A stretch of DNA of 64,000 bases from a virus, in IMG/VR virus record IMGVR_UViG_3300029319_008466, positions 1 to 64,000 of that record. The stretch is one strand, 5' to 3'. The translations under genes and the position numbers were made by a program. Within the stretch, counting starts at the first letter, position 1; the number at the start of each line of letters is the position of its first letter. Positions 1 through 64,000 of the stretch are shown here, piece after piece. The notes under the pieces were generated by a model that searched no databases, was not told the DNA's origin, and was given only the letters and a program-made list of their open reading frames with translations.

Positions 1-2
1 CC

Positions 3-125
3 AAAAAGATTAATAAAAAGAAAACATCTATCGGAAACGGTAAATTTACAAAACACAAAAACCCTGGTGCCAACGGCGGCAATAAAGGGTACAAAAAGAA
101 ATACCGAGGACAAGGAAAAGGATAG
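3..125 (+). CDS. Small, highly basic phage protein (5'-partial), KKTSIG...KKYRGQG type
   Basis: Manual translation gives KKINKKKTSIGNGKFTKHKNPGANGGNKGYKKKYRGQGKG*, with the stop at TAG 123-125. It is not in the ORF track. I recall this motif from small proteins of marine phages. Confidence 0.7.
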   Translation, partial: KKINKKKTSIGNGKFTKHKNPGANGGNKGYKKKYRGQGKG

Positions 126-128
126 TCT

Positions 129-205
129 GCACCCGTAGCTCAGTTGGATAGAGCAACAGCCTTCTAAGCTGTGGGTCATAGGTTCGAGTCCTATCGGGTG
201 TGCCA
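129..205 (+). tRNA. tRNA-Arg(TCT)
   Basis: Acceptor stem GCACCCG/CGGGTGT, D arm GCTC/GAGC, anticodon arm ACAGC-CT-TCT-AA-GCTGT, T loop TTCGAGT, encoded CCA. Confidence 0.97.
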
Positions 206-211
206 TTTATT

Positions 212-310
212 ATGAAAAAAGAAATAGCAATTAAAATAATTATAATGAGTTTTAGCGTGACAGTATTAAGCATGTCAATAACTTTATTTTTATTAAGCAA
301 GTGTGGGTAA
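212..310 (+). CDS. Putative 32-aa single-TM peptide
   Basis: MKKEIAIKIIIMSFSVTVLSMSITLFLLSKCG* fills the gap between tRNA-Arg and the next ORF and has one hydrophobic stretch. Confidence 0.45.
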   Translation: MKKEIAIKIIIMSFSVTVLSMSITLFLLSKCG

Positions 311-550
311 GTGGTAAAAATTATTTTAACATTGTTGTTGGCAAATAATACTGCTTATGCTGGCATCACTGTCAAGCCACGAACTTATATGTGGCACACA
401 CATCATGAATATTGTATTCACCGCCCCCCTCCTAATCCAAATGGTGCTTGGGAATGGGTACCCGGTAATTATATATTTATACAAACCCGATTTGGTTTTG
501 TGAGGCGTGTATGGAAAGATGGACATTGGAAACTTAATCCATTTACTTGA
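311..550 (+). CDS. Small secreted protein with WXXGXW-like repeats
   Basis: Signal-peptide-like N-terminus (VKIILTLLLANNTAYA), then two repeats WVPGNY and WKDGHW after a Pro-rich linker. Confidence 0.55.
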   Translation: MVKIILTLLLANNTAYAGITVKPRTYMWHTHHEYCIHRPPPNPNGAWEWVPGNYIFIQTRFGFVRRVWKDGHWKLNPFT

Positions 551-555
551 ATAAT

Positions 556-630
556 GCCACCTTAGCTCAGTGGTAGAGCAGTTGCCTTGTAAGCATCAGG
601 TCGTCAGTTCGAGTCTGACAGGTGGCTCCA
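556..630 (+). tRNA. tRNA-Thr(TGT)
   Basis: Acceptor stem GCCACCT/AGGTGGC, anticodon loop CT-TGT-AA, T arm GTCAG-TTCGAGT-CTGAC, encoded CCA. Confidence 0.96.
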
Positions 631-636
631 TTTTTT

Positions 637-825
637 ATGAATGATAATTTAAAAAAAGTTATAACATGGAGAGTTCTTTCATTTACTATAGGGAGTATAA
701 TTAGTTATTTATATCTTGGTGAATTTAAAAAGTCATTTGAATTAACCATTATATTAACGATAATAATGACCACAGTACATTATTTTTATGAACAAGCATG
801 GGAAAATAACAAAGCAAGAACCTAA
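637..825 (+). CDS. DUF2061-like small membrane protein
   Basis: K-x-I-T-W-R...H-Y-F-Y-E-x-x-W pattern with two hydrophobic helices. Start moved to ATG 637 because 622 lies inside tRNA-Thr. Confidence 0.65.
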   Translation: MNDNLKKVITWRVLSFTIGSIISYLYLGEFKKSFELTIILTIIMTTVHYFYEQAWENNKART

Positions 826-832
826 TTATTTA
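822..832 (+). promoter_or_regulatory. Candidate phage late-promoter motif (CTAATTA/TATTTA) upstream of phoH
   Basis: The same (C)TAWTTA core occurs in six intergenic gaps of the structural region. Confidence 0.35.
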
Positions 833-847
833 CACTAAGGTATCTTA

Positions 848-2173
848 ATGGCAAAAAGAAAATATGTTATAGATACGAGCGTTTACTTAACAGAGCACCA
901 ATCAATTCATAAATTTGGAATTCATGATATAATTGTTCCACTAAAAGTATTAGAAGAAATTGACGCTCATAAAAAAAGACAAGATGCGGTGGGCGCTAAT
1001 GCTCGCGGCATTATTCGTACATTTGATGGACTAAGGGAGAAAGGTAATTTACATAAAGGAATTCGTCTTGCGAAAGGTCGAGGAATTGTCAGTGTTAAGG
1101 GTCACGACCCGGACTATCTTCCTCCCGACTTAAATCCATCTCAGGCAGACCATATTATTATAGCGACTGCTCTGACAGAAAAAGCCAAGAATCCCAATAG
1201 AAAAGTAATTGTAGTTACTCGTGATATTAATATGAGAGTTATTTGCGATTCCTTGGGGCTTCTGTGTGAAGACTATAGTTTAACGCAACTTGTTGACAGC
1301 GCAGATAGTTTATATAGCGGATTTACAGAAATATTAGTAGATGACCATTTGGTAGAGGGGTTTTACAATAATGAACCTGTATACTTGGAAGACGAACAAT
1401 ATAAAAATTTATATCCAAACCAGTTTCTTATGTTGATTTCAAATGCAAATGAAAAAAAGACCGCCTTGTGTCTTTATAAAGACCAGGGTCAAAAGCTGCA
1501 CCATCTTGCAGAATATAAAAAAAGGGGCGTATGGGGCGTAAAATCTCGCAACAAAGAGCAATTATTCGCCTTAAACTTGTTAATGGATCCAAATATTCCG
1601 ATTGTTTCTTTAGTTGGAAAAGCTGGGAGTGGTAAGACTCTTTTAGCCACCGCAGCCGGATTACAACAAATAATGGAAAAAGATGAAAATCAAGTATATA
1701 AAAGACTAATTATATCACGACCCGTTCAGCCTTTAGGAAATGACATTGGGTTCCTACCAGGCACAATGCAAGAAAAAATGGCACCTTGGTTGATGCCTAT
1801 TCAAGATAATCTTCAATTTCTTATGGGTGATGATAAAGCTACTCTTGAGATGTATGTGGAGAAAGGTGTAATAGAGGTCGAGGCATTAACATATATTAGG
1901 GGTCGTTCAATATCTAATGCTTTTATTATTATTGATGAGGCACAAAATCTCACTACACACGAAATTAAAACAATTATTACAAGAGTCGGTGAAGGAACCA
2001 AAATAGTCTTCACTGGCGACATTGATCAAATTGATAATGTTTATGTTGACGCGACCACAAACGGATTGACATATACTATTGAAAAATTTAAAAAACACGA
2101 TATTTGTGGTCATGTTACTTTACAAAAAGGTGAAAGGAGTAAAGTCGCTACTCTCGGAGCAAAAATACTTTAA
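848..2173 (+). CDS. phoH: PIN-PhoH family protein
   Basis: N-terminal PIN domain (VIDTSV...D), Walker A GKAGSGKT, RGRS, IIDEAQN, GDIDQID. Confidence 0.93.
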   Translation: MAKRKYVIDTSVYLTEHQSIHKFGIHDIIVPLKVLEEIDAHKKRQDAVGANARGIIRTFDGLREKGNLHKGIRLAKGRGIVSVKGHDPDYLPPDLNPSQADHIIIATALTEKAKNPNRKVIVVTRDINMRVICDSLGLLCEDYSLTQLVDSADSLYSGFTEILVDDHLVEGFYNNEPVYLEDEQYKNLYPNQFLMLISNANEKKTALCLYKDQGQKLHHLAEYKKRGVWGVKSRNKEQLFALNLLMDPNIPIVSLVGKAGSGKTLLATAAGLQQIMEKDENQVYKRLIISRPVQPLGNDIGFLPGTMQEKMAPWLMPIQDNLQFLMGDDKATLEMYVEKGVIEVEALTYIRGRSISNAFIIIDEAQNLTTHEIKTIITRVGEGTKIVFTGDIDQIDNVYVDATTNGLTYTIEKFKKHDICGHVTLQKGERSKVATLGAKIL

Positions 2174-2182
2174 AAGGAAAAA

Positions 2183-2461
2183 ATGGAAAATTTAGACACA
2201 ACAGAGATACTTAAAGAAGCTGTCGATAGCAACACTGCAATGAAAACATGGCTTGTTAATTATGTGGGAGAAAAACACGATCCACAAGATGATCAAGTCA
2301 CTGTTGAAATGATCGTGGAAACCATGGCAAAAGAATTCCCAGAATTTTTGATGGCTGTGGCTGAAGAAAACTGGGTGAGAGGATATCACCAAGCCTTACA
2401 TGATGTTGAGGTTGGCCAAAAAGCACACGAAGAAGAATTACAAAAAAATGGTGAAAAATAA
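2183..2461 (+). CDS. Hypothetical acidic phage protein
   Basis: 92-aa ORF with an AAGGA SD, packed in operon-like fashion. Confidence 0.75.
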   Translation: MENLDTTEILKEAVDSNTAMKTWLVNYVGEKHDPQDDQVTVEMIVETMAKEFPEFLMAVAEENWVRGYHQALHDVEVGQKAHEEELQKNGEK

Positions 2462-3134
2462 TTTACTTATTTACATTCAGGAAAATTCAAAAAAAACTGG
2501 AATATATTACCTGAATAATGATATACCTGTGTGGTCTGATGATCCACTTCCTGAACATATTAATTTGTCGGCTGTTTTAGAAAAAATAGAAAAAACAATT
2601 CCATCTGCATATTTTAGATATGTCCATGCTGTAAAAATTGGAACATATCCCGAAATGATTGACCGTGAAATAAATGCCATGTATAGGGATAATGTTTTAT
2701 ACATATCCAACTTTCAATCTGATGAAGAGGATATGTATGATGATATTATACATGAAATAGCGCATGCTGTCGAGGCACACAATACCGAATTGATTTATGG
2801 GGATGAGAAATTGATGGTGGAGTTTCTTGGAAAAAGAAAAAGATTATTTAATATCTTGAAAAACAAGGGATATGATGTTAAACTAGAAGAGTTCTTAAAA
2901 GTGGGATACGATTACAATTTTGATATGTTTCTGTTTCAAGAAATCGGATATTCATTATTAAATAATCTAGTCATGGGACTTTTTCCTGGGGCATATTCTG
3001 TTACAACGCTAAATGAATATTTTGCCACTGGTTTTGAGAACTTTTACATGGGAGAATCTAATTACATAAAAAAGATTTGTCCTCAATTGGCACAAAAATT
3101 ACTTTATTTGGATAATATAGCAAATGAATATTAA
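2448..3134 (+). CDS. Zincin-like metallopeptidase (HEXXH)
   Basis: IIHEIAHAVE plus a downstream NEYFA third-ligand-like motif. Start is probably ATG 2448. Confidence 0.6.
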   Translation: MVKNNLLIYIQENSKKTGIYYLNNDIPVWSDDPLPEHINLSAVLEKIEKTIPSAYFRYVHAVKIGTYPEMIDREINAMYRDNVLYISNFQSDEEDMYDDIIHEIAHAVEAHNTELIYGDEKLMVEFLGKRKRLFNILKNKGYDVKLEEFLKVGYDYNFDMFLFQEIGYSLLNNLVMGLFPGAYSVTTLNEYFATGFENFYMGESNYIKKICPQLAQKLLYLDNIANEY

Positions 3135-3420
3135 TGATTATATAGAAAAGCACTCAAAATTAGAACACACAAAGGAAAAAAACGTTTTCACATTTCACAT
3201 ATGTGTCCCTTTAAAGAAGGAAGGAGAAAAGCATTGGGTCATTAACACCCCTCATGTGCTTGAATATTTATCCTCTGTTAAAAAGATAAAGTCTTTGTCT
3301 ATTTTGCAGATTGGATCGACCATTATAAATGACCATCCAGACGGATTGGTTAGTAATTGGGTTTTTGTAGATGTCAGCAAAAAGCCAACAAAAAATAAAA
3401 AAACCAACAAAGAGGTGTGA
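3124..3420 (+). CDS. Hypothetical protein
   Basis: 98-aa ORF overlapping or abutting its neighbours. Confidence 0.65.
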   Translation: MNINDYIEKHSKLEHTKEKNVFTFHICVPLKKEGEKHWVINTPHVLEYLSSVKKIKSLSILQIGSTIINDHPDGLVSNWVFVDVSKKPTKNKKTNKEV

Positions 3421-3421
3421 A

Positions 3422-4192
3422 TTGCCACACATTTCCTATTCGGAATTAAAAAATTGGTGTCATTGTCCCTATTATCATAAGTTAGTTAATATTGATAAAA
3501 TAAAACATTTTGAAGGGAATGAATATACTGCTTTTGGGACCGCTTTACACTCTTTCTGTGAACATCTTTTAACAAAACAGATTAGTGTAACTGACAAGGC
3601 TTTTTTTATAAAAGAGTTTAGACAAGAATTAAAAAGTCTTGATAAAGATTTAAATAAAAAACTTGTAGTTTCTATGTTTGAACAGGGTAAGAAAATTGTG
3701 CCTGAGTTAATACCAGCCTTAAGAAAGGTGTTTGGGGATTACGATGTTTTTACAACAGAAGAGAAGCTATACGAACCTCTTGGAGAAGTTGAAAACTATT
3801 TATTTAAAGGATATGTCGATTTAGTATTAAAAACTAAAGACGGAAAGTATCACATAATTGATTGGAAAACTTGTTCATGGGGATGGGATTCTAAAAAGCG
3901 CTCGGATAAAATGATCGCCTATCAGTTGGTGCTTTATAAACATTATTTTTGTAAAAAACACAATATTGACCCAAAGAATGTGGAAACTCACTTTGCACTT
4001 TTAAAAAGAACGGCGAAAAAAGATATAGTAGAGGTGTTTAGCGTGACAAGCGGCACGAAGCGAACAGAAAATGCTCTTGAATTACTACAAAGAGCGATTG
4101 AAACGATTAAGAGTGGAGTTCACATAAAAAATAAATTATCTTGTACTTCTGGATATGGTTGTGAATTTTACAAAACACAATATTGTAAATAG
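3422..4192 (+). CDS. PD-(D/E)XK nuclease, Cas4/RecB-like with Fe-S cysteines
   Basis: SYS..WCHCP, GYVDLV, IIDWKT, QLVLY and C-terminal C-x5-C-x7-C. TTG start follows a GAGGTG SD. Confidence 0.85.
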   Translation: MPHISYSELKNWCHCPYYHKLVNIDKIKHFEGNEYTAFGTALHSFCEHLLTKQISVTDKAFFIKEFRQELKSLDKDLNKKLVVSMFEQGKKIVPELIPALRKVFGDYDVFTTEEKLYEPLGEVENYLFKGYVDLVLKTKDGKYHIIDWKTCSWGWDSKKRSDKMIAYQLVLYKHYFCKKHNIDPKNVETHFALLKRTAKKDIVEVFSVTSGTKRTENALELLQRAIETIKSGVHIKNKLSCTSGYGCEFYKTQYCK

Positions 4193-4201
4193 GAAATTGA
4201 A

Positions 4202-5479
4202 ATGAGTGATACCTCAAGTGAAAAAAAGAAAATATTTGTATTAGCGGACCATCCGTTTACTCCATCTGGTGTTGGAACCCAGACCAGATATGTTATAGAA
4301 GCCCTATTGAGAACAGGGAGGTATAAGTTCGTATGTTTTGGCGGGGCAGTGAAACATCACGACTATAAACCCCAGAGAACTGAAGAGTGGGGTGATGATT
4401 TAATTATACACCCTGTTGATGGGTATGGAAATCAAGATATGGTTCGTTCTGTAATTAGGCATGAAAGACCCGATCTTTTATGGTTTATGACCGATCCGCG
4501 TTTTTGGGGGTGGCTCTGGACTATAGATAATGAAGTTCGCGCCCATATGCCAATGTTATACTATCATGTATGGGATAATAAACCATATCCTTATTTTAAT
4601 AAATATGCTTATTCTTCAAATGACTTTATTGCCACAATTTCAAAACTAACAGATGATATTGTTAAAACTGTTGCACCAGACGTTGAGTCGCTTTATTTAC
4701 CACATGCAGTTAACGCAGAAATATTTAAAAAATTACCAGCTAACGAAGTGCAGACTTTTAGAAAAAACACTTTTCCCTCTGAAGGTGATAATAAAAAATT
4801 TATATTTTTCTGGAACAATCGTAACGCCAGACGCAAGCAGAGTGGAACTTTAATTTTCTGGTATAAAGAATTTTTAGATAAAATCGGTCATGATAAGTCC
4901 ACTCTCATCATGCATACCGATCCAAAAGATCCGCATGGTCAAGAATTAAATCACATTATAGAGAGCCTGGGATTAACTGACGGTCAAGTGCTATTTTCGA
5001 CTCAAAAGATGGACCCCGCAGGTCTTTGTATGATGTATAATATGGCAGACTGTACTATTAATATTTCAGATGCTGAAGGTTTTGGTCTGGCCACACTAGA
5101 ATCTTTGTCATGTGGCACTCCGATTATTGTCAATATGACAGGGGGGCTACAAGAGCAAGTAACGGATGGAAAGGACTGGTTTGGTTTTGGATTAGAGCCA
5201 GCCTCCAAAGCCATTATTGGGTCTCAAGAGGTGCCGTATATTTATGAAGATAGATTAAATAAAGATCAGTTTGTAGACGCCTTGGTCAAAATGTATAATA
5301 TGAGCCAAGAAGAGCGAGATGAGCTTGGTAGAAAGGGGAGAGCCCATGTGGAAAAAAACTATAATTTTGATAATTTTTGTAGCACCTGGGTTGATGTAGT
5401 TGATACAGTAATAGAAAAACACGGCTCTTGGGAAAATAGAAAAATTTATAAACCATGGACATTTAGGGAGATTAAATAA
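4202..5479 (+). CDS. Glycosyltransferase, GT4 (GT-B) family
   Basis: SGVG N-terminal loop, NRNARRK, and AEGFGLATLES (E-x7-E). Confidence 0.9.
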   Translation: MSDTSSEKKKIFVLADHPFTPSGVGTQTRYVIEALLRTGRYKFVCFGGAVKHHDYKPQRTEEWGDDLIIHPVDGYGNQDMVRSVIRHERPDLLWFMTDPRFWGWLWTIDNEVRAHMPMLYYHVWDNKPYPYFNKYAYSSNDFIATISKLTDDIVKTVAPDVESLYLPHAVNAEIFKKLPANEVQTFRKNTFPSEGDNKKFIFFWNNRNARRKQSGTLIFWYKEFLDKIGHDKSTLIMHTDPKDPHGQELNHIIESLGLTDGQVLFSTQKMDPAGLCMMYNMADCTINISDAEGFGLATLESLSCGTPIIVNMTGGLQEQVTDGKDWFGFGLEPASKAIIGSQEVPYIYEDRLNKDQFVDALVKMYNMSQEERDELGRKGRAHVEKNYNFDNFCSTWVDVVDTVIEKHGSWENRKIYKPWTFREIK

Positions 5480-6747
5480 TGAAAACAATATTAGTAAGAG
5501 GTCCGGCACTCTCTCGTTCTGGATATGGCGAGCAAACAAGATTTGCTTTGAGGGCACTAAGAACCCATGAAGATAGGTTTAATATTCTCGTGCAAAATAT
5601 TTCATGGGGTCAAACCGGCTGGATAACAGATGACACTGAAGAACGGCGCTGGATCGATAATATAATTGGCAAAACCCACCATCACCTAAATCAGCAATTG
5701 CCTATAGATATATCATTGCAAGTTACTATTCCAAATGAGTGGGAAAAGATTGCTCCTATAAATATTGGTTATACAGCAGGAATTGAGGCATCGAAAATAG
5801 CACCTGTATGGATAGAAAAATCATTTTTAATGGATAGGATTATAACAATTTCCAACCATTCAAAAAAAGTATTTGAATCAACAGTGTACGAGGCATTAAA
5901 CGAACAAACACAAGAAAAATTTCTATTTAAAACTGAAACGCCAATACATGTTGTACACTACCCAGTTAAGGATTTAACTGTTGAAAAGCTCGACATAGAA
6001 CTGGATTATGATTTCAACTTTTTAACAGTGGCTCAAATGGGTCCACGAAAAAATTTAGCCAACACGATTAAGTGGTTTATAGAAGAGTTTAAAGATGAAG
6101 AAGTGGGACTTGTGGTTAAAACAAATATTGCCAATTGTAGTACTTTTGATCAACATAGAACTGCTAATGACATTAGCCGACTAATAAATCAGGTTCCCGA
6201 ACGTAAGTGCAAAGTATATTTGTTACATGGAGATCTAACATTACAACAAATGAATTCTTTATACACAAATCCAAAAATTAAATGTTATGTAACACACACA
6301 CATGGAGAAGGATTTGGAATTCCTATATTTGAAGCAGCTTATTTTGGAGTCCCTGTGATAGCCCCTCAGTGGAGTGGGCAAAATGATTTCTTACATGCTC
6401 CAATTAAAGTAGGAAAGCAAAAGAAGGCAAAACTGCGACCATTGTTCTGTAGAACAGAATACACAATATCACAAATTCCACAAGAGGCTGTTTGGGATGG
6501 TGTTTTACAGGCAGATGCAATGTGGTGCATTCCGTCTGAAAAGGGAGCAAAAAACTCTTATAGAGAAATGTATAAAAATTATAAAAAATATGCTGCCATG
6601 GCTAAAAAACTAAAAAAATATATATTGCAAAACTTTACTGAACAAGAACAGCATGAAGAGTTTGTCAACTTTGTTCTGGGGGAAGAAGAACTAGAGTTAG
6701 AAAACTGGCTTTCTGAATTTTCAGAAGAATTGCAAGTTCATGAGTAA
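5479..6747 (+). CDS. Glycosyltransferase, GT4 (GT-B) family
   Basis: SGYG, RKN, and GEGFGIPIFEA (E-x7-E). TAATG overlap with the previous gene. Confidence 0.9.
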   Translation: MKTILVRGPALSRSGYGEQTRFALRALRTHEDRFNILVQNISWGQTGWITDDTEERRWIDNIIGKTHHHLNQQLPIDISLQVTIPNEWEKIAPINIGYTAGIEASKIAPVWIEKSFLMDRIITISNHSKKVFESTVYEALNEQTQEKFLFKTETPIHVVHYPVKDLTVEKLDIELDYDFNFLTVAQMGPRKNLANTIKWFIEEFKDEEVGLVVKTNIANCSTFDQHRTANDISRLINQVPERKCKVYLLHGDLTLQQMNSLYTNPKIKCYVTHTHGEGFGIPIFEAAYFGVPVIAPQWSGQNDFLHAPIKVGKQKKAKLRPLFCRTEYTISQIPQEAVWDGVLQADAMWCIPSEKGAKNSYREMYKNYKKYAAMAKKLKKYILQNFTEQEQHEEFVNFVLGEEELELENWLSEFSEELQVHE

Positions 6748-7582
6748 AATAATAATTATAGCTGATTTTTTTGTTAACGAAATCATGGGCGGTGGCGAAA
6801 TAAACAATGATGAATTAATAAAAATATTGAGAAAGAAAAAATACGAGGTTGATGAAATTAAAAGCATCAACGTAACACCGAGGTATTTAAAAGAATTGCC
6901 TCTTGATACCAAGATTATCGTTTCTAATTTTATTCAACTATCGAAAGAAAGTAAACAAATAATACAAAATGAAAAATCATATTTAATTTATGAACACGAC
7001 CACAAATATGTCAAAACAAGAAATCCGGCAGATTATAAAAACTTCCTCGCACCCAAAGAGCATATAATAAACTACAATTTTTATAAAAATGCAAAATCTG
7101 TATTATGCCAAAGCACTTTTCACTCAGATATTGTTAAATCAAATTTACATTTTGATAATATTCTAAGCTTAAGTGGGAATCTTTGGTCGCCATCTTCTTT
7201 AGAGTTGATGGAAAAAATTTGTAAGATAGATAAAGGGCAAAAATATTCAATTATTAATTCTAATACATGGCACAAAAATACAAAAGGAACAGTGTATTTG
7301 TGCGAAACAAAAAAATGGGAGTATGATTTGATAAATCCTGGTTCATATAGCAAGTTTCTGTCCGATTTAGGAAAAAATGATAAGTTTATATTTTTACCAA
7401 AAACTCCCGAAACTTTGTCACGAATTGTTGTAGAAGCTAGAATGATGGGTATGTCTGTGATCACCAATAATTTAGTTGGCGCAACAAAAGAAGCTTGGTT
7501 TTCTCAAAAAGGGCCAGAACTAATTGAAACTGTTCTCAAGATGAGAAAATCCATACCAGAAAAAGTATTACAATCTTTTTAA
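6740..7582 (+). CDS. Glycosyltransferase-like (GT-B)
   Basis: GGGE N-terminal motif and PETLSRIVVEARMMG (E-x7-E-like). Confidence 0.7.
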   Translation: MSKIIIIADFFVNEIMGGGEINNDELIKILRKKKYEVDEIKSINVTPRYLKELPLDTKIIVSNFIQLSKESKQIIQNEKSYLIYEHDHKYVKTRNPADYKNFLAPKEHIINYNFYKNAKSVLCQSTFHSDIVKSNLHFDNILSLSGNLWSPSSLELMEKICKIDKGQKYSIINSNTWHKNTKGTVYLCETKKWEYDLINPGSYSKFLSDLGKNDKFIFLPKTPETLSRIVVEARMMGMSVITNNLVGATKEAWFSQKGPELIETVLKMRKSIPEKVLQSF

Positions 7583-7588
7583 AGTATT

Positions 7589-8320
7589 ATGAAAATTACA
7601 ATTATCATCCCTTGCTATAATGCAGAAGCCTGGATAGCCGAAAGCATTAAGTCTGCTCTCTTACAAACATATGAAAATACTGAAGTGATTTTTGTTGATA
7701 ATGAAAGTACAGATAATAGTCACGCAATTGCTTTAGAAATTCAAAAATTAAATCCAAAACTAAAAGTTTTTACAGCACCAAATTTATATAAATATTCTTG
7801 GGAAGAGCCTGTGGATAAAGCCCTGTCCGAAGCTACTGGTGAATATTTTACTATTTTGGGAGCAGACGATTATATTGACAAAGATTATATCAAGAACATA
7901 GTAAATGTAATTTCTGTCGCTCCAAACAAAATACAAATTATACAAACACCAATAAGGGGCGTTTTAAAAAATAAAGAAAAATACTTAGAAGAGATTAAGC
8001 ACACTTATAAAAGTTTAGAGGAATTTAAAACACTTTTGTTTAAAAGGTGCCCCGTTAATACACCAACTGTAGTATATAAAAAACAACTATATGATTCGGG
8101 TATAATTCGTTGGAATTCCAAAAAATATCTTGGTGCGGCAGACTATGATTTATATTTTAACATAGCCCATCATGACATTTTTATATATCCATATCCAAAA
8201 TGGTTAGGATATTTCTACAGATGGCATGACAAACAGGCTACTTGGGGAATGCACCAAGAAAATACTAACTATGATTCAATTATCCAAGCACACTGGAATG
8301 CTGTCTGGGACTGGGAATAA
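7589..8320 (+). CDS. Glycosyltransferase, GT2 family
   Basis: IIIPCYN, VDNESTD, GADD (DXD-like), ADYD. Confidence 0.9.
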   Translation: MKITIIIPCYNAEAWIAESIKSALLQTYENTEVIFVDNESTDNSHAIALEIQKLNPKLKVFTAPNLYKYSWEEPVDKALSEATGEYFTILGADDYIDKDYIKNIVNVISVAPNKIQIIQTPIRGVLKNKEKYLEEIKHTYKSLEEFKTLLFKRCPVNTPTVVYKKQLYDSGIIRWNSKKYLGAADYDLYFNIAHHDIFIYPYPKWLGYFYRWHDKQATWGMHQENTNYDSIIQAHWNAVWDWE

Positions 8321-8331
8321 AAGAGGTTAAT

Positions 8332-10125
8332 ATGGGTACTATTAGAGTAGCAGATTATATTTTTGATAGAATATCTGAGCTTGGTGCTAAACACATCTTT
8401 ATGTTGACAGGCGGCGGTGCAATGTTTTTAAACGATGCTGTCGCAAAGAATAAAAATTTATCTGCCATATGTGTTCATCACGAACAGGCCGCAGCCATGG
8501 GTGCTGTAGGTTACTCAAAATATGAAAACGATTATGGCGTAGTTTGTACGACTACTGGGTGTGGCTCTACAAACACAATAACCGGCTTATTGGAGGCGTG
8601 GCAGGATAATGTAAAGTGCATATTTATTTCGGGACAAGTAAACAAAGATCAGACTTCATATATGTCTGAAACACCCCTGCGTCAATTTGGTGTACAAGAA
8701 GCGGATATTGTAGAAATTGTAAAATCAATAACAAAATATGCAGTAATGATTACTGATCCTGAAATGGTTGCATATCATCTTGATAAAGCATTTCACCTAT
8801 GTTCTACTGGGCGTCCTGGTCCGGTTTGGATTGATGTGCCGTTGGACGTACAAGGTGCTTATGTTGATCCTCAAAAGCTCAAAAGATACATGCCTGCTGT
8901 AGAAAATAGCAAAGTTGATCTAAAAGATTTTTATACCTTGCTGGAAAATTCTAAAAGACCGATATTATTAGCTGGAAATGGTATAAAACTATCAGGCGCT
9001 ACCAGTGAATTTTTACAATTTGTTAAAAAACACAACATACCTGTTGTTTCAACCTATCTTGGAATAGATCTTTTATCACATCAAGACCCATTGATGATTG
9101 GGTGTGTGGGGGTAAAAGGAACAAGAGCGGGAAATTTTGCATTACAAAACTCCGATTTAGTAATAGCGATTGGTACCAGACTAAGTGTGCCAGTAATTGG
9201 ATATAAATATCATTTTTTTGCAAGAGAGGCTAAAATTGTAGTTGTAGATATTGATCCTGCCGAACATCAAAAAAAGACAATTAATATTAATACATTTATA
9301 CACGCTGATGCTAAAGACTTTTTTAATGCCTGTACGTTGGAAAATATAACAAAGCCTGTGCAGTCGCAAAAATGGGCTGATACTTGCTATAGTTGGAAAA
9401 ACAATTGGACAGTGTATCAAAAAGAGTATGAAAAAGACGACACAGGAATTAACCTATATTACTTTATTGAAAAACTGTCAGATTGTATGCATAGTGATTC
9501 CGTTGTAGTCTCTGATGCGGGATCAGCATATTACGTGACATCGCAAGGATTAAAAATAAAAGACAAACAAAAATATGTGACCTCTGGAGCCCAAGCCGAC
9601 ATGGGATTCACCATTCCAGCATCCGTGGGCGTTAGTTTTGCCAATAATAAAAAAGATGTTATTGGTATTACTGGAGACGGATCATTTCAGACTAACATAC
9701 AAGAATTGCAGACTATAGTGCATTATAATTTACCAATTAAATTATTTATATGGAACAATGATGGATATCTTTCAATTCAAAATACACAAAATAAATTTTT
9801 TGATGGAAGGCTTATAGGAGTCGATAAAGACTCGGGTGTATCGTTTCCCAAAATTGAAAAAATTGCAAAAGCCTATGGTATAAAATATTTTAAAGTAGAA
9901 AAAGCAAAAAATATTTCAAAAACAATATCAGAAGTGTTACAATGTACAGAACCAGTGATATGCGAAGTAATGTGTCAAAAACAACAACAAATACTTCCTA
10001 CATTGGCAAGCATGAAAACTGACGATGGTAAAATAATTTCTAAGCCTTTGGAAGACATGTATCCGTACATGGATAGAGAAGAGTTTTATGATAATATGAT
10101 TGTTAGTCCATTAGAAGAAAAATAA
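8332..10125 (+). CDS. ThDP-dependent acetolactate-synthase-like carboligase (YerE-like)
   Basis: HHEQAA, GRPGPVWIDVP and GDGSF...NN ThDP motif. It lies among NDP-sugar genes with no ilvC, ilvD or ilvH. Confidence 0.85.
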   Translation: MGTIRVADYIFDRISELGAKHIFMLTGGGAMFLNDAVAKNKNLSAICVHHEQAAAMGAVGYSKYENDYGVVCTTTGCGSTNTITGLLEAWQDNVKCIFISGQVNKDQTSYMSETPLRQFGVQEADIVEIVKSITKYAVMITDPEMVAYHLDKAFHLCSTGRPGPVWIDVPLDVQGAYVDPQKLKRYMPAVENSKVDLKDFYTLLENSKRPILLAGNGIKLSGATSEFLQFVKKHNIPVVSTYLGIDLLSHQDPLMIGCVGVKGTRAGNFALQNSDLVIAIGTRLSVPVIGYKYHFFAREAKIVVVDIDPAEHQKKTININTFIHADAKDFFNACTLENITKPVQSQKWADTCYSWKNNWTVYQKEYEKDDTGINLYYFIEKLSDCMHSDSVVVSDAGSAYYVTSQGLKIKDKQKYVTSGAQADMGFTIPASVGVSFANNKKDVIGITGDGSFQTNIQELQTIVHYNLPIKLFIWNNDGYLSIQNTQNKFFDGRLIGVDKDSGVSFPKIEKIAKAYGIKYFKVEKAKNISKTISEVLQCTEPVICEVMCQKQQQILPTLASMKTDDGKIISKPLEDMYPYMDREEFYDNMIVSPLEEK

Positions 10126-10135
10126 GGAGCTTACA

Positions 10136-11068
10136 ATGGCCGCAGATGACAGAAACAAAGTAACAATACTTAAACTACGAAGACAAAAAAAATTAGGAAA
10201 CAAGACAGTGCTTGTTACTGCTTATGATTATCCACAAGCAAGAATTGCTGATGGTGCAGACGTAGATTGCATTTTGGTTGGAGATTCATTGGGAATGACA
10301 ACCTTGGGATATAAAACAACTATTCCAGTAACCATGGATGATATGATAAGACACTCAGAAGCTGTTGCAAGAGGGGCAAAAAAGGCGTTTCTTATAGGAG
10401 ACATGCCATATATGTCTTATCAGGTATCGAACGAAGAGGCAGTGCATAATGCCGGTAGATTTGTTCGGGCGGGCATGGACTGCGTTAAAGTTGAGGGCGC
10501 AATGACAGAGAGAATTAGAGCAATTGCTGACTCTGGTATCATGGTGATGAGTCATTTGGGGCTAACTCCACATACTAGAGCCAAACTCGGCGGTTATCGC
10601 GTGCAGGGTAAAACAGCAAAGCAAGCCGAGATTATTTTAAAACAAGCACTCGACCTACAAGAAGCTGGCTGCACTTTTTTACTTTTAGAAGGTATGCCAA
10701 GAGAATCAGCAGAAATGATTGCTAACGAATTATCCATTCCAGTATATGGAATTGGAGCCGGTGATAAGGTGGACGGTCAATTGGTAATATTCCACGACCT
10801 TATGGGGTTGTTTTGGGAATTTAAATCCAAATTTGTTAAGCGATATTGCGAAGCGGGACAAATAATGCAAAATGCTCTTAGCAATTATACAGAAGAAGTT
10901 CGAAACGGACTGTTTCCTTCTGAAGAAAACTTTTATGCAATAAAAGAAGAAGAACTTGAAAGACTGCTGGGAGGAGGAAACTGGAAACATGATATAATTT
11001 ATGAAAACGATCAAGGTTTTCCAACGAATCATTCCGCCACTCCTAATACTGTTTTAAAAAAAAAGTAA
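10136..11068 (+). CDS. panB: Ketopantoate hydroxymethyltransferase-like protein
   Basis: TAYD, LVGDSLGM, GDMPYMSY, VKVEG, HLGLTP, GGYRVQG, GIGAG..DGQLV.HD, plus an extra C-terminal tail. Confidence 0.92.
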   Translation: MAADDRNKVTILKLRRQKKLGNKTVLVTAYDYPQARIADGADVDCILVGDSLGMTTLGYKTTIPVTMDDMIRHSEAVARGAKKAFLIGDMPYMSYQVSNEEAVHNAGRFVRAGMDCVKVEGAMTERIRAIADSGIMVMSHLGLTPHTRAKLGGYRVQGKTAKQAEIILKQALDLQEAGCTFLLLEGMPRESAEMIANELSIPVYGIGAGDKVDGQLVIFHDLMGLFWEFKSKFVKRYCEAGQIMQNALSNYTEEVRNGLFPSEENFYAIKEEELERLLGGGNWKHDIIYENDQGFPTNHSATPNTVLKKK

Positions 11069-11104
11069 AATCTTCAAAGTCCAATAGTGATGTGGAATAT
11101 TGGA
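11059..11104 (+). promoter_or_regulatory. Candidate -1 frameshift signal: A_AAA_AAG plus downstream hairpin
   Basis: In-frame heptamer at 11059-11065 within an A9 run. Inverted repeat TCCAATA (11080-11086) / TATTGGA (11098-11104). The -1 frame stays open to TGA 11137-11139. Confidence 0.4.
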
Positions 11105-11123
11105 AAGATATGTTTAAAAATCC

Positions 11124-11984
11124 ATGGACAATACAGTGAACAATATATTGATTACTGGAGGAAATGGCTTTTTAGCAAAAGAATTGACACTATATTTTTC
11201 CAATAATAGTGAGATAAATTTAATTTCTACAAACCGCAGCACTCTTGATATTGCAAACGCACAACAGGTTAATGACTTCTTTAATTTGAACAACATCGAT
11301 ATTGTGATACATACCGCAGTAAAAGGCGGCAAAAGAAATCAACAAGAGAGCATAGATGATTTTTTTTCTAATATATCCATGTTTAATAATTTGTTAAACT
11401 GTTCAAACAAATATAAGATGTTGTTTAATTTTGGTTCGGGCGCTGAGTTTGATAGATTTTTTAATATATCTCTTGCCAAAGAAGAATCGATTTTTAATCA
11501 CCGCCCAATTGACTATTATGGATTATCCAAAAATTTTATTAGTAGAAAAATTTCTGAACTAGATTCAAGATATTTTAATTTAAGGTTGTTTGGTTGTTTT
11601 GGTCATTTTGAAGAGCCTCAAAGACTCATAAGAGCTTCTTTTGATAATATACAAAATGGTAAACCAATTGCGATTAATCAAGATAAATTTATGGACTATT
11701 TTTATGCACAAGATGTTGGAAAAGTAATAGAACATATTATACAAAGCAATAAAGATGTCATACCTAGAGATATTAATTTATGTTACGAGAAAAAATATAA
11801 ACTAACAGATATATCAAACATGATTCTTGACTTGACTGGAAATGAAGAATCGGTTATAATAAAAAAAGAAACTCTTGGTAAACCATATACTGGTTGCGGC
11901 AAAAAACTTAAGGGGCTAAACATTGATTTACTTGGGATACATAAGGGTATTGAGATATGTCTGAAAAATTGGAAAAAATCCTAG
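11124..11984 (+). CDS. NAD-dependent epimerase/reductase (extended SDR, possibly YerF-like)
   Basis: ITGGNGFLA, FGSGAEF, YGLSK. Alternative GTG start at 11136. Confidence 0.85.
   Translation: MDNTVNNILITGGNGFLAKELTLYFSNNSEINLISTNRSTLDIANAQQVNDFFNLNNIDIVIHTAVKGGKRNQQESIDDFFSNISMFNNLLNCSNKYKMLFNFGSGAEFDRFFNISLAKEESIFNHRPIDYYGLSKNFISRKISELDSRYFNLRLFGCFGHFEEPQRLIRASFDNIQNGKPIAINQDKFMDYFYAQDVGKVIEHIIQSNKDVIPRDINLCYEKKYKLTDISNMILDLTGNEESVIIKKETLGKPYTGCGKKLKGLNIDLLGIHKGIEICLKNWKKS
11832..11860 (+). promoter_or_regulatory. Sigma70-type promoter inside a CDS, upstream of the rfbH-like gene
   Basis: TTGACT (11832-11837), 17-nt spacer, TATAAT (11855-11860), about 100 nt before ATG 11957. Confidence 0.6.
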
Positions 11985-13306
11985 ATTTAGTCAGCGAATA
12001 CATTGTAGATAAAAAGAAAAACGATAAATGGGACGCGGGCATTGATTGGCTATCTTATTCTGGTCCACATTATGATGAAAACGAGTATGTAGCCGCCGTC
12101 AAGAGTCTTTTAGATGAATGGCTTGTATTTGGTAAAGATTGCAGAGATTTTGAGATTGAGTTTCCAAAATTACTGGGGCTTCAAAGAGGTGTATTAACTA
12201 ACTCTGGTAGTTCGGCAAATCTATTGATGGTAAGTGCCCTCTCTTCGCCCACACCGGCTCTTAGAAAATACCACCTACCAAGAGGCAGTAAGTTTATAAC
12301 GCCGGTTGTATGCTTTCCTACAACGTTAAATCCTCTTTTGCAAAACGGATACGAGCCAGTTTTTGTCGATGTTACATTACCAGACTTAAATTTAGACTTA
12401 GATCAGGTAGAAAAACAACTTGAACAAGATCCCGATATCAGAGGTATAATTTTTGCACATGTGCTTGGAAACCCTCCTGACATGGATCGCTTAATGTCCT
12501 TGGTAGAAAAATATAATTTAATATTTTTGGAAGATTGCTGTGATGCCCTGGGTTCAACATACAAGGGTAAAAAACTTGGTTCTTTTGGGGTGATGTCTAC
12601 ATGCTCTTTTTACCCAGCGCATCATATGACAATGGCTGAAGGCGGTTTTATAGCAACAAACAGCTATGCTCTTTATAAAACACTGGCTAGTCTTCGAGAT
12701 TGGGGGCGCGGCTGTTATTGCAATGAAAAAAAGCCAGGCGATGTAACAACGGGTACCGCATGTGGAGACAGGTTTAAAAATTGGCTATGTGGCCGTAGTG
12801 ACGTTATTTATGATCATAGGTATGTTTATAATGAAGTGGGGTATAACCTCAAACCCATAGAGTTGCAAGGTGCTCTCGGCAAACAACAAATTAAAAAATT
12901 GCCAGAAATGGAAAATGCACGAAGACTTAATTTTCAAAAACTATATAATATCTTTAAGCCATATGAAAAATATTTCTGGTTAAATTCTGCAACTCCAGGT
13001 TCAGATCCTTGTTGGTTTGGATTTTTGTTTACCGTTAAACCAGACGCCCCTTTTAACAGGGAGCAATTTGTTAATTTTTTAGAAACTAACAAAATTCAGA
13101 CAAGACCATATTTTGCAGGCAACGTTTTATATCACCCGGCATACAAAAACTTGAGACAAGATGAAAATAACATAAGGGAAAAATATCCAATAGCAGATAT
13201 AGTAACTTTGGGCTCTGCATTTTTAGGTACATATATCGGATACACAGACGAGAAGATGAACTATATTAAGAAAAATGTAGATAAGTTTTTTCAGGAGTTA
13301 AAATGA
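11957..13306 (+). CDS. rfbH: NDP-4-keto-6-deoxyhexose 3-dehydrase (RfbH/DdhC/AscC, E1-type)
   Basis: NSGSSANL and EDCCDALGS. SFYPAHHMT has His in place of the Schiff-base Lys. RDWGRGCYC...C are the Fe-S cysteines. Confidence 0.88.
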   Translation: MSEKLEKILDLVSEYIVDKKKNDKWDAGIDWLSYSGPHYDENEYVAAVKSLLDEWLVFGKDCRDFEIEFPKLLGLQRGVLTNSGSSANLLMVSALSSPTPALRKYHLPRGSKFITPVVCFPTTLNPLLQNGYEPVFVDVTLPDLNLDLDQVEKQLEQDPDIRGIIFAHVLGNPPDMDRLMSLVEKYNLIFLEDCCDALGSTYKGKKLGSFGVMSTCSFYPAHHMTMAEGGFIATNSYALYKTLASLRDWGRGCYCNEKKPGDVTTGTACGDRFKNWLCGRSDVIYDHRYVYNEVGYNLKPIELQGALGKQQIKKLPEMENARRLNFQKLYNIFKPYEKYFWLNSATPGSDPCWFGFLFTVKPDAPFNREQFVNFLETNKIQTRPYFAGNVLYHPAYKNLRQDENNIREKYPIADIVTLGSAFLGTYIGYTDEKMNYIKKNVDKFFQELK

Positions 13307-14253
13307 AAATTGTTTATATTACAGGCTGTCTTGGTTTTATAGGCTCCTATGTTACGAGAAAGTGTCTTCAAAAAGGCTGGATGGTCTATGGCGTAGATAA
13401 ATGCACATACGTTGCAAACACAGACTTGCTGCAAGAATTTAACCAATATCAAAATTTTACTTTTGAAAAAAAAGACATTAAAAAGCTTGCACATTTGTAT
13501 GATTGTGATTATATTATTAATATAGCCGCCGAGTCTCATGTTGGAAATAGCATTGTACAAAGCGATTCATTTATTGACAGCAATATTGTTGGGGTTAAAA
13601 ACCTATTGGACCTTTTAAGACACAAACCAAATAATGTTTCTAAAAGACCAATATTTCTACACTTCAGTACAGACGAAGTATATGGCGATATTGAAACCGG
13701 AGTACACACAGAAACGGATTTATTACAACCAAGCAATCCTTATTCGGCAGCCAAGGCAGCGGCGGATATGTTGGTAATGGCGTGGTCAAGAACATATAAT
13801 ATTGAGTATATTATTTTGCGACCAACAAATAACTATGGAATTGGACAATATCCTGAAAAACTTATACCGCTATCGGTAAAAAATCTTAATAGAAATAGAA
13901 AAATTAGACTTCATAATATGGGAACACCCATACGAAATTGGCTACATGCCGATGATACAGCCGAAGCAGTGATGACTATTATTGAATCGGGCGTAACAAA
14001 TCAAATATACAATATAGCTGGTGGGTTTGAACAAACAAATATAGAAACCGTTAAAAAGATTATTCACAGCTATTATTCGCCAGAATGTAATTGGGAACAA
14101 TATGTGGATTTGTCATATCATCGAGAAGGACAAGATGTTAGATATGCCCTTGATGATATTAAATTACGTGATTTGGGATGGCAGCCAAAAAAACAATTTG
14201 ACGAAGAACTTGATAATATAGTTGCGCATTACAAAAATAATTTTAAATGGTAA
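13303..14253 (+). CDS. rmlB: dTDP-glucose 4,6-dehydratase-like
   Basis: GCLGFIG, AAESHV, STDEVYGD, NPYSAAK, NNYG..QYPEKLIP. Confidence 0.85.
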   Translation: MKIVYITGCLGFIGSYVTRKCLQKGWMVYGVDKCTYVANTDLLQEFNQYQNFTFEKKDIKKLAHLYDCDYIINIAAESHVGNSIVQSDSFIDSNIVGVKNLLDLLRHKPNNVSKRPIFLHFSTDEVYGDIETGVHTETDLLQPSNPYSAAKAAADMLVMAWSRTYNIEYIILRPTNNYGIGQYPEKLIPLSVKNLNRNRKIRLHNMGTPIRNWLHADDTAEAVMTIIESGVTNQIYNIAGGFEQTNIETVKKIIHSYYSPECNWEQYVDLSYHREGQDVRYALDDIKLRDLGWQPKKQFDEELDNIVAHYKNNFKW

Positions 14254-14260
14254 TAGAAAA

Positions 14261-15196
14261 ATGAGGTTAAAATACAGTGACATTATTGGAAAGCATAAAA
14301 ACATACCATGTGCAATCACACTTCACGGTCCAAGTTTAGATCCTTACAGAGATCGAATACAAGACTTACAAAGGCAAAATAAATTAATAAGATTTGACGT
14401 TAATGAATGGTATGATTATTTTGAAGAGAAACCCAACTATTGGGTTGTATCAAATACAGAATTTACAATTGATGCCTCAATAAGAAGAAATCGTATATGG
14501 GCTGAGAGAAAATACGAGCACAATGTGTTCAACAAATATAATGTACCTCTTTTATATAATGCAACAGCAGACTTGACAGATTTAGACTTTGTTGACAAGA
14601 ATTTACAATGCGATTACTTGCCTTATGACACCAAGCATTTTAAGGGACATAGGTGTGTTGAGATCTTAAAAAATTTTAAAACATATTATGAGCAAAATAG
14701 AAATTTAAATTTTAAATATTATGGAAACAACGAACAATTGTGGCAGCCGCCTAATATAAAGGGATTTGCACCATGGAAGCAAAAATTACACGGACGCATC
14801 GGCGGTGCCTGGAATGTATCGGGAAAGTGTTGCGCATTTATTGATCAGAGCACGTTGCAGGAAGAATTACAAAAACATTCTGGATATGAACAACATATGG
14901 GGCCGGGGCAGACTGTTGGGTTGTTTGCGGGCATGTTTGCAATATTAATGGGATGTAATCCGATATATATTGTCGGTCTTGATTTAGACTGTGAAGCAGG
15001 CTTTGCCGCAGGCAAGCAAACACTTGGTGTTTACAACGAGGGGCATGTTGGGCATTGGAAGGTAATTTATAGAGATTTTCTTCTTGATGACATGCGTATA
15101 TTAAAAGAAAGTGCAGAAAAACTTGGCATTGAGATTATCAATTTAAATAAACAATCTTGGCATGATGTATTTCAAAAAGGCGAATTAAATTTATAA
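14261..15196 (+). CDS. Maf/DUF115-like putative ulosonic-acid glycosyltransferase
   Basis: KHKNIPCAITLHGPSL and MGCNPIYIVGLD match the GPSL / G.D motifs of the Maf (MAF_flag10) family. It lies just upstream of neuB-neuA. Confidence 0.65.
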   Translation: MRLKYSDIIGKHKNIPCAITLHGPSLDPYRDRIQDLQRQNKLIRFDVNEWYDYFEEKPNYWVVSNTEFTIDASIRRNRIWAERKYEHNVFNKYNVPLLYNATADLTDLDFVDKNLQCDYLPYDTKHFKGHRCVEILKNFKTYYEQNRNLNFKYYGNNEQLWQPPNIKGFAPWKQKLHGRIGGAWNVSGKCCAFIDQSTLQEELQKHSGYEQHMGPGQTVGLFAGMFAILMGCNPIYIVGLDLDCEAGFAAGKQTLGVYNEGHVGHWKVIYRDFLLDDMRILKESAEKLGIEIINLNKQSWHDVFQKGELNL

Positions 15197-15202
15197 TAAT
15201 TA

Positions 15203-15211
15203 TGTTATAAT
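15203..15211 (+). promoter_or_regulatory. Extended -10 promoter (TGnTATAAT) for tRNA-Asn/neuB
   Basis: TG-T-TATAAT 11 nt upstream of the tRNA 5' end, with a second TATAAT at 15192-15197. Confidence 0.5.
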
Positions 15212-15222
15212 AAAAACACTAC

Positions 15223-15299
15223 TGGGGTGAGGTTGTCCAGGTATCAACGCCTGACTGTTAATCAGGAGACTGCTGGTTCGAGTCCAGCCACCCCAGCCA
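15223..15299 (+). tRNA. tRNA-Asn(GTT), atypical A8/U14
   Basis: Acceptor stem TGGGGTG/CACCCCA, D stem GTTG/CAAC, anticodon arm CCTGA-CT-GTT-AA-TCAGG, T arm GCTGG-TTCGAGT-CCAGC, discriminator G, CCA. Confidence 0.9.
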
Positions 15300-15328
15300 A
15301 AATCACTAACAATATAAAAGGAAAAAAA

Positions 15329-16159
15329 ATGAAAAAAACTTTTGTTATCGCAGAAATCGGAATTAATCACAATGGTGATTTAAATTTGGCAAAAAAACTA
15401 ATTGATGGAGCCGTTACAGCGGGCTGTGACATGGTGAAGTTTCAAAAAAGAACAGTTGATTTGGTATATACTAAACAAGAACTTGATAAGACAAGAGAAA
15501 GTCCCTGGGGAACAACCAATCGTGAACAAAAAATGGGATTAGAGTTTGGTGAAAAAGAATATGATCAAATTGACAGATATTGTAAGAAAAAAGGAATTTA
15601 TTGGACTGCATCTGCATGGGATGTGCCAAGCCAATTATTTTTAAGAAAATATGATTTAAAATACAACAAAGTTGCATCTCCGATGCTAACACATGATGAT
15701 TTGTTACAAACGATTGCGGAAGAAAAAAAGTATACTTTTATTTCAACAGGTATGAGTACGGTTGAGCAAATCAGAAAAGCTGTTAACATTTTTAAGAAAG
15801 CAGGTTGCCCTTTTGAGCTAATGCACTGTAATAGTACCTATCCCCTTAATCCAGAAGATGCAAATTTGCGTGTAATAAACACATTGCGTAGTGATTTTGG
15901 TTGTGATGTGGGGTATAGCGGACACGAAGTAGGTGTTATCGTTAGTTGTGCAGCGGTCGCCCTGGGTGCAACTTCCATAGAAAGACACATTACTTTAGAT
16001 CGAGCTATGTATGGCTCGGATCAATCTGCTTCGTTAGAACTGGGAGGGTTAAATAAATTGGTGGCATATATTAGAGATATTGAAACATCTTTGGGATCCC
16101 CCGTAAAAAAATTGCATGCCTCGGAGGTACCTGCTATGAAAAAGCTTAGGAAATATTAA
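15329..16159 (+). CDS. neuB: N-acetylneuraminate/nonulosonate synthase family, short form without the C-terminal SAF domain
   Basis: IAEIGINHNGD, KFQKR, STGMS, HCNSTYP, GYSGHE, IERHITLDR. True start is ATG 15329, after the tRNA. Confidence 0.92.
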   Translation: MKKTFVIAEIGINHNGDLNLAKKLIDGAVTAGCDMVKFQKRTVDLVYTKQELDKTRESPWGTTNREQKMGLEFGEKEYDQIDRYCKKKGIYWTASAWDVPSQLFLRKYDLKYNKVASPMLTHDDLLQTIAEEKKYTFISTGMSTVEQIRKAVNIFKKAGCPFELMHCNSTYPLNPEDANLRVINTLRSDFGCDVGYSGHEVGVIVSCAAVALGATSIERHITLDRAMYGSDQSASLELGGLNKLVAYIRDIETSLGSPVKKLHASEVPAMKKLRKY

Positions 16160-16878
16160 TGACACTGACCGCACTAATACCGGCACGAGGTGGTAGCAAG
16201 GGCGTACCAAGAAAAAATATTCATAATTTGGCTGGATATCCCCTTATTGCATATTCTATAATCGCGTGTAAGGCTTCTTCAAAAATAAGTAGAGTGGTAG
16301 TATCGACTGATGACGAAGAGATAGCTGATGTAGCAAGACAGTATGGCGCAGAAGTTCCGTTTATGAGACCTAAAGAATTTGCGGGCGATAAGTCAACTGA
16401 CTTAGAGGTTATTAAGCATTTCTATTCCATGGAAGGACCACAAGATTTAGCTTTTGTTAGACCAACAACTCCGATTAGGGAACCTGTTGTCATGGATGGT
16501 ATTGTTGATAAATTCATTAAAAATTATTCAAACATTACTGGACTAAGATCCGCACATGAGCTTTCAGAATCGCCTTATAAGTTTTTTAAAATTGTAGATG
16601 GAATATTCACTGGGTTTTTTGATCATTTTGATGGAATAAAAGATTATACAAATTTACCCAGACAAATGTTTCCAAAAGCGTATCATCCAAACGGATATCT
16701 TGATATTTTAAAAAAAGATACAGTTTTAGCAGGTAGTGATTTTGGTAGCAAAATTTTACCCGCAATTACTGAATTTACAGTTGAAGTTGATGATAAATAT
16801 CATTTTGAATTACTGGAAAGCCAAATTGCAATGGGCAAAGACAAAGTATATCAGGAGCTAAAAAATGGTGTATACTAA
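16159..16878 (+). CDS. neuA: Acylneuraminate (ulosonate) cytidylyltransferase
   Basis: IPARGGSKGVPRKN, VSTD, PFMRP, RPTTP, RQ.FP..Y..NG. Confidence 0.92.
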   Translation: MTLTALIPARGGSKGVPRKNIHNLAGYPLIAYSIIACKASSKISRVVVSTDDEEIADVARQYGAEVPFMRPKEFAGDKSTDLEVIKHFYSMEGPQDLAFVRPTTPIREPVVMDGIVDKFIKNYSNITGLRSAHELSESPYKFFKIVDGIFTGFFDHFDGIKDYTNLPRQMFPKAYHPNGYLDILKKDTVLAGSDFGSKILPAITEFTVEVDDKYHFELLESQIAMGKDKVYQELKNGVY

Positions 16879-18133
16879 GAACCGCTTTATAAAAGAAGAT
16901 TTTGAACTAAACTATGGTGACTTAACAGAAATTAGGCATAAGTATGAGCCATTGGCCCTCGGAGATCAGGTGCCGGTTGTGTGGCACAAAGCAAAAGATT
17001 TCAATGTTTATGATGAGAGTGGGAACAAGTGGATCGATATGACTGCTGGGATTTTTGCAGCCAACGCTGGACACTCGAACGAAGAAATAAAGAAAGCTAT
17101 AAAAAAACAATTGGATGACGATTTGCTTTTTGCATATCAATATGAGACACGTATAAGGTCGAAATTTGTTACCAAGTTTATTGATACAACTCCAGATTAT
17201 CTTAACAAGGTCGTGTTGTTAAATACAGGCTCTGAAGCAACAGATGCTTGCTATAAAATAATTAAACTTTGGGCAAAGAAAAATAATAAAAAATATATTG
17301 TTTGCTTTAATGGAAGTTATCACGGTAGAGTTCTGGGCTCGGCGCTGATGTGTGGTAGTAAGGACGCTACACAATGGTCGAATGTTGTAGACGATGATAT
17401 TGTGTTCATAGATTTTCCTTATGATGAAGATTCGCGCTTTGATCCATCGCTTCTACCACCCAGAGAACAAATAGCTGCTTTTTTCTTAGAAACGTATCAG
17501 GGGTGGGGAGCTTGCATGTATCCCCCTCAATATATAAAGGATTTATATACTTTTGCTAGAGAAAGCGGTGCTTTAGTCTGTTTTGATGAGGTTCAAGCAG
17601 GATTTTATAGAATGGGCAAGCTTTTTGGATTTATGACTTATGGTGATTTTATTGAACCAGATATGATTACTCTTGGTAAGGGTATCTCCTCTTCTCTTCC
17701 AATGTCTGCGGTGTTGGGCAGGGCGGAAATCATAGATGTAGACTTAGATGCTAATTTAAGCGGCACACATGCTGGAAATGCCCTTGGTTCTGCTGCATGT
17801 TTGGCTAATTTAGAGGTGTTAACTAGTAAAAAGTTTCAAACAGAACTTGAGAAAAAGATAGTCTATTTTGAAAAGAGGTGCGAAGAACTCTTAAGACTTA
17901 ATTCTGTAGTAAAAGTTAACTATCGAGGAATGGTCGCTGGCATAATCTTAGATAATACAAAAGTTGCGAATGATGCAGTCAATAGATGCATTCTAAATGG
18001 AGTGCTTCCTGTTTGCACATTTAGAGAGTCCATAAAGCTCGGGCCTCCTTTGACTATCAGCATTGAAGCAATAGGAGAAGCGTTTGATGTTATCGAAAAT
18101 GCAATAATTGAGGCATCAAATGTCAAAAAATAA
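16865..18133 (+). CDS. Class III PLP aminotransferase
   Basis: NTGSEA, SYHGR, FDEVQAGFYRMG, PDMITLGKG (PLP Lys). Confidence 0.9.
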   Translation: MVYTKNRFIKEDFELNYGDLTEIRHKYEPLALGDQVPVVWHKAKDFNVYDESGNKWIDMTAGIFAANAGHSNEEIKKAIKKQLDDDLLFAYQYETRIRSKFVTKFIDTTPDYLNKVVLLNTGSEATDACYKIIKLWAKKNNKKYIVCFNGSYHGRVLGSALMCGSKDATQWSNVVDDDIVFIDFPYDEDSRFDPSLLPPREQIAAFFLETYQGWGACMYPPQYIKDLYTFARESGALVCFDEVQAGFYRMGKLFGFMTYGDFIEPDMITLGKGISSSLPMSAVLGRAEIIDVDLDANLSGTHAGNALGSAACLANLEVLTSKKFQTELEKKIVYFEKRCEELLRLNSVVKVNYRGMVAGIILDNTKVANDAVNRCILNGVLPVCTFRESIKLGPPLTISIEAIGEAFDVIENAIIEASNVKK

Positions 18134-18842
18134 AAAATCAATTATCAATGATGAAAAATATTTATCACACACATATTCAGATAATGCAGCACCCCCTAGT
18201 GAATATCCAGACTTACTTGCAAAATGGCTTTTGGAAAATGTTTTTCACGAACCTGGAAAAATAGCTGATTTTGGCTGTGGCCGCGGCGACTATCTTCGCG
18301 CATTTAAATTACTTAATTTTGAACCTTACGGGTTGGATATTTCGCCCAATATTAAAAAACTTTCGGACTTTAAGGTAAAACAAGTAGACTTTATCAACGA
18401 TGAGACACCATATGTCGAGGAAAAGTTTGATTTTATTTTTAGCAAATCAGTTATTGAACACCTTAGAGAGCCAACACCTTATTTTTCAGCAATACACGAG
18501 GGCTTAAAAAAGGGTGGAAAAGCAGTGGTCATGGTGCCAAGCTGGGCTCACACTTATTGGGGTCCATTTTATATTGATTACACCCATGTAACGCCGTTTA
18601 CTGCCAAATCCCTAAAGGATGCGCTGGAAATGGCCGGGTTTGAGAATGTGAATGTTAGATACTTTTATCAACTTCCCGTCGTATGGAAACACCCATGGCT
18701 TAAGCCTTTGATACAACTATTTTCTAAATTACCTTTACCCTACGCCCCGTATAATGAAGTACCGTGGGAAACCTCTAATAAATTTAATAAGCTAATACGT
18801 TTCTCGAAAGAAGTAATGTTAATGGCAATTGTGGAGAAATAA
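18120..18842 (+). CDS. Class I SAM-dependent methyltransferase
   Basis: DFGCGRG, FSKSVIEHL, DYTHV. Confidence 0.85.
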   Translation: MSKNKKSIINDEKYLSHTYSDNAAPPSEYPDLLAKWLLENVFHEPGKIADFGCGRGDYLRAFKLLNFEPYGLDISPNIKKLSDFKVKQVDFINDETPYVEEKFDFIFSKSVIEHLREPTPYFSAIHEGLKKGGKAVVMVPSWAHTYWGPFYIDYTHVTPFTAKSLKDALEMAGFENVNVRYFYQLPVVWKHPWLKPLIQLFSKLPLPYAPYNEVPWETSNKFNKLIRFSKEVMLMAIVEK

Positions 18843-18843
18843 A

Positions 18844-19272
18844 ATGTTAAACATTAGACACACCGGTATTGTTACCAGTGATATTGAAAAATCAATCTTA
18901 TTTTATCAAAATTTTGGATTTAAAATACAAAAAGATATGTTGGAGTCTGGAGATTATATCGACAACTTTTCCGCTCTCAATGGTGTCATTGTCAGAACGG
19001 TGAAAATGTCGTTAGAAAACGGAGATATGATTGAGCTATTAAATTATAAATCACATCCAGAAAAGCCCGATATGAGCAGAAAAATAACACAAATTGGATG
19101 CTCTCATGTTGCCCTAACTGTTCCCGATTTGGATGAATTATATAATAACTTAAAACGACAGCACGTTGTCTTTAATAGTCCTCCGCAGTATTCTCCTGAT
19201 GGATATGCAAAGGTTACTTTCTGTAAAGATCCAGATGGGTCGCTTGTTGAATTAGTGGAGGTGCTGGTTTGA
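18844..19272 (+). CDS. VOC/glyoxalase-family protein
   Basis: HTGIV..IELL..HVAL..DPDGSLVELVE metal-ligand pattern. Confidence 0.85.
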   Translation: MLNIRHTGIVTSDIEKSILFYQNFGFKIQKDMLESGDYIDNFSALNGVIVRTVKMSLENGDMIELLNYKSHPEKPDMSRKITQIGCSHVALTVPDLDELYNNLKRQHVVFNSPPQYSPDGYAKVTFCKDPDGSLVELVEVLV

Positions 19273-20009
19273 GCTTTATAGAAAACTTGTTTTCGTTGCA
19301 GGGGAAAGTCGCAATTGTAACCGGCTCGGCTCGTGGCAATGGTAAAGCAATTGCAGAAGGTCTGCTTTCGGCTGGTGCTACGGTTGTTGCAGTTGATATA
19401 ATAGAACAAGAGATTGGTTGCAAAAAAGTTTTATGTGATATTACGGACACAAAACAATTAAACAATTTGGTACAAAACACGATAGAAGAGTATGGGAAAA
19501 TTGATATATTAGTAAACAATGCCGGAGTTAGTCTTGGAAGTGAGGATGAAGAGTACCCAGATCATCTTTGGGAAAAAACATTAGATGTCAATATTACGGC
19601 ACCATTTAGGCTGACAAAGCTTGTTTCCGAACACATGAAAGGTCAAAATAGCGGATCGATAATAAACATAACAAGCTTAAATGCCGAGCTTGCATTTCCA
19701 AACAACCCTGCTTATATGGCATCTAAGGGTGCGTTAAAACAATTTACAAAATCACTGGCATATGATTTGGGGTCTTACGGAATTCGTGCCAATAATGTTG
19801 GTCCCGGTTATATCAAAACTGATATGACTAAAAAAAGCTGGAAAGATCCAGAAATGAATAAAATAAGAAAAAATAGAACTTTATTAGGTAGATGGGGATA
19901 TCCAGAGGATTTGGTGGGAACAGTTGTATTTTTATCTTCTAATGCTTCGCGTTTTGTAACTGGTCAGGATTTATATGTGGATGGCGGCTGGCTCATGAAG
20001 GGATTATAA
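19269..20009 (+). CDS. Classical SDR oxidoreductase
   Basis: TGSARGNG, NNAG, YMASK, VDGG. TTG start. Confidence 0.9.
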   Translation: MSFIENLFSLQGKVAIVTGSARGNGKAIAEGLLSAGATVVAVDIIEQEIGCKKVLCDITDTKQLNNLVQNTIEEYGKIDILVNNAGVSLGSEDEEYPDHLWEKTLDVNITAPFRLTKLVSEHMKGQNSGSIINITSLNAELAFPNNPAYMASKGALKQFTKSLAYDLGSYGIRANNVGPGYIKTDMTKKSWKDPEMNKIRKNRTLLGRWGYPEDLVGTVVFLSSNASRFVTGQDLYVDGGWLMKGL

Positions 20010-20010
20010 A

Positions 20011-20802
20011 ATGCACTATAATTTTACAGCTTTTGATGAATTTGAGATATTTTCTTCCAAGAGCAATATAGAGCAATATAGAGAGTTTAAGCTCAACGAA
20101 GTTCAGAAAAATGTTTCTTTTATAAAAAGGCATTTTAAAAACAAAATAGATGTTTTAGAGATTGGCTCTGGAAATTCAAAGTTCTTATATGCTTTGGAGC
20201 AACACAATCTTTTGAATTTTGGATATGGCGTAGATGTCAGCAAGAGCAGAGTGGACTTTGCTGACGAATGGAAGAGGGATTTAAGATTAAATAATATACA
20301 CAACATGCACAAAAATATATTAGATTCAGATATGAGTGAGTTCCCACAAGTTGATTTAATATATTGTGTCGATATGGCCTTTCAACTTTTCGATCCAGCG
20401 TCTCAAGGCAGTGATATAAAATTTTTAAATAGTTGCTATAAAAAACTAAAGAAGGGGGGTAAAATAATATTAGAACTGGACAACAATAGTAAAATATTAA
20501 AAAGCCTTGAAAACAACGAGGCCAAGTTATGGCAGGAGTTTGACAGCTCAGATCCCTGGAGGTATCTGTTGTGGGATTGCAACTATGAACCAAAAAGATC
20601 GTATTTACATATCAAAAAAACTTTTATAAAAAGAGATCTATCTGAAATTTCTAGAAATAACATATGTTTAAGAGTTTATACACACAACGACATAATTAAT
20701 ATACTAGACAAACTTTCTTTTAAAAAAATGCAAATATATAACCACTGGGATAAGAAAGGCGACATGTCTGATGATGAATTTATAATTATAGGAGAAAAAT
20801 AA
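20011..20802 (+). CDS. Class I SAM-dependent methyltransferase
   Basis: VLEIGSGNS, GVDVS, LKKGG. Confidence 0.75.
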   Translation: MHYNFTAFDEFEIFSSKSNIEQYREFKLNEVQKNVSFIKRHFKNKIDVLEIGSGNSKFLYALEQHNLLNFGYGVDVSKSRVDFADEWKRDLRLNNIHNMHKNILDSDMSEFPQVDLIYCVDMAFQLFDPASQGSDIKFLNSCYKKLKKGGKIILELDNNSKILKSLENNEAKLWQEFDSSDPWRYLLWDCNYEPKRSYLHIKKTFIKRDLSEISRNNICLRVYTHNDIINILDKLSFKKMQIYNHWDKKGDMSDDEFIIIGEK

Positions 20803-22412
20803 TGGCAAAACAAGATAAGGTTCGTAAAACACCACAAATTAAGCCACCAGTTTTTTCGGCAAATGTGGATTTCAAACCAAAAAAAAATAAAGGATATCAA
20901 AACAGGGTACTTTTATTAAATCCTCCGACCGATAGAACTCAATTTGTGGGATCTGACAATTATTTCCCTCTTGGGCTCATAATGCTTGCAACAGTTCTTC
21001 GAGGAAATGATGATGTAGCAGAAATTATGGATATTAATAATGATTTCTTTCATCGTGATTTGGATGATGATCTTTTTATACAATATATGAATGAGGTTGT
21101 ACTACCATATGTTGAAGAATTCAAGCCCGATATGGTTGGCATTGGCGGCACTTTTTCTGGAGCATTTAAATATACGAAAATTATTGCAAGAATGGTGAAA
21201 AATAAGTTTCCAACCATCCCCACTATCGTAGGTGGAAATCATGCTAGCACATTTAAGGGAATGGTACTGGAAAGGTTTAGGTATATAGATTATGTTATGA
21301 TTGGGGAGGGAGAATATACTTTTCCTGAATTTTTACACTCAGTTATACACAAAAACAACGAAGGGCTTGAGCTTGTTGATGGCATATGTTATAGAAAAGG
21401 CGGACACAGAGCGGTGCCCTATGATGTATCACTTCAGGACGACCACACACCGGCAGCCGAAATTATTACACAACAAAAGAAATTTTATATTAATAATTTA
21501 GATGAATTGCCAAAACCGGATTTTGACATTGTTGGTGTTGATAAATATTATATGGATACATCAGATTGGTATAATCCTCACAATATAGAAGTTGGACAAC
21601 CATTTCCCATTATATCCAGTAGAAGTTGTCCCATGAGATGCACATTTTGTAATATGTGGCACGTCCATGGTCCAAAAATAAGATATAGAAGCGCAGAAGA
21701 TGTTGTTGACGAAATAGAATATTTATATCACACACACAATGCAAGATATTTCCAATTTATGGATGATAACTTTACATTTGATAAAAAACGTGTTATTAAA
21801 ATGATGACCGAGATTAAAAGAAGAGGATTGAAAATCTCATATGATACTCCGAACGGTATTGCAATTAATCGACTGGACGAGGATGTTATTCGAGCAATGG
21901 TAGAAGGTGGTTTGATTAGAATAAGCATTGCAATTGAGAGCGGTTCACAAAAAATAAGAGAGATTATGATGAAAGGCCTCAAACAAGACAAGATTTATGA
22001 AGCGGCGAATGAATTGGCAAAGTATCCACACGTATTTGTAAAAGCATTTTTTATTGTTGGAATGCCCGAGGAAACAGAAGAGACCTTAGAAGAAACAAGA
22101 AGTATGATTAAAACTCTTCCAATAGATAAATTCTCTATCAATTACGCTACGCCATTTCCTGGTACTGCATTGTTTAATCAATGTAAAGCAAAGGGAATGT
22201 TGCGCTATGAAGTAGAAGACTATGTTGAGATTGATGGTCATCAATTAAGATCAGATAGACCTCATTTTAAGCCATACGAATTAACCGAACAGCAATTGAT
22301 GGATTTTATTGAGTGGGGTGATGAGTATATTAAAACACTCCCAGATAAGACCGGAAAATATGACCCACGAGGTGCTGGCGACATTGCCTCCTATGGTAGT
22401 GTATTTAACTGA
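20802..22412 (+). CDS. Cobalamin-binding radical SAM enzyme (class B methylase-like)
   Basis: PLGL and GGNHAS/GEGE in the B12 domain, SRSCPMRCTFC (CX3CX2C), IESGS, TPFPGT. Confidence 0.9.
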   Translation: MAKQDKVRKTPQIKPPVFSANVDFKPKKNKGYQNRVLLLNPPTDRTQFVGSDNYFPLGLIMLATVLRGNDDVAEIMDINNDFFHRDLDDDLFIQYMNEVVLPYVEEFKPDMVGIGGTFSGAFKYTKIIARMVKNKFPTIPTIVGGNHASTFKGMVLERFRYIDYVMIGEGEYTFPEFLHSVIHKNNEGLELVDGICYRKGGHRAVPYDVSLQDDHTPAAEIITQQKKFYINNLDELPKPDFDIVGVDKYYMDTSDWYNPHNIEVGQPFPIISSRSCPMRCTFCNMWHVHGPKIRYRSAEDVVDEIEYLYHTHNARYFQFMDDNFTFDKKRVIKMMTEIKRRGLKISYDTPNGIAINRLDEDVIRAMVEGGLIRISIAIESGSQKIREIMMKGLKQDKIYEAANELAKYPHVFVKAFFIVGMPEETEETLEETRSMIKTLPIDKFSINYATPFPGTALFNQCKAKGMLRYEVEDYVEIDGHQLRSDRPHFKPYELTEQQLMDFIEWGDEYIKTLPDKTGKYDPRGAGDIASYGSVFN

Positions 22413-22423
22413 CAGAGGTGTAA

Positions 22424-22780
22424 GTGTCAAGTTTGAAAATGAATTATGTCCCTAAAGGGTGGGGATTTGAGAAGTGGATTGTAAATTGCGATGAATATTG
22501 TGGAAAATTACTTTATTTTGTTAAAGGCAAACGATGTTCTTGGCACTACCACGAACTAAAAGATGAAGTTTTCTATATTCAGTCTGGGAAAATGTTGGTA
22601 AAATATTCTGATGATGACGATATTGAAAATGCAAAAGAACTAATATTAGAAAAAGGCGATAACTTTCACGTTTATCGAGGGTTGCGCCATCAAATGATTG
22701 CTCTGCAAGATACAGAATTGTTTGAGTTTTCAACCCAACACTTTGATAGTGATAGCTATAGGATTCAAAAAGGTGATTGA
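22424..22780 (+). CDS. Cupin-domain protein (sugar-isomerase-like)
   Basis: KGWGFE, CSWHYH..KDEVF, H, EFST. Confidence 0.8.
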   Translation: MSSLKMNYVPKGWGFEKWIVNCDEYCGKLLYFVKGKRCSWHYHELKDEVFYIQSGKMLVKYSDDDDIENAKELILEKGDNFHVYRGLRHQMIALQDTELFEFSTQHFDSDSYRIQKGD

Positions 22781-23085
22781 TGATTTATTACATCGATATA
22801 GATGAGACAATCTGCTATTATGACGGAGACAGACATTATCCAGATGCTCTGCCAAATCAGGAAAGGATAAGCAAGATTAACGCCCTATACGATGAAGGGC
22901 ATAAAGTTGTTTATTGGACTGCCCGAGGCGGAACCACCGGAATTGACTGGACAGACACAACACGCGAACAGTTAATCAAATGGGGTGCAAAACACGACGA
23001 ACTAAAAATGTGGAAGCCAGCATATGATGTTTTTATATGTGATAAGGCAATAAATTCAGAGAGGTTTTTCAATGAAGAAGGTTAA
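22780..23085 (+). CDS. Small HAD-family phosphatase
   Basis: DIDETIC (DxD), WTARG, KP.YD..ICDKA. Confidence 0.8.
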   Translation: MIYYIDIDETICYYDGDRHYPDALPNQERISKINALYDEGHKVVYWTARGGTTGIDWTDTTREQLIKWGAKHDELKMWKPAYDVFICDKAINSERFFNEEG

Positions 23086-23986
23086 GGTTAATTTATTTGA
23101 CAGCCTGGGTCCAGACAATTATTATGAGTATTGGCAAAGCCACAATTTTTCTAGTGAATTCGAGCCCAAGAAAGTTCAATGGGTTTATGAAAGCCGTGGT
23201 AAGGGGTATGAAAAATATGATGGTGTCACAGTTTTTACAGACAAAGATATACTGTCTCCGTGGGTTGATCGGGTTGATACAAAATATAAAATAGCATGGC
23301 TCGTAGAGTGCAAAGCGATTCATCCTTTTTCATATAAACAAGTTGTACAATTTGAAGATAAGTTTGATTATATTTTTACCTTCGACGAAGAGTTGTTAAA
23401 AAGGGGTGACAAGTATATTAAAAACCTTATAGGGACTTCCCGAGTTTCAAATGAAGATGCGGGTGTACACCCTAAAACAAAGCTTCTGTCACTAATCGCA
23501 TCAAAAAAACAATGGACAAAAGGGCACAAACTTAGACATATTGTAGCGGAATCTATCAAGGATAAATATCCTGTGGACCTCTGGGGCACTGCGTATAAGC
23601 CATTTGGACTAAACAATCAGGGTCTTTCCGCCGCTGCAATCCGAGAGGGTAAAAGCGAGCCATTAAGAGATTATAATTTTAGCATTACAATAATGAACTC
23701 GAAAGAAAATAATTATTTTACCGAAACTTTAGTCGATGTTTTCAGACATGGAACAATACCGATTTTTTGGGGTTGTGAAAACATTGGAGAATACTTTAAT
23801 GAAAAGGGAATTTTAAAATTTAATAGTGCCTCTGAATTAATAACGATACTTGACAACTTAACTCCAGAGTTGTATAATGAAAAAATAGAATACGTTAAAG
23901 AAAATTATGAATTAGCAAAAAAGTATGTTTCTATGGACGATACTTTTGCAACCAATTTAATTGAAAGGGTATTGAAAAATGAGTAG
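23072..23986 (+). CDS. GT10 (fucosyltransferase)-like glycosyltransferase
   Basis: FSITIMNS..NYFTETL.D.F..GTIPIFWG is a variant of the ENS...YxTEK...G.IPIYWG motif. Confidence 0.7.
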   Translation: MKKVKVNLFDSLGPDNYYEYWQSHNFSSEFEPKKVQWVYESRGKGYEKYDGVTVFTDKDILSPWVDRVDTKYKIAWLVECKAIHPFSYKQVVQFEDKFDYIFTFDEELLKRGDKYIKNLIGTSRVSNEDAGVHPKTKLLSLIASKKQWTKGHKLRHIVAESIKDKYPVDLWGTAYKPFGLNNQGLSAAAIREGKSEPLRDYNFSITIMNSKENNYFTETLVDVFRHGTIPIFWGCENIGEYFNEKGILKFNSASELITILDNLTPELYNEKIEYVKENYELAKKYVSMDDTFATNLIERVLKNE

Positions 23987-24389
23987 TAGAAAATATTTAC
24001 CAACACTATCAGAACTGGTGGATAGGCTTTCAATTGTACAGTTAAAAGAAGTTTTTATTACAGAACACAAGGAAGAATATGCACAAGAGATATCTGATAT
24101 ATGTCACGATATTGAAATAATATTGGAAAATTCGGATAGTATTACTGCCGATACGGTGCGTGCAATTGTGGTTTTATCACAAATGAACTTGCATATTTGG
24201 CATAATGAATCAAACTATCGAAAGGGAATTAAAGATGGCAACAACCTTGAGCTTACCCATGGGTTAAATGGAATTCGCAATACGGCAAAAAACAAGATAC
24301 AAGAAATTGTTGGTGGTCGTAAAGATTACAAAATAGATTGTCTAGCGGCTGAGTTTAAGGATTGGGAAGTTAGTTGGAAAAATGATTAA
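23979..24389 (+). CDS. Helical hypothetical protein in the glycan locus
   Basis: LSELVDRLSIVQLKE...N..IWH.E...N..R...K pattern (DUF4254/DUF6165-like, from memory). Confidence 0.55.
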   Translation: MSSRKYLPTLSELVDRLSIVQLKEVFITEHKEEYAQEISDICHDIEIILENSDSITADTVRAIVVLSQMNLHIWHNESNYRKGIKDGNNLELTHGLNGIRNTAKNKIQEIVGGRKDYKIDCLAAEFKDWEVSWKND

Positions 24390-24855
24390 GGATGTGAAGT
24401 ATTACGAGCCCGATGCTTATACAGATTATAGAGGTGATCTGTGGACTCTGTGGCAATCAGGAGATTGTGATTTAAGCTTTAATCATGATAAGGTTTCCAC
24501 TTCTCGTAAGAATGTGCTTCGCGGAATTCATGGCGATTTTAAATCTTGGAAATTAGTAACTTGTTTACATGGAGAACTGTACTTTGTAATGGTTGACAAT
24601 CGCAAAAATTCTGAAACCTATAAAATGTGGAATTGGACAATACTAAGCCCCCACAACAAGAAACAAGTTCTTTTACCACCTGGCGTCGGCAATGGTTTTT
24701 TGGTTTTAAGTGATCATTCTGTTTTTCATTATAAGTGGGCATATGAAGGAAAATACCCAGATGTACAAGATCAGTTTACTATTAAATGGAATGATTCGTC
24801 CATAAATATTGATTGGCCAATTACAAACCCTATTTTACAACCAAGAGATAAATAA
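24382..24855 (+). CDS. rmlC: NDP-4-keto-6-deoxysugar 3,5-epimerase (RmlC family)
   Basis: D.RG, VLRGIHG, KLVTC, PPGVGNGF, YK, WP...PIL..RD. Confidence 0.85.
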   Translation: MIKDVKYYEPDAYTDYRGDLWTLWQSGDCDLSFNHDKVSTSRKNVLRGIHGDFKSWKLVTCLHGELYFVMVDNRKNSETYKMWNWTILSPHNKKQVLLPPGVGNGFLVLSDHSVFHYKWAYEGKYPDVQDQFTIKWNDSSINIDWPITNPILQPRDK

Positions 24856-25487
24856 TGAATGTAAAAATACCACCTCATTTGCGGAAAGTGAGGGATGTAA
24901 GTTTAACTCCGCAAGAACTAATTGATTTTGAAGCAAAGGTCAGAGACTATTATGAAGCTGGTAAAATTAAAGGACCAATTCATTTAGCTAAAAACAATGA
25001 AAATGAACTAATACATATTTTTCAATATATCAGCAAAGATGATTGGGTTTTTGTGCCATGGAGAAATCATTATCAGGCGCTTTTGCACGGAGTGAATCCA
25101 GACAAACTATTAAATTGGATCATAGAGGGCAGGAGTATGGGCACTAATAATGTAAATCCAAATTTTTATGCATCATCTATTGTGGGAGGTATTATTCCTA
25201 TCGCTGTGGGTGCCGCTGTAGCCCTTAAGAGAAAAGAAACGACTCGTCGTGTGTGGTGTTTTGTGGGAGACATGACAATGGAAACTGGCGTGTTTCATGA
25301 GGCATATAAATATGTTAAGAACTTTGATCTACCATTACAGTGGGTTATAGAGGATAATAATATGAGCGTTCACACTCCTACCGAAATGGCGTGGAATAAT
25401 AAACAAAGAGTTCCTGAAGATGTAATCTATTATGAGTATGAAATGGGCTATCCTCATCACGGAACTGGCAAGTGGGTGAATTTTTAA
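24855..25487 (+). CDS. Short ThDP-dependent E1-alpha-like subunit
   Basis: GPIHL, WRNHY, SIVGG, GDM..ETG..E...EDNN. Only 210 aa. Confidence 0.82.
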   Translation: MNVKIPPHLRKVRDVSLTPQELIDFEAKVRDYYEAGKIKGPIHLAKNNENELIHIFQYISKDDWVFVPWRNHYQALLHGVNPDKLLNWIIEGRSMGTNNVNPNFYASSIVGGIIPIAVGAAVALKRKETTRRVWCFVGDMTMETGVFHEAYKYVKNFDLPLQWVIEDNNMSVHTPTEMAWNNKQRVPEDVIYYEYEMGYPHHGTGKWVNF

Positions 25488-25488
25488 A

Positions 25489-26025
25489 ATGCGCTATAAA
25501 GAAGAAATTATTAGAGCAATGAATTGGCTTGCAGAGAAAGAAGATACCGTATTTTTGGGACAAGCTTGCAAGGTCAGTGGCCACGCTATATCAAGTACTA
25601 TTACAGACGTTCCACAAGAAAAACGTATTGAGCTTCCTGTATTTGAAGAAACACAACTCGGAATATCTACAGGCATGGCTTTAGAGGGTTATGTGCCCAT
25701 CACCATGTACCCCAGATTTGATTTTTTTATTTTAGCAATGAATCAGTTGGTCAATCATTTGGATAAAATGAGAGACATGTCAAAAAATGACATGAAACCA
25801 AAAGTAATTATCCGTGTCGCTGTTGGGGCAAAAACACCAATTGATGCCGGACCACAACACACTCAAAACCATACTGATGCGTTGAGGTTAATGCTTACTG
25901 ATGTCAATGTTGTCGAACTTACAGAGCCAGAGCAAGTATTTCCATCTTTCAAAGAGGCATATGAAAGAGAAGACGGGCGAGCAACCTTGTTGGTAGAACA
26001 TGGAGAGTTTTATGTCTCAAAATAA
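25489..26025 (+). CDS. Short E1-beta/transketolase pyrimidine-binding subunit
   Basis: LGQ, ELPVFE..Q.G...G.A, RFDF...NQLVNH, GPQH. 178 aa with no C-terminal domain. Confidence 0.82.
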   Translation: MRYKEEIIRAMNWLAEKEDTVFLGQACKVSGHAISSTITDVPQEKRIELPVFEETQLGISTGMALEGYVPITMYPRFDFFILAMNQLVNHLDKMRDMSKNDMKPKVIIRVAVGAKTPIDAGPQHTQNHTDALRLMLTDVNVVELTEPEQVFPSFKEAYEREDGRATLLVEHGEFYVSK

Positions 26026-27193
26026 ATTTAACTGGTCGTTAATTAATGACAACATCACCATTGAAGATAAGCTGGCAATGGTTTCGTTTATATCTGCACC
26101 AAATGTGAGATTTACAAATGGAGCCAAGGTCAGAGAATTCGAATCAGCATGGTCGGAATGGGAGGGTGTTAAAAATACCACATTTGTAAACTCTGGAGCC
26201 AGCGCCAATTATATTATGATGTCTGTCGTTAAAGAGTTGAAAGGCGCAGGCGAGGTTGTTGTTCCCCCTCTCGGCTGGGTTTCTGATATCTCTCCTGTTG
26301 TTAATTTAGGAATGACCCCTGTGTTTGTTGACATTGACCCTAAAACACTTTGCATCAGTTATGAAAACATAGTACAAGCAGTTACTGAAGAAACAGTGGC
26401 TATTGTTATTGTGCATGCTTTGGGGTTTAATGGTATTGATCAACGAATTATTGATTTTGCAAAAGAAAGACAAATCATACTTATTGAGGATTGTTGTGAA
26501 GCCCACGGCGCGACATATAATGGACAAAGAGTAGGTAGCTTTGGAGATATGTCTAATTTTTCGTTTTATTTTGGACATCATATTACTACAATTGAGGGCG
26601 GCGTTGTTTGTACAAACAACGACACGCTTCATGAGTATGTGAGACTTTTTCGTTCGCATGGCATGACGAGAGAAACATCAGCACAATTTCAAAAAGAATA
26701 TCAAGAAAAGTATCCTAATTTAAATCCGTTATTCACTTTTGCCGTACCGGGATATAATATGAGAAATGCAGAAATTAATGCAGTTTTAGGTCTGCAACAA
26801 ATGAAAAGACTTGATTACAATATCCAAAGAAGAATTGATAATATGAAATTATGGAATTCGAGTTTGAATTCTGCAATTTATTATACTGATTTTATTTTGG
26901 AAGGTAATAGCAACTTTGCATTGCCGCTTGTTTTGAGGCAACCTAATAAAGAAAGATTTAATAATATTTGCTCCATTTTGGAACAAGAGAGGGTAGAATA
27001 TCGAACGGGCACAGCGGGTGGTGGTAATCAAACGTTGCAACCTTATTTGGTGGAAGGTAAGTACGATTATAGAGTAGTCGGCGATCTAGATTATGTAAAC
27101 CACATCCACCACTATTCTTTATATATTGGGAACCACCCAGAATTAAAAGATAAACAAATTATTGAATTATGTAATAGGATTAACAATGTTTAA
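26012..27193 (+). CDS. PLP-dependent sugar C3-dehydratase (ColD-like, DegT/DnrJ family)
   Basis: VNSGASAN, EDCCEAHGA, FSFYFGHHITTIEGG (His replaces Lys), RSHG, PGYNMR. Confidence 0.83.
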   Translation: MSQNKFNWSLINDNITIEDKLAMVSFISAPNVRFTNGAKVREFESAWSEWEGVKNTTFVNSGASANYIMMSVVKELKGAGEVVVPPLGWVSDISPVVNLGMTPVFVDIDPKTLCISYENIVQAVTEETVAIVIVHALGFNGIDQRIIDFAKERQIILIEDCCEAHGATYNGQRVGSFGDMSNFSFYFGHHITTIEGGVVCTNNDTLHEYVRLFRSHGMTRETSAQFQKEYQEKYPNLNPLFTFAVPGYNMRNAEINAVLGLQQMKRLDYNIQRRIDNMKLWNSSLNSAIYYTDFILEGNSNFALPLVLRQPNKERFNNICSILEQERVEYRTGTAGGGNQTLQPYLVEGKYDYRVVGDLDYVNHIHHYSLYIGNHPELKDKQIIELCNRINNV

Positions 27194-28145
27194 AAATAAA
27201 AGAGTGCTTGTAACCGGCGGCCACGGCATGATTGGTCGTGAGTTGGTGAAATTGTTGGTTGACCTTGGCGCACTTGTAACAGTCGCAGATATTAGTGAAA
27301 ACACAAATCTTGAAGGAGTTGAATATAAACAAGTCGATTTATGCTTTTTTGACCAATGTATGGAAGTTTGTAAGGACCAGGAGATTGTTTTTAATTTAGC
27401 GGGCATTAAAGGTTCTCCAAAAATGTGCGCAGAACAACCCGCAGATTTTATGGTACCCATGCTTCAATTCAACACAAACATGATGGAAGCCGCCATGAAG
27501 CACGAAGTCGAGTGGTATTTATATACAAGCTCAGTCGGTGTATACAAGCCCGCAGAAGTCTTAAAAGAAGACGATGTTTGGTCCACGTTCCCATCGCCAA
27601 ATGACAGATTTGCCGGATGGGCAAAAAGAATTGGAGAATTGCAAGCTGAAGCATATGCGATCCAACATGGTAAAAGCAATATATCAATTGTTAGACCTGC
27701 AAATGTGTATGGAAATAATGACAACTTTAATCCAGCAAACGCCATGGTTATTCCTTCGTTAATTAGAAAGGCTCATGAAAATGATGTTCTTGAGGTATGG
27801 GGTGATGGAACGGCAATCCGTGATTTTATTCATGCCAAAGATGTTGCACTGGGAATGCTCCACGTTGTTGAAAACGGAATTACAAAGCCCGTTAACTTAG
27901 GTAGTGGAGATGGCGTTGCGATTAAAACTATTGCTGAAATTGTTGCAAAGAGATTTGGTAAGGAAATAAAGTGGCTAACTGACAAGCCCACAGGAGACGC
28001 CAGAAGAGTTTTTGATATGAGCAGGGCGTATGATTGTGGATTTAAACCAAGTGTTAGTGTTGAGAATGGCATTAATGATACAATTGATTGGTTTTTAGAA
28101 AATAAGGAAATAATCGACAAGAGATATAATGCCTTTACAAAATGA
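27186..28145 (+). CDS. GDP-fucose-synthase-like extended SDR
   Basis: TGGHGMIG, SSVGVY, RPANVYG.DNF, VWGDG...RDFIH. The YxxxK motif reads AGWAK. Confidence 0.82.
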   Translation: MFKNKRVLVTGGHGMIGRELVKLLVDLGALVTVADISENTNLEGVEYKQVDLCFFDQCMEVCKDQEIVFNLAGIKGSPKMCAEQPADFMVPMLQFNTNMMEAAMKHEVEWYLYTSSVGVYKPAEVLKEDDVWSTFPSPNDRFAGWAKRIGELQAEAYAIQHGKSNISIVRPANVYGNNDNFNPANAMVIPSLIRKAHENDVLEVWGDGTAIRDFIHAKDVALGMLHVVENGITKPVNLGSGDGVAIKTIAEIVAKRFGKEIKWLTDKPTGDARRVFDMSRAYDCGFKPSVSVENGINDTIDWFLENKEIIDKRYNAFTK

Positions 28146-28869
28146 TAAAGTTTTAATCACCGGCACTAAAAGCGGACTCGGTAAGTATTTGTCAAAGCAG
28201 TTTACTGAGTGTTTTTGCCTCAACAGGGAAAACAAACAAGATGTTATAGATAAGGCGCTACAAGTACAATTAATTGTTCATTGTGCCTTTAACACAAAGC
28301 AAGACGCCAACACATATCAATTGTTAAAAGATAATATATTTTTAACAGAACAGTTGTGCAATTTAAGTTTAAGCCGCTTCTTTGACAACAAGTTTGTATA
28401 TATTTCTTCCGTTGATGTGCATAATAAGAAAAAAACAAATTATAACACCATGAAGCTTTATGCAGAGTCTATTGTTAAAAATCATTGTAATAATTATTTG
28501 ATCCTAAGATGTCCCGCACTGTTGGGTGCCGACATGAGAAAAAACAATTTTCTCAAAATTGTTGAAGATAAAAATCCTAAACTATCTTTGACAAAAGAAT
28601 CAAGCTTTAATTTTATAACACACCATGATATACTTAAAATCATAAGATATGCTTATAATAACAACATAAGCGGCACCTATGATGTTGTTTCGCATGGAGA
28701 TATTACTTTAGAACAAGTTGCCTCGATGTGTAAAAAATCTTGTTCATTTGGTGATTACACATACAATACACCAAACGTCACTAATCAAAAACTTCTTGCT
28801 GATTTTGATTTTATGAATAAAAGTTCTGTGCAAGTGGTACAAAAATTTATAAAGGAACACTATGGCTGA
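28129..28869 (+). CDS. NAD-dependent epimerase/reductase (short extended SDR)
   Basis: ITGTKSGLG, HCAF, ISSVDV, YNTMK. Confidence 0.78.
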   Translation: MPLQNDKVLITGTKSGLGKYLSKQFTECFCLNRENKQDVIDKALQVQLIVHCAFNTKQDANTYQLLKDNIFLTEQLCNLSLSRFFDNKFVYISSVDVHNKKKTNYNTMKLYAESIVKNHCNNYLILRCPALLGADMRKNNFLKIVEDKNPKLSLTKESSFNFITHHDILKIIRYAYNNNISGTYDVVSHGDITLEQVASMCKKSCSFGDYTYNTPNVTNQKLLADFDFMNKSSVQVVQKFIKEHYG

Positions 28870-29833
28870 AAAACAAAAAATGTTAATCTGCGGTGCTACA
28901 GGGTTTATAGGGAGAAATTTACTTGAAAGGTATTGCTATGACGAAAAATATTCAGTTCGAGCAGTTTATAACATAAAACCAGCGCTGGAACAATACAATG
29001 TAGAGTGGGTTCATGCTGATTTAAACAATATTAAAGATGTAAGGCGCGTTTTGCAGGATATCGATATTGTGTTACAGTTTGCGGCAACAACATCTGGGGC
29101 GAACGATATTATTAATCGTCCGCACATACATGTTACAGATAATGCTGTCATGAATAGTTTGATTTTAAGAGAATGTTACGAACAGCATATAAAACACGTT
29201 GTTTTTCCAAGCTGTACGGTCATGTACCAACCAGCAGATTATGCTCAAAAAGAATCTGATTGGAATGCACAGGATGAAATATTTCACACCTATTTTGGAG
29301 TTGGAAATACAAAAGTATATATTGAGAAAATGTGTGATTTCTTTTCTAGATTAGGCAGGACTAAACACACAGTGATGAGACATTCAAACATGTATGGACC
29401 TTATGATAAATATGACTTGGAGCGCTCACATGTTTTTGGCGCAACAGTAACAAAGGTTATGACAAACACAAGTGGCATTCTTAATGTTTGGGGCACCGGG
29501 GAAGGCGCAAGAGACCTGTTGCATGTAGATGATTTAGTTAACTTTATTGATTGCGCTATAGAGAAGCAAGAATCTAATTATGAACTCTTTAATGTTGGGC
29601 TGGGCAAAGCTACAAAAATAATAGATTTAATCAAAAGCATTATTCATCATTCAGGAAAAAACCTGCAAATAGAATATGATTTATCTAAACCTACAATACC
29701 CACTTCTTTGTTTCTTGATTGTACAAAGGCAAAAGAACTTCTCGGGTGGGAGCCACAAATCTCTATAGATAAGGGAATTGTTAGAACATTACAGTGGTAT
29801 AAAAATAACATTATGGATAAAACAAATGAGTAA
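28862..29833 (+). CDS. GDP-fucose-synthase-like extended SDR
   Basis: CGATGFIG, PSCTVMY, SNMYGPYD, VWGTG...RDLLH. The YxxxK motif reads VGNTK. Confidence 0.82.
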   Translation: MAEKQKMLICGATGFIGRNLLERYCYDEKYSVRAVYNIKPALEQYNVEWVHADLNNIKDVRRVLQDIDIVLQFAATTSGANDIINRPHIHVTDNAVMNSLILRECYEQHIKHVVFPSCTVMYQPADYAQKESDWNAQDEIFHTYFGVGNTKVYIEKMCDFFSRLGRTKHTVMRHSNMYGPYDKYDLERSHVFGATVTKVMTNTSGILNVWGTGEGARDLLHVDDLVNFIDCAIEKQESNYELFNVGLGKATKIIDLIKSIIHHSGKNLQIEYDLSKPTIPTSLFLDCTKAKELLGWEPQISIDKGIVRTLQWYKNNIMDKTNE

Positions 29834-30839
29834 AAAAGTTGCGCTAATTACTGGAATAACGGGAATGGTTGGTTCCCATCTGGTTGATTATTTGCTTGAC
29901 AATACCGATTGGCAAATCCATGGATTTCTAAGATGGAATGATAGGCTTGATAATATAGAACATTTAATTCCCTTAATCAACAAAGAAGAAAGAATAAAAT
30001 TATTTTATGGAGATCTTAACGATCTAAGTTCTTTGCTTACTTTGGTCCAGAGTTCTAATCCAGATTATGTTTTTCACTTGGCAGCGCAAAGTTACCCTCG
30101 AACAAGTTTTGATGCACCTTTAGAAACATTAGAAACAAACATCTTAGGTACGGCAAAGTTGTTAGACGCAATTAGAACCCTGGGTAAGAATCCGATAATT
30201 CACGTCTGTGCCTCATCCGAGGTTTTTGGGCGCGTACCAAAAGAGTTTTTGCCAATTCACGAAGATGTAACTTTCCACCCAGCTTCTCCTTACGCTATAT
30301 CTAAAGTTGGAACTGATTTAGTTGGAAGATTTTATGCCGAAGCTTATGATATGACAGTAATGACAACTCGCATGTTTACACATACCGGCCCACGCCGTGG
30401 GGATGTGTTTGCAGAATCAACTTTTGCGAAACAAATAGCCTTAATTGAAAGCGGACTGCTTCCCCCGGTCGTACAAGTTGGCAATTTAGATTCAATGAGA
30501 ACATGGGCTGATGTCAGAGATGCGGTTAGAGCTTATCATCTGCTTGTTACTAAAAATCCAATCCCAGGTGAATACTATAATATTGGCGGTACATTTTCTT
30601 GCACCATAGGCGATATGTTAAAGTACTTAATAAGCTTGTCCACCGTAGAGCATATAAGGATTAAAACAGACCCTAATCGACTTCGACCAATCGATGCAGA
30701 TCTGCAAATACCTGATACACAAAAATTTACAAACCACACTGGGTGGGTTCCTGAGATTTCTTTTCAAAAAACAATGGAAGACTTGTTAAACTACTGGAGA
30801 AAGCAGGTAAAAAGCGGGAGAGGGTTCCTTAAGCGATAA
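29826..30839 (+). CDS. gmd: GDP-sugar 4,6-dehydratase (Gmd family; resembles the WcbK/DmhA heptose type)
   Basis: ITGITGMVG, HLAAQSYP.TSF, SSEVFG, SPYAISK, THTGPRR.DVF.ES.FAKQIA, GNL...R.W.D.RD. Confidence 0.85.
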   Translation: MSKKVALITGITGMVGSHLVDYLLDNTDWQIHGFLRWNDRLDNIEHLIPLINKEERIKLFYGDLNDLSSLLTLVQSSNPDYVFHLAAQSYPRTSFDAPLETLETNILGTAKLLDAIRTLGKNPIIHVCASSEVFGRVPKEFLPIHEDVTFHPASPYAISKVGTDLVGRFYAEAYDMTVMTTRMFTHTGPRRGDVFAESTFAKQIALIESGLLPPVVQVGNLDSMRTWADVRDAVRAYHLLVTKNPIPGEYYNIGGTFSCTIGDMLKYLISLSTVEHIRIKTDPNRLRPIDADLQIPDTQKFTNHTGWVPEISFQKTMEDLLNYWRKQVKSGRGFLKR

Positions 30840-31583
30840 ATGAAACAATCAAAGAAAATACTTGTAATTGGTGAAAGCTGTAGAGACATCTTTAACTACG
30901 GTACGTGCAAAAGACTATGCCCAGAGGCACCTGCTCCTATTTTTAATCCACAAAATACAATTGAAAATGGCGGCATGGCTCTAAATGTGTACAACAATGT
31001 GGCATCCCTATCAGTCGAAGTCGATATTCAGACTAACAAAAATTGGGCAGATATTACAAAAACTAGATTTATAGAAACATCATCAAATCATATGTTTATG
31101 AGGGTCGATGTTGGTGATCACACATACACTTTAAGTGATATAAAAAATATTAAATATGATGAATACCATGCAATTATTATTTCAGATTACAATAAGGGGT
31201 ATATCAGTGAAGAGCAAATACAAGAAATATCATTAAACCACAATCGTGTTTTCTTAGACACAAAAAAGATTTTAGGAGCTTGGTGTAAAGACGTACATTT
31301 TATTAAAATTAATGAACAAGAGTATTTAAAAAACAAATATTTCATAACAGAAAACCTTCTTGATAAAACAATAATCACCCTTGGGCCCAAAGGGGCAAGC
31401 TTTAAAAATATTGTGTATCCTGTTGCAAAAGTCGAAATTAGAGACGTTGCTGGCGCAGGAGATTCTTTTATTGCCGGTCTGGTTGTTAAATACATTCAAG
31501 ATGAAAATATAATAGATGCAATAAAATTTGCTAATTCTTGTGCAACCAGGGTGGTTCAAAAACGAGGCGTGAGCATTGTATGA
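30840..31583 (+). CDS. PfkB-family kinase, HldE/RfaE domain I
   Basis: RLCPEAPAP, GG.A.NV, TKTRF, ISDYNKG, DVAGAGDSF. Confidence 0.85.
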   Translation: MKQSKKILVIGESCRDIFNYGTCKRLCPEAPAPIFNPQNTIENGGMALNVYNNVASLSVEVDIQTNKNWADITKTRFIETSSNHMFMRVDVGDHTYTLSDIKNIKYDEYHAIIISDYNKGYISEEQIQEISLNHNRVFLDTKKILGAWCKDVHFIKINEQEYLKNKYFITENLLDKTIITLGPKGASFKNIVYPVAKVEIRDVAGAGDSFIAGLVVKYIQDENIIDAIKFANSCATRVVQKRGVSIV

Positions 31584-31990
31584 CAACAATATGGACAAAC
31601 GGCTGTTTTGATGTGTTACATAGGGGGCATATAGAACTATTTAAATATGCAAAATCTTTGGGAACCAAATTGGTCGTCGGTATCGATTCCGACGATAAAG
31701 TGGCAAAAGATAAAGGCAGCAATAGACCTATAAATTACGCTAAAGATAGAAAGTTTATTTTAGAATCTATAAAATATATTGATGAAGTATTGATCTTTAA
31801 ATCAGCCCATGAATTAGAAAATTTAATTAAAAACACAAAACCGGATATAATGATAGTGGGATCCGATTGGAAAAACAAGAACGTTGTGGGTGAGCAATTT
31901 GCTGGAAAACTGCTGTTCTTTGATCGAGTCGGAAATTATTCAACTACAAATATTCTAAAACAAAAAGGAAACAACAACAATGACAAATAA
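31580..31990 (+). CDS. Nucleotidyltransferase, HldE/RfaE domain II
   Basis: NGCFDVLHRGH, KG.NRPIN, GSDW, YSTT. ATGA overlap at 31580. Confidence 0.88.
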   Translation: MTTIWTNGCFDVLHRGHIELFKYAKSLGTKLVVGIDSDDKVAKDKGSNRPINYAKDRKFILESIKYIDEVLIFKSAHELENLIKNTKPDIMIVGSDWKNKNVVGEQFAGKLLFFDRVGNYSTTNILKQKGNNNNDK

Positions 31991-32261
31991 TACATTTAAA
32001 TTATCAGATCAAGCTTTGGGAGCAATTATGATGGCCCTCCAGCATTCTTTGATGAACCAGACAGATATTGTTCCAGTTTTAAAAGATTTTGATCTTGTAA
32101 ATACAGCAGACGGCTTGATTGTTCAAGCACCGCCTTCAGTAGTATTTAATGATCCAGACTGTGAAGTTCCAGGTCTTATAGGCGATGGCACAGAGGAGAG
32201 AAAATCAGGAGGCGAAGTGTTTGCAAACTATCTTAAAGAATTAGAAAAGAGTGGAGTGTAA
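31980..32261 (+). CDS. Hypothetical phage protein
   Basis: 93-aa ORF containing LSDQALGAIMMALQ.SL..QTDIVPVL. Confidence 0.7.
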   Translation: MTNNTFKLSDQALGAIMMALQHSLMNQTDIVPVLKDFDLVNTADGLIVQAPPSVVFNDPDCEVPGLIGDGTEERKSGGEVFANYLKELEKSGV

Positions 32262-32271
32262 TTAAAAAAAG

Positions 32272-32547
32272 ATGCCAAAATACATATATAGATGTATTGA
32301 GTGCGATCAGGTATATGAGATCGTCCATGGCTTTAATGAGACTATTGAGTCATGTGGGCAAATCAATGATGAGAGCAAGTGCGATATCGAATCACCACTT
32401 GAAAGAATACCTCAGAATATAAACTATGCAAAGAAAATAGAACGAAAACCACAAGCAGGTCAAGTGGTTAATGAATTTATAAAGAATACAAAAAAAGATA
32501 TTCGAGAGTATAAGAAAGAAATGAAAGACTGGAAGCCCAAAAAATGA
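32272..32547 (+). CDS. FmdB-like zinc-ribbon protein
   Basis: MPKY.YRC..C....E..H and a second Cys pair. Confidence 0.7.
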   Translation: MPKYIYRCIECDQVYEIVHGFNETIESCGQINDESKCDIESPLERIPQNINYAKKIERKPQAGQVVNEFIKNTKKDIREYKKEMKDWKPKK

Positions 32548-32861
32548 ATTTTTTATTTTTTACAATTTTGATATTTTCAATAGTACTTAACGCTATGCTG
32601 ATTTGGTATACCAAGAAGTTACTACAAAAATTATCATTTGTATATGACAACATAGAGGCAATGAAAACTTTAAATACGCCTTTCTTAGAACATATTCAAG
32701 GTCTTAACGAAATGGAGATGTACTATGGAGATCCAACGCTACAAGGGTTATTGGATCATGCAAGTTATATAACAGAGCAATATAGCATATTTAGTGAAAT
32801 ATTTGATGAGTTGCAATTTGGGGTAGAAGAAATACAGCAGGAACAGGAAAAAGATGCCTAG
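32544..32861 (+). CDS. Membrane-anchored hypothetical protein
   Basis: N-terminal hydrophobic helix, EMYYGDPTL motif, acidic tail. Confidence 0.65.
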   Translation: MNFLFFTILIFSIVLNAMLIWYTKKLLQKLSFVYDNIEAMKTLNTPFLEHIQGLNEMEMYYGDPTLQGLLDHASYITEQYSIFSEIFDELQFGVEEIQQEQEKDA

Positions 32862-33543
32862 AAAAAAGAAGTCAGGTAGACACTATTTTACCAAAGACCA
32901 CGAAAATGCAATCATACAGTATGTTGCAACAGATGATCAGAAACTAAGAACACAACTTTATATTGACTACATTGGACCAGCATTTAATGAAATGGTTGAT
33001 AAGATAGTTTATACATACAAGTTTACCACCCTTCCAAACATAGATGCTCTTAAAGATGAGTGTAAAGTTTGGCTCACAACAATTTTGGACAAGTATGACC
33101 CAAGCAAGGGGTCTAAAGCATTTTCTTATTTTAGCGTGATTACAAAAAATTGGTTTATTCACAAAGTTAAGAAAAATGCCAAAAGAGCTAGAGTTGAGGT
33201 TCTGTATGACGAGCTACCAAAAGAGATAGAAAATGAGCACATTGTATCTAATAACAAATATCACGAAACCCGCGAGGAGCGAGAGTTTTGGAAGTTTCTT
33301 TGGGTAGAGATGGAAAGCTGGGACACTGGTAACTTAAAAGAAAATGAAAAAAAAGTATTAGAGGCTATTAAAATACTTCTTGACTCAATCGACGAAGAGG
33401 GGATGATTTATAATAAAAAAGCAATATATCTTTATCTACGAGAAATTACCGGTCTTAACACAAAACAGATTGTCAACAATCTTAATAAACTTCGTATAAA
33501 GTATCGTATATTTAAGAAAAATTGGGTTAATGGCAAAATATAA
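32854..33543 (+). CDS. Phage sigma factor, T4 gp55-like (late)
   Basis: KYDPSKGSKAFSYFSVITKNWF resembles the sigma region 2 / gp55 motif. It has a C-terminal HTH-like segment and sits at the head of the structural block. Confidence 0.6.
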   Translation: MPRKKKSGRHYFTKDHENAIIQYVATDDQKLRTQLYIDYIGPAFNEMVDKIVYTYKFTTLPNIDALKDECKVWLTTILDKYDPSKGSKAFSYFSVITKNWFIHKVKKNAKRARVEVLYDELPKEIENEHIVSNNKYHETREEREFWKFLWVEMESWDTGNLKENEKKVLEAIKILLDSIDEEGMIYNKKAIYLYLREITGLNTKQIVNNLNKLRIKYRIFKKNWVNGKI

Positions 33544-33555
33544 ACTTCGTCGCTT

Positions 33556-33562
33556 CTAATTA
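33556..33562 (+). promoter_or_regulatory. Candidate late promoter CTAATTA
   Basis: Intergenic copy of the recurrent (C)TAWTTA motif. Confidence 0.45.
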
Positions 33563-33580
33563 TTATGGAGCACGAATATC

Positions 33581-33868
33581 ATGAAAAAAACAGACAACTA
33601 TCTTGATGAAGCTATTGAAAACATTCGCAAAGATCGCGAGATTACAAAAGAACTGTTAAACGATTTAATAATATATCTAAGCAAAGACGAAGCACGCCAC
33701 ACGGAAGTCGGCACCGTTGCTGCTAAATATGTTGAAACACTTCAACGATCCAATGAACAGCTTGTAAAAGTTGTTACACTGTTAGAGAAAAAAAAGAGTA
33801 CGTCCGTTGGTTTAACTGATGATGATAAGTCGGAAATATTCGACTTGCTAAACGGGGATGCAAACTAA
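33581..33868 (+). CDS. Hypothetical coiled-coil protein
   Basis: 95-aa helical ORF with a GGAG SD. Confidence 0.7.
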   Translation: MKKTDNYLDEAIENIRKDREITKELLNDLIIYLSKDEARHTEVGTVAAKYVETLQRSNEQLVKVVTLLEKKKSTSVGLTDDDKSEIFDLLNGDAN

Positions 33869-35202
33869 TGGCAACGTGGCCGACAAAAGCTTTAATTTTT
33901 GAAGATATTATTGATACAATACTTTCGGAACTTGAGCACAATTCCCCACGAACTACATCAAGACATTATGGTTTTCAAGCCAACGAAAGCACAGCTTTGC
34001 GCGGCTTGGTTAATGAGGTTGAGAGAATAAAAATAAATTCCCGCGCGAGTACAGAATACACCGGAATTGTCTTAGAATATGTAAACAGAGGACCAGATGG
34101 ACCAACTCCCTCACGAAGTGCAACAAATTCATCGAAAAACAATCTAAGACCCACTGCTATTCCTTATCGTGTTGCAGCAAGTAATGAAGGAGACGACAGT
34201 TTGGTAGCTAATGCACTATTAAATACTCGTCCGAAATATCCTGAATTTAGAGTATATGTACCCTATTTTGATTTGAAGGTTTCCGGGGCTCCACCTCAAA
34301 TAAGAAACAATGTTCTTGTAAATTCTGCAAACTATCGAACATGTGTGATTTTAGATGAAAATTTAATTGGAAAAGCCCCGCCTGTTGGGTCTCTTGTTAA
34401 AGTAAAATATACAAATCCAACCGAACAACAAGGGTTATATCTTTCTTCAATAATTACATCAGACCAGCGTTTTGTGAAAGCAATAACAGCCCAAATGACA
34501 GTCGAAAACACTGCACAAGAAGCATTTGAATGTGAAGGCGCATGCGATGAAGTGCAGCATGCAACCGGTGATCCAATTGGCTCAGAAGCCGGGTATCCAG
34601 AAGAGTTTTATATTAATGGGCACCTTCTTTATCCATTTAGAGAAAACGAGCAAGTTAATTTAATAGTGTTTTATCATGGTATTGGCTATGGCAACCAAGC
34701 CTATGTTTTAAAAAAAATACAAGAAATTGAAGAAGCAAACCCCGACGTTTTTGCCAATAGTATGTTCTTGGTTCCAAATGGATATGCCACAAGCCTCAAA
34801 GTTGTTAATGGGGTAATTGATACGTTGTCCGAAACTCATAACGTAACAATAAACAATAAAAGCTTAGGGGGCTGGAGCGCCGGTTCGATTGGCTTTATGA
34901 CTGCGTATAGTGAAGATGGAAGCTTAGAGGGCACTTGGGATAGGACAATGTTAGCCGATCCATCTCCAGACATAGCTGCTTTTGGTGAAAATCAAGAGAT
35001 TATTCCAAAAAATGTATATATGCTCTATAATCCAGACAACTGGGGTGAGACTGAAAATATGCCCGATCTTTCAAATAGGCAAGAAAAACTAGCAGAAAAC
35101 ATTAAACAAGCCGGAGGTACAGCCGAGCTTTCGAATGACAGTCATGGCAAAATTTTAACAACTGTATTAAAACAAATTGGACCCACCACTTCATGGAATT
35201 AA
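33868..35202 (+). CDS. Baseplate-region protein with a C-terminal alpha/beta-hydrolase-like domain
   Basis: N-terminal half has the OB-like PPVGSLVKV. C-terminal half has VFYHG, the GWSAG nucleophile elbow, ADP and a late His (DSHG). Confidence 0.55.
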   Translation: MATWPTKALIFEDIIDTILSELEHNSPRTTSRHYGFQANESTALRGLVNEVERIKINSRASTEYTGIVLEYVNRGPDGPTPSRSATNSSKNNLRPTAIPYRVAASNEGDDSLVANALLNTRPKYPEFRVYVPYFDLKVSGAPPQIRNNVLVNSANYRTCVILDENLIGKAPPVGSLVKVKYTNPTEQQGLYLSSIITSDQRFVKAITAQMTVENTAQEAFECEGACDEVQHATGDPIGSEAGYPEEFYINGHLLYPFRENEQVNLIVFYHGIGYGNQAYVLKKIQEIEEANPDVFANSMFLVPNGYATSLKVVNGVIDTLSETHNVTINNKSLGGWSAGSIGFMTAYSEDGSLEGTWDRTMLADPSPDIAAFGENQEIIPKNVYMLYNPDNWGETENMPDLSNRQEKLAENIKQAGGTAELSNDSHGKILTTVLKQIGPTTSWN

Positions 35203-35214
35203 AAGGAGAAAAAA

Positions 35215-36171
35215 ATGGGAAACGACCCTAGACCACTAAATCAGCAAGCAACTCCATTGGTGCAAAACTGTCAATCTGGCGAAACACCGGGACCACAAGC
35301 ACTGGGCCCTCAAGACGAGATGGCGGCGATGTCTCTGTCACCGGCAGAACATGGGCGCTGGGAGTTGTGGTACAACAAAAGACTAATTGGGCACACCAAT
35401 AGAATAATAACAGTCGATGAAAGCACCGGAGCGAAACTTCCTGAAGAAACAGCCGGATTTTTTGATGAAATGAGATTCGCCGCAGCGCAAGATGGTATCA
35501 CACTCGGGCTTAAAGATGGCTGGAGAACGATTGGGGCACAAAAATATTATTACAAGGGCTGGACAGCCAAACAAGCTGCCAAAGCAGACGGTAGTTTTCA
35601 ATCACGCCAAAACGAAATAATTTCGTATTTCGACCCAGAAGAAAATAGACACTATAGTGGCAAACTAAAGGGATTTAACCCCGCAGCATCTCCCGGCAGA
35701 TCAAATCATCATTGGGGCGGCGCAGTCGATATTAAAGCAGGTACGTGGAGAGATACAGGGGGGCATGTATACCAGTGGTTGGTATATAATGCTCATAAAT
35801 ATGGCTGGGTACGAACCGTGTGGAACGAAAGGTGGCACTGGGAATATTGGGGAAACTGGGCAGGAGAGCAGGCTAGACCTGAATGGGCAAAAGGATGGCA
35901 CACACCCGCTACGATGTTCCAATACGTCCCAGCCGATCACACGTTATATGACGGCGGAGGTAGTACCAAATCACCAATTACCACTGGAAGATGGGGTGAT
36001 CACAGCGACAACCCTTTGGGAGCTAATCACCCAGATAACGCATCCAAGGGAAAAACAAATACTTGGATTGGATATGATGGGAGAAATTTAGCTGAAGATG
36101 TTTTATCTCACCGTTCCGACATGGCGATCTGGGAAGATGGCAGAGTCTATGTTCCCTCGCCTTTTCAATAG
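35215..36171 (+). CDS. M15B-family (VanY-like) Zn peptidoglycan peptidase
   Basis: GWRT...Q, PGRSNHHWGGAVD (SxHxxGxAxD), ERWHW (ExWH). Confidence 0.85.
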   Translation: MGNDPRPLNQQATPLVQNCQSGETPGPQALGPQDEMAAMSLSPAEHGRWELWYNKRLIGHTNRIITVDESTGAKLPEETAGFFDEMRFAAAQDGITLGLKDGWRTIGAQKYYYKGWTAKQAAKADGSFQSRQNEIISYFDPEENRHYSGKLKGFNPAASPGRSNHHWGGAVDIKAGTWRDTGGHVYQWLVYNAHKYGWVRTVWNERWHWEYWGNWAGEQARPEWAKGWHTPATMFQYVPADHTLYDGGGSTKSPITTGRWGDHSDNPLGANHPDNASKGKTNTWIGYDGRNLAEDVLSHRSDMAIWEDGRVYVPSPFQ

Positions 36172-36187
36172 ATAATCACATTAGCAA

Positions 36188-36194
36188 CTATTTA
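36188..36194 (+). promoter_or_regulatory. Candidate late promoter CTATTTA, possibly leaderless
   Basis: Ends 5 nt before ATG 36200, with no SD. Confidence 0.45.
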
Positions 36195-36199
36195 AAGAT

Positions 36200-37159
36200 A
36201 TGGCAAATACTACAAAAAGTGTGTGTTTAGATGGCTTAGATGAAAGCACTATAAAGGCAGCGGAGCAAAACGAAGAATATCAAAGTGGCAACAGGGGAAG
36301 AGGTGTCAACGGCGACACTATACTTGAAGCAATTCCCGAACATGATCAAACACCTTGTGAAAAAGTATATAACCACCATAATTCATGGATTGTTCTTGGA
36401 AGAGATCGCAATGGTGGCAAAAGTAGTGGATATGGTGGAAAAGGGCATACACAAGCACACTCAATCGACATAGTAGTGGGCAAAGGTGGTCATTGCGGAG
36501 ATTTTGACGATGGTCAGTTACTTCCTCCAAATTTTGTTGCTGATACTGCTAGAATTTATATAAGCCAAAAGACAGATATTGATGAATACTTTGGAATCAA
36601 TGCTGGTCAAATGGGACAGTCTGTTGCCAAGTCCGGCATAGGAATTAAAGCAGATGCTGTTCGAATTGTCGGCACCGAGGGTATAAAACTTGTTACAAGA
36701 ACTGAATCTCAAAATTCAAAAAATGGATTTGCTCCATATAATGGAATAGAAATTATTGCGGGCAACGATGACTCTTCGTTACAGTCCATGGTTAAGGGCG
36801 ATGACTTGCTCGAATGTCTAAAGGAACTAGAACAAAGAATAAATGATATATCCGATTATCTTACGCAATTCGCAGATGCACAAATAGAATTTAATGCTAA
36901 AGTAAAAGATCACACTCATCCCTTAAACGGATCCGCAATAGACCCCCTTTCTGGGCTAATTCCTATCGATCCAACATCTACTGCAAAATCTTCTTTAAAT
37001 CTTAGAACGCCTGCCGCAATTGCGAACTCAAAAATAAACAATATGTCACTCGATCTATATAATGCTCATCGACCAAATTTAAACGTGTTTTGGCGCAACA
37101 AATATTTAAGCTCTGCCGGAGATAATTATATACTAAGCCGATACAATAAGGTGAATTAA
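36200..37159 (+). CDS. Baseplate central spike-like protein (gp5 C-terminal-like)
   Basis: Beta-rich core (IVLGRDR, ARIYISQKTDID, KADAVRIVG), then a coiled segment and an HTH (HxH) tip motif. Confidence 0.6.
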   Translation: MANTTKSVCLDGLDESTIKAAEQNEEYQSGNRGRGVNGDTILEAIPEHDQTPCEKVYNHHNSWIVLGRDRNGGKSSGYGGKGHTQAHSIDIVVGKGGHCGDFDDGQLLPPNFVADTARIYISQKTDIDEYFGINAGQMGQSVAKSGIGIKADAVRIVGTEGIKLVTRTESQNSKNGFAPYNGIEIIAGNDDSSLQSMVKGDDLLECLKELEQRINDISDYLTQFADAQIEFNAKVKDHTHPLNGSAIDPLSGLIPIDPTSTAKSSLNLRTPAAIANSKINNMSLDLYNAHRPNLNVFWRNKYLSSAGDNYILSRYNKVN

Positions 37160-37160
37160 G

Positions 37161-40100
37161 ATGTCAATTTGGGGTAACAAACCATCGTCTGAATCTTTTC
37201 CATTTATAGAGATTGATGATTGGCAATATAAAGATGAGTGTCATCCATACACCGATGGAGAAGGTTTTTTATATATTGTTGTGGAAAGTGAGTATTTGTC
37301 ACCCGGAAACGATAAAGAAAACCGATTAGCTGAAGCAAGAAGATATGGCGTAGAAAAATTACTTCAATTTTATGGAAAAATGCAAGACGAGGCGACAGTT
37401 GACCAACTTGATTCTGTTGCAGAAACTCCCGATTATCTTGTAAATTATAGACCATGCGGCAACATGATAGTTCTCGTAAGGGTACCAGTTGAAACTTTTG
37501 AAGCTATAGCTGATGATGACACTGAATGTGATGTAGCACAAAGACTGCCAAACCAAGTATCTGCTTTTTTATCCGTTGAAAATTATAGGCAACAAATTGA
37601 ATATGTTGTCAACGTAGTTGAATCTTTTATTCCTTTTATTGCGGCATCGGACCAATTTATTACAAATATTAATATAATCAAGGAAATGCGAAGACTGAGA
37701 AGAACCGCTGATGTTATAGAAAGATACTTTAATTTAAACAATATTTCTGCTTCAAACACAACAGAGTGCCCTCCGAACCTTGAAGATGTTTTAGAAATTG
37801 TTTATTCAGTGGAATACGACGTAATGTTTGCACTAATTGAAGGCAAGCAATACACAATTGGATATAACTGTTTTGTTGAAAACCCTTTATTAAATCACCT
37901 AACAACGGCTCATCTTTTGGCCAACTTAGGAGCAATGGAGGGTGAGCTTATATATGCATATAATGACTCTTTTAACATATTTGATTTTTTAGAAAAATAT
38001 CTTTTGCCAACTCCTATAATAATGCCAAAAGAAAAAGCAACAGATGGTCTTGCAAAATATGATGAAAACGGATTACCGCTTTCTCTGGCAGATATTGCAA
38101 AAATAATTACTTTAGATTTAGATGTTAACCTGTGCCCTACTGAAGAAGAGCGACTACAGCGTGAAAGAGTAATCTTGAGTCCCGTAACAAGAGCAAGCAT
38201 CGCTCGCGCAGCAACTCAAGCAGAAGAATTTGTTGGAGACAATAAGCTTTCCTCAAAAGGAGTGCAGGATCTTGTCGAACAAATGAGCGCCATAAAAGGT
38301 TCTTTTACTTCAAAACAGGGTGCCGAGGAAGCGCTTGATCAACTTTATAACAACACAATGGCAAAAATAAACATTGGTTGTGTGCTGAATGAAACACTTC
38401 AGTGTCTTTTGGAAAAATCTATAACGCTCTTGGGTGAAGAACTTTTTGATGACCCGGATCTAGAAAAAATTATTAATATCAGAAAAGGCACTTTGGGACA
38501 GTTTGTGGATGGTGAGTGCAATCTTAAAAAATGTGATGGAACTCCAATGATAAATGCAGATATTGGGTTTCCTGTATTCCAGGGAATCACAATACCTGAT
38601 AATTTTCCAACGCTTAATTTCCTTGGCTCAACTTTTGAGAATGCTTTAGAGCAGTTGTATCTTGAACTTATCAATGCTTTGTCATCGTTAGTTTTGGGCG
38701 TGTTACAAAATTCTTGCGAATTGTTGTACAAAACTGCAACAGAAGGGATTGATGTTTCCTATGGAATGTTGGAAGATAATCTTCAAGATTGGATATCTAA
38801 ATCAATAGGTGTAAACTATGAAGACTTAAACGATCCAGAAGCTTGGAGTGATGCTCTTCAAAAATCAGGCGGTACTGGTTTTTTGGGAACTGTGGGAAAT
38901 TACGTTTCCAGAATGGAGGACTCTTTTGAATCGGTAATTTCAGGTACCGGAATTAGTATGAATTTGCCAATACCCGATCCAAACAATGCATGGAATTTTA
39001 ATACTGAAGAAGTGTTTATTTCTCCGCAAGTGCTATCTCAATTTTTCTCTGATACAAAAGATGCCGCAGAAAATGTTCAATCAATATTATCTCCAGCGGA
39101 GTCGAGAGATGTATATAAGGGTATTGCGAATGATGAAACTCTCACATTGATGTACAAGTGTGTGAACAAAGCTAATCCTAGTTTTGGTGCCCTTTTTAAA
39201 AACAAACATGAAATGGGTGATTTGTTTTCTGGATTGGGAAAGCTTGTTGATAATGAATTTCTTGATAGCCCGCTTCCCCTTGCCACAACGGTACCCACGG
39301 ATCTTTGCAATATTACCAACTCTGATAGTGCCGCCACAATAAGAGAGATACTGCTTAGTGAAAAAGATGATGAATTAACGACAGAAGAGATTAATGAAAT
39401 ATTAGATAAAGAAAAAAAACGCACTAAACAGAAATTAATACAAACATTTGAAATTTTGGAATTATATCAAAACGGAAATATTATATCAGGTTTCCCAAAA
39501 CTTTACGGCGGAGAAGGCGCTTTAATACCCGAAGCCCCTCCAATTATTAGTAATATAATAAAAAATTCAGTAGATGGGCTATTTGGCAGCGCAATATCTG
39601 ATTTTTCAACAAATATTGCCAACTATCAAGATTATTGGTTTGAAGACCCCGAGTTGGGACTTCCAAAAATAAAATTTGTATCAGTCCAAACAACCCCCAC
39701 GACAGTGTATTACAATGAAGATGGAAAGTTATTGGGGTATGATTTCGCGGATGCGTATTTATCTAAAGATGGACCCATATACGAGATCATAAAATATGTA
39801 AAAGATACTCCGACACAAGAAGGCACCACCGCCTATGTTTATAGCTACCCTGCAAAGTTCAGAGTGAGTCCATTTAGAGCGCTTTATAAAAACACAATTA
39901 ATCCATTAACATCTGGGCAAAACTCAGAGCGAATATTGTTAGATGATCAATTGAAAAATATATCATTTTTTAGCAAAGCAGAATTGAATAAGCGCCCAAC
40001 GCAAACCAGTGAGTATGAGGAAAACGCAGTTAAATACGATACTACTGATTATGATATTGGAAACAAAACCAATACCTTGGGTCAGACTAGTTTCAGAAAC

Positions 40101-42491
40101 CAATATGAGTATAAAAAAGAGTATAATTTTGAAATTAACTATCCTTTTCGTTGGTTGTCGGAATACGGTCTTAATAGAGAGGAAATAGGAAATGCGGATA
40201 TTTTCAAACAAATAATAAGGAACTCTTTAAACAAATATTTCACCTACTCACAAGATGCTACGCACATTGATGCAATTGTAGATGCACTTGGTGTGTCCAC
40301 TATTAATGAAAACATGTGGCTTGGATCCTCTAATTATGCCAACTTATTACAAAATATATTAAAAAGGTCAATAGAGCACGTCGCGCCTCTTGGTGAATAT
40401 CGGGCCCCGTCCTCAAGAGGTACGCCAGAATGGTCCATCCAAAGAGATAATGCGACGGCATGGAATACAAAGCTTGGTGAAATAGACTTAACATACAACA
40501 GTTCAGATATTTTTGGCTATAATACTCTCAAACAACAATCTGCCGATTTTTTAAACAACATCCTTAATATTGATAAAGCTGTTTTTTGTGACCCCCTTAC
40601 ACCTTTGAATAGAACAGGTGTAACATATGCAATAAAGATGCTAATAAGATCTTTTTTCGTTGAGCAGTCATATACAACAGTCCAAGTTTTTAATGCATTC
40701 GATGTATCATCTTATGGCGAATCACAATTATTTATTGACTATTTGTATAGCAAAATGGAAATTTATTTAGACAAAGTTTACGCTAATTTTGAAACCCTTG
40801 ATGGTCGGTTGTGGCAAGCTTTATTAGACGAGTGTCAAAATATATATGATATTCGAATAGCACTCGGAGAAGAGTTGCCGACAGTTAACAGTTCCGAGGG
40901 CATTTTTAAATACTTTATTCAAGAAGAACTAATAGAGATTCATGCAAATATAGAAAATGCCATAGATACACTGTATCCAGATTATGAGACATTTAACCAT
41001 TTTATAATTGATAAATTGTTTCCAAGTTTGGCTGCCAGCACCAACGCTGTTGAACAAAAATACGAGGCTTCGATTCCATCGAAACAGTCAGGAACTTTTA
41101 CACAAAATGTAGTGGTAGGAACTCCTGATTTCCGCTCTGGAAAGATGCTTCCACCTGACGCTTCAGATGCTTGGTTTGAGGCATTGGCAAATACATCAGA
41201 TATAATAGAAAAACCAAAGTGGGAGGATGTGAACTTTAGTTTTCCAGCATATTTTGATGAATCTCACAAAGAACAGATGAAGCAAGATTTTGAAGAAATT
41301 ATAAATACATATTGGGATGCACTTCGCGAAGCCCGAGAAAGCGCCTCCAATAATACTGCCGACGACATCTACCCTGAAATACCTCAAGATTTAAGAGATC
41401 TCAACAGGAAAACCTTTGATAAAAACACATTAGAACAGGTCGTTATTGATGATTCCAAAGATATACAAGAAACAAAAATTTCTTCTTATCAGTTTGAAAA
41501 CGTAGGCTTTGGCGAGGAATCATACCAATACCCAAACGTTGCCACAGTAACTATTGGAATTAACTTTAATATAGACATTACTGCTGATGTACAAGTAGAA
41601 TATGACGCAACAAGTGAGTATTTAGCAGGACAAGAAGACTCTCCAATCTACAATTCATTCGAGATTTATAATCGAGTCAGCGATGATCCAGATTCTGTGG
41701 AGAAAGAAGGGACAATCGACATTCAAGACAGTGAAGTAGAAATAAACGTTGGCGGGCCTCTTATTGAATCTTATGTAGAGTACAAAAAGAAGGGTGGAGA
41801 CACCAACGTGATGGGAGTTAACGCTTTTGTAAGGGAGCAATTATCAAATGAAAAATTAGATGCAAAGTTTAAAGATGTGTATGAATATATAATATTTGGT
41901 AGAAGAGTGTGTCTTATCTCTGAGCCTTCTTTCTCAGACACAACCGCCAACTCAACCCCATCGCAACGGAAGACTGGAACAGTTAAAGACGAAGTTGGCA
42001 AATTAACAAACGTTACCTCGGTATCAGAAAAATATAAAGTGTTTGAAATGAAAAAACAAGAAAGAAGAATTAATGGACGACAAACAGCATATGATTATAT
42101 TTCAATACCCCTTGTCTCTGTTGAGTGCGAATACAGCCCATCTGATCTAACTTCAGATACGACGATTGAACAGGTGTTAAAAACATTCGAAGACGAATAT
42201 CACCAAAAAGTAAAAAATGATCTTAAAGCGCGATTGTTCGAAACAGATGAATTTAAGCTCTTGTTCGAACACTTGTTTCCTATGCGAGATATAGTGTCTT
42301 TGTTGTCCATATTCGAAGACGCTTATTTATCTGATTCTGATTTAAGACCAAAAACTGCGGCATCGCCGATTCAACAGATTATGGATGATACAAAATTATC
42401 AATATTACAAGTATTTGTAGCATCTTTATATGGAAATGGGAAAATATCTTACCCTGATCCATTTATTGAAAAAGCCGGTGGCTTCTTATAA
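37161..42491 (+). CDS. Large acidic virion/baseplate-region protein of unknown function
   Basis: 1776-aa ORF between the spike-like gene and gp25. Confidence 0.6.
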   Translation: MSIWGNKPSSESFPFIEIDDWQYKDECHPYTDGEGFLYIVVESEYLSPGNDKENRLAEARRYGVEKLLQFYGKMQDEATVDQLDSVAETPDYLVNYRPCGNMIVLVRVPVETFEAIADDDTECDVAQRLPNQVSAFLSVENYRQQIEYVVNVVESFIPFIAASDQFITNINIIKEMRRLRRTADVIERYFNLNNISASNTTECPPNLEDVLEIVYSVEYDVMFALIEGKQYTIGYNCFVENPLLNHLTTAHLLANLGAMEGELIYAYNDSFNIFDFLEKYLLPTPIIMPKEKATDGLAKYDENGLPLSLADIAKIITLDLDVNLCPTEEERLQRERVILSPVTRASIARAATQAEEFVGDNKLSSKGVQDLVEQMSAIKGSFTSKQGAEEALDQLYNNTMAKINIGCVLNETLQCLLEKSITLLGEELFDDPDLEKIINIRKGTLGQFVDGECNLKKCDGTPMINADIGFPVFQGITIPDNFPTLNFLGSTFENALEQLYLELINALSSLVLGVLQNSCELLYKTATEGIDVSYGMLEDNLQDWISKSIGVNYEDLNDPEAWSDALQKSGGTGFLGTVGNYVSRMEDSFESVISGTGISMNLPIPDPNNAWNFNTEEVFISPQVLSQFFSDTKDAAENVQSILSPAESRDVYKGIANDETLTLMYKCVNKANPSFGALFKNKHEMGDLFSGLGKLVDNEFLDSPLPLATTVPTDLCNITNSDSAATIREILLSEKDDELTTEEINEILDKEKKRTKQKLIQTFEILELYQNGNIISGFPKLYGGEGALIPEAPPIISNIIKNSVDGLFGSAISDFSTNIANYQDYWFEDPELGLPKIKFVSVQTTPTTVYYNEDGKLLGYDFADAYLSKDGPIYEIIKYVKDTPTQEGTTAYVYSYPAKFRVSPFRALYKNTINPLTSGQNSERILLDDQLKNISFFSKAELNKRPTQTSEYEENAVKYDTTDYDIGNKTNTLGQTSFRNQYEYKKEYNFEINYPFRWLSEYGLNREEIGNADIFKQIIRNSLNKYFTYSQDATHIDAIVDALGVSTINENMWLGSSNYANLLQNILKRSIEHVAPLGEYRAPSSRGTPEWSIQRDNATAWNTKLGEIDLTYNSSDIFGYNTLKQQSADFLNNILNIDKAVFCDPLTPLNRTGVTYAIKMLIRSFFVEQSYTTVQVFNAFDVSSYGESQLFIDYLYSKMEIYLDKVYANFETLDGRLWQALLDECQNIYDIRIALGEELPTVNSSEGIFKYFIQEELIEIHANIENAIDTLYPDYETFNHFIIDKLFPSLAASTNAVEQKYEASIPSKQSGTFTQNVVVGTPDFRSGKMLPPDASDAWFEALANTSDIIEKPKWEDVNFSFPAYFDESHKEQMKQDFEEIINTYWDALREARESASNNTADDIYPEIPQDLRDLNRKTFDKNTLEQVVIDDSKDIQETKISSYQFENVGFGEESYQYPNVATVTIGINFNIDITADVQVEYDATSEYLAGQEDSPIYNSFEIYNRVSDDPDSVEKEGTIDIQDSEVEINVGGPLIESYVEYKKKGGDTNVMGVNAFVREQLSNEKLDAKFKDVYEYIIFGRRVCLISEPSFSDTTANSTPSQRKTGTVKDEVGKLTNVTSVSEKYKVFEMKKQERRINGRQTAYDYISIPLVSVECEYSPSDLTSDTTIEQVLKTFEDEYHQKVKNDLKARLFETDEFKLLFEHLFPMRDIVSLLSIFEDAYLSDSDLRPKTAASPIQQIMDDTKLSILQVFVASLYGNGKISYPDPFIEKAGGFL

Positions 42492-42498
42492 GATAAAA

Positions 42499-42505
42499 CT
42501 ATTTA
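42499..42505 (+). promoter_or_regulatory. Candidate late promoter CTATTTA
   Basis: Intergenic, upstream of the GAGG SD of the gp25-like gene. Confidence 0.45.
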
Positions 42506-42523
42506 CATAACAGAGGTGCGCTT

Positions 42524-42925
42524 ATGCCTGGAATATCTCCAAAATTACCATTATCTTTAGATCCGGTTGACGGCTATAGATTAAACAAAAATCTTAAACA
42601 AGTAATACAGCAAAATTTAAAAATGTTAGTTTTAACTGCACCAGGAGAAAGAATTATGATTCCTGAATTTGGTGTCGGGTTAAGAAATTATTTATTTAGA
42701 AACGCAACCAATCACACATTCATGGAAATCGAAAATCGGATAATGCAACAAGCCAGTTACTATATGCCAGGAATCAATATTAACAAAGTTGAGTTTCGCA
42801 CGGAACGTCGCGACGAAGCATCAATGGTGATTGAAGGCACATCCCCCACAAACTACCTACAGATTAGAATAATATATGATGTGCCATCGCTGTTTATTTC
42901 TAATGCTTTGACAATTAATTTATGA
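42524..42925 (+). CDS. Baseplate wedge / sheath initiator, gp25/GPW-like
   Basis: QNLKMLVLTAPGERIM.PEFGVGL..YLF signature. Confidence 0.9.
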   Translation: MPGISPKLPLSLDPVDGYRLNKNLKQVIQQNLKMLVLTAPGERIMIPEFGVGLRNYLFRNATNHTFMEIENRIMQQASYYMPGININKVEFRTERRDEASMVIEGTSPTNYLQIRIIYDVPSLFISNALTINL

Positions 42926-42932
42926 GTTGTTG

Positions 42933-42939
42933 ATATTTA
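42933..42939 (+). promoter_or_regulatory. Candidate late promoter ATATTTA
   Basis: Intergenic, upstream of the GAGGA SD of the wedge gene. Confidence 0.4.
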
Positions 42940-42957
42940 CTATAAGAGGAATTTTTT

Positions 42958-44760
42958 GTGCCAAAAAGAAGAGAAAACATCGATATAAATTATCTTAGCA
43001 GAGACTTTCAATCAATAAAAGATGATTTGACCGAATATGCTAGAAGATATTATCCTGACACATTCAGAGATTTTAGCGATGCTGGCTTTGGCGCTCTAAT
43101 GCTTGATATGGTCTCATATGTTGGCGATGTTATGTCTTTTTACTTAGACTATCAAGCGAATGAAAGTTTTCTTTCAACTGCTGTCGAATATGAGAACGTT
43201 TTAAAACACGGTCAATCGATGGGGTATAAGCACCAAGGCGCTAATTCTACTTATGGTACCGTAACACTTTACATTACAGTTCCCTCGGCAGACAACGGAG
43301 TTGGGCCCAACGATGCTGCAATACCAATATTGAAAGCAGGAACACAGTTTATGTCTGAAAACAATTCTATTTTTACACTAATGGAAGATGTGAATTTTGC
43401 TGATTCTGTAAATGATATGGTAGTTGCCAACACAAGCACATCTACCGGAATGCCGTCTCAATATGCTATAAGAGCCACCGGACAAGTCGTGTCTGGAGAA
43501 AATAGATTTAAACGATTTACGGTCGGATCTTTTCAAAAATTTAGAGTTTTAAATCTTGGCGGCAATAATGTTACAGAAATCTTATCTGTTTATGATAGCA
43601 ACGGAAATAGCTATTATGAGGTAGAACACCTTTCCCAAGATACAATTTATTTGCCAATTACAAACACGGATACAACGACCAACGTGCAAACACCAACTAT
43701 AATCAAACCAGTTGTTGTGCCCAGGAGATTTATTGTTGGTAAAAATCGATTTTCGACAAACTTAATTTTTGGATATGGTTCTGATACAGAGCTAAATGCA
43801 TCATCTTTAGTAGATCCCGCTAGTATTGTCATGGACTTGCATGCAAAAAACTATGTTACCGACCGTGCGCTTGATCCTTCAAATCTTGTCAAAACTGATA
43901 AATTTGGCGTAGGTCCATCAAATACTGACATATTAGTTACTTACCGCACAAACACAAACGAAAATTCAAATGCATCATCCAACACAATAACAAGAGTTGT
44001 CAGCGCGGATATGCAATTTAAAGATCCGGTTATGCTTAATACAGGAATAATGAATTCTGTGCAATATAGTTTAGAGGTTAACAACGAAGAACCAATTCAA
44101 GGCGATGTATCGCCGCCAAACCTAATTGAACTAAGAGAATTAATCCAAGGATCATTCTCAGCACATAACAGGGCGGTTACGGCAGAAGATTATAAGGCAT
44201 TAATTTATACCATACCATCTCGTTTTGGAACTGTATATAGGTGTTCTGTTGTGCAAGATGTTGATTCAAATTTAAGAAATATTAATATTTATACAATTTG
44301 TCGCTCAAACAATGGGTACTTAGAAGTCACAAACAATGTTTTGAAAGAAAATATTAAGACATGGTTAAATACTAAAAGAATGATAAATGATTCAATTGAT
44401 ATTTTAGACGCAAAAATTGTAAATCTTGGAATAGAATTTGAATTATTATCAGAGCTTTCAGTAAATAAAACAGTTGTTCTAAACAATGCTATATCCGCAT
44501 TGAGTCGGTATCTTTTAGACCCTGGCGAAGTTGGAGAACATTTTGGAATTACGGATATATATTCTATCTTAAATGATGTTCCGGGTGTAGCAGACGCAAC
44601 TTATGTGAGTGTTTATCAAAAAAGAGGCACTGGATATTCCAGCGTTAGTATGGATGTTAAGAGTCAAATGACTGCTGATGGTAGATTTATAAAAGCTCCT
44701 AAAAATGTTATATTTGAGGTTAAATATCCAAGCTCTGATATTCAAGGGACAATCAAATAA
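42958..44760 (+). CDS. Baseplate wedge subunit (T4 gp6 / J-like)
   Basis: RDFQSIK..L, YVGD..SFYLDYQANE.FL.TA, FG.G, RAVTAEDY. GTG start. Confidence 0.88.
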   Translation: MPKRRENIDINYLSRDFQSIKDDLTEYARRYYPDTFRDFSDAGFGALMLDMVSYVGDVMSFYLDYQANESFLSTAVEYENVLKHGQSMGYKHQGANSTYGTVTLYITVPSADNGVGPNDAAIPILKAGTQFMSENNSIFTLMEDVNFADSVNDMVVANTSTSTGMPSQYAIRATGQVVSGENRFKRFTVGSFQKFRVLNLGGNNVTEILSVYDSNGNSYYEVEHLSQDTIYLPITNTDTTTNVQTPTIIKPVVVPRRFIVGKNRFSTNLIFGYGSDTELNASSLVDPASIVMDLHAKNYVTDRALDPSNLVKTDKFGVGPSNTDILVTYRTNTNENSNASSNTITRVVSADMQFKDPVMLNTGIMNSVQYSLEVNNEEPIQGDVSPPNLIELRELIQGSFSAHNRAVTAEDYKALIYTIPSRFGTVYRCSVVQDVDSNLRNINIYTICRSNNGYLEVTNNVLKENIKTWLNTKRMINDSIDILDAKIVNLGIEFELLSELSVNKTVVLNNAISALSRYLLDPGEVGEHFGITDIYSILNDVPGVADATYVSVYQKRGTGYSSVSMDVKSQMTADGRFIKAPKNVIFEVKYPSSDIQGTIK

Positions 44761-46331
44761 TGGGTATTAAAAGATATACGGCGACAGAAGATACAACAAT
44801 TACCAACGCTTATAAGCCAAACTTAACAAGTCGTGCCACAGGTTCAAATATGGGTTTGTCTGATTCGCTAGAGGTGTTTAGGATTTATGGTCAAGAATCT
44901 TCTGGCTCAAGCGAACTGTCAAGGATACTTGTTAAATTTCCTGTCACGGGAAGCAATTCAATTAAATCAGATCGTGCAGCAGGCACTATTCCAGAAAGTG
45001 GTAGTGTCAATTTTTACCTTCGCATGTTCAATGCTGAACACCCCTTTACATTGCCGCGAAATTTTAGTTTAACTGTAGCTGCTATTTCTCGTTCTTGGAA
45101 TGAAGGTACTGGAATGGACATGGATGCATATTCCGATTTGGGTGCGACCAACTGGCTATCCGCCTCCAGTGGTTCCGCTGGCGCTGTTTTATGGACTTCT
45201 CAAGGAGGCGATCTTCATGCCTCTCCAACGTACACAGTAGACTTTGATAAGGGCACTGAAGATATTGAACTGGATATTACCGCATTAGTTGAGCAGTGGA
45301 TATCTGGTTCGGCAGCAGGCGGTAGTGGAATGGGGCCAGGACCGGGAACCACAAAAGGAAAACAAAATTATGGTGCAGCTATATATTTAACAAACGAAAC
45401 GGCATATTCTTCTTCATATACAAAAAAGTTTTTTGCCAGAGGATCTGAGTATTTTTTCAAACGCCCAATAATTGAAGCAAGGTGGGATTCTGCAAGAAAA
45501 GATAACAGAGGCAATTTCTTTTACAGTAGCTCTTTGGCTCCAGCGGTTGATAACTTAAACACATTATACTTGTACAACTATGTTCGTGGAAGATTGGTGG
45601 ATATTCCTGGTCTTGGTAGCACCAACAAAATATATGTAAGCCTTTTTTCTGGCACAGCCGACAATACAACGACTTCCGGCTCTGCGCTTAATTTGTCAGC
45701 CGGTGGCGGGGTTGTCACAACTGGTCACATTAATGCCACAGGAAGTAAAATCGCTACAGGAATATATTCGTGCTCACTGGCGTTGACTGCTGCGAATCCT
45801 AATAATGTTGGTCACTACCCTGGTACAAATTTAACAAAAATATTTGACGTGTGGCACACAAAGAGCGACGGTGCATCTATTGGTAGCATTGTGTATCATA
45901 CTGGAAGTTTTAAGCCACAAGTGTTAGATTCCTCTGTTCCAAACCCTTATTCAAAATATGTTCTAAATATAACCAATTTAAGAGATGTATATTACACAGA
46001 CGAAACTGTGCAATTTAGGGTGTATACGCGGCAAAAAGACTGGAACCCTACAATTTGGACTAAGGCAAGTATAGATCCCGAGCTTGAAATTATAGAAAGT
46101 GGCGCTTATAAAGTTGTTAGAATTATTGATAATTTTGACGCCATTCCGTTTGGAACGGGCAGTGACTTGCAGACCCAAGTTTCATATGATGTAAGTGGAA
46201 GCTATTTTACGTTAGACATGAACATGTTAGAGACGGGATACGCATATGGAATTAAGTTTGCTTTTTATGATGGTGTAGCAGCAACATGGAATGAGTATCC
46301 TGACGTATTTAAATTTAGAGTAGAGGATTGA
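44760..46331 (+). CDS. Virion structural protein, [S/T]GS-rich
   Basis: DTTI, SRILVKF, WNEGTG, W...GGD (DNRLRE-like). I counted 11 [S/T]GS by hand. Confidence 0.65.
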   Translation: MGIKRYTATEDTTITNAYKPNLTSRATGSNMGLSDSLEVFRIYGQESSGSSELSRILVKFPVTGSNSIKSDRAAGTIPESGSVNFYLRMFNAEHPFTLPRNFSLTVAAISRSWNEGTGMDMDAYSDLGATNWLSASSGSAGAVLWTSQGGDLHASPTYTVDFDKGTEDIELDITALVEQWISGSAAGGSGMGPGPGTTKGKQNYGAAIYLTNETAYSSSYTKKFFARGSEYFFKRPIIEARWDSARKDNRGNFFYSSSLAPAVDNLNTLYLYNYVRGRLVDIPGLGSTNKIYVSLFSGTADNTTTSGSALNLSAGGGVVTTGHINATGSKIATGIYSCSLALTAANPNNVGHYPGTNLTKIFDVWHTKSDGASIGSIVYHTGSFKPQVLDSSVPNPYSKYVLNITNLRDVYYTDETVQFRVYTRQKDWNPTIWTKASIDPELEIIESGAYKVVRIIDNFDAIPFGTGSDLQTQVSYDVSGSYFTLDMNMLETGYAYGIKFAFYDGVAATWNEYPDVFKFRVED

Positions 46332-46332
46332 T

Positions 46333-49300
46333 ATGGCAATAAAAGATCTTTTTAATCAAAGAAGTTCTAACGTTGTCGTCTCCTCTAGTGCGTTAATTTT
46401 GGGAGAGGATGTAGAGTCATTAGGATATATCTCTGCTTTTGTTGAAGACGAGCAGCGGGTAGAACCACATGTTAATTTTACAAAGCCTGAAAATTTTGCC
46501 AAATATGGTTCCGCAGAACAGTATTATGACCAATCTATTAAATGGATCTATGGAGAATATCCGTATGATGGATCGTTAAAAGAAAAATATGAATGGCAAA
46601 ATAATTCTACATTATTAGATTTATACATTTATGATAATAGGTATCCAAAAACAACAGGATATGCTAACTTTTCAAGCGATGGTTGGGGCACACTAACTGC
46701 CTCTATGGTTATTGGCTATGGCGCACCAGCGACCACTAACTATGAATATATTAATTTTAAAGGCGGACCTAATTCGGAGTTTGGTTCGTCACTGGGTACT
46801 TCATCTTTAAAAGATGTTTTTGATTCAAAGTCAAATATTTGGGATAGTACTGTAACTGGGGCAGCCGGACCCATTACGGCAACAAGAGAATCAAATCTTA
46901 AAACTGATCTCGCCGAGGGCGTCACGGTTGAGTTCTGGCTAAAGACGGGCTCCCTGAGCAATGCACTAACAGAGAAACAAGTTGTTTTTGATCTTTGGAA
47001 TGGACAGGGTTCTTCGAGCGCTGATTATGGTCGTTTAAGAATTGAAATTGACCCTCTTTTAAGTGCATCATCACCTTTCAGGGTTACTGTATTATCTGGC
47101 GCTGTAGGACTTAGCACCTCGTCTTTGGAAATTGGCTCCAGTCTTGATTTAAATTCTTTTTCCGACTGGAATCATTATGCTTTTAGTTTTGTCAACAATG
47201 GCGACAACATTACAACCAAGCTGTATGTTAATGGAGATTTGGATGAAACCATAACTACCGGCTCCAGTATTGGTGAGGTTAGAAAAGATTTACAGGCCAA
47301 TATAGGCGCTCTTTTGACTGGTACGTTTAACATGAGGGCAACCCCTACTGGTCCGAATCTTGGCTGGGGTAAGCTCTCTGGGTCGATGGATGAGTTTAGG
47401 TTCTGGAAAACAAAAAGAAGCTCAAAAGATATTGGTCGATACTGGTTCACTAGCAACTTAGGAGGAGGCACTAACACTGACAATGCTAATTTAGATTTAG
47501 GTGTATATTATAAATTTAATGAGGGCATTGTAGACGATAGCGGAATAGACAGTATAGTTTTAGATTATTCAGGAAGAGTTACAAATGGTACATGGACTGG
47601 CTATCCAAGCTCAAATGCACGAAATACAGGATCCGCTATTGTCTCCGCTAGTGCAGGAGTTGAGGATTTAGATCCAATTATATACCCGACACACGCCGAC
47701 GTGAGCAGTCTTAGCACAGAATTGCTTGCTTCTGGAACGCTTTGGGATTATGAGAACAACTCATCTTTATATTATTCAATGCCAGCTTGGATTATTGAAG
47801 AAGATGAGGGAAATGGTGGAAGCACAGGAAATTTAAAAAAATTAACCCAAATAATGGGCACCTATTTAGATAATTTAGATCTTTTAATAGGAGAGCTTCC
47901 TAAGTTAAATGTTGCATCTTATCCAAGCAGCAGTGTGCGCGGAAAACTTAATAAACCATATCCATACATGCAAACCGCAGTCGGGTCACTTGGAATGCAT
48001 GCGCCTGAATTATTTTCAAATAGTGATCTTATTGAATATTTTGGAAACAGAAACGAAACGGTAGAATTTGAAGAAGAGATTCATGATGTAAAGAATTTAA
48101 TTTATAATAACATCTACAACAACTTGCCCGACATATACAAAGCCAAAGGAACCGACAAGGCTTTTAGAAACTTAATTCGTTGTTTCGGCGTCGGTGACGA
48201 CTTAATAAGACTAAACATATACTCAAATAACGATACTTATAAGTTTGAAACCAAAAGAAGGCAAGCATCTTACAAAACAAAAGCTGCAAATTTTAACAAT
48301 GTAGACAGATTTAATAGCACAGTTTATCAATATGCAGATTCCACTAATCCAAATAGTGTTTCTTATATCTCGGGTAGTTCGACAGACAGCAAAACATATG
48401 AAGATTCTTTTCCAATTACATTAGAGACGGAAATAATTTTCCCACAAAAAATACCAGCAACAGAAGACAATGCTGGATCTCAAGAATTTAGGCATATTAC
48501 GGCATCTCTTTTTGGAATGCACACAGCAATAGCATCTCAGTCTATGGCTGGAACAGAAACCGACACAACATGGCATACAACTGATAATGCCAACCTTCAA
48601 GTTTATGCAATAAGAAGTGGCACCCTTACTAAAAATGTCAAATTCATGTTGACATCTTCAGCCCCTGCACACATTCCAGAATTGACAAGCAATTTCTTTT
48701 TTAACGTCTATGAAAATCAAAAATGGAATTTTGCTGTCAGATTAAAGCCTCATGGATACCCACAAGCATTTGCTAGCGGAGCACTGGACAACAACTATAT
48801 AGTTGAATTTTATGGTGTAAGTTACATTGGTGATAGAAAAGTTGATGAATTTATCGTAAGCGGAACAGTTGCAAAAGATGCAGCAGAAACTTTTCTAACT
48901 TCTCCAAAAAGAATATACGCTGGCGCACACCGAACTAACTTTACAGGCGCTGTGTTGCAGCGAACAGATGTAAAAATAACATCTTGTAGATATTGGTTTG
49001 ATTATTTGAATAATGAAGCAATTCAAAATCACGCTATGGATCCAGGCAATTTTGGAAACCCAAATCCATCAAGAGATGCTTTTTTTCTGGAAACAGATTT
49101 ATCCAACGTCGAGGTGCCAGAAATTGAATCTCTGGCACTGTCTTGGAATTTCGAATCACTAACCGGATCTAATGCATCTGGTCAATTCACTGTTCAGGAT
49201 GTTTCGTCTGGGTCTGTGGCCGAAGTGGGTAGATACAATTGGTTAGGAAAAATTCTTAAGTATCAACACACTGGTCGAGGCGATTTATTTCCTGCAAATT

Positions 49301-52300
49301 CTACTGGATCAATTGAAACACAGTATTTGCACGCAGCCCGACAACAGTTACCAGAAACAGTATTTGGCGACGACAATATACGTGTTCTTTCTCAAGCTGA
49401 AACAGAAGTTTTTACGAAAGAAACAAGACCGTATAAAACATATTACGCTTTTGAAAAAAGTATGTATCAAGTAATTTCTGATGAAATAATACGATATTTT
49501 GGATCAATAGTTGACTTTAACAATTTAATTGGTGAGCCAGTTAATCGATATAGACCCGAATATAAAAGCTTAAAATATCTACGTCAGTTTTTCTTTGAAA
49601 GAATTGGCAACACTCCAGATTTAGATAAATTTGTAGAATATTATAAATGGATTGATTCAACACTTGAAGCCATGTTGATGGAGCTTGTGCCAGCTTCTGC
49701 ACAGACTAGTGATGGTATTGATAACATTGTTGAGAGTCACGTATTAGAAAGAAACAAGTATCAAAATAAATTTCCAACACTTGAGTTTGTTAGACCCGAC
49801 CCAGAGGGCGCAACTATTACAATCAATAAACTTCTTTATAGTTGGAAAACCAATCATCACCCATTAACCGGATCTGATAAAAATAAAGAACTTAATCCAA
49901 ATGTTGGACTACAAGCAACAAACTGTGGCTGGTGGAAAGGTAGAGCAGAGAGAGATGTAACCCCTCTTAATAGCGGAGATACGGGAATTGATTCGGATAG
50001 AAACAGGGTTTTAAGTGCATCACTTCAGGCTCTTGAAAGAAACTGGTCTACAGTACAGAGATATGTCGTTGAAAAAACAAAAGTTATTCATGGTGGGGTT
50101 AACTATTCTGACAACAAAAAACAACATTTTTATCGCGGTATTAATTTTCCACACGGTTCTGTGACAAGCATAGGTATACCACAAAACGTGTTAAAAGCCG
50201 ATCAAGTCGAGCTTATACCTTTAAAAGATTGTGATGATGTCGGATCTGTTTTTGGTTTTGGTAGCATTGCAGATGCGGCTCGCTCTGGTAGCGATGGAAG
50301 TTACGAAGTTTACCCCAAAAGAAAATATAGCTATGGCACCAGAATTGGTAGAAAAACATTTGATTCTGGTTCTTTTGATGGTATTAAAGCTGAAATCGCA
50401 ATGCCCTTTAATATTATGAGTGCGTCAACAGCCATGAAGGGATACAACAAGGGTATTCACGAGGGCTTTCACTCTGGAACTCAGCTCACCAACCTTCATA
50501 ATGATGGATATGGTCAACTAAATGAAGTTCCAATGCAAGGACCATTTACTGAAAAATATGTGGGAGGTCATCAAGCTCGACATGTTAGACTTAATTATTC
50601 TTCTTCAACACGGGTTGCGGGTGATAGAGCAGCAACTGTCAACAACTTGGATGGACAATATACACGACCAGAAGCATATCGTATTTTGCTCGGCGGCGGA
50701 GCCGGGAGTTCGGGTTCGATTGGAATTACCGGACCTGATTATGGTGGTCCATACCCCGACGTTGAAAGATACAGAGCGTGGTTTTTCCGAGAAGAAACAG
50801 CAAAGCGTCCCGTAAATATTAGAAACATTTTACAAACAACCGCATCAGTTGATACGGTTTTATCCGGTGTGCTTCAGCATGGTCCAATTGGCAACTACGA
50901 AAAAACTTATCAAGTTGTACAAACTTCTGGTCGCAGTACAAACAATTTTTGGTTTAATGATAATGGCGCTACACTTCCTACAATGTATATTTCCGACAAA
51001 CCAAAGACAACCAATGTTCATACGCTTGTAGGAGTGCGTATTAACGCAACACAGGTCGAACGCCGAGGTAACACTTTCATACCAGGAACTTACTACGAAG
51101 CGGGGGTTAGCGAATTTATTATGGGTCTTCATAAAAATTCAAACCTTTATGCTCCACAAGACGGCACGATTCCTGCTGCAAGAAGAGCCGACAGAACGGT
51201 TTATCAACTTCCAAGTAGAACCAAACAAGACGCTGTTATTGTTGAAAGATTTTCCGCTCCTGGTGGTCCAGAAATCAGCTCTCTTGGCTTCTTAGATATT
51301 ATGGCAGCCGAGAAGTCGGTATATAATGCGCTGCCCTTTAGAAACCTTACAGTGAGGGGTTCTGGATCTGGCGAACCTTCAATCTCTGGCACCATGAGGA
51401 TAGTTGATCACACCGGACACAGACGAGGTTTACGAACACTGCTTTCTCTCCACTGCGGACCCTTTGGTACAGATGGGACATTTGGTAAAATTAATCAATA
51501 TACATCTGAAGAGCGCCTTGCACAAGGTGATGCGGTTTCTGCCTCATTCCATAAAACTAATAGAAACGCACGACTTGTAATTAAAACCGATGTTAATACA
51601 AGTTTTGATTCTAAGTTTCAGTATGGCACTGGCTCTGTTTACGACAACTGGTATGTGCAGCACCCCATACCACAAAATGATTTTCAATATTCATGGATTA
51701 GTGGTTCTTTCTTGTCTGGAAATGCACCGTTTGCTCATGCCCCAAGATCAGGATTCGGCTCTGGATCTTCGGGATTTTTTAGTGCAATAACATTTATGTC
51801 ATCTAGTTTGCCCAACTATGCTGCGGGAGTATATTCGAATGGACAGGCTGCACCACGCTTAACACCTGTGGATTTTGTTGGATTAAATACTTTATTCTAT
51901 GAGGCATCGGACACTGATACAAGAATTTTTGGCGGCACTGAAGGGGCAGGCGGGACAATCACTCTCCAGTTGCAAGCCTCGGCATCGGAATATTTAAATA
52001 CAAGCATTGCCGCCTTGGACCACACTGCCTCAACGAACGGCATATTGAACAATAGAAATGGTCCATTCGGCTTCAATTCTTGGAAACAAGTTCGAGTTGG
52101 CAACAGTGCTATGGCGCGTGCCATGAGAAAAGACAACATAGTCAGCACTATTGATCCCGCAACGTTGTCCGAAAACCAACCAGGGTTACATTATTATAAT
52201 TGGTTGCCAAGTCCTTCAACTAATGCTCAAATTTTTGGACCACCGTTATCCGGTCCATCTAAAACCACTCCTGTTTCTAATGTACTTAAATCAGTTTTAC

Positions 52301-55300
52301 AGTATCATGAGCCAAACTTGTTGCAAAAATATTATCCCTTTTCTATAAACGCAACTTTAGATCCATCTTTTTGGCCAAGCAGTGGATTCAAAAAAGAAGT
52401 TAAAGTAGATGCATATGCAGCTTATGGAAATAAAAAACATCATTTTTCTAATTCTAAATTAAACAATGCGCTTTTAATATCCGATGATGTGCTAACCCCT
52501 GCCGATGAATTGTTTGATGAAGTTACAGACGATCTAAAAGGCACCCTCAATAGTGTTAAATATTCTGAAGCACTTTACCCCAAGGAGCTAAATGTTTATC
52601 GCCCACATATTCGCAAAAGAACAACATTTAAATCATTTTGGAGAAATGTGCGGCAAGATCGAACTGAAAAAGATGAAACTTCGCCACTCGCCAGTAGTGT
52701 AAAGAATTCGCAAGGCATACCAATGGCAACGCAAAGTATCTGGCCATTGGACGGAAGATTAAGTATTGATCCACAAGTTACAACTGATGCTTTTGTTAAT
52801 GTTGCCGCCAACGCCTTGACCAGAGGCGGCGGCGAAGGAGAACTTCAAAACTCAGTCAACACAGTTCACAGCCCTTATCACTCCGAAGGGTTTTCGTGTA
52901 GTGATGCTGGTGGCGACAGGGACATTACTGGATCTGCGACTTATAATAGGCGACACTTGAACATAACCGGGTCAAGCGCATGGTCTTATTCTAGCAATGC
53001 TGCCAACGCTATCACTTATAGAGGCGACTTAGTTCCTTTTTCGGGCGATGCTCCATGGGATGCGGCCGCTCAATCAGGCAAATATCCATTTTATGATTCA
53101 TATTCAGACTATGTTCACCAAATGAGGTTGATTGGAAAAGATTATTCAATTATTCCAGAATATAGAATGAGCGAAAGAATGGATGATGTTATAGAGGAGG
53201 GGATAGATCCTTTCAACGATGCATCGTTATTTTCTTTAACTGGTGCAGTCGCAACTGCTCGCTCAAGTGAACAGACAGAATTTTATAAAACGTATAGCCA
53301 TTCAGATTTTATGAAATATTTTGATGTTGTTCAAAATGATCTTTACACTTCAGAATGGTCATATTCAGCGGAAGAAGGAATTCCTGGTCCCACATCGCTC
53401 ACAGTTCGTTGTAAAGCATTGCTAAAATTGTTGCCGTATGAGGGTTTTTATCCTGCCCAGAGAACGTTACAATTAGCAAGTCTTTTTTCAAAATCGTATG
53501 GTGAATATGTTGATTTAACTGGATCTACGCCTGCGATTAGCTATAACCCCCGTGAATCCCGCTGGAGGGCTTTCTTGGCACCAATGTTTGCTCCGGGTAT
53601 TATGTTTAACACAATTAAATCGGGTATTGCTGTTGATTATCCTGTTATGACTGGCGGCTGTGTTTTGGATTTCGCCCCTTCTGCTGATAGGAAAAACTAT
53701 GCACTCGCGGAGCCAGTTTATTTTTCTTTCCGTGTGCCCTTTGAAGCGCTCGTCGAACCAGAAAATTATATCGCCAATCACGAAATTATAGATCTTGAAG
53801 TTCACCCTTCTGCTGCTATTAATGCAACCGCTTCATGGAATGGTGAGGGTGACAGTCGATATAAACTTGCCATGCACAACTTTTTAGCAGAGACGCCAGA
53901 TTTTTTCTTGGAAAATCAAACATTTACGTCTTTCTTTTCAAATCCCTCTTCTAAGTGGAAAAGTTTTGATCGCTCTAAAAGTTATAAAATGAGGGTAAAA
54001 ATTCGCAAGTCATATGCATCAAACTGGAGTGGCGACCCTTTGTTGGAGATGCCCGGTGGACCTCCTCAAATTGTTTCGGGCTCTGAAACCATAGTTATGT
54101 ATAGTCGCCCATCTGCTTTTGGTCCTCCCACTATGGGAAGCCCAACCGGCAGCAAACCAGAGCAACATGGCGCAGGCGGCGGATCTTTTGAGGGATACAA
54201 CGCTCCGTTTACGCCTCCCTATTATGACGGTTCAGCCTGGGTTGATTTAGAATATAATCCAAGCCTACATGCTGATCCCAACCCCTCTAGTGTTAATGAT
54301 TTGCTTACCAAAATTACTGCTTCTTATTTAAGATACGAAAACTGGGCAGGAGATGTCGAAGGCTTGGGAGGGCCCCAATATGGAGAATATATTAACCACA
54401 ATGCGGTGCAAATATCCTCATCAGTAAATCTTTTTGGCACCACTAATGGTCTCAAAGATTTACTCAAATATAGCGGAGTTGATGCATCAGGAGAAGAACA
54501 GTGGGTTATACAAACAAAGTTTGAAACTCCAATACTTAATTTTATCGGTGCCCGCGACACGGCAACTTCGATTGCATCGCTTTCTTTTGCTGCGGCGGCC
54601 TCATATTGCTCAGGAGGTGCGTACACAAGACCGATTGGAATGTGGCACCAGTATGGTAGATTACCCGAAGGATCCGAGGGAATTTATTTAGGCATACAAG
54701 ACTTTCCAAAACCCATACTGAGCCAACATAACTCCAGTGGATCATTAGCAGATGCTGTTGGTTTTAATAAAAAAGATGAAAAACTCGGAAAAGTCGCGGC
54801 ATCCAAAACAATTCGAGAAGCTGTTGTTGCTGTTCCGTTTGTTGAAAGAACAAATAACAGGAAATTCTTTGAAATTGATCGACATAAGATTGATACAATA
54901 TTACAAAATCCAACTGCCACGTCATACACACCAGATGATTCAATCAAACATATGGTTGATGCAATGCAAAGATATGTATTTCCACCAAGTATGGATTTTA
55001 TAAATTATCCAAACGAAGTCGGAGCATGTTTTTCAATGTATATTTTTGAATTCGAGCACCAATTGAACCAACAAGATCTTGTTGATATATGGCAAAACTT
55101 ACCACCTCGCATCGGAAGAGCATTTGATCCAGATGCACCATTGGACACGGATGAAATAATGCAGACCAAAGAGGTTACACACGTATTGAACAATAAAGAA
55201 TTATTAGAAGATGTAGACTCTAAGCTTCAGTGGATGGTGTTTAAAGTAAAACAACGTGCCCAAACAAATTATTGGAAAAAAACCGTAGCAAACAATCCCG

Positions 55301-55638
55301 ATCTTTCGTTACCTTCGGATGTTGCAAATGCATTTACAGAACTTGAATTGCAAGAATCCGCCTTTTCTACTGGACCCTCTTCACTTGGTTTGCAAGAACA
55401 AATTGCCAAAACAATAAACGAGCCAATAACTAAATACGCCGCAGGCGGCGCTGGACAAGGCGGAATACTCAAAATTGATAAACAAATAGTGAACTATAAT
55501 TGGCCATACGATTTCTTTTCTTTAGTTGAGCTTGTAAAGCTTGAACAGGATGTGATATTCGAACAACAAGAAATGGCAGGATCTGGTGGATCCCAGGTGC
55601 CCACCACTGGTGAAGAACAGCAAGAGGAGGACGCATAA
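46333..55638 (+). CDS. Giant (3101 aa) virion/baseplate protein with a LamG/concanavalin-like domain
   Basis: TVEFWLK...WNHYAF...LYVNG...GSMDEFRFW (LamG), IYKAKGT..AFRNLIRCFG (wedge-like), and about 22 [S/T]GS. Confidence 0.75.
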   Translation: MAIKDLFNQRSSNVVVSSSALILGEDVESLGYISAFVEDEQRVEPHVNFTKPENFAKYGSAEQYYDQSIKWIYGEYPYDGSLKEKYEWQNNSTLLDLYIYDNRYPKTTGYANFSSDGWGTLTASMVIGYGAPATTNYEYINFKGGPNSEFGSSLGTSSLKDVFDSKSNIWDSTVTGAAGPITATRESNLKTDLAEGVTVEFWLKTGSLSNALTEKQVVFDLWNGQGSSSADYGRLRIEIDPLLSASSPFRVTVLSGAVGLSTSSLEIGSSLDLNSFSDWNHYAFSFVNNGDNITTKLYVNGDLDETITTGSSIGEVRKDLQANIGALLTGTFNMRATPTGPNLGWGKLSGSMDEFRFWKTKRSSKDIGRYWFTSNLGGGTNTDNANLDLGVYYKFNEGIVDDSGIDSIVLDYSGRVTNGTWTGYPSSNARNTGSAIVSASAGVEDLDPIIYPTHADVSSLSTELLASGTLWDYENNSSLYYSMPAWIIEEDEGNGGSTGNLKKLTQIMGTYLDNLDLLIGELPKLNVASYPSSSVRGKLNKPYPYMQTAVGSLGMHAPELFSNSDLIEYFGNRNETVEFEEEIHDVKNLIYNNIYNNLPDIYKAKGTDKAFRNLIRCFGVGDDLIRLNIYSNNDTYKFETKRRQASYKTKAANFNNVDRFNSTVYQYADSTNPNSVSYISGSSTDSKTYEDSFPITLETEIIFPQKIPATEDNAGSQEFRHITASLFGMHTAIASQSMAGTETDTTWHTTDNANLQVYAIRSGTLTKNVKFMLTSSAPAHIPELTSNFFFNVYENQKWNFAVRLKPHGYPQAFASGALDNNYIVEFYGVSYIGDRKVDEFIVSGTVAKDAAETFLTSPKRIYAGAHRTNFTGAVLQRTDVKITSCRYWFDYLNNEAIQNHAMDPGNFGNPNPSRDAFFLETDLSNVEVPEIESLALSWNFESLTGSNASGQFTVQDVSSGSVAEVGRYNWLGKILKYQHTGRGDLFPANSTGSIETQYLHAARQQLPETVFGDDNIRVLSQAETEVFTKETRPYKTYYAFEKSMYQVISDEIIRYFGSIVDFNNLIGEPVNRYRPEYKSLKYLRQFFFERIGNTPDLDKFVEYYKWIDSTLEAMLMELVPASAQTSDGIDNIVESHVLERNKYQNKFPTLEFVRPDPEGATITINKLLYSWKTNHHPLTGSDKNKELNPNVGLQATNCGWWKGRAERDVTPLNSGDTGIDSDRNRVLSASLQALERNWSTVQRYVVEKTKVIHGGVNYSDNKKQHFYRGINFPHGSVTSIGIPQNVLKADQVELIPLKDCDDVGSVFGFGSIADAARSGSDGSYEVYPKRKYSYGTRIGRKTFDSGSFDGIKAEIAMPFNIMSASTAMKGYNKGIHEGFHSGTQLTNLHNDGYGQLNEVPMQGPFTEKYVGGHQARHVRLNYSSSTRVAGDRAATVNNLDGQYTRPEAYRILLGGGAGSSGSIGITGPDYGGPYPDVERYRAWFFREETAKRPVNIRNILQTTASVDTVLSGVLQHGPIGNYEKTYQVVQTSGRSTNNFWFNDNGATLPTMYISDKPKTTNVHTLVGVRINATQVERRGNTFIPGTYYEAGVSEFIMGLHKNSNLYAPQDGTIPAARRADRTVYQLPSRTKQDAVIVERFSAPGGPEISSLGFLDIMAAEKSVYNALPFRNLTVRGSGSGEPSISGTMRIVDHTGHRRGLRTLLSLHCGPFGTDGTFGKINQYTSEERLAQGDAVSASFHKTNRNARLVIKTDVNTSFDSKFQYGTGSVYDNWYVQHPIPQNDFQYSWISGSFLSGNAPFAHAPRSGFGSGSSGFFSAITFMSSSLPNYAAGVYSNGQAAPRLTPVDFVGLNTLFYEASDTDTRIFGGTEGAGGTITLQLQASASEYLNTSIAALDHTASTNGILNNRNGPFGFNSWKQVRVGNSAMARAMRKDNIVSTIDPATLSENQPGLHYYNWLPSPSTNAQIFGPPLSGPSKTTPVSNVLKSVLQYHEPNLLQKYYPFSINATLDPSFWPSSGFKKEVKVDAYAAYGNKKHHFSNSKLNNALLISDDVLTPADELFDEVTDDLKGTLNSVKYSEALYPKELNVYRPHIRKRTTFKSFWRNVRQDRTEKDETSPLASSVKNSQGIPMATQSIWPLDGRLSIDPQVTTDAFVNVAANALTRGGGEGELQNSVNTVHSPYHSEGFSCSDAGGDRDITGSATYNRRHLNITGSSAWSYSSNAANAITYRGDLVPFSGDAPWDAAAQSGKYPFYDSYSDYVHQMRLIGKDYSIIPEYRMSERMDDVIEEGIDPFNDASLFSLTGAVATARSSEQTEFYKTYSHSDFMKYFDVVQNDLYTSEWSYSAEEGIPGPTSLTVRCKALLKLLPYEGFYPAQRTLQLASLFSKSYGEYVDLTGSTPAISYNPRESRWRAFLAPMFAPGIMFNTIKSGIAVDYPVMTGGCVLDFAPSADRKNYALAEPVYFSFRVPFEALVEPENYIANHEIIDLEVHPSAAINATASWNGEGDSRYKLAMHNFLAETPDFFLENQTFTSFFSNPSSKWKSFDRSKSYKMRVKIRKSYASNWSGDPLLEMPGGPPQIVSGSETIVMYSRPSAFGPPTMGSPTGSKPEQHGAGGGSFEGYNAPFTPPYYDGSAWVDLEYNPSLHADPNPSSVNDLLTKITASYLRYENWAGDVEGLGGPQYGEYINHNAVQISSSVNLFGTTNGLKDLLKYSGVDASGEEQWVIQTKFETPILNFIGARDTATSIASLSFAAAASYCSGGAYTRPIGMWHQYGRLPEGSEGIYLGIQDFPKPILSQHNSSGSLADAVGFNKKDEKLGKVAASKTIREAVVAVPFVERTNNRKFFEIDRHKIDTILQNPTATSYTPDDSIKHMVDAMQRYVFPPSMDFINYPNEVGACFSMYIFEFEHQLNQQDLVDIWQNLPPRIGRAFDPDAPLDTDEIMQTKEVTHVLNNKELLEDVDSKLQWMVFKVKQRAQTNYWKKTVANNPDLSLPSDVANAFTELELQESAFSTGPSSLGLQEQIAKTINEPITKYAAGGAGQGGILKIDKQIVNYNWPYDFFSLVELVKLEQDVIFEQQEMAGSGGSQVPTTGEEQQEEDA

Positions 55639-55724
55639 TGCTTGATGTCCCAATCGAAATAGAAAGAGAGGAATCAGGTGGCGGCATGTCAATGCAAACT
55701 ACTTCTGGTGAAGAAGACAGCTAA
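55638..55724 (+). CDS. Putative 28-aa acidic peptide
   Basis: MLDVPIEIEREESGGGMSMQTTSGEEDS*. TAATG coupling and a GAGGAGG SD at 55624-55630. Confidence 0.5.
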   Translation: MLDVPIEIEREESGGGMSMQTTSGEEDS

Positions 55725-55727
55725 CGC

Positions 55728-55734
55728 CTAATTA
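55728..55734 (+). promoter_or_regulatory. Candidate late promoter CTAATTA, possibly leaderless
   Basis: Ends 7 nt before ATG 55742, with no SD. Confidence 0.45.
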
Positions 55735-55741
55735 ATAGTAT

Positions 55742-56857
55742 ATGGAGTTTTTTAATAAAAAAGAAGAAGTAATTGATCTAAAACTTACACAATATGGTAG
55801 ATACCTTTTGTCACTGGGTCAGTTTAAGCCCACTTATTACGCATTTTATGATGAAGAGATATTATATGACTCCAATTACGGCGGAATTTCGGAGGATCAA
55901 AATAGTTCAGAACCAAGGATTCAAGAAAACACTCCAAGTTTAAAATTGCAACATCTTTATCACAGCATTGATGATGAAATGTTGAGAGCCTCACAGGTTC
56001 AAGAACTGGGCTATGAAAAAGTTGCTGCAAAAATAATTCAACCAACTCCAGAAAAAACACAAACTTTGCAAAAACCTTTAGGGCACTCACGCTTAGGTTC
56101 AAATAAAGTTCCCGCTTGGCAGATAACCGCGCTTGGTGGAAAAATTTTAACAGCAAGCACTGAAGCAACTTTAACACTTAGTGGCTCCGAGACTATTTTG
56201 GAAATTCCACAAATTGAGGCAGAAATAAAATATACTGTATCAATTGAACAACATCAGCTTGATTTAATCGAGTCAATAAATGAAGGAATTTTGTCTGGAG
56301 AATTGGACGATGAAAATCATAGCATGATGCGCGATCTTATAGAGCAATCTGGTGGCGAAAATTTTGATGAATTGTCGTATGAGATTAAAGTATACGAAGA
56401 TGGAAGTTACTTCGCAATTGATGCAGACCAGTTAATATTGGAAATAGTCGAAGAACATGCCCCAATGGGCAACAAGAATTTCGAAATAGAAGTTTTTGAA
56501 AGAGAAGATAAAAAAACAAACAAAACAGCAAACACAACAACCGTTACAAAATTAAATCAACTTAGTTTTATTTCAAAACCCGAACTTGTTGTTAATGATA
56601 TATTGTTAGATGAAGATGAATCATACACTGGTGAAGAACCAGCAATTGATACAAGTTGTGTTGATTATTACTTTGATGTTGAAGTGGATGGTGAAATTGA
56701 TCCATTAATAATTTGTAACAAGCTACAGAACGCAGATCTAGATGAGTACAAGTTCGCATTTAAAGATTTTAGATGTGAAGATTTCACACAATCAGCTTAT
56801 AAATTTCTTAGCCCTTATGCGGAAAAAGATGATGAAACAGGGTGTGGGGAGACGTAA
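55742..56857 (+). CDS. Virion structural protein (tail/baseplate attachment-like N-terminus)
   Basis: D..LT..GR..L..G.F....AF.D....YD N-terminus shared with 62598..63500. Confidence 0.6.
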   Translation: MEFFNKKEEVIDLKLTQYGRYLLSLGQFKPTYYAFYDEEILYDSNYGGISEDQNSSEPRIQENTPSLKLQHLYHSIDDEMLRASQVQELGYEKVAAKIIQPTPEKTQTLQKPLGHSRLGSNKVPAWQITALGGKILTASTEATLTLSGSETILEIPQIEAEIKYTVSIEQHQLDLIESINEGILSGELDDENHSMMRDLIEQSGGENFDELSYEIKVYEDGSYFAIDADQLILEIVEEHAPMGNKNFEIEVFEREDKKTNKTANTTTVTKLNQLSFISKPELVVNDILLDEDESYTGEEPAIDTSCVDYYFDVEVDGEIDPLIICNKLQNADLDEYKFAFKDFRCEDFTQSAYKFLSPYAEKDDETGCGET

Positions 56858-56862
56858 TCTAA

Positions 56863-59757
56863 ATGGCTGAAAAATGTGAAATATTCGGAGATCTTGTTCC
56901 CAATGTATACATTGATAAAATATTTTTGCAAGAAGATCGTGTTAATGTGACATTAAAATTGGTGGACCGCCCTCAAGACGGAGGATTGACCGCTATTTTG
57001 GGACAAGTAGATTTAAACAAATACCTTAAGATACATTGTATATTAGCAACTGGTGCTGGTGCAGGTTCAGACGCAGAAGCCGTCGAAAACGGACTAGATA
57101 ACAAAGACCACATATCTCAAGGGCCCCACACACTTCCTGGGCTTTGGCGTCAGCGAGGGCTAGACACATTTAGTTCTTATGTGATCGACCAACAAGGCAA
57201 TATAAATTTGGTAAAAGATTTTGAATTTTTCGCCCCTTACACTTCAAATACCGATTTTGAAAATCTTTCTGTTTTTGCATTTGCCCAACTTGACACGAAA
57301 CAACTGGAATCCGATTTAAATACCTCGGCTAAAATTCCTGTGGTTTTGCCAGAAAGTTTGATTAATCTATCTAGCCCCTATATTCATGAAATTGTAATTA
57401 AAGATTTTAAAATTGTGTCACTAATGAAGGCTTACGAGATACAAGGTACCACTTCAATTTATGTGCCGAAGACCGGATTGGGACAACATGATCACACTTA
57501 TCAAATCGACTCATCTGGAAACGGATATACAGAATATGCAGTCTCCCCCGCAGATCCCCAAATTAGACACAGGCATCGTGTTATAGCGGGTATTGTACAG
57601 GAAGCACAAAGTGCAGGCGTAGGATCTCACATTCATGAGTTAGTAGAGACATTTATTAATGTTTACAATGTTCACGATTTTAGAATCAGAAATACAATAA
57701 ATGCACTTATTGCCGAATTCGATGAAATAATTGATCTTGCAACGACTAACTTTCCAGAACAAACAAAAATTTTAAATAGCGCAATTTCACAAGATTCATA
57801 TTTTACACAATTTTATGTAACCAAAGATGCAACAAAAACAGCAAGATTTTTGTTTGCATTTGATAGAGCCCGATACATTTTTGAAAACTCAGCATATTCT
57901 AAATTGATTAAAGCTATGAGTGATAATATGAAACAAAAAATATTGTCAGAATCAAAAATAACACAGTTTAAACTTGTGCGACAACAAGTAAAAGAAAACA
58001 TCTCCCACAATCGATTGGGCACACCTCTTAGAGATTATAGATTTTTTGGAAATGGAACGTTTGATAAGATAGTCGTAGATTCATTAAACAATTCTAATAT
58101 AACAGAAATAGACGTATTGTTACCTGATCAAGTGGACACATCGAATTCTGATATTAGATTTTATACTGGCGAGGATATATCTATAAAATCCGAAACTGAT
58201 GGAAAATTTCGTTACGCCTTGGACATGGAAATAAATGATGCATTTATATCAATTGTAAAAGAACAGCTACAGCTATTATCAAACGCAGCAGGCACTTATG
58301 CAGAATATACAACAAAGGCTCAGATACCCAATTATTACGATCATATGACAAGAACATTTTTAGTAACTAATTTTTTTGACATACCTGCTTCTTTCAGCTT
58401 TAATAAAGCGACACTGTTCGTTCCAGAGCTAACAAGGTTGACTGAAATTGTTGATGCCTACTTAAATACTTTGGGGCTTTTTGTTAATATCTCTTCGAGA
58501 CAATCAGATTTTCAACTCGCTATATTAAACTTTATACGTTCAGACATAGGCACAATTGATGGTGTATTGTTGTTCAGTGATATGCTTAATGATTTAATCG
58601 CAGAAGTTAACAAAATTTTAAAAATCTCACACTCAGTGGGAAGCGTTGAGAGCGCATCTGCTGTAGAAAAGACAAATAAAATATTTGCGTTTGGAGGCAA
58701 AACACATACTCCCGCAATGTACCACAGACATGTATTCAAAAACGTTGTAGATGCCAGGTATTATAACGAAAAATGGGTCGATAATATTAGTAAAGAATTC
58801 GTGTCCACAGCAGCAGGTCCATTTGGTGCAATTCCCACACCAAGGTTTGCGGCTTTTGGCAGATTGAATATTTATACGGAGGATGATCTTATAGCAGCCA
58901 CTTCGACGTATTCAAAAACCGCTGAAACTACAGAGGAGCAAGCATATTACGTTTCTCCAAAATACAAGACAACACAATCGTTAAAAAAACTGTCTGAGAT
59001 TATTGCAGAATCGCCAGGCTTTTCTGAAAACCTGTTGATAGACGAGTTAAGTGCAGCAGATTTAAGTGATAAAAAGTTTGATGAAACAATATTATCAAGC
59101 GTTATTCCTCCGGTTGATGAGCCACCTAGTTTTGAAGTTTTGACCAATTTTCTTGTTCCAACCGTAAGCACTCCGATCCCCTGGCCAGGTCCATTCTCAC
59201 CAAGTTTCAGTATATCTATGAACAAAATTTTATTAAGAGACGCCACGTTTATAGATTATGAAAAAGTTAATTTAGAACGAATGCAAACCACTGGTCAATA
59301 CTTTTTTTGTCGGCAAAGAAAGCGCTCAGACATGGAAGTCTTTGATAGCTATTTTTTATTAACGCCCTCAAGCCCTGTACCATTTGAACAAATGGAGCCA
59401 GAAGATCCGTCAACAATGGGCGAAGAAAAGCCAAGCGAGACTAAAGCAGGTCCGGTTGCTCAAGTAGCTGTACCGGGACTGGGCCCCGATATAACGGTTT
59501 TTGAAGATCAACAAAACAGTCAATCATATTACATTGGACCAAGAGAGTCAAAATTTCAAATTGAGCGCGATGTGCAATTGACCATCGAAGAGGAAGAAAA
59601 TCCTCAAATTTACATTGGGTCGCGAGGCGGAGGCGTAGATCTCGTCGATGCTGCTGCAACAATTACTACGCTAACAAAAGAACAGAATAAAACAAAAGAA
59701 AAGAAGACAGTAAGAAAAGATGTTGTCGATGTGATCAAAGGTGGGGGGTATAACTAA
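56863..59757 (+). CDS. Large putative virion protein with a His-rich module
   Basis: 964 aa with an HDH...HRH...HIH insert; ends in GGGYN. Confidence 0.6.
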   Translation: MAEKCEIFGDLVPNVYIDKIFLQEDRVNVTLKLVDRPQDGGLTAILGQVDLNKYLKIHCILATGAGAGSDAEAVENGLDNKDHISQGPHTLPGLWRQRGLDTFSSYVIDQQGNINLVKDFEFFAPYTSNTDFENLSVFAFAQLDTKQLESDLNTSAKIPVVLPESLINLSSPYIHEIVIKDFKIVSLMKAYEIQGTTSIYVPKTGLGQHDHTYQIDSSGNGYTEYAVSPADPQIRHRHRVIAGIVQEAQSAGVGSHIHELVETFINVYNVHDFRIRNTINALIAEFDEIIDLATTNFPEQTKILNSAISQDSYFTQFYVTKDATKTARFLFAFDRARYIFENSAYSKLIKAMSDNMKQKILSESKITQFKLVRQQVKENISHNRLGTPLRDYRFFGNGTFDKIVVDSLNNSNITEIDVLLPDQVDTSNSDIRFYTGEDISIKSETDGKFRYALDMEINDAFISIVKEQLQLLSNAAGTYAEYTTKAQIPNYYDHMTRTFLVTNFFDIPASFSFNKATLFVPELTRLTEIVDAYLNTLGLFVNISSRQSDFQLAILNFIRSDIGTIDGVLLFSDMLNDLIAEVNKILKISHSVGSVESASAVEKTNKIFAFGGKTHTPAMYHRHVFKNVVDARYYNEKWVDNISKEFVSTAAGPFGAIPTPRFAAFGRLNIYTEDDLIAATSTYSKTAETTEEQAYYVSPKYKTTQSLKKLSEIIAESPGFSENLLIDELSAADLSDKKFDETILSSVIPPVDEPPSFEVLTNFLVPTVSTPIPWPGPFSPSFSISMNKILLRDATFIDYEKVNLERMQTTGQYFFCRQRKRSDMEVFDSYFLLTPSSPVPFEQMEPEDPSTMGEEKPSETKAGPVAQVAVPGLGPDITVFEDQQNSQSYYIGPRESKFQIERDVQLTIEEEENPQIYIGSRGGGVDLVDAAATITTLTKEQNKTKEKKTVRKDVVDVIKGGGYN

Positions 59758-62517
59758 ATGGCTGTAAAAAAATGCGAAGACTTGGAAGTCTTTGCCGTAG
59801 AAGGAACCCGAGAAGGAGAAAACGGTAGCGGACAAGGAAAGGCTCCAAAGAAAAAGAAAAAAGTGCTTTTACCTTCTGCTCTTGGAAAAACATTTCAAGC
59901 AGTTGAGAATGCAAATTTTAGTAATCCCGCTGATTCAAAACCTGCGGTGTTACAGGCAACAAAATACAATAAATTTATATTTTTCGACCCAAGTGGAGTT
60001 TTAGATCGATTTAGAGGACAGCATGGAAAATTCTGGACTTTTAATGAGGGGTTGGTTTATGTTAATCCAACTTTAGAAGCGCTTTATACACCACCGGAAA
60101 ACGCAGCGGGAAATTATGGCAGCAAGATTGGCATTTTTTCTATAGATCTCAGCCAACCGATTACCGAAATACCTCCTTCAAAATCTTCGTTGATAAGCAC
60201 ATATCAACAGAACATGGTAATACAAATTGCACCAGAAGTTGTTGACTCTATGGTAGATGACAACGGCAATCAAGGCACTTATAACCACGTAGCTGCCGTC
60301 TGGAACACATTCGTCAACGGTGGTACCTATAACGATTATACAGCAAAACCTTTGTTTGACGTGGACACACAGTTTACAGATCATTATTTTACTTTAAATT
60401 TGCCATTTTCTAAAAATGAATTGGAAAGATATGTAAATCTTTTAAATCACCCCGCACAAGTTTCGGTTGAACCAGATTATGATTTTTATATAAATTATTA
60501 TGAAAACTTAATTAAAAGAAAAACAATCAAAGAAACAATGTTGCCAAACATGTATTCTCAAATTACGAGAACAAAAAACTATGAACAAAACTTGCACGAC
60601 CAGGGTGTGTTGATTACTCCAAACACTTACAGAAGAGATTATTTTAATAGGTGGGCAAAAAGAGTCCTTAACAATCCGAAACAAGCACTTGCCAGCGGAA
60701 ACAAATATAAGAACATTGCAATTGGCAGTGGTGAAATTGATGTTATTTTGGGATACAAAGAGCAAGAAAATTTATACCCCATGAACATTAATATCAATCT
60801 CCAAACTGAGCGAACTGGACATATGCTTATCGCCTGTGACGAAGCGGGCATGACCAATGACGTTATGAAGTTTGCAATGAATGAAATCATGGAAGGTGTA
60901 TCCCCAGCCGCTGGGCCTCCCAGATATGTGAACTTGTCCACGAATATAAACTTTGCACAGTCTAAACAAAAAATCGTTGTTACAGATATAGAAGACTTTA
61001 CTAAAAGTAAATGGTGGATGATGCCATCAACTACAATTGAGTCTACTTCTAAAATGCAGGCAACATTAGAACAGTCTGATGTTCAGGTTATGGATTTGGG
61101 CACTTGGTTGACAATTAATTTAGATGCAGAATCAGAAGGGACAGAATACCTTAAGAAAACCAATTTTGATCGCGATCATATTTTCTTAGGCATTAGTACA
61201 GATAAGTCTCAACAACCAAACGAGTGCAACAGTTTTGAGCAAGCATTAAAATCAATAATATTAACTGGAAAGATAAATTCAATACTGCAAGATAAATTTA
61301 GAACATTTGAAGAACTGCTGGCTGGCGAAGAGGCATATAATGAAACTCTCATTTATGAAATTGTACAATATTCTGCAAACGATACAACAACACCACTCCA
61401 AAGAATATTTGTACCAAATACGGAAAAGCTATCCCTTTTAACTTATATCGACACACAAGTCAAATACGATAAGCAATATACATATGAAATATATGCACAC
61501 CAATTTATTGTTGGTACAAAATATCAATATAGTGATCTTAAAATGCAAAGCCAATCGCAGTCCAATTCCAGCGCTGCCTCGATGTCAACGCAATCTTATG
61601 TCACAGATCCAGATGTTTTTTCATATGATAACCGTGTAGGTATCAAAGTTAACTTTGAGCCATCCCTTGCAATTGCTAGAGTACAAATTTATAAACAAAA
61701 TGTTAGAGTGTTAGATGATGCACCTATTGCTCCGAATGTAGATATTGTGCCATACAAAGGTGTCAATAATAATATCTTAGTCAATCTTAGCGGAAATTCA
61801 GGGAGATATATGTTGCGACCAATAATCATCAATGCAAGGGACGCAAAGTTTGTACGAAAATATAAACAATCAAGACATATTTTGCCTCACGAAAGAATAC
61901 AATTTAGTTCAGATGATCCGGTAGGCAGGTTTGAAGCTTATAGGGTTGATGAACCACCAAAGAATTATAAATCTTTTGCTGGAAAAATATTAACAATTGT
62001 TGGCAACAACAAGGCTAGTTCTGCATCTTTTGTAGACACAATGCAACCAAACAAAAAATATTATTATACGTTTAGGGGGATTGACATTCATGGAAATCGT
62101 TCTAATCCTACACCAGTTTACCAAGTTGAGCTAGTTGATCAAAACGGCGTAATTTTCTTTAATACCAGTATTTATGAGTTTCCAACTGAATCGGGTCGAA
62201 AAACGCCAACAAAAATTGGCAGAAGATATCTAAAAATAAATCCAAATTTAGTGCAATCACTAATTAACTATGATATATTTCTTTCTAATTTGTCATCTGC
62301 TTATGATGCAAACAATGTAATGTTGGGGCATGCCAATAAGCCTGTTTGGAAAAAAAGGTTTAAAATTAGGGTAACGTCAAAACATTCTGGAAAGAAATTC
62401 GATATTAACTTAACCTGTAAAGTTCAATTTGATAAAAAAGACAAGAATAAAAAAACAGCATCCCAAGCTAACAGCACAAAGGGAGGCGGAATGTCCCCTT
62501 GGTGGAACACTTCTTAA
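59758..62517 (+). CDS. Large putative virion protein with FN3-like C-terminal segments
   Basis: YIDTQVKYDKQYTYEIYA and FVDTMQPNKKYYYTFR..D.HGNRSNPT. Confidence 0.6.
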   Translation: MAVKKCEDLEVFAVEGTREGENGSGQGKAPKKKKKVLLPSALGKTFQAVENANFSNPADSKPAVLQATKYNKFIFFDPSGVLDRFRGQHGKFWTFNEGLVYVNPTLEALYTPPENAAGNYGSKIGIFSIDLSQPITEIPPSKSSLISTYQQNMVIQIAPEVVDSMVDDNGNQGTYNHVAAVWNTFVNGGTYNDYTAKPLFDVDTQFTDHYFTLNLPFSKNELERYVNLLNHPAQVSVEPDYDFYINYYENLIKRKTIKETMLPNMYSQITRTKNYEQNLHDQGVLITPNTYRRDYFNRWAKRVLNNPKQALASGNKYKNIAIGSGEIDVILGYKEQENLYPMNININLQTERTGHMLIACDEAGMTNDVMKFAMNEIMEGVSPAAGPPRYVNLSTNINFAQSKQKIVVTDIEDFTKSKWWMMPSTTIESTSKMQATLEQSDVQVMDLGTWLTINLDAESEGTEYLKKTNFDRDHIFLGISTDKSQQPNECNSFEQALKSIILTGKINSILQDKFRTFEELLAGEEAYNETLIYEIVQYSANDTTTPLQRIFVPNTEKLSLLTYIDTQVKYDKQYTYEIYAHQFIVGTKYQYSDLKMQSQSQSNSSAASMSTQSYVTDPDVFSYDNRVGIKVNFEPSLAIARVQIYKQNVRVLDDAPIAPNVDIVPYKGVNNNILVNLSGNSGRYMLRPIIINARDAKFVRKYKQSRHILPHERIQFSSDDPVGRFEAYRVDEPPKNYKSFAGKILTIVGNNKASSASFVDTMQPNKKYYYTFRGIDIHGNRSNPTPVYQVELVDQNGVIFFNTSIYEFPTESGRKTPTKIGRRYLKINPNLVQSLINYDIFLSNLSSAYDANNVMLGHANKPVWKKRFKIRVTSKHSGKKFDINLTCKVQFDKKDKNKKTASQANSTKGGGMSPWWNTS

Positions 62518-62529
62518 ACATGTGAGCTT

Positions 62530-62558
62530 TTAAACGCCTTAAATTTTTGGCAGTTTAA
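62530..62558 (+). terminator. Weak intergenic hairpin
   Basis: TTAAACGCC / GGC-A-GTTTAA stem with a 10-nt loop and no clean U-tract. Confidence 0.2.
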
Positions 62559-62570
62559 TATAATCTAATA

Positions 62571-62577
62571 CTAATTA
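62571..62577 (+). promoter_or_regulatory. Candidate late promoter CTAATTA
   Basis: Intergenic; CTAATTAATA is identical to the copy at 55728-55737. Confidence 0.5.
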
Positions 62578-62597
62578 ATAATACGGAGAATACATAA

Positions 62598-63500
62598 ATG
62601 GCATTTCTTGACAACTCGGGAGACATTATACTCGATGCAGTCCTAACAGATACGGGAAGAATGAGACTAGCAAAGGGTGATGGCTCTTTTAATATTGTGA
62701 AATTCGCTTTAGGCGATGATGAAATCAACTACGAACTTTACGATAAAAATCACACAAGTGGTTCCGCATATTATGATGTGGAGATTTTACAAACACCCGT
62801 GTTGGAAGCGTTTACAAACAATGCCTCATCGATGAAGTCGAAGTTAATGACAATTTCGAGAACTAATCTTCTTTATTTGCCAGTTATGCTTAGAAATACA
62901 ACTGCTGGACTTGGAAATGCTAACACAATTAATGTGCTTTCTGTTGTTGTCGATGCTGCTACTTCTGGTGACACTGGAGATAATGACATAATTAATTATT
63001 TGGGGGCCGGTCAGTATATTGATGGATACACATTGACCAACAATACTACACCAGTTGTAATTGATCAAGGTATTCAATCTACCGATATTGGACCTGCTGC
63101 TTCCCAGACCATAGATCCAGATTTAAAAGAGACACAGTTTATTATTGAAATGGATAATCGTTTGGGCATACTGATTGATCAAAACGGAACTGACGCAACT
63201 CCATCATTTATTGACGATGATAATATTGCTTCTTATTATCTTACAGATACAACTAATACAACTTTCTTCGATGCTCCTAATTTCTCCACAGAGCAAATTA
63301 AAGGACCGCAAGGAAATAGACTTAAATTCCTTGTCCGTCCGACCGGAGATTTGCAGGCAAGCACCTATTTGTTTACTCAAATTGGATCAACTGACACATA
63401 TACAGATGCTGTCTATATAATTGATACAACTATTAGAATTTCCGGCGCAACAACAGGATATTATGTGGATATCCCAATTAGATATATCAAGAAGCAATAA
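62598..63500 (+). CDS. Virion structural protein
   Basis: MAFLDNSGDIILDAVLTDTGR..LA.G...F.I.KFALGDDEINY, with a GGAG SD. Confidence 0.7.
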   Translation: MAFLDNSGDIILDAVLTDTGRMRLAKGDGSFNIVKFALGDDEINYELYDKNHTSGSAYYDVEILQTPVLEAFTNNASSMKSKLMTISRTNLLYLPVMLRNTTAGLGNANTINVLSVVVDAATSGDTGDNDIINYLGAGQYIDGYTLTNNTTPVVIDQGIQSTDIGPAASQTIDPDLKETQFIIEMDNRLGILIDQNGTDATPSFIDDDNIASYYLTDTTNTTFFDAPNFSTEQIKGPQGNRLKFLVRPTGDLQASTYLFTQIGSTDTYTDAVYIIDTTIRISGATTGYYVDIPIRYIKKQ

Positions 63501-63512
63501 CAGGATTTAAAT

Positions 63513-64000
63513 ATGGCTACAACATTTAAGACATTAACCGCAAACGACATTACAAATACAAGAACTTTGCTTCACGAGGCCATTCCCTTGACCGGAACAA
63601 TCTCTTCTGGTACTTATAATGCGGAGGGATCTGATGAAAACATTAAAACGTTTTCTCATGGAATGTTTGAGTCCGTATTTGACTATCCTTATTTAAGCTC
63701 CTCTGCTAATCATATTTACGATATTAGTTACGGAATTTCAACTGGTTCCGTTTTTTCTGCGTCTACAACAATCCAAGGCGCAAAGAAGGTAAATATTTAT
63801 AATCAAATGGCATCTGTGCTTGTTGGACATGATTCTGTCGGCAAAATCCAACGATTTGATCAAGATGGTGATTTAGCCGGTGGCGGCTTCAAGATCAATG
63901 ACGCTGTGTTTTTCAATTTCTCAAGACTTTTAGTAAAAGATGAGATTAAAAAAGGCAGCTTCTCTCTGCAATTTTTAACAGGTGCAACTCCACTTCCTCT
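63513..64000 (+). CDS. Virion structural protein (3'-partial)
   Basis: ATG 63513 (MATTFKTLTANDITNTRTLLHEAIPLTGTISSGTY...) after an AGGA SD; open to the window end and absent from the ORF track. Confidence 0.75.
   Translation, partial: MATTFKTLTANDITNTRTLLHEAIPLTGTISSGTYNAEGSDENIKTFSHGMFESVFDYPYLSSSANHIYDISYGISTGSVFSASTTIQGAKKVNIYNQMASVLVGHDSVGKIQRFDQDGDLAGGGFKINDAVFFNFSRLLVKDEIKKGSFSLQFLTGATPLP

Follow-up and report, generated by a model that had tools for sequence, protein, structure and literature searches.

In a phage record from IMG/VR, the role of PanB is most likely to supply the building block for the side chain of a branched deoxysugar not described so far, and not to serve vitamin synthesis, since PanB always adjoins a ThDP sugar-branching enzyme in the related viral loci. 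We consider it probable that five consecutive genes form a route to an acyl-branched 3,6-dideoxyhexose, following the 'unifying scheme' proposed for acyl-branched sugars by Steitz et al. 2022 (PMC9306805), with PanB supplying the donor. The stretch of DNA that was analysed (hereafter, the window) covers 64,000 nucleotides, positions 1 to 64,000 of record IMGVR_UViG_3300029319_008466; the whole record has 82,990 bases and is ~28% complete. Its source is an uncultured marine phage.

Gene content of the PanB locus

Profile searches of the region 8332-14253 recovered, in this order and all on the plus strand, a ThDP enzyme, PanB, an SDR, RfbH and an RmlB-like 4,6-dehydratase, in agreement with the gene order of the initial annotation. 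The placing of PanB in a YerE/YerF/RfbH-type branched-sugar module by the same annotation also holds, given the gene identities and the recurrent linkage to sugar genes in phages and cells. The five genes are tightly packed (successive gaps or overlaps of 10, 55, -28 and -4 nt) and make part of a glycan island of ~28 kb.

The ThDP enzyme (8332..10125; 597 aa; FAD-fold carboligase) has three domains (Pfam TPP_enzyme_N, M and C) and scored under every acetolactate-synthase equivalog cut-off. Its best match among solved structures was the ketone-accepting, YerE-like JanthE of Janthinobacterium sp. HH01 (8RPH/8RPI/8RPJ; 445 bits to 8RPH, full length), with PpYerE (5AHK) at 252 bits plant ALS at about 248 bits and the best ALS at about 249 bits. 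Judged by these matches, the phage enzyme is YerE-like and not an ALS. The catalytic Glu (E51), G448-D449-G450 and N475-N476 were invariant in 15 viral sequences, so that the ThDP motif is GDG in the phage enzymes, in contrast to CDG in JanthE. Two other ThDP types that adjoin viral PanBs likewise had JanthE or PpYerE as best match, and in 56 out of 80 loci of cellular relatives (44-58% identity to the phage enzyme) an RfbH-like gene lay no more than 10 kb away. The predicted reaction is decarboxylation of a 2-oxo acid and transfer of the resulting acyl anion onto C4 of an NDP-3,6-dideoxy-4-ketohexose.

PanB (10136..11068; 310 aa; 3-methyl-2-oxobutanoate hydroxymethyltransferase family) is followed by an extended SDR with RmlD/Epimerase fold (11124..11984; 286 aa; Pfam Epimerase and RmlD_sub_bind), which gave no more than weak PDB matches to RmlD. 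SDR homologues (27-56% identity) come after ThDP or PanB in the majority of viral loci and in many cellular ones, and we predict that the protein is a YerF/ErwF-like reductase of the branch carbonyl. The RfbH gene (11957..13306; 449 aa) encodes an E1-type, PMP-dependent NDP-4-keto-6-deoxyhexose 3-dehydrase that scored 446.8 with NF011936 (cut-off 423) and aligned over its full length with Yersinia E1 (3BCX/3BB8, E 2e-88); both the YPAHH motif, in which His replaces the PLP Lys, and the CxC...C cysteines (CYC...C) align with 3BCX. The RmlB-like NDP-hexose 4,6-dehydratase (13303..14253; 316 aa) was matched by PF16363 (6e-58) and by TIGR01181 with 293.9 bits, under the cut-off of 365 and far above the scores of CDP- or GDP-type dehydratases. 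Among the scanned ORFs of the window, in a record that is ~28% complete, we found neither a sugar-1-phosphate nucleotidyltransferase (PF00483) nor an E3-type reductase (Fe-S flavoprotein) as partner for RfbH; thus, the acceptor pathway appears incomplete as encoded.

Upstream lies a syntenic block (4202..8320, plus strand; Pfam matches) with two GT4-type glycosyltransferases (4202-5479 and 5479-6747), a 280-aa protein without assigned function (o6740; 6740-7582) and a GT2 glycosyltransferase (7589-8320). The order GT1a-GT1b-o6740-GT2-ThDP is kept across many viral loci, and these glycosyltransferases are candidate transferases for the pathway product. Downstream, on the same strand, a ulosonic-acid module (14222..18133) comprises Maf/MptE-like, NeuB-like, CMP-transferase-like and class-III aminotransferase genes. 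Only some relatives have this module, and it is context outside the PanB cassette.

Linkage of PanB to the ThDP enzyme

Of the 80 viral loci seeded with PanB, every one had a YerE-like ThDP ORF next to PanB; the median gap was 3 nt. The two genes were arranged in three ways (upstream and close in 42 loci, upstream and distant in 17, downstream in 21), and their adjacency persisted while the remainder of the island was shuffled. An E1 or ColD-type 3-dehydrase was present in most PanB-ThDP loci. Among control metagenomic PanB loci, just 3 out of 80 had an adjoining ThDP gene; the PanB-ThDP linkage is far beyond chance.

The reverse search, seeded with ThDP, recovered PanB next to it in 59 of 79 viral loci, and in three syntenic loci (L212, L219 and L221) an HpcH/HpaI aldolase occupied the position of PanB. 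Of 79 cellular loci from this ThDP family, 42 had a class I/II aminotransferase as the adjoining gene, 15 an HpcH/HpaI aldolase, 7 PanB and 15 none of them. The three were never seen together beside ThDP in these cellular loci, and the type of supplier switches at least 8 times along the ThDP tree. Both the aldolases (HpcH/HpaI) and the aminotransferases (class I/II) are enzymes that yield a free 2-oxo acid.

Sequence, structure and phylogeny of PanB

The phage protein passed both PanB cut-offs (TIGR00222, 286.7 against 207.55; NF001452, 325.5 against 272) and matched PF02548 over its full length and above its cut-off (333.7 bits, positions 1-259 of 259). The metal-binding and catalytic residues D50, S51, D89, K118, E120, H140 and E185 were invariant in 40 out of 40 viral sequences, bearing out the intact motifs noted in the initial annotation; in the alignment they correspond to D45, S46, D84, K112, E114, H136 and E181 of E. 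coli, where the Mg2+ ligands and catalytic residues have been listed (PMC13488298). The AlphaFold model (pLDDT 89.7) was matched by Foldseek to 1OY0 of M. tuberculosis (E 1.8e-28, target-normalised TM-score 0.94) and to 1M3U of E. coli (0.85).

The phage PanB shares with these housekeeping enzymes (36-45% identity) the fold, the Mg2+ ligands, the catalytic Glu and four pocket motifs. Every residue that binds metal, or the carboxylate and keto group of a 2-oxo acid, is kept and the small pocket is normal. Positions I206, L216 and I218 (I202, I212 and V214 in E. coli) are still large hydrophobics, and thus there is no sign of room for a nucleotide sugar. Unlike housekeeping PanB, the phage protein has no pan genes nearby, carries substitutions in the pocket motifs HLGLTPHT, IPVYGIGAG and DGQLVIFHD, and ends in a disordered C-terminal tail of ~30 aa that is conserved among the viral PanBs; the changes TPQ to TPH, S139 and S231 are specific to the viral clade. 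A further pocket signature (M/L136, Y/F/L204, L216, I218) is a clade marker only; 5 out of 8 signature-bearing PanBs of the control sample had no ThDP neighbour.

In the tree, the viral PanBs group in a clade specific to viruses (98 SH-aLRT), the nearest relative outside it having 57% identity, and they are not nested among housekeeping PanBs; the phylogeny and neighbourhood check proposed in the initial annotation thus agrees with a lineage recurrently linked to sugar genes. Deeper nodes of the tree are weak (80-93 SH-aLRT). The phylogeny follows neither the ThDP type nor the E1/ColD-type sugar route.

Proposed pathway and comparison with known systems

We read the pathway as the published erwiniose-type scheme in a variant fed by PanB, and we infer its chemical steps and their order, as well as donor acid, nucleotide carrier and target, as follows. 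The RmlB-like dehydratase and RfbH/E1, together with the reductase partner that E1 needs, would convert NDP-glucose supplied by the host to an NDP-3,6-dideoxy-4-ketohexose. PanB would use methylene-THF to hydroxymethylate a free 2-oxo acid, giving 4-hydroxy-2-oxobutanoate (from pyruvate), its 3-methyl form (from 2-oxobutanoate) or ketopantoate (from 2-oxoisovalerate). E. coli PanB also catalyses class II aldolase reactions between formaldehyde and a range of 2-oxo acids (PMC7610986, PMC10127515). The YerE/JanthE-like enzyme would then decarboxylate the PanB product and place the hydroxyacyl anion on C4 of the ketosugar, the SDR would reduce the carbonyl of the branch, and the neighbouring glycosyltransferases would attach the sugar to its target, possibly virion proteins.

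Among the closest known systems are the erwiniose cluster of Pectobacterium atrosepticum (ErwI/ErwJ aldolase-dehydrogenase, ErwE, ErwF) and related clusters for caryophyllose and gastriose. The erwiniose type, like the phage locus, combines a 2-oxo-acid maker, a YerE-like ThDP enzyme and a reductase beside genes for a 3,6-dideoxy-4-ketohexose. Its donor is a gamma-hydroxy-2-oxo acid: the ErwI aldolase acts before the ThDP step and makes 4-hydroxy-2-oxopentanoate for ErwE, which rejects pyruvate and accepts 4-hydroxy-2-oxobutanoate (PMC9306805), a possible product of PanB. The phage system differs in its donor maker, which would be PanB (PF02548, methylene-THF hydroxymethyltransferase) instead of a BphI or HpaI-type pyruvate aldolase; neither aldolase was found in the window, and PanB sits in that position. 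It also differs in its host, a phage, and in its carrier, probably not CDP because the phage dehydratase is dTDP-type. The yersiniose A system of Yersinia pseudotuberculosis (DdhA-D, YerE, YerF) likewise has an E1 (RfbH/DdhC) 3-dehydrase, a ThDP enzyme that branches C4 and a reductase for the branch. YerE, however, takes pyruvate and works without a donor-forming enzyme, the phage ThDP enzyme is nearer to JanthE than to PpYerE, and DdhA- and DdhD-like genes were not found in the phage window.

Ketopantoate, the canonical PanB product, may be a poor ThDP donor, with a quaternary carbon beside its carbonyl. More tentatively, PanBs linked to glycan genes, both those of the phage clade and their cellular cousins, might have shifted their nucleophile from 2-oxoisovalerate to pyruvate or 2-oxobutanoate, giving donors of the 4-hydroxy-2-oxobutanoate type. 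In that case these abundant phages of the sea would put an undescribed 4-C-(1,3-dihydroxypropyl)-type 3,6-dideoxyhexose on a target that might be their own virion, and the gene counted as the 'most abundant vitamin AMG' in some marine viromes would be a glycan gene.

Alternative explanations

The initial annotation had PanB acting after a YerE-like step, on a keto-branched sugar or an acyl substituent: the ThDP enzyme would add a pyruvate-derived acetyl branch, and PanB would then enolise and hydroxymethylate the branch methyl ketone on the NDP-sugar. The adjacency of the two genes also fits this order, the alpha-hydroxy-ketone of a YerE product could in principle chelate Mg2+, and the viral pocket-motif changes and conserved tail could speak for it. 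We nevertheless regard it as unlikely, because PanB alternates in its slot, in mutual exclusion, with HpcH aldolases and aminotransferases, enzymes of free acids, because the residues for the 2-oxo acid are all kept in a small pocket lined by the three large hydrophobics, and because in the precedent the aldolase comes first and ErwE rejects pyruvate (PMC9306805). The independence of the PanB phylogeny from ThDP type and sugar route also argues against it.

Still less probable is a reading in which the joint product of PanB and the ThDP enzyme is a free hydroxy-acid or acyloin, used for N- or O-acyl decoration (e.g. of the neighbouring ulosonic acid or an amino sugar) instead of as a C-branch. 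The island does encode NeuB, a CMP-transferase, aminotransferases and methyltransferases, and the apparent gaps in the acceptor pathway (E3 and nucleotidyltransferase) are compatible with this reading. On the other hand, the PanB-ThDP pair comes without an acyl-activating enzyme or acyltransferase, most PanB-ThDP loci have the 3-dehydrase and lack the NeuB module, and the cellular ThDP relatives are tied to RfbH in 56 out of 80 loci.

Virome work has counted viral PanB as a pantothenate AMG, with 'pantoate transferase' as the most abundant vitamin AMG of an oxygen-minimum-zone virome (PMC8940887), the mislabelling by automated pipelines that the initial annotation had anticipated. That annotation had reported panC, panD, panE, ilvC and ilvD absent from the window, and a search for panC, ApbA/panE, ILVD, KARI and panD gave no match across the whole 82,990-base record (~28% complete) either; five related viral records, of which two are at least 90% complete, also gave no panC. 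Among ordinary PanBs of the control sample, 28 out of 72 adjoined panC and none a ThDP gene. Of five cellular genomes in which a PanB is linked to ThDP, four had a second PanB elsewhere, and in a 0.6-Mb Saccharibacteria genome the ThDP-linked PanB was the only copy. An ordinary pantothenate/CoA gene merely placed in a variable island, a reading in keeping with the PanB equivalog score and complete catalytic residues, is thus very improbable against the lack of pan and ilv matches in this ~28% complete record and of panC in the two relatives that are at least 90% complete, a ThDP adjacency that is invariant over three arrangements, the replacement of PanB by an aldolase in syntenic relatives and the control sample.

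Implications

If PanB feeds the branching enzyme as proposed, donor supply for C-branched sugars would be a second physiological role for this family; our literature search found no paper describing such a role. For JanthE, which accepts long as well as branched 2-oxo acids, no physiological substrate is known (PMC12188165); the phage loci suggest the kind of natural substrate that JanthE-type ThDP enzymes may use. The finding would also correct the habit of counting viral 'pantoate transferase' and 'acetolactate synthase' as vitamin and amino-acid auxiliary metabolic genes. The three-way exchange of PanB, an HpcH aldolase and an aminotransferase next to ThDP would give a simple genomic rule to predict branch chemistry. 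Finally, the proposed pathway predicts a new branched deoxysugar from widespread marine phages.

The cassette and its genomic setting

The initial annotation described a ThDP enzyme, PanB, an SDR, RfbH and an RmlB-like dehydratase in this order at 8332-14253, and both the order and the coordinates were right. All five genes are on the plus strand: the ThDP enzyme at 8332-10125, PanB at 10136-11068, the SDR at 11124-11984, RfbH at 11957-13306 and the dehydratase at 13303-14253. The genes abut or overlap, with intergenic spacings of 10, 55, -28 and -4 nt, respectively. PanB scored above its NCBIfam equivalog cut-off (286.7 vs 207.55) and RfbH above its own (446.8 vs 423); the ThDP enzyme fell under all the acetolactate-synthase (ALS) equivalog cut-offs, and the RmlB-like dehydratase, which is of the dTDP-glucose type, scored under its cut-off. 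The reported absence of other pantothenate and branched-chain genes held across the whole record, in which panC, panE (ApbA), panD, ilvC (KARI) and ilvD had no match, and panC was not found in five related viral records either, of which two have a completeness of 90% or more.

The IMG/VR record containing the window has 82,990 bases and an estimated completeness of about 28%, with every gene on the plus strand. It carries phage-type genes (PhoH, a PD-(D/E)XK nuclease and myovirus baseplate genes), and the closest cultured match of the baseplate wedge protein was Flavobacterium phage immuto, at 31% identity. The cassette lies in a plus-strand glycan island (about 4.2-32 kb) together with glycosyltransferases, a Maf/NeuB/CMP-transferase module, methyltransferases, a B12-binding radical SAM enzyme (20802-22412, plus strand; best NCBIfam match of the P-/C-methyltransferase type), a second and different branching module (24382-30839, plus strand) and, directly after the latter, an HldE-like kinase and nucleotidyltransferase (30840-31990, plus strand). 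The second module comprises an RmlC-like epimerase, a split E1alpha/beta-like ThDP pair (210 and 178 aa), a ColD-like DegT protein (216 bits with the RfbH model, under the cut-off), three SDRs and a GMD-like 4,6-dehydratase. Relatives of the radical SAM enzyme adjoin PanB in several viral loci. Neither a hexose nucleotidyltransferase nor an E3-type reductase for RfbH was found in the window.

The ThDP enzyme and its cellular relatives

In the structure database, the ThDP enzyme scored 445 bits with JanthE (8RPH), a YerE-like ketone-accepting carboligase that is its closest solved relative, 252 bits with PpYerE (5AHK) and about 248 bits with plant ALS. We predict that it is a sugar-branching enzyme rather than an ALS. 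JanthE, whose natural substrate is not known, takes 2-oxo acids with long and branched chains (PMC12188165). A profile built from the viral ThDP enzymes retrieved cellular relatives with 44-58% identity from very diverse bacteria and archaea; of the 80 closest cellular loci, a set that does not include the locus of JanthE itself, 56 encoded an RfbH-like 3-dehydrase no more than 10 kb away.

We examined the gene adjacent to the ThDP gene in 79 cellular loci and found a class I/II aminotransferase in 42, an HpcH/HpaI aldolase in 15, PanB in 7 and none of these in 15, the three types being mutually exclusive. All three enzymes yield free 2-oxo acids. The PanB loci belonged to Saccharibacteria, Acidobacteriota, Bacteroidota, Lachnospiraceae and Melainabacteria, plus one MAG contig, and a FastTree phylogeny of the ThDP enzymes implied at least 8 changes of supplier type and at least 5 changes for PanB. 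A second PanB was encoded elsewhere in 4 of the 5 genomes carrying a ThDP-linked copy. In a Saccharibacteria MAG with a reduced CPR genome of 0.6 Mb (locus L098, genome G005), the linked copy, flanked by a YerE-like ThDP gene and an SDR, is the sole PanB, apparently retained for glycan synthesis alone.

Linkage of PanB in viruses

A PanB 70-90% identical to that of the window was encoded on more than 100 viral contigs, and a YerE-like ThDP ORF abutted PanB in all 80 viral loci examined, the median distance between the two being 3 nt. Three arrangements were observed: the ThDP gene upstream of PanB and 50-64% identical to the window enzyme (42 loci), upstream with 33-37% identity (17 loci), and downstream with 33-36% identity (21 loci). 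Both distant ThDP types also had JanthE or PpYerE as best match. The neighbours of the viral PanB were far less conserved than PanB itself, and the PanB tree matched neither the ThDP type nor the choice between an E1-type and a ColD-type dehydrase. A 136-aa protein (23979-24389, plus strand) was as conserved as PanB (77-87% identity across viral loci) and lay directly upstream of PanB in the loci where PanB precedes the ThDP gene; it had no Pfam or NCBIfam family, its Atlas clusters were virus-only, and it may belong to the cassette as an additional partner.

When the search was seeded with the ThDP enzyme, PanB was present in 59 of 79 viral loci, several of the others stopping just beyond the ThDP gene. 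In three loci with window-like synteny and without PanB, an HpcH/HpaI aldolase was located immediately 3' of the ThDP gene (replacement regions L212:6771-8731, L221:5623-7607 and L219:6766-7593). In L212 and L221 the aldolase is followed by an iron-sulfur protein of about 380 aa (Fer4 plus LdpA_C-like), and a protein of this type was also found directly 3' of the ThDP gene in another syntenic viral locus (L236:6813-7988), where the aldolase was not found; this protein is a candidate for the missing E3-like reductase or for an aldehyde supplier.

The cassette was absent from GenBank phages. Among GenBank 'phage' records, a single noteworthy panB was found, that of Microcystis phage MaAM05 (L001, record 263312-273195), and we rejected it as a phage auxiliary metabolic gene (AMG): its neighbours at the end of the record are panC and sufBCDS/iscU, and the stretch resembles host-derived DNA or a chimera.

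PanB phylogeny and the pocket signature

The initial annotation had asked whether a PanB clade is tied to glycan loci. In a tree of 133 sequences, the viral PanBs formed one clade (SH-aLRT 98), and linkage to the ThDP gene was recurrent. With midpoint rooting, all 7 ThDP-linked cellular PanBs fell on the viral side and all 4 second copies on the opposite side, the deeper nodes having SH-aLRT values of 80-93 only. Across 1.8 billion representatives, the closest PanB outside the clade was 57% identical and all others were at most 53% identical. One Pseudomonadota MAG contig with SDR, ThDP and PanB genes (L131:11733-12623) encoded a PanB 70% identical to that of the window and nested in the viral clade; the contig probably comes from a phage and was misplaced in the MAG bin.

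A pocket signature (M/L136, Y/F/L204, L216 and I218) was shared by 40 out of 40 viral and 6 out of 6 cellular linked PanBs, compared with none of the 4 second copies and 6 of 83 unplaced representative PanBs. As a control we used a metagenome PanB scan (80 loci among the matches listed, mostly generic PanBs), in which panC lay within 3 kb in 28 loci and a ThDP gene was adjacent in 3, two of these three being in the viral clade. Among the same listed matches, a ThDP neighbour was present for 3 of 8 signature bearers vs 0 of 72 others; the remaining 5 signature bearers had none, and the signature was thus rejected as a marker of glycan linkage. Some of these ThDP-less PanBs had plainly non-glycan contexts. 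Because signature PanBs also occur beside unrelated neighbours, we downgraded the signature to a clade marker, which is enriched, not diagnostic, and no proof of an altered substrate.

The PanB protein

The phage PanB is intact and looks canonical. The motifs described as intact were indeed so: the equivalents of E. coli D45, S46, D84, K112, E114, H136 and E181, functional residues listed in PMC13488298, were invariant in 40 viral sequences. The AlphaFold model (pLDDT 89.7) superposed on M. tuberculosis and E. coli PanB with TMt of 0.94 and 0.85, respectively, with disorder confined to the last 30 or so residues. This C-terminal tail (residues 281-310; 10976-11068) is nonetheless conserved in the viral clade. 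An A9 run immediately precedes the stop codon, followed by the unusually long 55-nt gap to the SDR (11063-11123).

All four ligand-pocket motifs of 1M3U were found, with the clade-specific changes HLGLTPHT, IPVYGIGAG and DGQLVIFHD. In E. coli, mutation of I202, I212 and V214 showed that these residues control nucleophile size (PMC7610986). The homologous phage residues are I, L and I, so the pocket is seemingly not enlarged, and the L/I residues would suit a smaller nucleophile.

Proposed role of PanB

In mechanism, PanB is one of the metal-dependent class II aldolases, and it acts with formaldehyde on various 2-oxo acids as well (PMC7610986, PMC10127515). In the published 'unifying scheme' for acyl-branched sugars, 4-hydroxy-2-oxopentanoate comes from the aldolase ErwI and is joined by ErwE to CDP-3,6-dideoxy-4-ketoglucose, after which ErwF reduces the branch; ErwE refuses pyruvate and accepts 4-hydroxy-2-oxobutanoate (PMC9306805). 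By analogy, PanB would make the donor acid, which the ThDP enzyme would next transfer. We favour this role because PanB occupies the same slot as the aldolases and aminotransferases, keeps the 2-oxo-acid-binding residues and has the erwiniose precedent. The order proposed in the initial annotation, with PanB working on an already branched sugar, is less well supported by the same evidence, and we consider it improbable.

With PanB as donor maker, the identity of the acid is a separate matter, and neither the sequence nor the structure model discriminates among the candidates. Canonical ketopantoate would be sterically demanding at the ThDP donor site, and de novo 2-oxoisovalerate is unlikely in the reduced Saccharibacteria genome.

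We found no paper tying PanB to YerE-type pathways or glycan loci. The anticipated mislabelling as a pantothenate AMG has a published instance: one virome study assigns viral 'pantoate transferase' to pantothenate/CoA metabolism (PMC8940887). Our analysis points instead, with reasonable though not high confidence, to a phage-borne pathway for acyl-branched sugars, in which PanB would be the donor supplier.

Follow-up and report, generated by a model that had tools for sequence, protein, structure and literature searches.

A recurrent [ST]-G-S tripeptide in tail proteins of an uncultured marine T4-like phage, a candidate acceptor signal for phage-encoded glycosyltransferases

Introduction

The chlorovirus PBCV-1 glycosylates its capsid with virus-encoded cytoplasmic glycosyltransferases (GTs), and the glycans are N-linked at atypical Asn residues of the major capsid protein. 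For phages, we know of a single kind of virion glycosylation, which lacks a described sequon. In mycobacteriophages, virion glycosylation by phage-encoded GTs has been demonstrated (Freeman et al. 2023, as cited in PMC12619734), and the glycans, as far as that source describes them, are found at the C-terminal ends of the subunits of capsid and tail tube. In Gram-positive bacteria, a conserved pair of GT-B enzymes, GtfA/GtfB, primes Ser/Thr residues of serine-rich repeat adhesins in the cytoplasm. Its acceptors place a small residue between hydroxyl residues (Ser-Ala/Val/Thr-Ser), and the priming pair is conserved while further GTs vary, which results in lineage-specific glycans (PMC6973325). 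The bacterial autotransporter heptosyltransferases (BAHTs; TibC/TibA, Aah/AIDA-I), iron-finger dodecamers that use ADP-heptose as the donor, hyperglycosylate Ser in the cytoplasm in loops of beta-helical adhesins, where the sites are patterned over the solenoid surface (PMC4358343).

Here, we analyse a 64,000-nt window (one strand, positions 1–64,000) of the IMG/VR record IMGVR_UViG_3300029319_008466, which derives from an uncultured, marine, T4-like phage. The whole contig is 82,990 bp long and extends past the window; the capsid gene of this phage lies beyond the contig end. All window features given below are on the plus strand.

Results

A tripeptide excess in a subset of virion proteins

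Two consecutive genes of the late region encode proteins that are rich in the tripeptide [ST]GS. The first is a 523-residue protein (44760–46331), located directly after the gene of a gp6-like wedge protein, and the second is a 3101-residue giant protein of the baseplate or a fibre (46333–55638). They carry 11 motifs against 1.10 expected and 22 against 4.08 expected, respectively, which agrees exactly with the manual counts (11 and about 22, with about 1 and 4 by chance) of a first-pass annotation made from the sequence. The excess survives both global shuffling, in which none of 2000 permutations reached the observed counts, and shuffling within blocks of 10–80 residues (none of 3000). Since block shuffles never match the observed counts, the excess is not accounted for by local richness in Gly and Ser. 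Nine, four and six codons are used at motif positions 1, 2 and 3, respectively, so that the motif is not a DNA repeat, as had been proposed from its dispersed occurrence.

When all 8000 tripeptides were scored over both proteins without preselection, TGS (P=2e-9) came out on top and SGS (P=2e-8) second, with the next tripeptide at 2e-4. Position 1 favours Thr (7.7x) and Ser (5.0x) over Asp (1.8x) and Asn (0.3x), position 2 favours Gly (6.1x), followed by Ala (2.8x) and Ser (1.7x), and position 3 is specific for Ser (6.1x, versus 1.3x for Thr and 1.0x for Asn). The flanking residues at −1 and +1 tend to be hydrophobic (1.4–2.3x), and position 1 is the best conserved residue of the motif. The residue profile of the Flavobacterium phage immuto is the same except for an additional preference for Asp at position 1 (3.7x). 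The abundance of related tripeptides noted in the first-pass annotation holds in part: [ST]AS is enriched about threefold in the motif-rich proteins, but the enrichment of [ST]GT and [ST]GA is weak (1.1–2.1x). Judged from the sequences, this specificity looks like that of an enzyme recognition site.

Across the full contig there are 72 motifs, 63 of which reside in six proteins. Four of the motif-enriched proteins are encoded beyond the window (contig positions 64634–65833, 79022–79453, 79466–81229 and 81323–82990). A 300-residue protein and the start of a 366-residue protein at the window end (62598–64000) are mildly enriched (1 and 2 motifs), and more motifs were counted in the orthologues from G001, a complete relative (3 and 4).

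Conservation, turnover and fold of the motif-rich proteins

The excess is a property of protein families. The 120 best homologues of the 523-residue protein contain on average 8 motifs against 1.1 expected, and the observed-to-expected ratio is 6.8 over 80 homologues. Its sites 27, 80, 306, 381, 466 and 479 are retained in 63–95% of homologues. Thr is invariant in this family at sites 327, 381 and 466, which suggests structural constraint there, and several sites have a highly conserved Gly. The family of the giant protein has a ratio of 4.7 (73 homologues), and only 5 of the 22 sites are common to at least half of the homologues. Its alignment contains 205 rare motif columns, compared to 115–144 for four clean permuted controls, which indicates that motif density is maintained while the sites themselves turn over.

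The 523-residue protein is all-beta. Its AF2 model (pLDDT 67.6) consists of a jelly roll similar to that of carbohydrate-binding modules (CBMs) followed by Ig-like sandwiches, and in fold it most resembles a chondroitin-binding CBM (8wab). The giant protein contains a pentraxin/LamG-like lectin domain at residues ~190–400, and the AF2 model of its residues 190–1010 matches the PTX3 pentraxin (9k6u, E 5e-6). Together with beta-helix-like repeat fibres, in which the motif forms part of the repeating unit, the motif is hosted by at least four unrelated folds (CBM-like, Ig-like, pentraxin/LamG-like and beta-helix-like). The 19 modelled sites map to strand ends and loops in 8 of 8 cases in the giant protein and in at least 8 of 11 in the 523-residue protein, where the first-pass annotation had expected surface turns.

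Depletion in a gp6-like baseplate protein

Neighbouring virion proteins are free of the motif. The recount confirms its absence from the 1776-residue protein upstream of gp25 (37161–42491; 0.91 expected), for which Pfam and PHROG searches returned no match, and from the 600-residue gp6-like baseplate wedge protein (42958–44760; phrog_219, E 1.6e-19). It is also absent from the gp25-like baseplate wedge protein (42524–42925; PF04965, E 2.3e-12) and from the 964- and 919-residue proteins located downstream (56863–62517), the orthologues of which in G001 contain 0 and 1 motifs.

In the gp6-like family (78 homologues), this absence amounts to depletion relative to a column-shuffle null that preserves the phylogeny: there are 4 [ST]GS against 33 expected (P=0.002) and 14 [ST][GA]S against 71 expected (P<0.001). 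The observed-to-expected ratios are 0.12 for [ST]GS, 0.26 for [ST]AS and 0.37 for [ST]SS, but AGS (2.8) and [ST]GA (1.5) are not depleted. Avoidance is demonstrated for two families only, and the remaining proteins show no overall depletion (13 motifs against 11.1 expected; 43 against 30.3).

Four observations make it well supported that selection acts on a short peptide signal carried by some of the virion proteins: the motif is sharply specific in its residues, its excess extends through whole families although sites turn over, the gp6-like family is depleted, and several unrelated folds harbour it. This part of the earlier proposal stands; the case for its other part, that the peptide is an acceptor sequon for the GTs, is circumstantial.

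A GT4 pair and a variable sugar island

The phage encodes two GT4 enzymes, one GT2, one GT10-like protein and one Maf-like gene. The GT4 genes are adjacent to each other. The first (4202–5479; 425 residues; PF00534, E 1e-12; EX7E motif EGFGLATLE) is a candidate priming transferase. Its best relative by sequence in the Protein Data Bank is B736L (3oy2, E 6e-9), the role of which in PBCV-1 is putative, and the similarity is confined to the generic GT4 C-terminal domain. The second (5479–6747; 422 residues; PF00534, E 1.2e-6; EX7E motif EGFGIPIFE) is a paralogue with ~21% identity. Neither matches a named protein O-glycosyltransferase family in NCBIfam; the best matches of the first are the small-molecule transferases BshA and MshA, all far under the cut-off. 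EX7E is intact in both copies here, in G001 and in immuto, and is lost from the second copy of Rhodothermus phage RM378. The pair is syntenic behind a PD-(D/E)XK nuclease in immuto and RM378.

Downstream, Pfam scans of the 34 largest window ORFs outside the late block delineate a variable sugar-building island (7589–31583) with genes for the GT2, ThDP enzymes, DegT aminotransferases, dehydratases, the Maf-like protein, NeuB, a CMP-transferase, methyltransferases, a B12 radical-SAM enzyme, the GT10-like protein, a GDP-mannose dehydratase and a kinase. The GTs had been described as adjacent to the motif proteins. In fact, the GT4 pair lies ~38 kb upstream of them, and the island ends near 31.6 kb; the span from the pair to the 523-residue homologue is ~25–35 kb in relatives versus 40 kb here. 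Maf (motility-associated factor) proteins are nonulosonate transferases. The Maf-like protein of the island scores under the gathering threshold of the MptE-like/Maf family PF01973 (32.6 versus 34.6 bits), has no NCBIfam match and is absent as a domain from all five long relatives, in which the 523-residue homologues, where counted, are motif-rich. It thus cannot be a clade-wide enzyme.

Co-occurrence in relatives

The clade is abundant: its T4-like phages occur in marine and fresh waters, and ocean metagenomes contain thousands of homologues. A motif excess accompanies the GT4 pair in immuto (93 motifs against 30 expected), Microcystis phage Mel-JY01 (52 against 10), RM378 (51 against 19) and G001 (114 against 44), and the carriers are mostly non-homologous tail proteins. 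The major capsid protein of immuto (1 motif, 0.59 expected) and the sheath of RM378 (1 motif, 0.6 expected) are not enriched. The GT4 pair is the sole GT element kept wherever the excess is seen (all five long relatives, immuto, Mel-JY01 and RM378), and the first enzyme is also found in LR756508, where the excess is weak (12 against 6.5). Phage T4 (8 against 12.6), cyanophage Sf-CH1b, Pseudoalteromonas phage XG4 and Cr30 have neither the pair nor the excess.

The excess is thus present in every holder of the pair listed and absent from the four phages that lack it. However, the holders share a gp6-like protein at ~30% identity and represent one clade, so that the co-occurrence is not phylogenetically independent. 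No relative without the GTs was found. The motif and the GT4 pair are confounded by common descent, and the link between them is circumstantial.

Discussion

A candidate O-glycosylation signal

We propose, with a probability of about 0.5, that [ST]-[G, sometimes A]-S marks acceptor sites for O-glycosylation, either as the signal itself or as the central part of an acceptor element of strand-loop-strand type. In an aquatic T4-like clade, selection would keep the motif in fibre proteins, in proteins at the baseplate periphery and in a few others of the particle, and the modification would take place in the host cytoplasm. One or both of the clade-conserved GT4 enzymes would add the first sugar to a motif hydroxyl, and the GT2 and enzymes of the variable island would then lengthen the chain. 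Each phage lineage would thereby cover the outward-facing parts of its tail with sugars of its own, and the motif would be avoided by proteins of the inner baseplate, among them the gp6-like wedge. We infer the modification of the motif, its being a sugar, the acting enzyme and the acceptor residue. A more specific claim is tentative and falls slightly short of even odds: a GT4 pair particular to these phages would recognise [ST]-[GA]-S as a true O-glycosylation sequon, and swappable islands would produce lineage-specific glycans.

The serious rival is that the motif is a lineage-specific cap or turn of beta-strands (hydrophobic-[ST]-G-S-hydrophobic), passed down and amplified in fibre and adhesin-like proteins rich in beta structure, that carries no modification. 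The strand-end, hairpin and loop positions in both models, the hydrophobic flanks, the place of the motif in the unit of repeat fibres and the invariant Thr and conserved Gly residues all agree with a structural role. The site at residue 349 of the giant protein has a Gly, directly followed by x-D-E-F-R, which may be the conserved Gly of LamG-type domains, and a lone fibre protein of an unrelated phage, the 801-residue protein of XG4, has a similar excess (5 against 1.2). However, position 1 shows no enrichment of Asp or Asn, the residues classically found in turns and equivalents in the Asx-turn, and position 3 shows none of Thr or Asn. A cap would also have to arise in at least four unrelated folds, keep its density despite site turnover and be missing from the structural proteins of T4, Cr30 and the cyanophage, and the gp6-like family, itself beta-rich, is depleted below the phylogeny-aware null. 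We consider this explanation possible but doubtful.

It is improbable that the peptide signals something other than glycosylation, such as another Ser/Thr modification (phosphorylation, acylation) or docking of an assembly chaperone, and that the GT4 pair and the island act on DNA, host envelope precursors or small molecules. Selection on the peptide would fit such a signal, the BshA and MshA matches would suit a small-molecule role, and in RM378 the pair resides between a nuclease and ribonucleotide reductase, among genes of DNA metabolism and with no sugar island. On the other hand, no clade-conserved kinase or acyltransferase was seen in the window, and the pair is present in every motif-rich genome examined. 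Furthermore, no ThyA-family hydroxymethylase was found in five relatives (two at least 90% complete), which makes the classical route to glycosylated DNA unlikely. A compositional artefact is refuted: the enriched proteins do exceed their neighbours in Ser (10–11%) and Gly (8–10%), and one site falls in a Gly/Ser/Pro-rich insert (residues 182–198), but most sites are in ordinary, non-repetitive sequence, 10-residue-block shuffles yield only 1.5 and 5.5 motifs, and four permutations of the motif with identical composition and no overlap with SGS occur at 0.8–2.0x.

If the O-glycosylation reading is correct, these phages would make a sugar coat of their own, and the acceptor code behind it would be simple and predictable. 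Sequence alone would then suffice to predict glycosylated sites on phage particles, and the large islands of 'LPS-like' sugar genes in marine phages would gain a concrete target. In the ocean, glycan coats on tail fibres might affect how hosts are recognised, how sticky the particles are or how well they resist degradation. Three relatives, immuto, Mel-JY01 and RM378, are cultured, so that the idea is directly testable.

Comparison with known systems

Like PBCV-1, the phage is proposed to build its own glycans on structural proteins independently of host membrane machinery; unlike here, the PBCV-1 glycans are N-linked and reside on the major capsid protein. The arrangement of two adjacent, conserved GT-B proteins followed by a variable island is reminiscent of GtfA/GtfB. 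Unlike that system, neither phage GT contains a DUF1975 domain in Pfam, and the GtfA/GtfB models gave no NCBIfam match at E<=0.01, the sole related match being SdgA (20.9 bits versus a cut-off of 800). GtfA/GtfB consists of one catalytic and one non-catalytic partner, whereas EX7E is found in both phage copies, which therefore give no sign of a catalytic-plus-chaperone split. The putative phage acceptors are dispersed sites in folded domains instead of long low-complexity tracts, and there is no accessory Sec export.

As in BAHT substrates, the predicted strand-[ST]GS-strand sites in beta-helix-like fibre proteins of the phage would be in loops between strands, but the motif is present also in jelly-roll and Ig-like domains, and no TibC/Aah-type heptosyltransferase is among the Pfam matches of the 34 scanned ORFs. 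Like the mycobacteriophages, as described in the source cited above, the phage encodes soluble GTs that are proposed to O-glycosylate its own structural proteins in the cytoplasm. The mycobacteriophage sites, in that description, are Ser/Thr-rich C-termini, whereas the candidate sites here are tripeptides scattered over proteins of the baseplate and fibres; neither the hosts nor the phage lineages are related, and the present system is known from sequence alone.

A directional tripeptide motif

The tripeptide [ST]GS occurs 11 times in the 523-aa protein (44760-46331, + strand), where 1.10 are expected, and 22 times in the giant 3101-aa protein encoded next to it (46333-55638, +), where 4.08 are expected; the counts made in a first-pass annotation are exact. 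The 1776-, 600-, 964- and 919-aa proteins contain none. The excess persists under shuffling within blocks of 10-80 residues, which yields means of 1.2-1.5 motifs for the 523-aa protein and 4.5-5.5 for the giant protein and reaches the observed counts in none of 3000 shuffles. An unbiased ranking of all 8000 tripeptides places TGS first (P=2e-9) and SGS second (P=2e-8), the next being at 2e-4. Six proteins, four of them encoded past the window, hold 63 of the 72 [ST]GS of the whole contig; one of these four, a beta-helix-like repeat fibre, carries 18 motifs.

Pooled over the motif-enriched proteins, position 1 is enriched in Thr (7.7x) and Ser (5.0x) and not in Asn (0.3x), Asp (1.8x) or Ala (1.6x). 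Position 2 favors Gly (6.1x), Ala (2.8x) and Ser (1.7x), other residues being at 1.4x or lower and mostly below 1x, and position 3 is enriched in Ser (6.1x) and not in Thr (1.3x), Asn (1.0x) or Gly (0.4x). Hydrophobic residues reach 1.4-2.3 times background in the -1 and +1 flanks, and Pro is absent at +1. Same-composition permutations (G[ST]S, GS[ST], [ST]SG and S[ST]G) stay at 0.8-2.0x, and the SGS-overlapping form SG[ST] reaches 3.2-3.4x. The residue preferences, flanks and permutation controls therefore define a directional and specific motif, hydrophobic-[ST]-[G>A]-S-hydrophobic. Selection on the peptide itself, proposed in the first-pass annotation, is very likely. Block shuffles and permuted-tripeptide controls reject a low-complexity artefact, and the codons at [ST]GS sites are diverse, so that, in agreement with the first-pass annotation, the sites are not a DNA repeat, and a methylation or Chi-like site is rejected as well.

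Predicted structural context

The AlphaFold model of the 523-aa protein is all-beta (pLDDT 67.6), with an N-terminal jelly roll similar to a carbohydrate-binding module (8wab) followed by Ig-like sandwiches. For the giant protein, residues 190-1010 were modelled (pLDDT 69.8): a pentraxin/LamG-like lectin fold comes first (PTX3 9k6u, E 5e-6), then a poorly modelled helical stretch and more beta domains. Neither the giant protein nor the repeat fibre gave a meaningful match when their sequences were searched against the PDB; the fibre shows a weak bactofilin-like (beta-helix) signal. Surface turns had been anticipated for the sites, and mapping on the predicted structures puts at least 16 of 19 modelled sites at the first or last residue of a strand or in a loop, often immediately before a strand. 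The models thus suggest that the motif is a feature of strand boundaries in at least four unrelated folds.

Lectin-type jelly rolls open both motif-rich proteins (window 46900-47500 in the giant protein and 44760-45300 in the 523-aa protein). The former is pentraxin/LamG-like with CBM40-like matches, the latter CBM-like. Proteins proposed as glycan carriers may bind glycans too.

Conservation, turnover and avoidance

Marine and other metagenomes yield more than 4000 matches to the 523-aa protein, so that its family is very large; among cultured phages, tblastn with this protein gave none. The best 120 of these members carry a mean of 8 motifs versus 1.1 expected, and six of the 11 sites are retained in 63-95% of them. 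At the family's sites, position 1 is nearly always Ser/Thr, Gly can be replaced by Ser or Ala, and position 3 by Ala, Asn, Thr or Gly. The observed/expected ratio (O/E) is 6.8 for the 523-aa protein across 80 IMG/VR relatives and 4.7 for the giant protein across 73 homologues. Just five of the 22 giant-protein sites are common to at least half of the homologues, and lineage-specific motif columns number 205, versus 115-144 for four clean permuted controls, in an alignment that is rough in the variable regions. Motif density in the giant protein is maintained despite gain and loss of sites. Relatives of the 919-aa protein come from six loci only, too few for a family test.

The gp6-like wedge protein (600 aa, 42958-44760, +), encoded directly upstream of the 523-aa protein, belongs to a family with 4 motifs versus 33 expected (O/E 0.12). 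[ST]AS (0.26) and [ST]SS (0.37) are also low in this family, and AGS (2.8) and [ST]GA (1.5) are not. In a column-shuffle test, which permutes whole alignment columns and so preserves sequence relatedness, the depletion is significant for [ST]GS (P=0.002) and [ST][GA]S (P<0.001), as is the excess in the 523-aa family (P<0.001). A 319-aa family encoded upstream is low as well (1 versus 7.7 expected, P=0.02). The remaining proteome is not depleted overall, with 13 motifs versus 11.1 expected here and 43 versus 30.3 in a complete relative (G001); avoidance is therefore established only for particular inner-baseplate families. Depletion is confined to the gp6-like and 319-aa families, and a general one across all other proteins was not found.

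Genome organization

The contig from which the window is taken measures 82,990 bp and carries every large gene on the + strand. Ahead of a sugar island of ~27 kb (window 4202-31583, +) come a phoH-PIN gene, a PD-(D/E)XK nuclease and two tRNAs. The island encodes a nonulosonate module (NeuB, a CMP-transferase and a Maf-like protein), two GT4 and one GT2 glycosyltransferases, ThDP enzymes, two DegT aminotransferases, dehydratases, PanB, methyltransferases, a B12 radical-SAM enzyme, a GT10-like protein and a GDP-mannose dehydratase. The late block that follows encodes a VanY-like peptidase, the 1776-aa protein, a gp25-like protein (PF04965), the gp6-like wedge protein (phrog_219), the 523-aa and 3101-aa proteins and then more large proteins. 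Past the window, the contig carries a primase, a fused SbcD/SbcC protein, a T4-type terminase and a gp20 portal. The phage is a distant T4-like myovirus.

Several neighboring genes have features of their own. PhoH (window 848-2173; PF02562, E 1e-52) has a fused N-terminal PIN domain (PF13638, E 5e-24). A 244-aa protein (window 2400-3134) has a weak, sub-threshold match to PF07737, an anthrax lethal factor domain family (20.9 bits versus a cut-off of 27.4), which may merely reflect a shared zinc-peptidase motif. Within the sugar operon, a tRNA-Asn (GTT) gene (window 15223-15299, ARAGORN) occupies the small interval that separates the Maf-like gene, which ends at 15196, from the NeuB frame; because it overlaps the first ATG (15227) of the 310-aa NeuB ORF, NeuB probably starts further downstream. 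The SbcD/SbcC protein (1053 aa; contig 67330-70491, or 4330-7491 of contig segment L081) joins an SbcD-like phosphoesterase to an SbcC/SMC-like ATPase and thus amounts to gp47 fused with gp46.

The GT4 pair and its co-occurrence with the motif

The glycosyltransferases had been described as adjacent to the motif-rich genes; the GT4 pair (4202-5479 and 5479-6747, both +) in fact lies 38 kb upstream. It is the sole glycosyltransferase element conserved together with the motif and is found in all five long relatives, in which its distance to the 523-aa homologue varies (~25-35 kb versus 40 kb here). The span bearing the sugar island differs in length among relatives, and the GT4 pair at the island head is conserved. 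The Maf-like domain is missing in all five, so that the Maf-like protein is rejected as the clade-wide responsible transferase. A ThyA-family thymidylate synthase/hydroxymethylase is likewise missing in the five (two of them estimated as at least 90% complete), which makes it less likely that the glycosyltransferases serve to glycosylate DNA by the classical hydroxymethyl-pyrimidine route.

GT4 no. 1 is a GT4 of generic type, nearest among solved proteins to chlorovirus B736L and without a match to any named protein O-glycosyltransferase family. A tblastn search recovers its homologues from no more than 13 phage records, cultured or deposited, among them Flavobacterium phage vB_FspM_immuto, Microcystis phage Mel-JY01, the 484-kb uncultured phage LR756508 and Rhodothermus phage RM378. 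Apart from RM378, these are at the same time the only records in which a gp6-like homologue is full-length. The order PD-(D/E)XK nuclease-GT4-GT4 paralogue (window 3371-6747) recurs in immuto (L084, 8008-11927) and RM378 (L086, 8212-11893). Both GT4 copies here retain the EX7E motif. In RM378 the second copy is without it, and ribonucleotide reductase, not sugar genes, comes next.

Phages with the GT4 pair are rich in [ST]GS: 93 versus 30 expected in immuto (100 kb scanned), 52 versus 10 in Mel-JY01 (42 kb scanned), 51 versus 19 in the whole RM378 genome and 114 versus 44 in G001. LR756508, with a GT4 no. 1 homologue, has 12 versus 6.5. Among phages lacking the pair, the structural proteins of T4 (gp5-gp12, gp34-gp37 and others) have 8 versus 12.6, and counts are near expectation in Synechococcus phage Sf-CH1b (15 versus 10.8), Pseudoalteromonas phage XG4 (14 versus 10.4) and Caulobacter phage Cr30 (14 versus 12.2), which rejects a general property of tails and baseplates. 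Pontimonas phage phiPsal1, taken as an independent lineage, has a weak GT1 homologue beside its capsid gene and no motif in its structural proteins, a result that does not bear on the link either way. The enriched proteins of G001 are the same orthologues as here. The immuto excess falls on the proteins that follow gp6 and on fibres and spikes (26 versus 5.9 expected in a single spike), mostly without BLAST homology to the motif-rich proteins here. Motif-rich immuto proteins include those encoded at 97658-100819 (26 sites) and 135075-136196 (12 sites). The expected co-occurrence of motif and GT4 pair is present and fits a sequon. All holders nevertheless fall into a single clade, and the association therefore cannot count as independent evidence.

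In each of four phages, a small protein (100-143 aa, 3-4 motifs) is encoded close to head or tail-tube genes (contig 79022-79453, or L081 16022-16453, here; G001 112076-112501; immuto 131314-131739; RM378 25085-25387). Only that of G001 is detectably homologous to the one here (45% identity). They may be a decoration protein.

Interpretation and comparison with known systems

The best single explanation, to which we give a probability of about one half, is an O-glycosylation acceptor signal: [ST]-[G>A]-S would be read by the conserved GT4 pair and O-glycosylated. A lineage-specific strand-capping motif is a possible, less probable account; the predicted strand-boundary positions would fit it, and the occurrence in unrelated folds speaks against it. 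A recognition signal of another kind is unlikely.

The literature searched yielded no description of a sequon of this kind in phages. The closest mechanistic analogues of the proposed O-glycosylation are the priming of serine-rich adhesins by GtfA/GtfB (PMC6973325) and the heptosylation of beta-helical autotransporters by heptosyltransferases (PMC4358343); the GT4 pair belongs neither to GtfA/GtfB nor, by the features tested, to the autotransporter-heptosyltransferase family. The only shown phage precedent, as cited in PMC12619734, is virion glycosylation in mycobacteriophages. There, capsid and tube proteins carry the described sites on their C-terminal tails (PMC12619734), unlike the candidate sites here, which are dispersed tripeptides.
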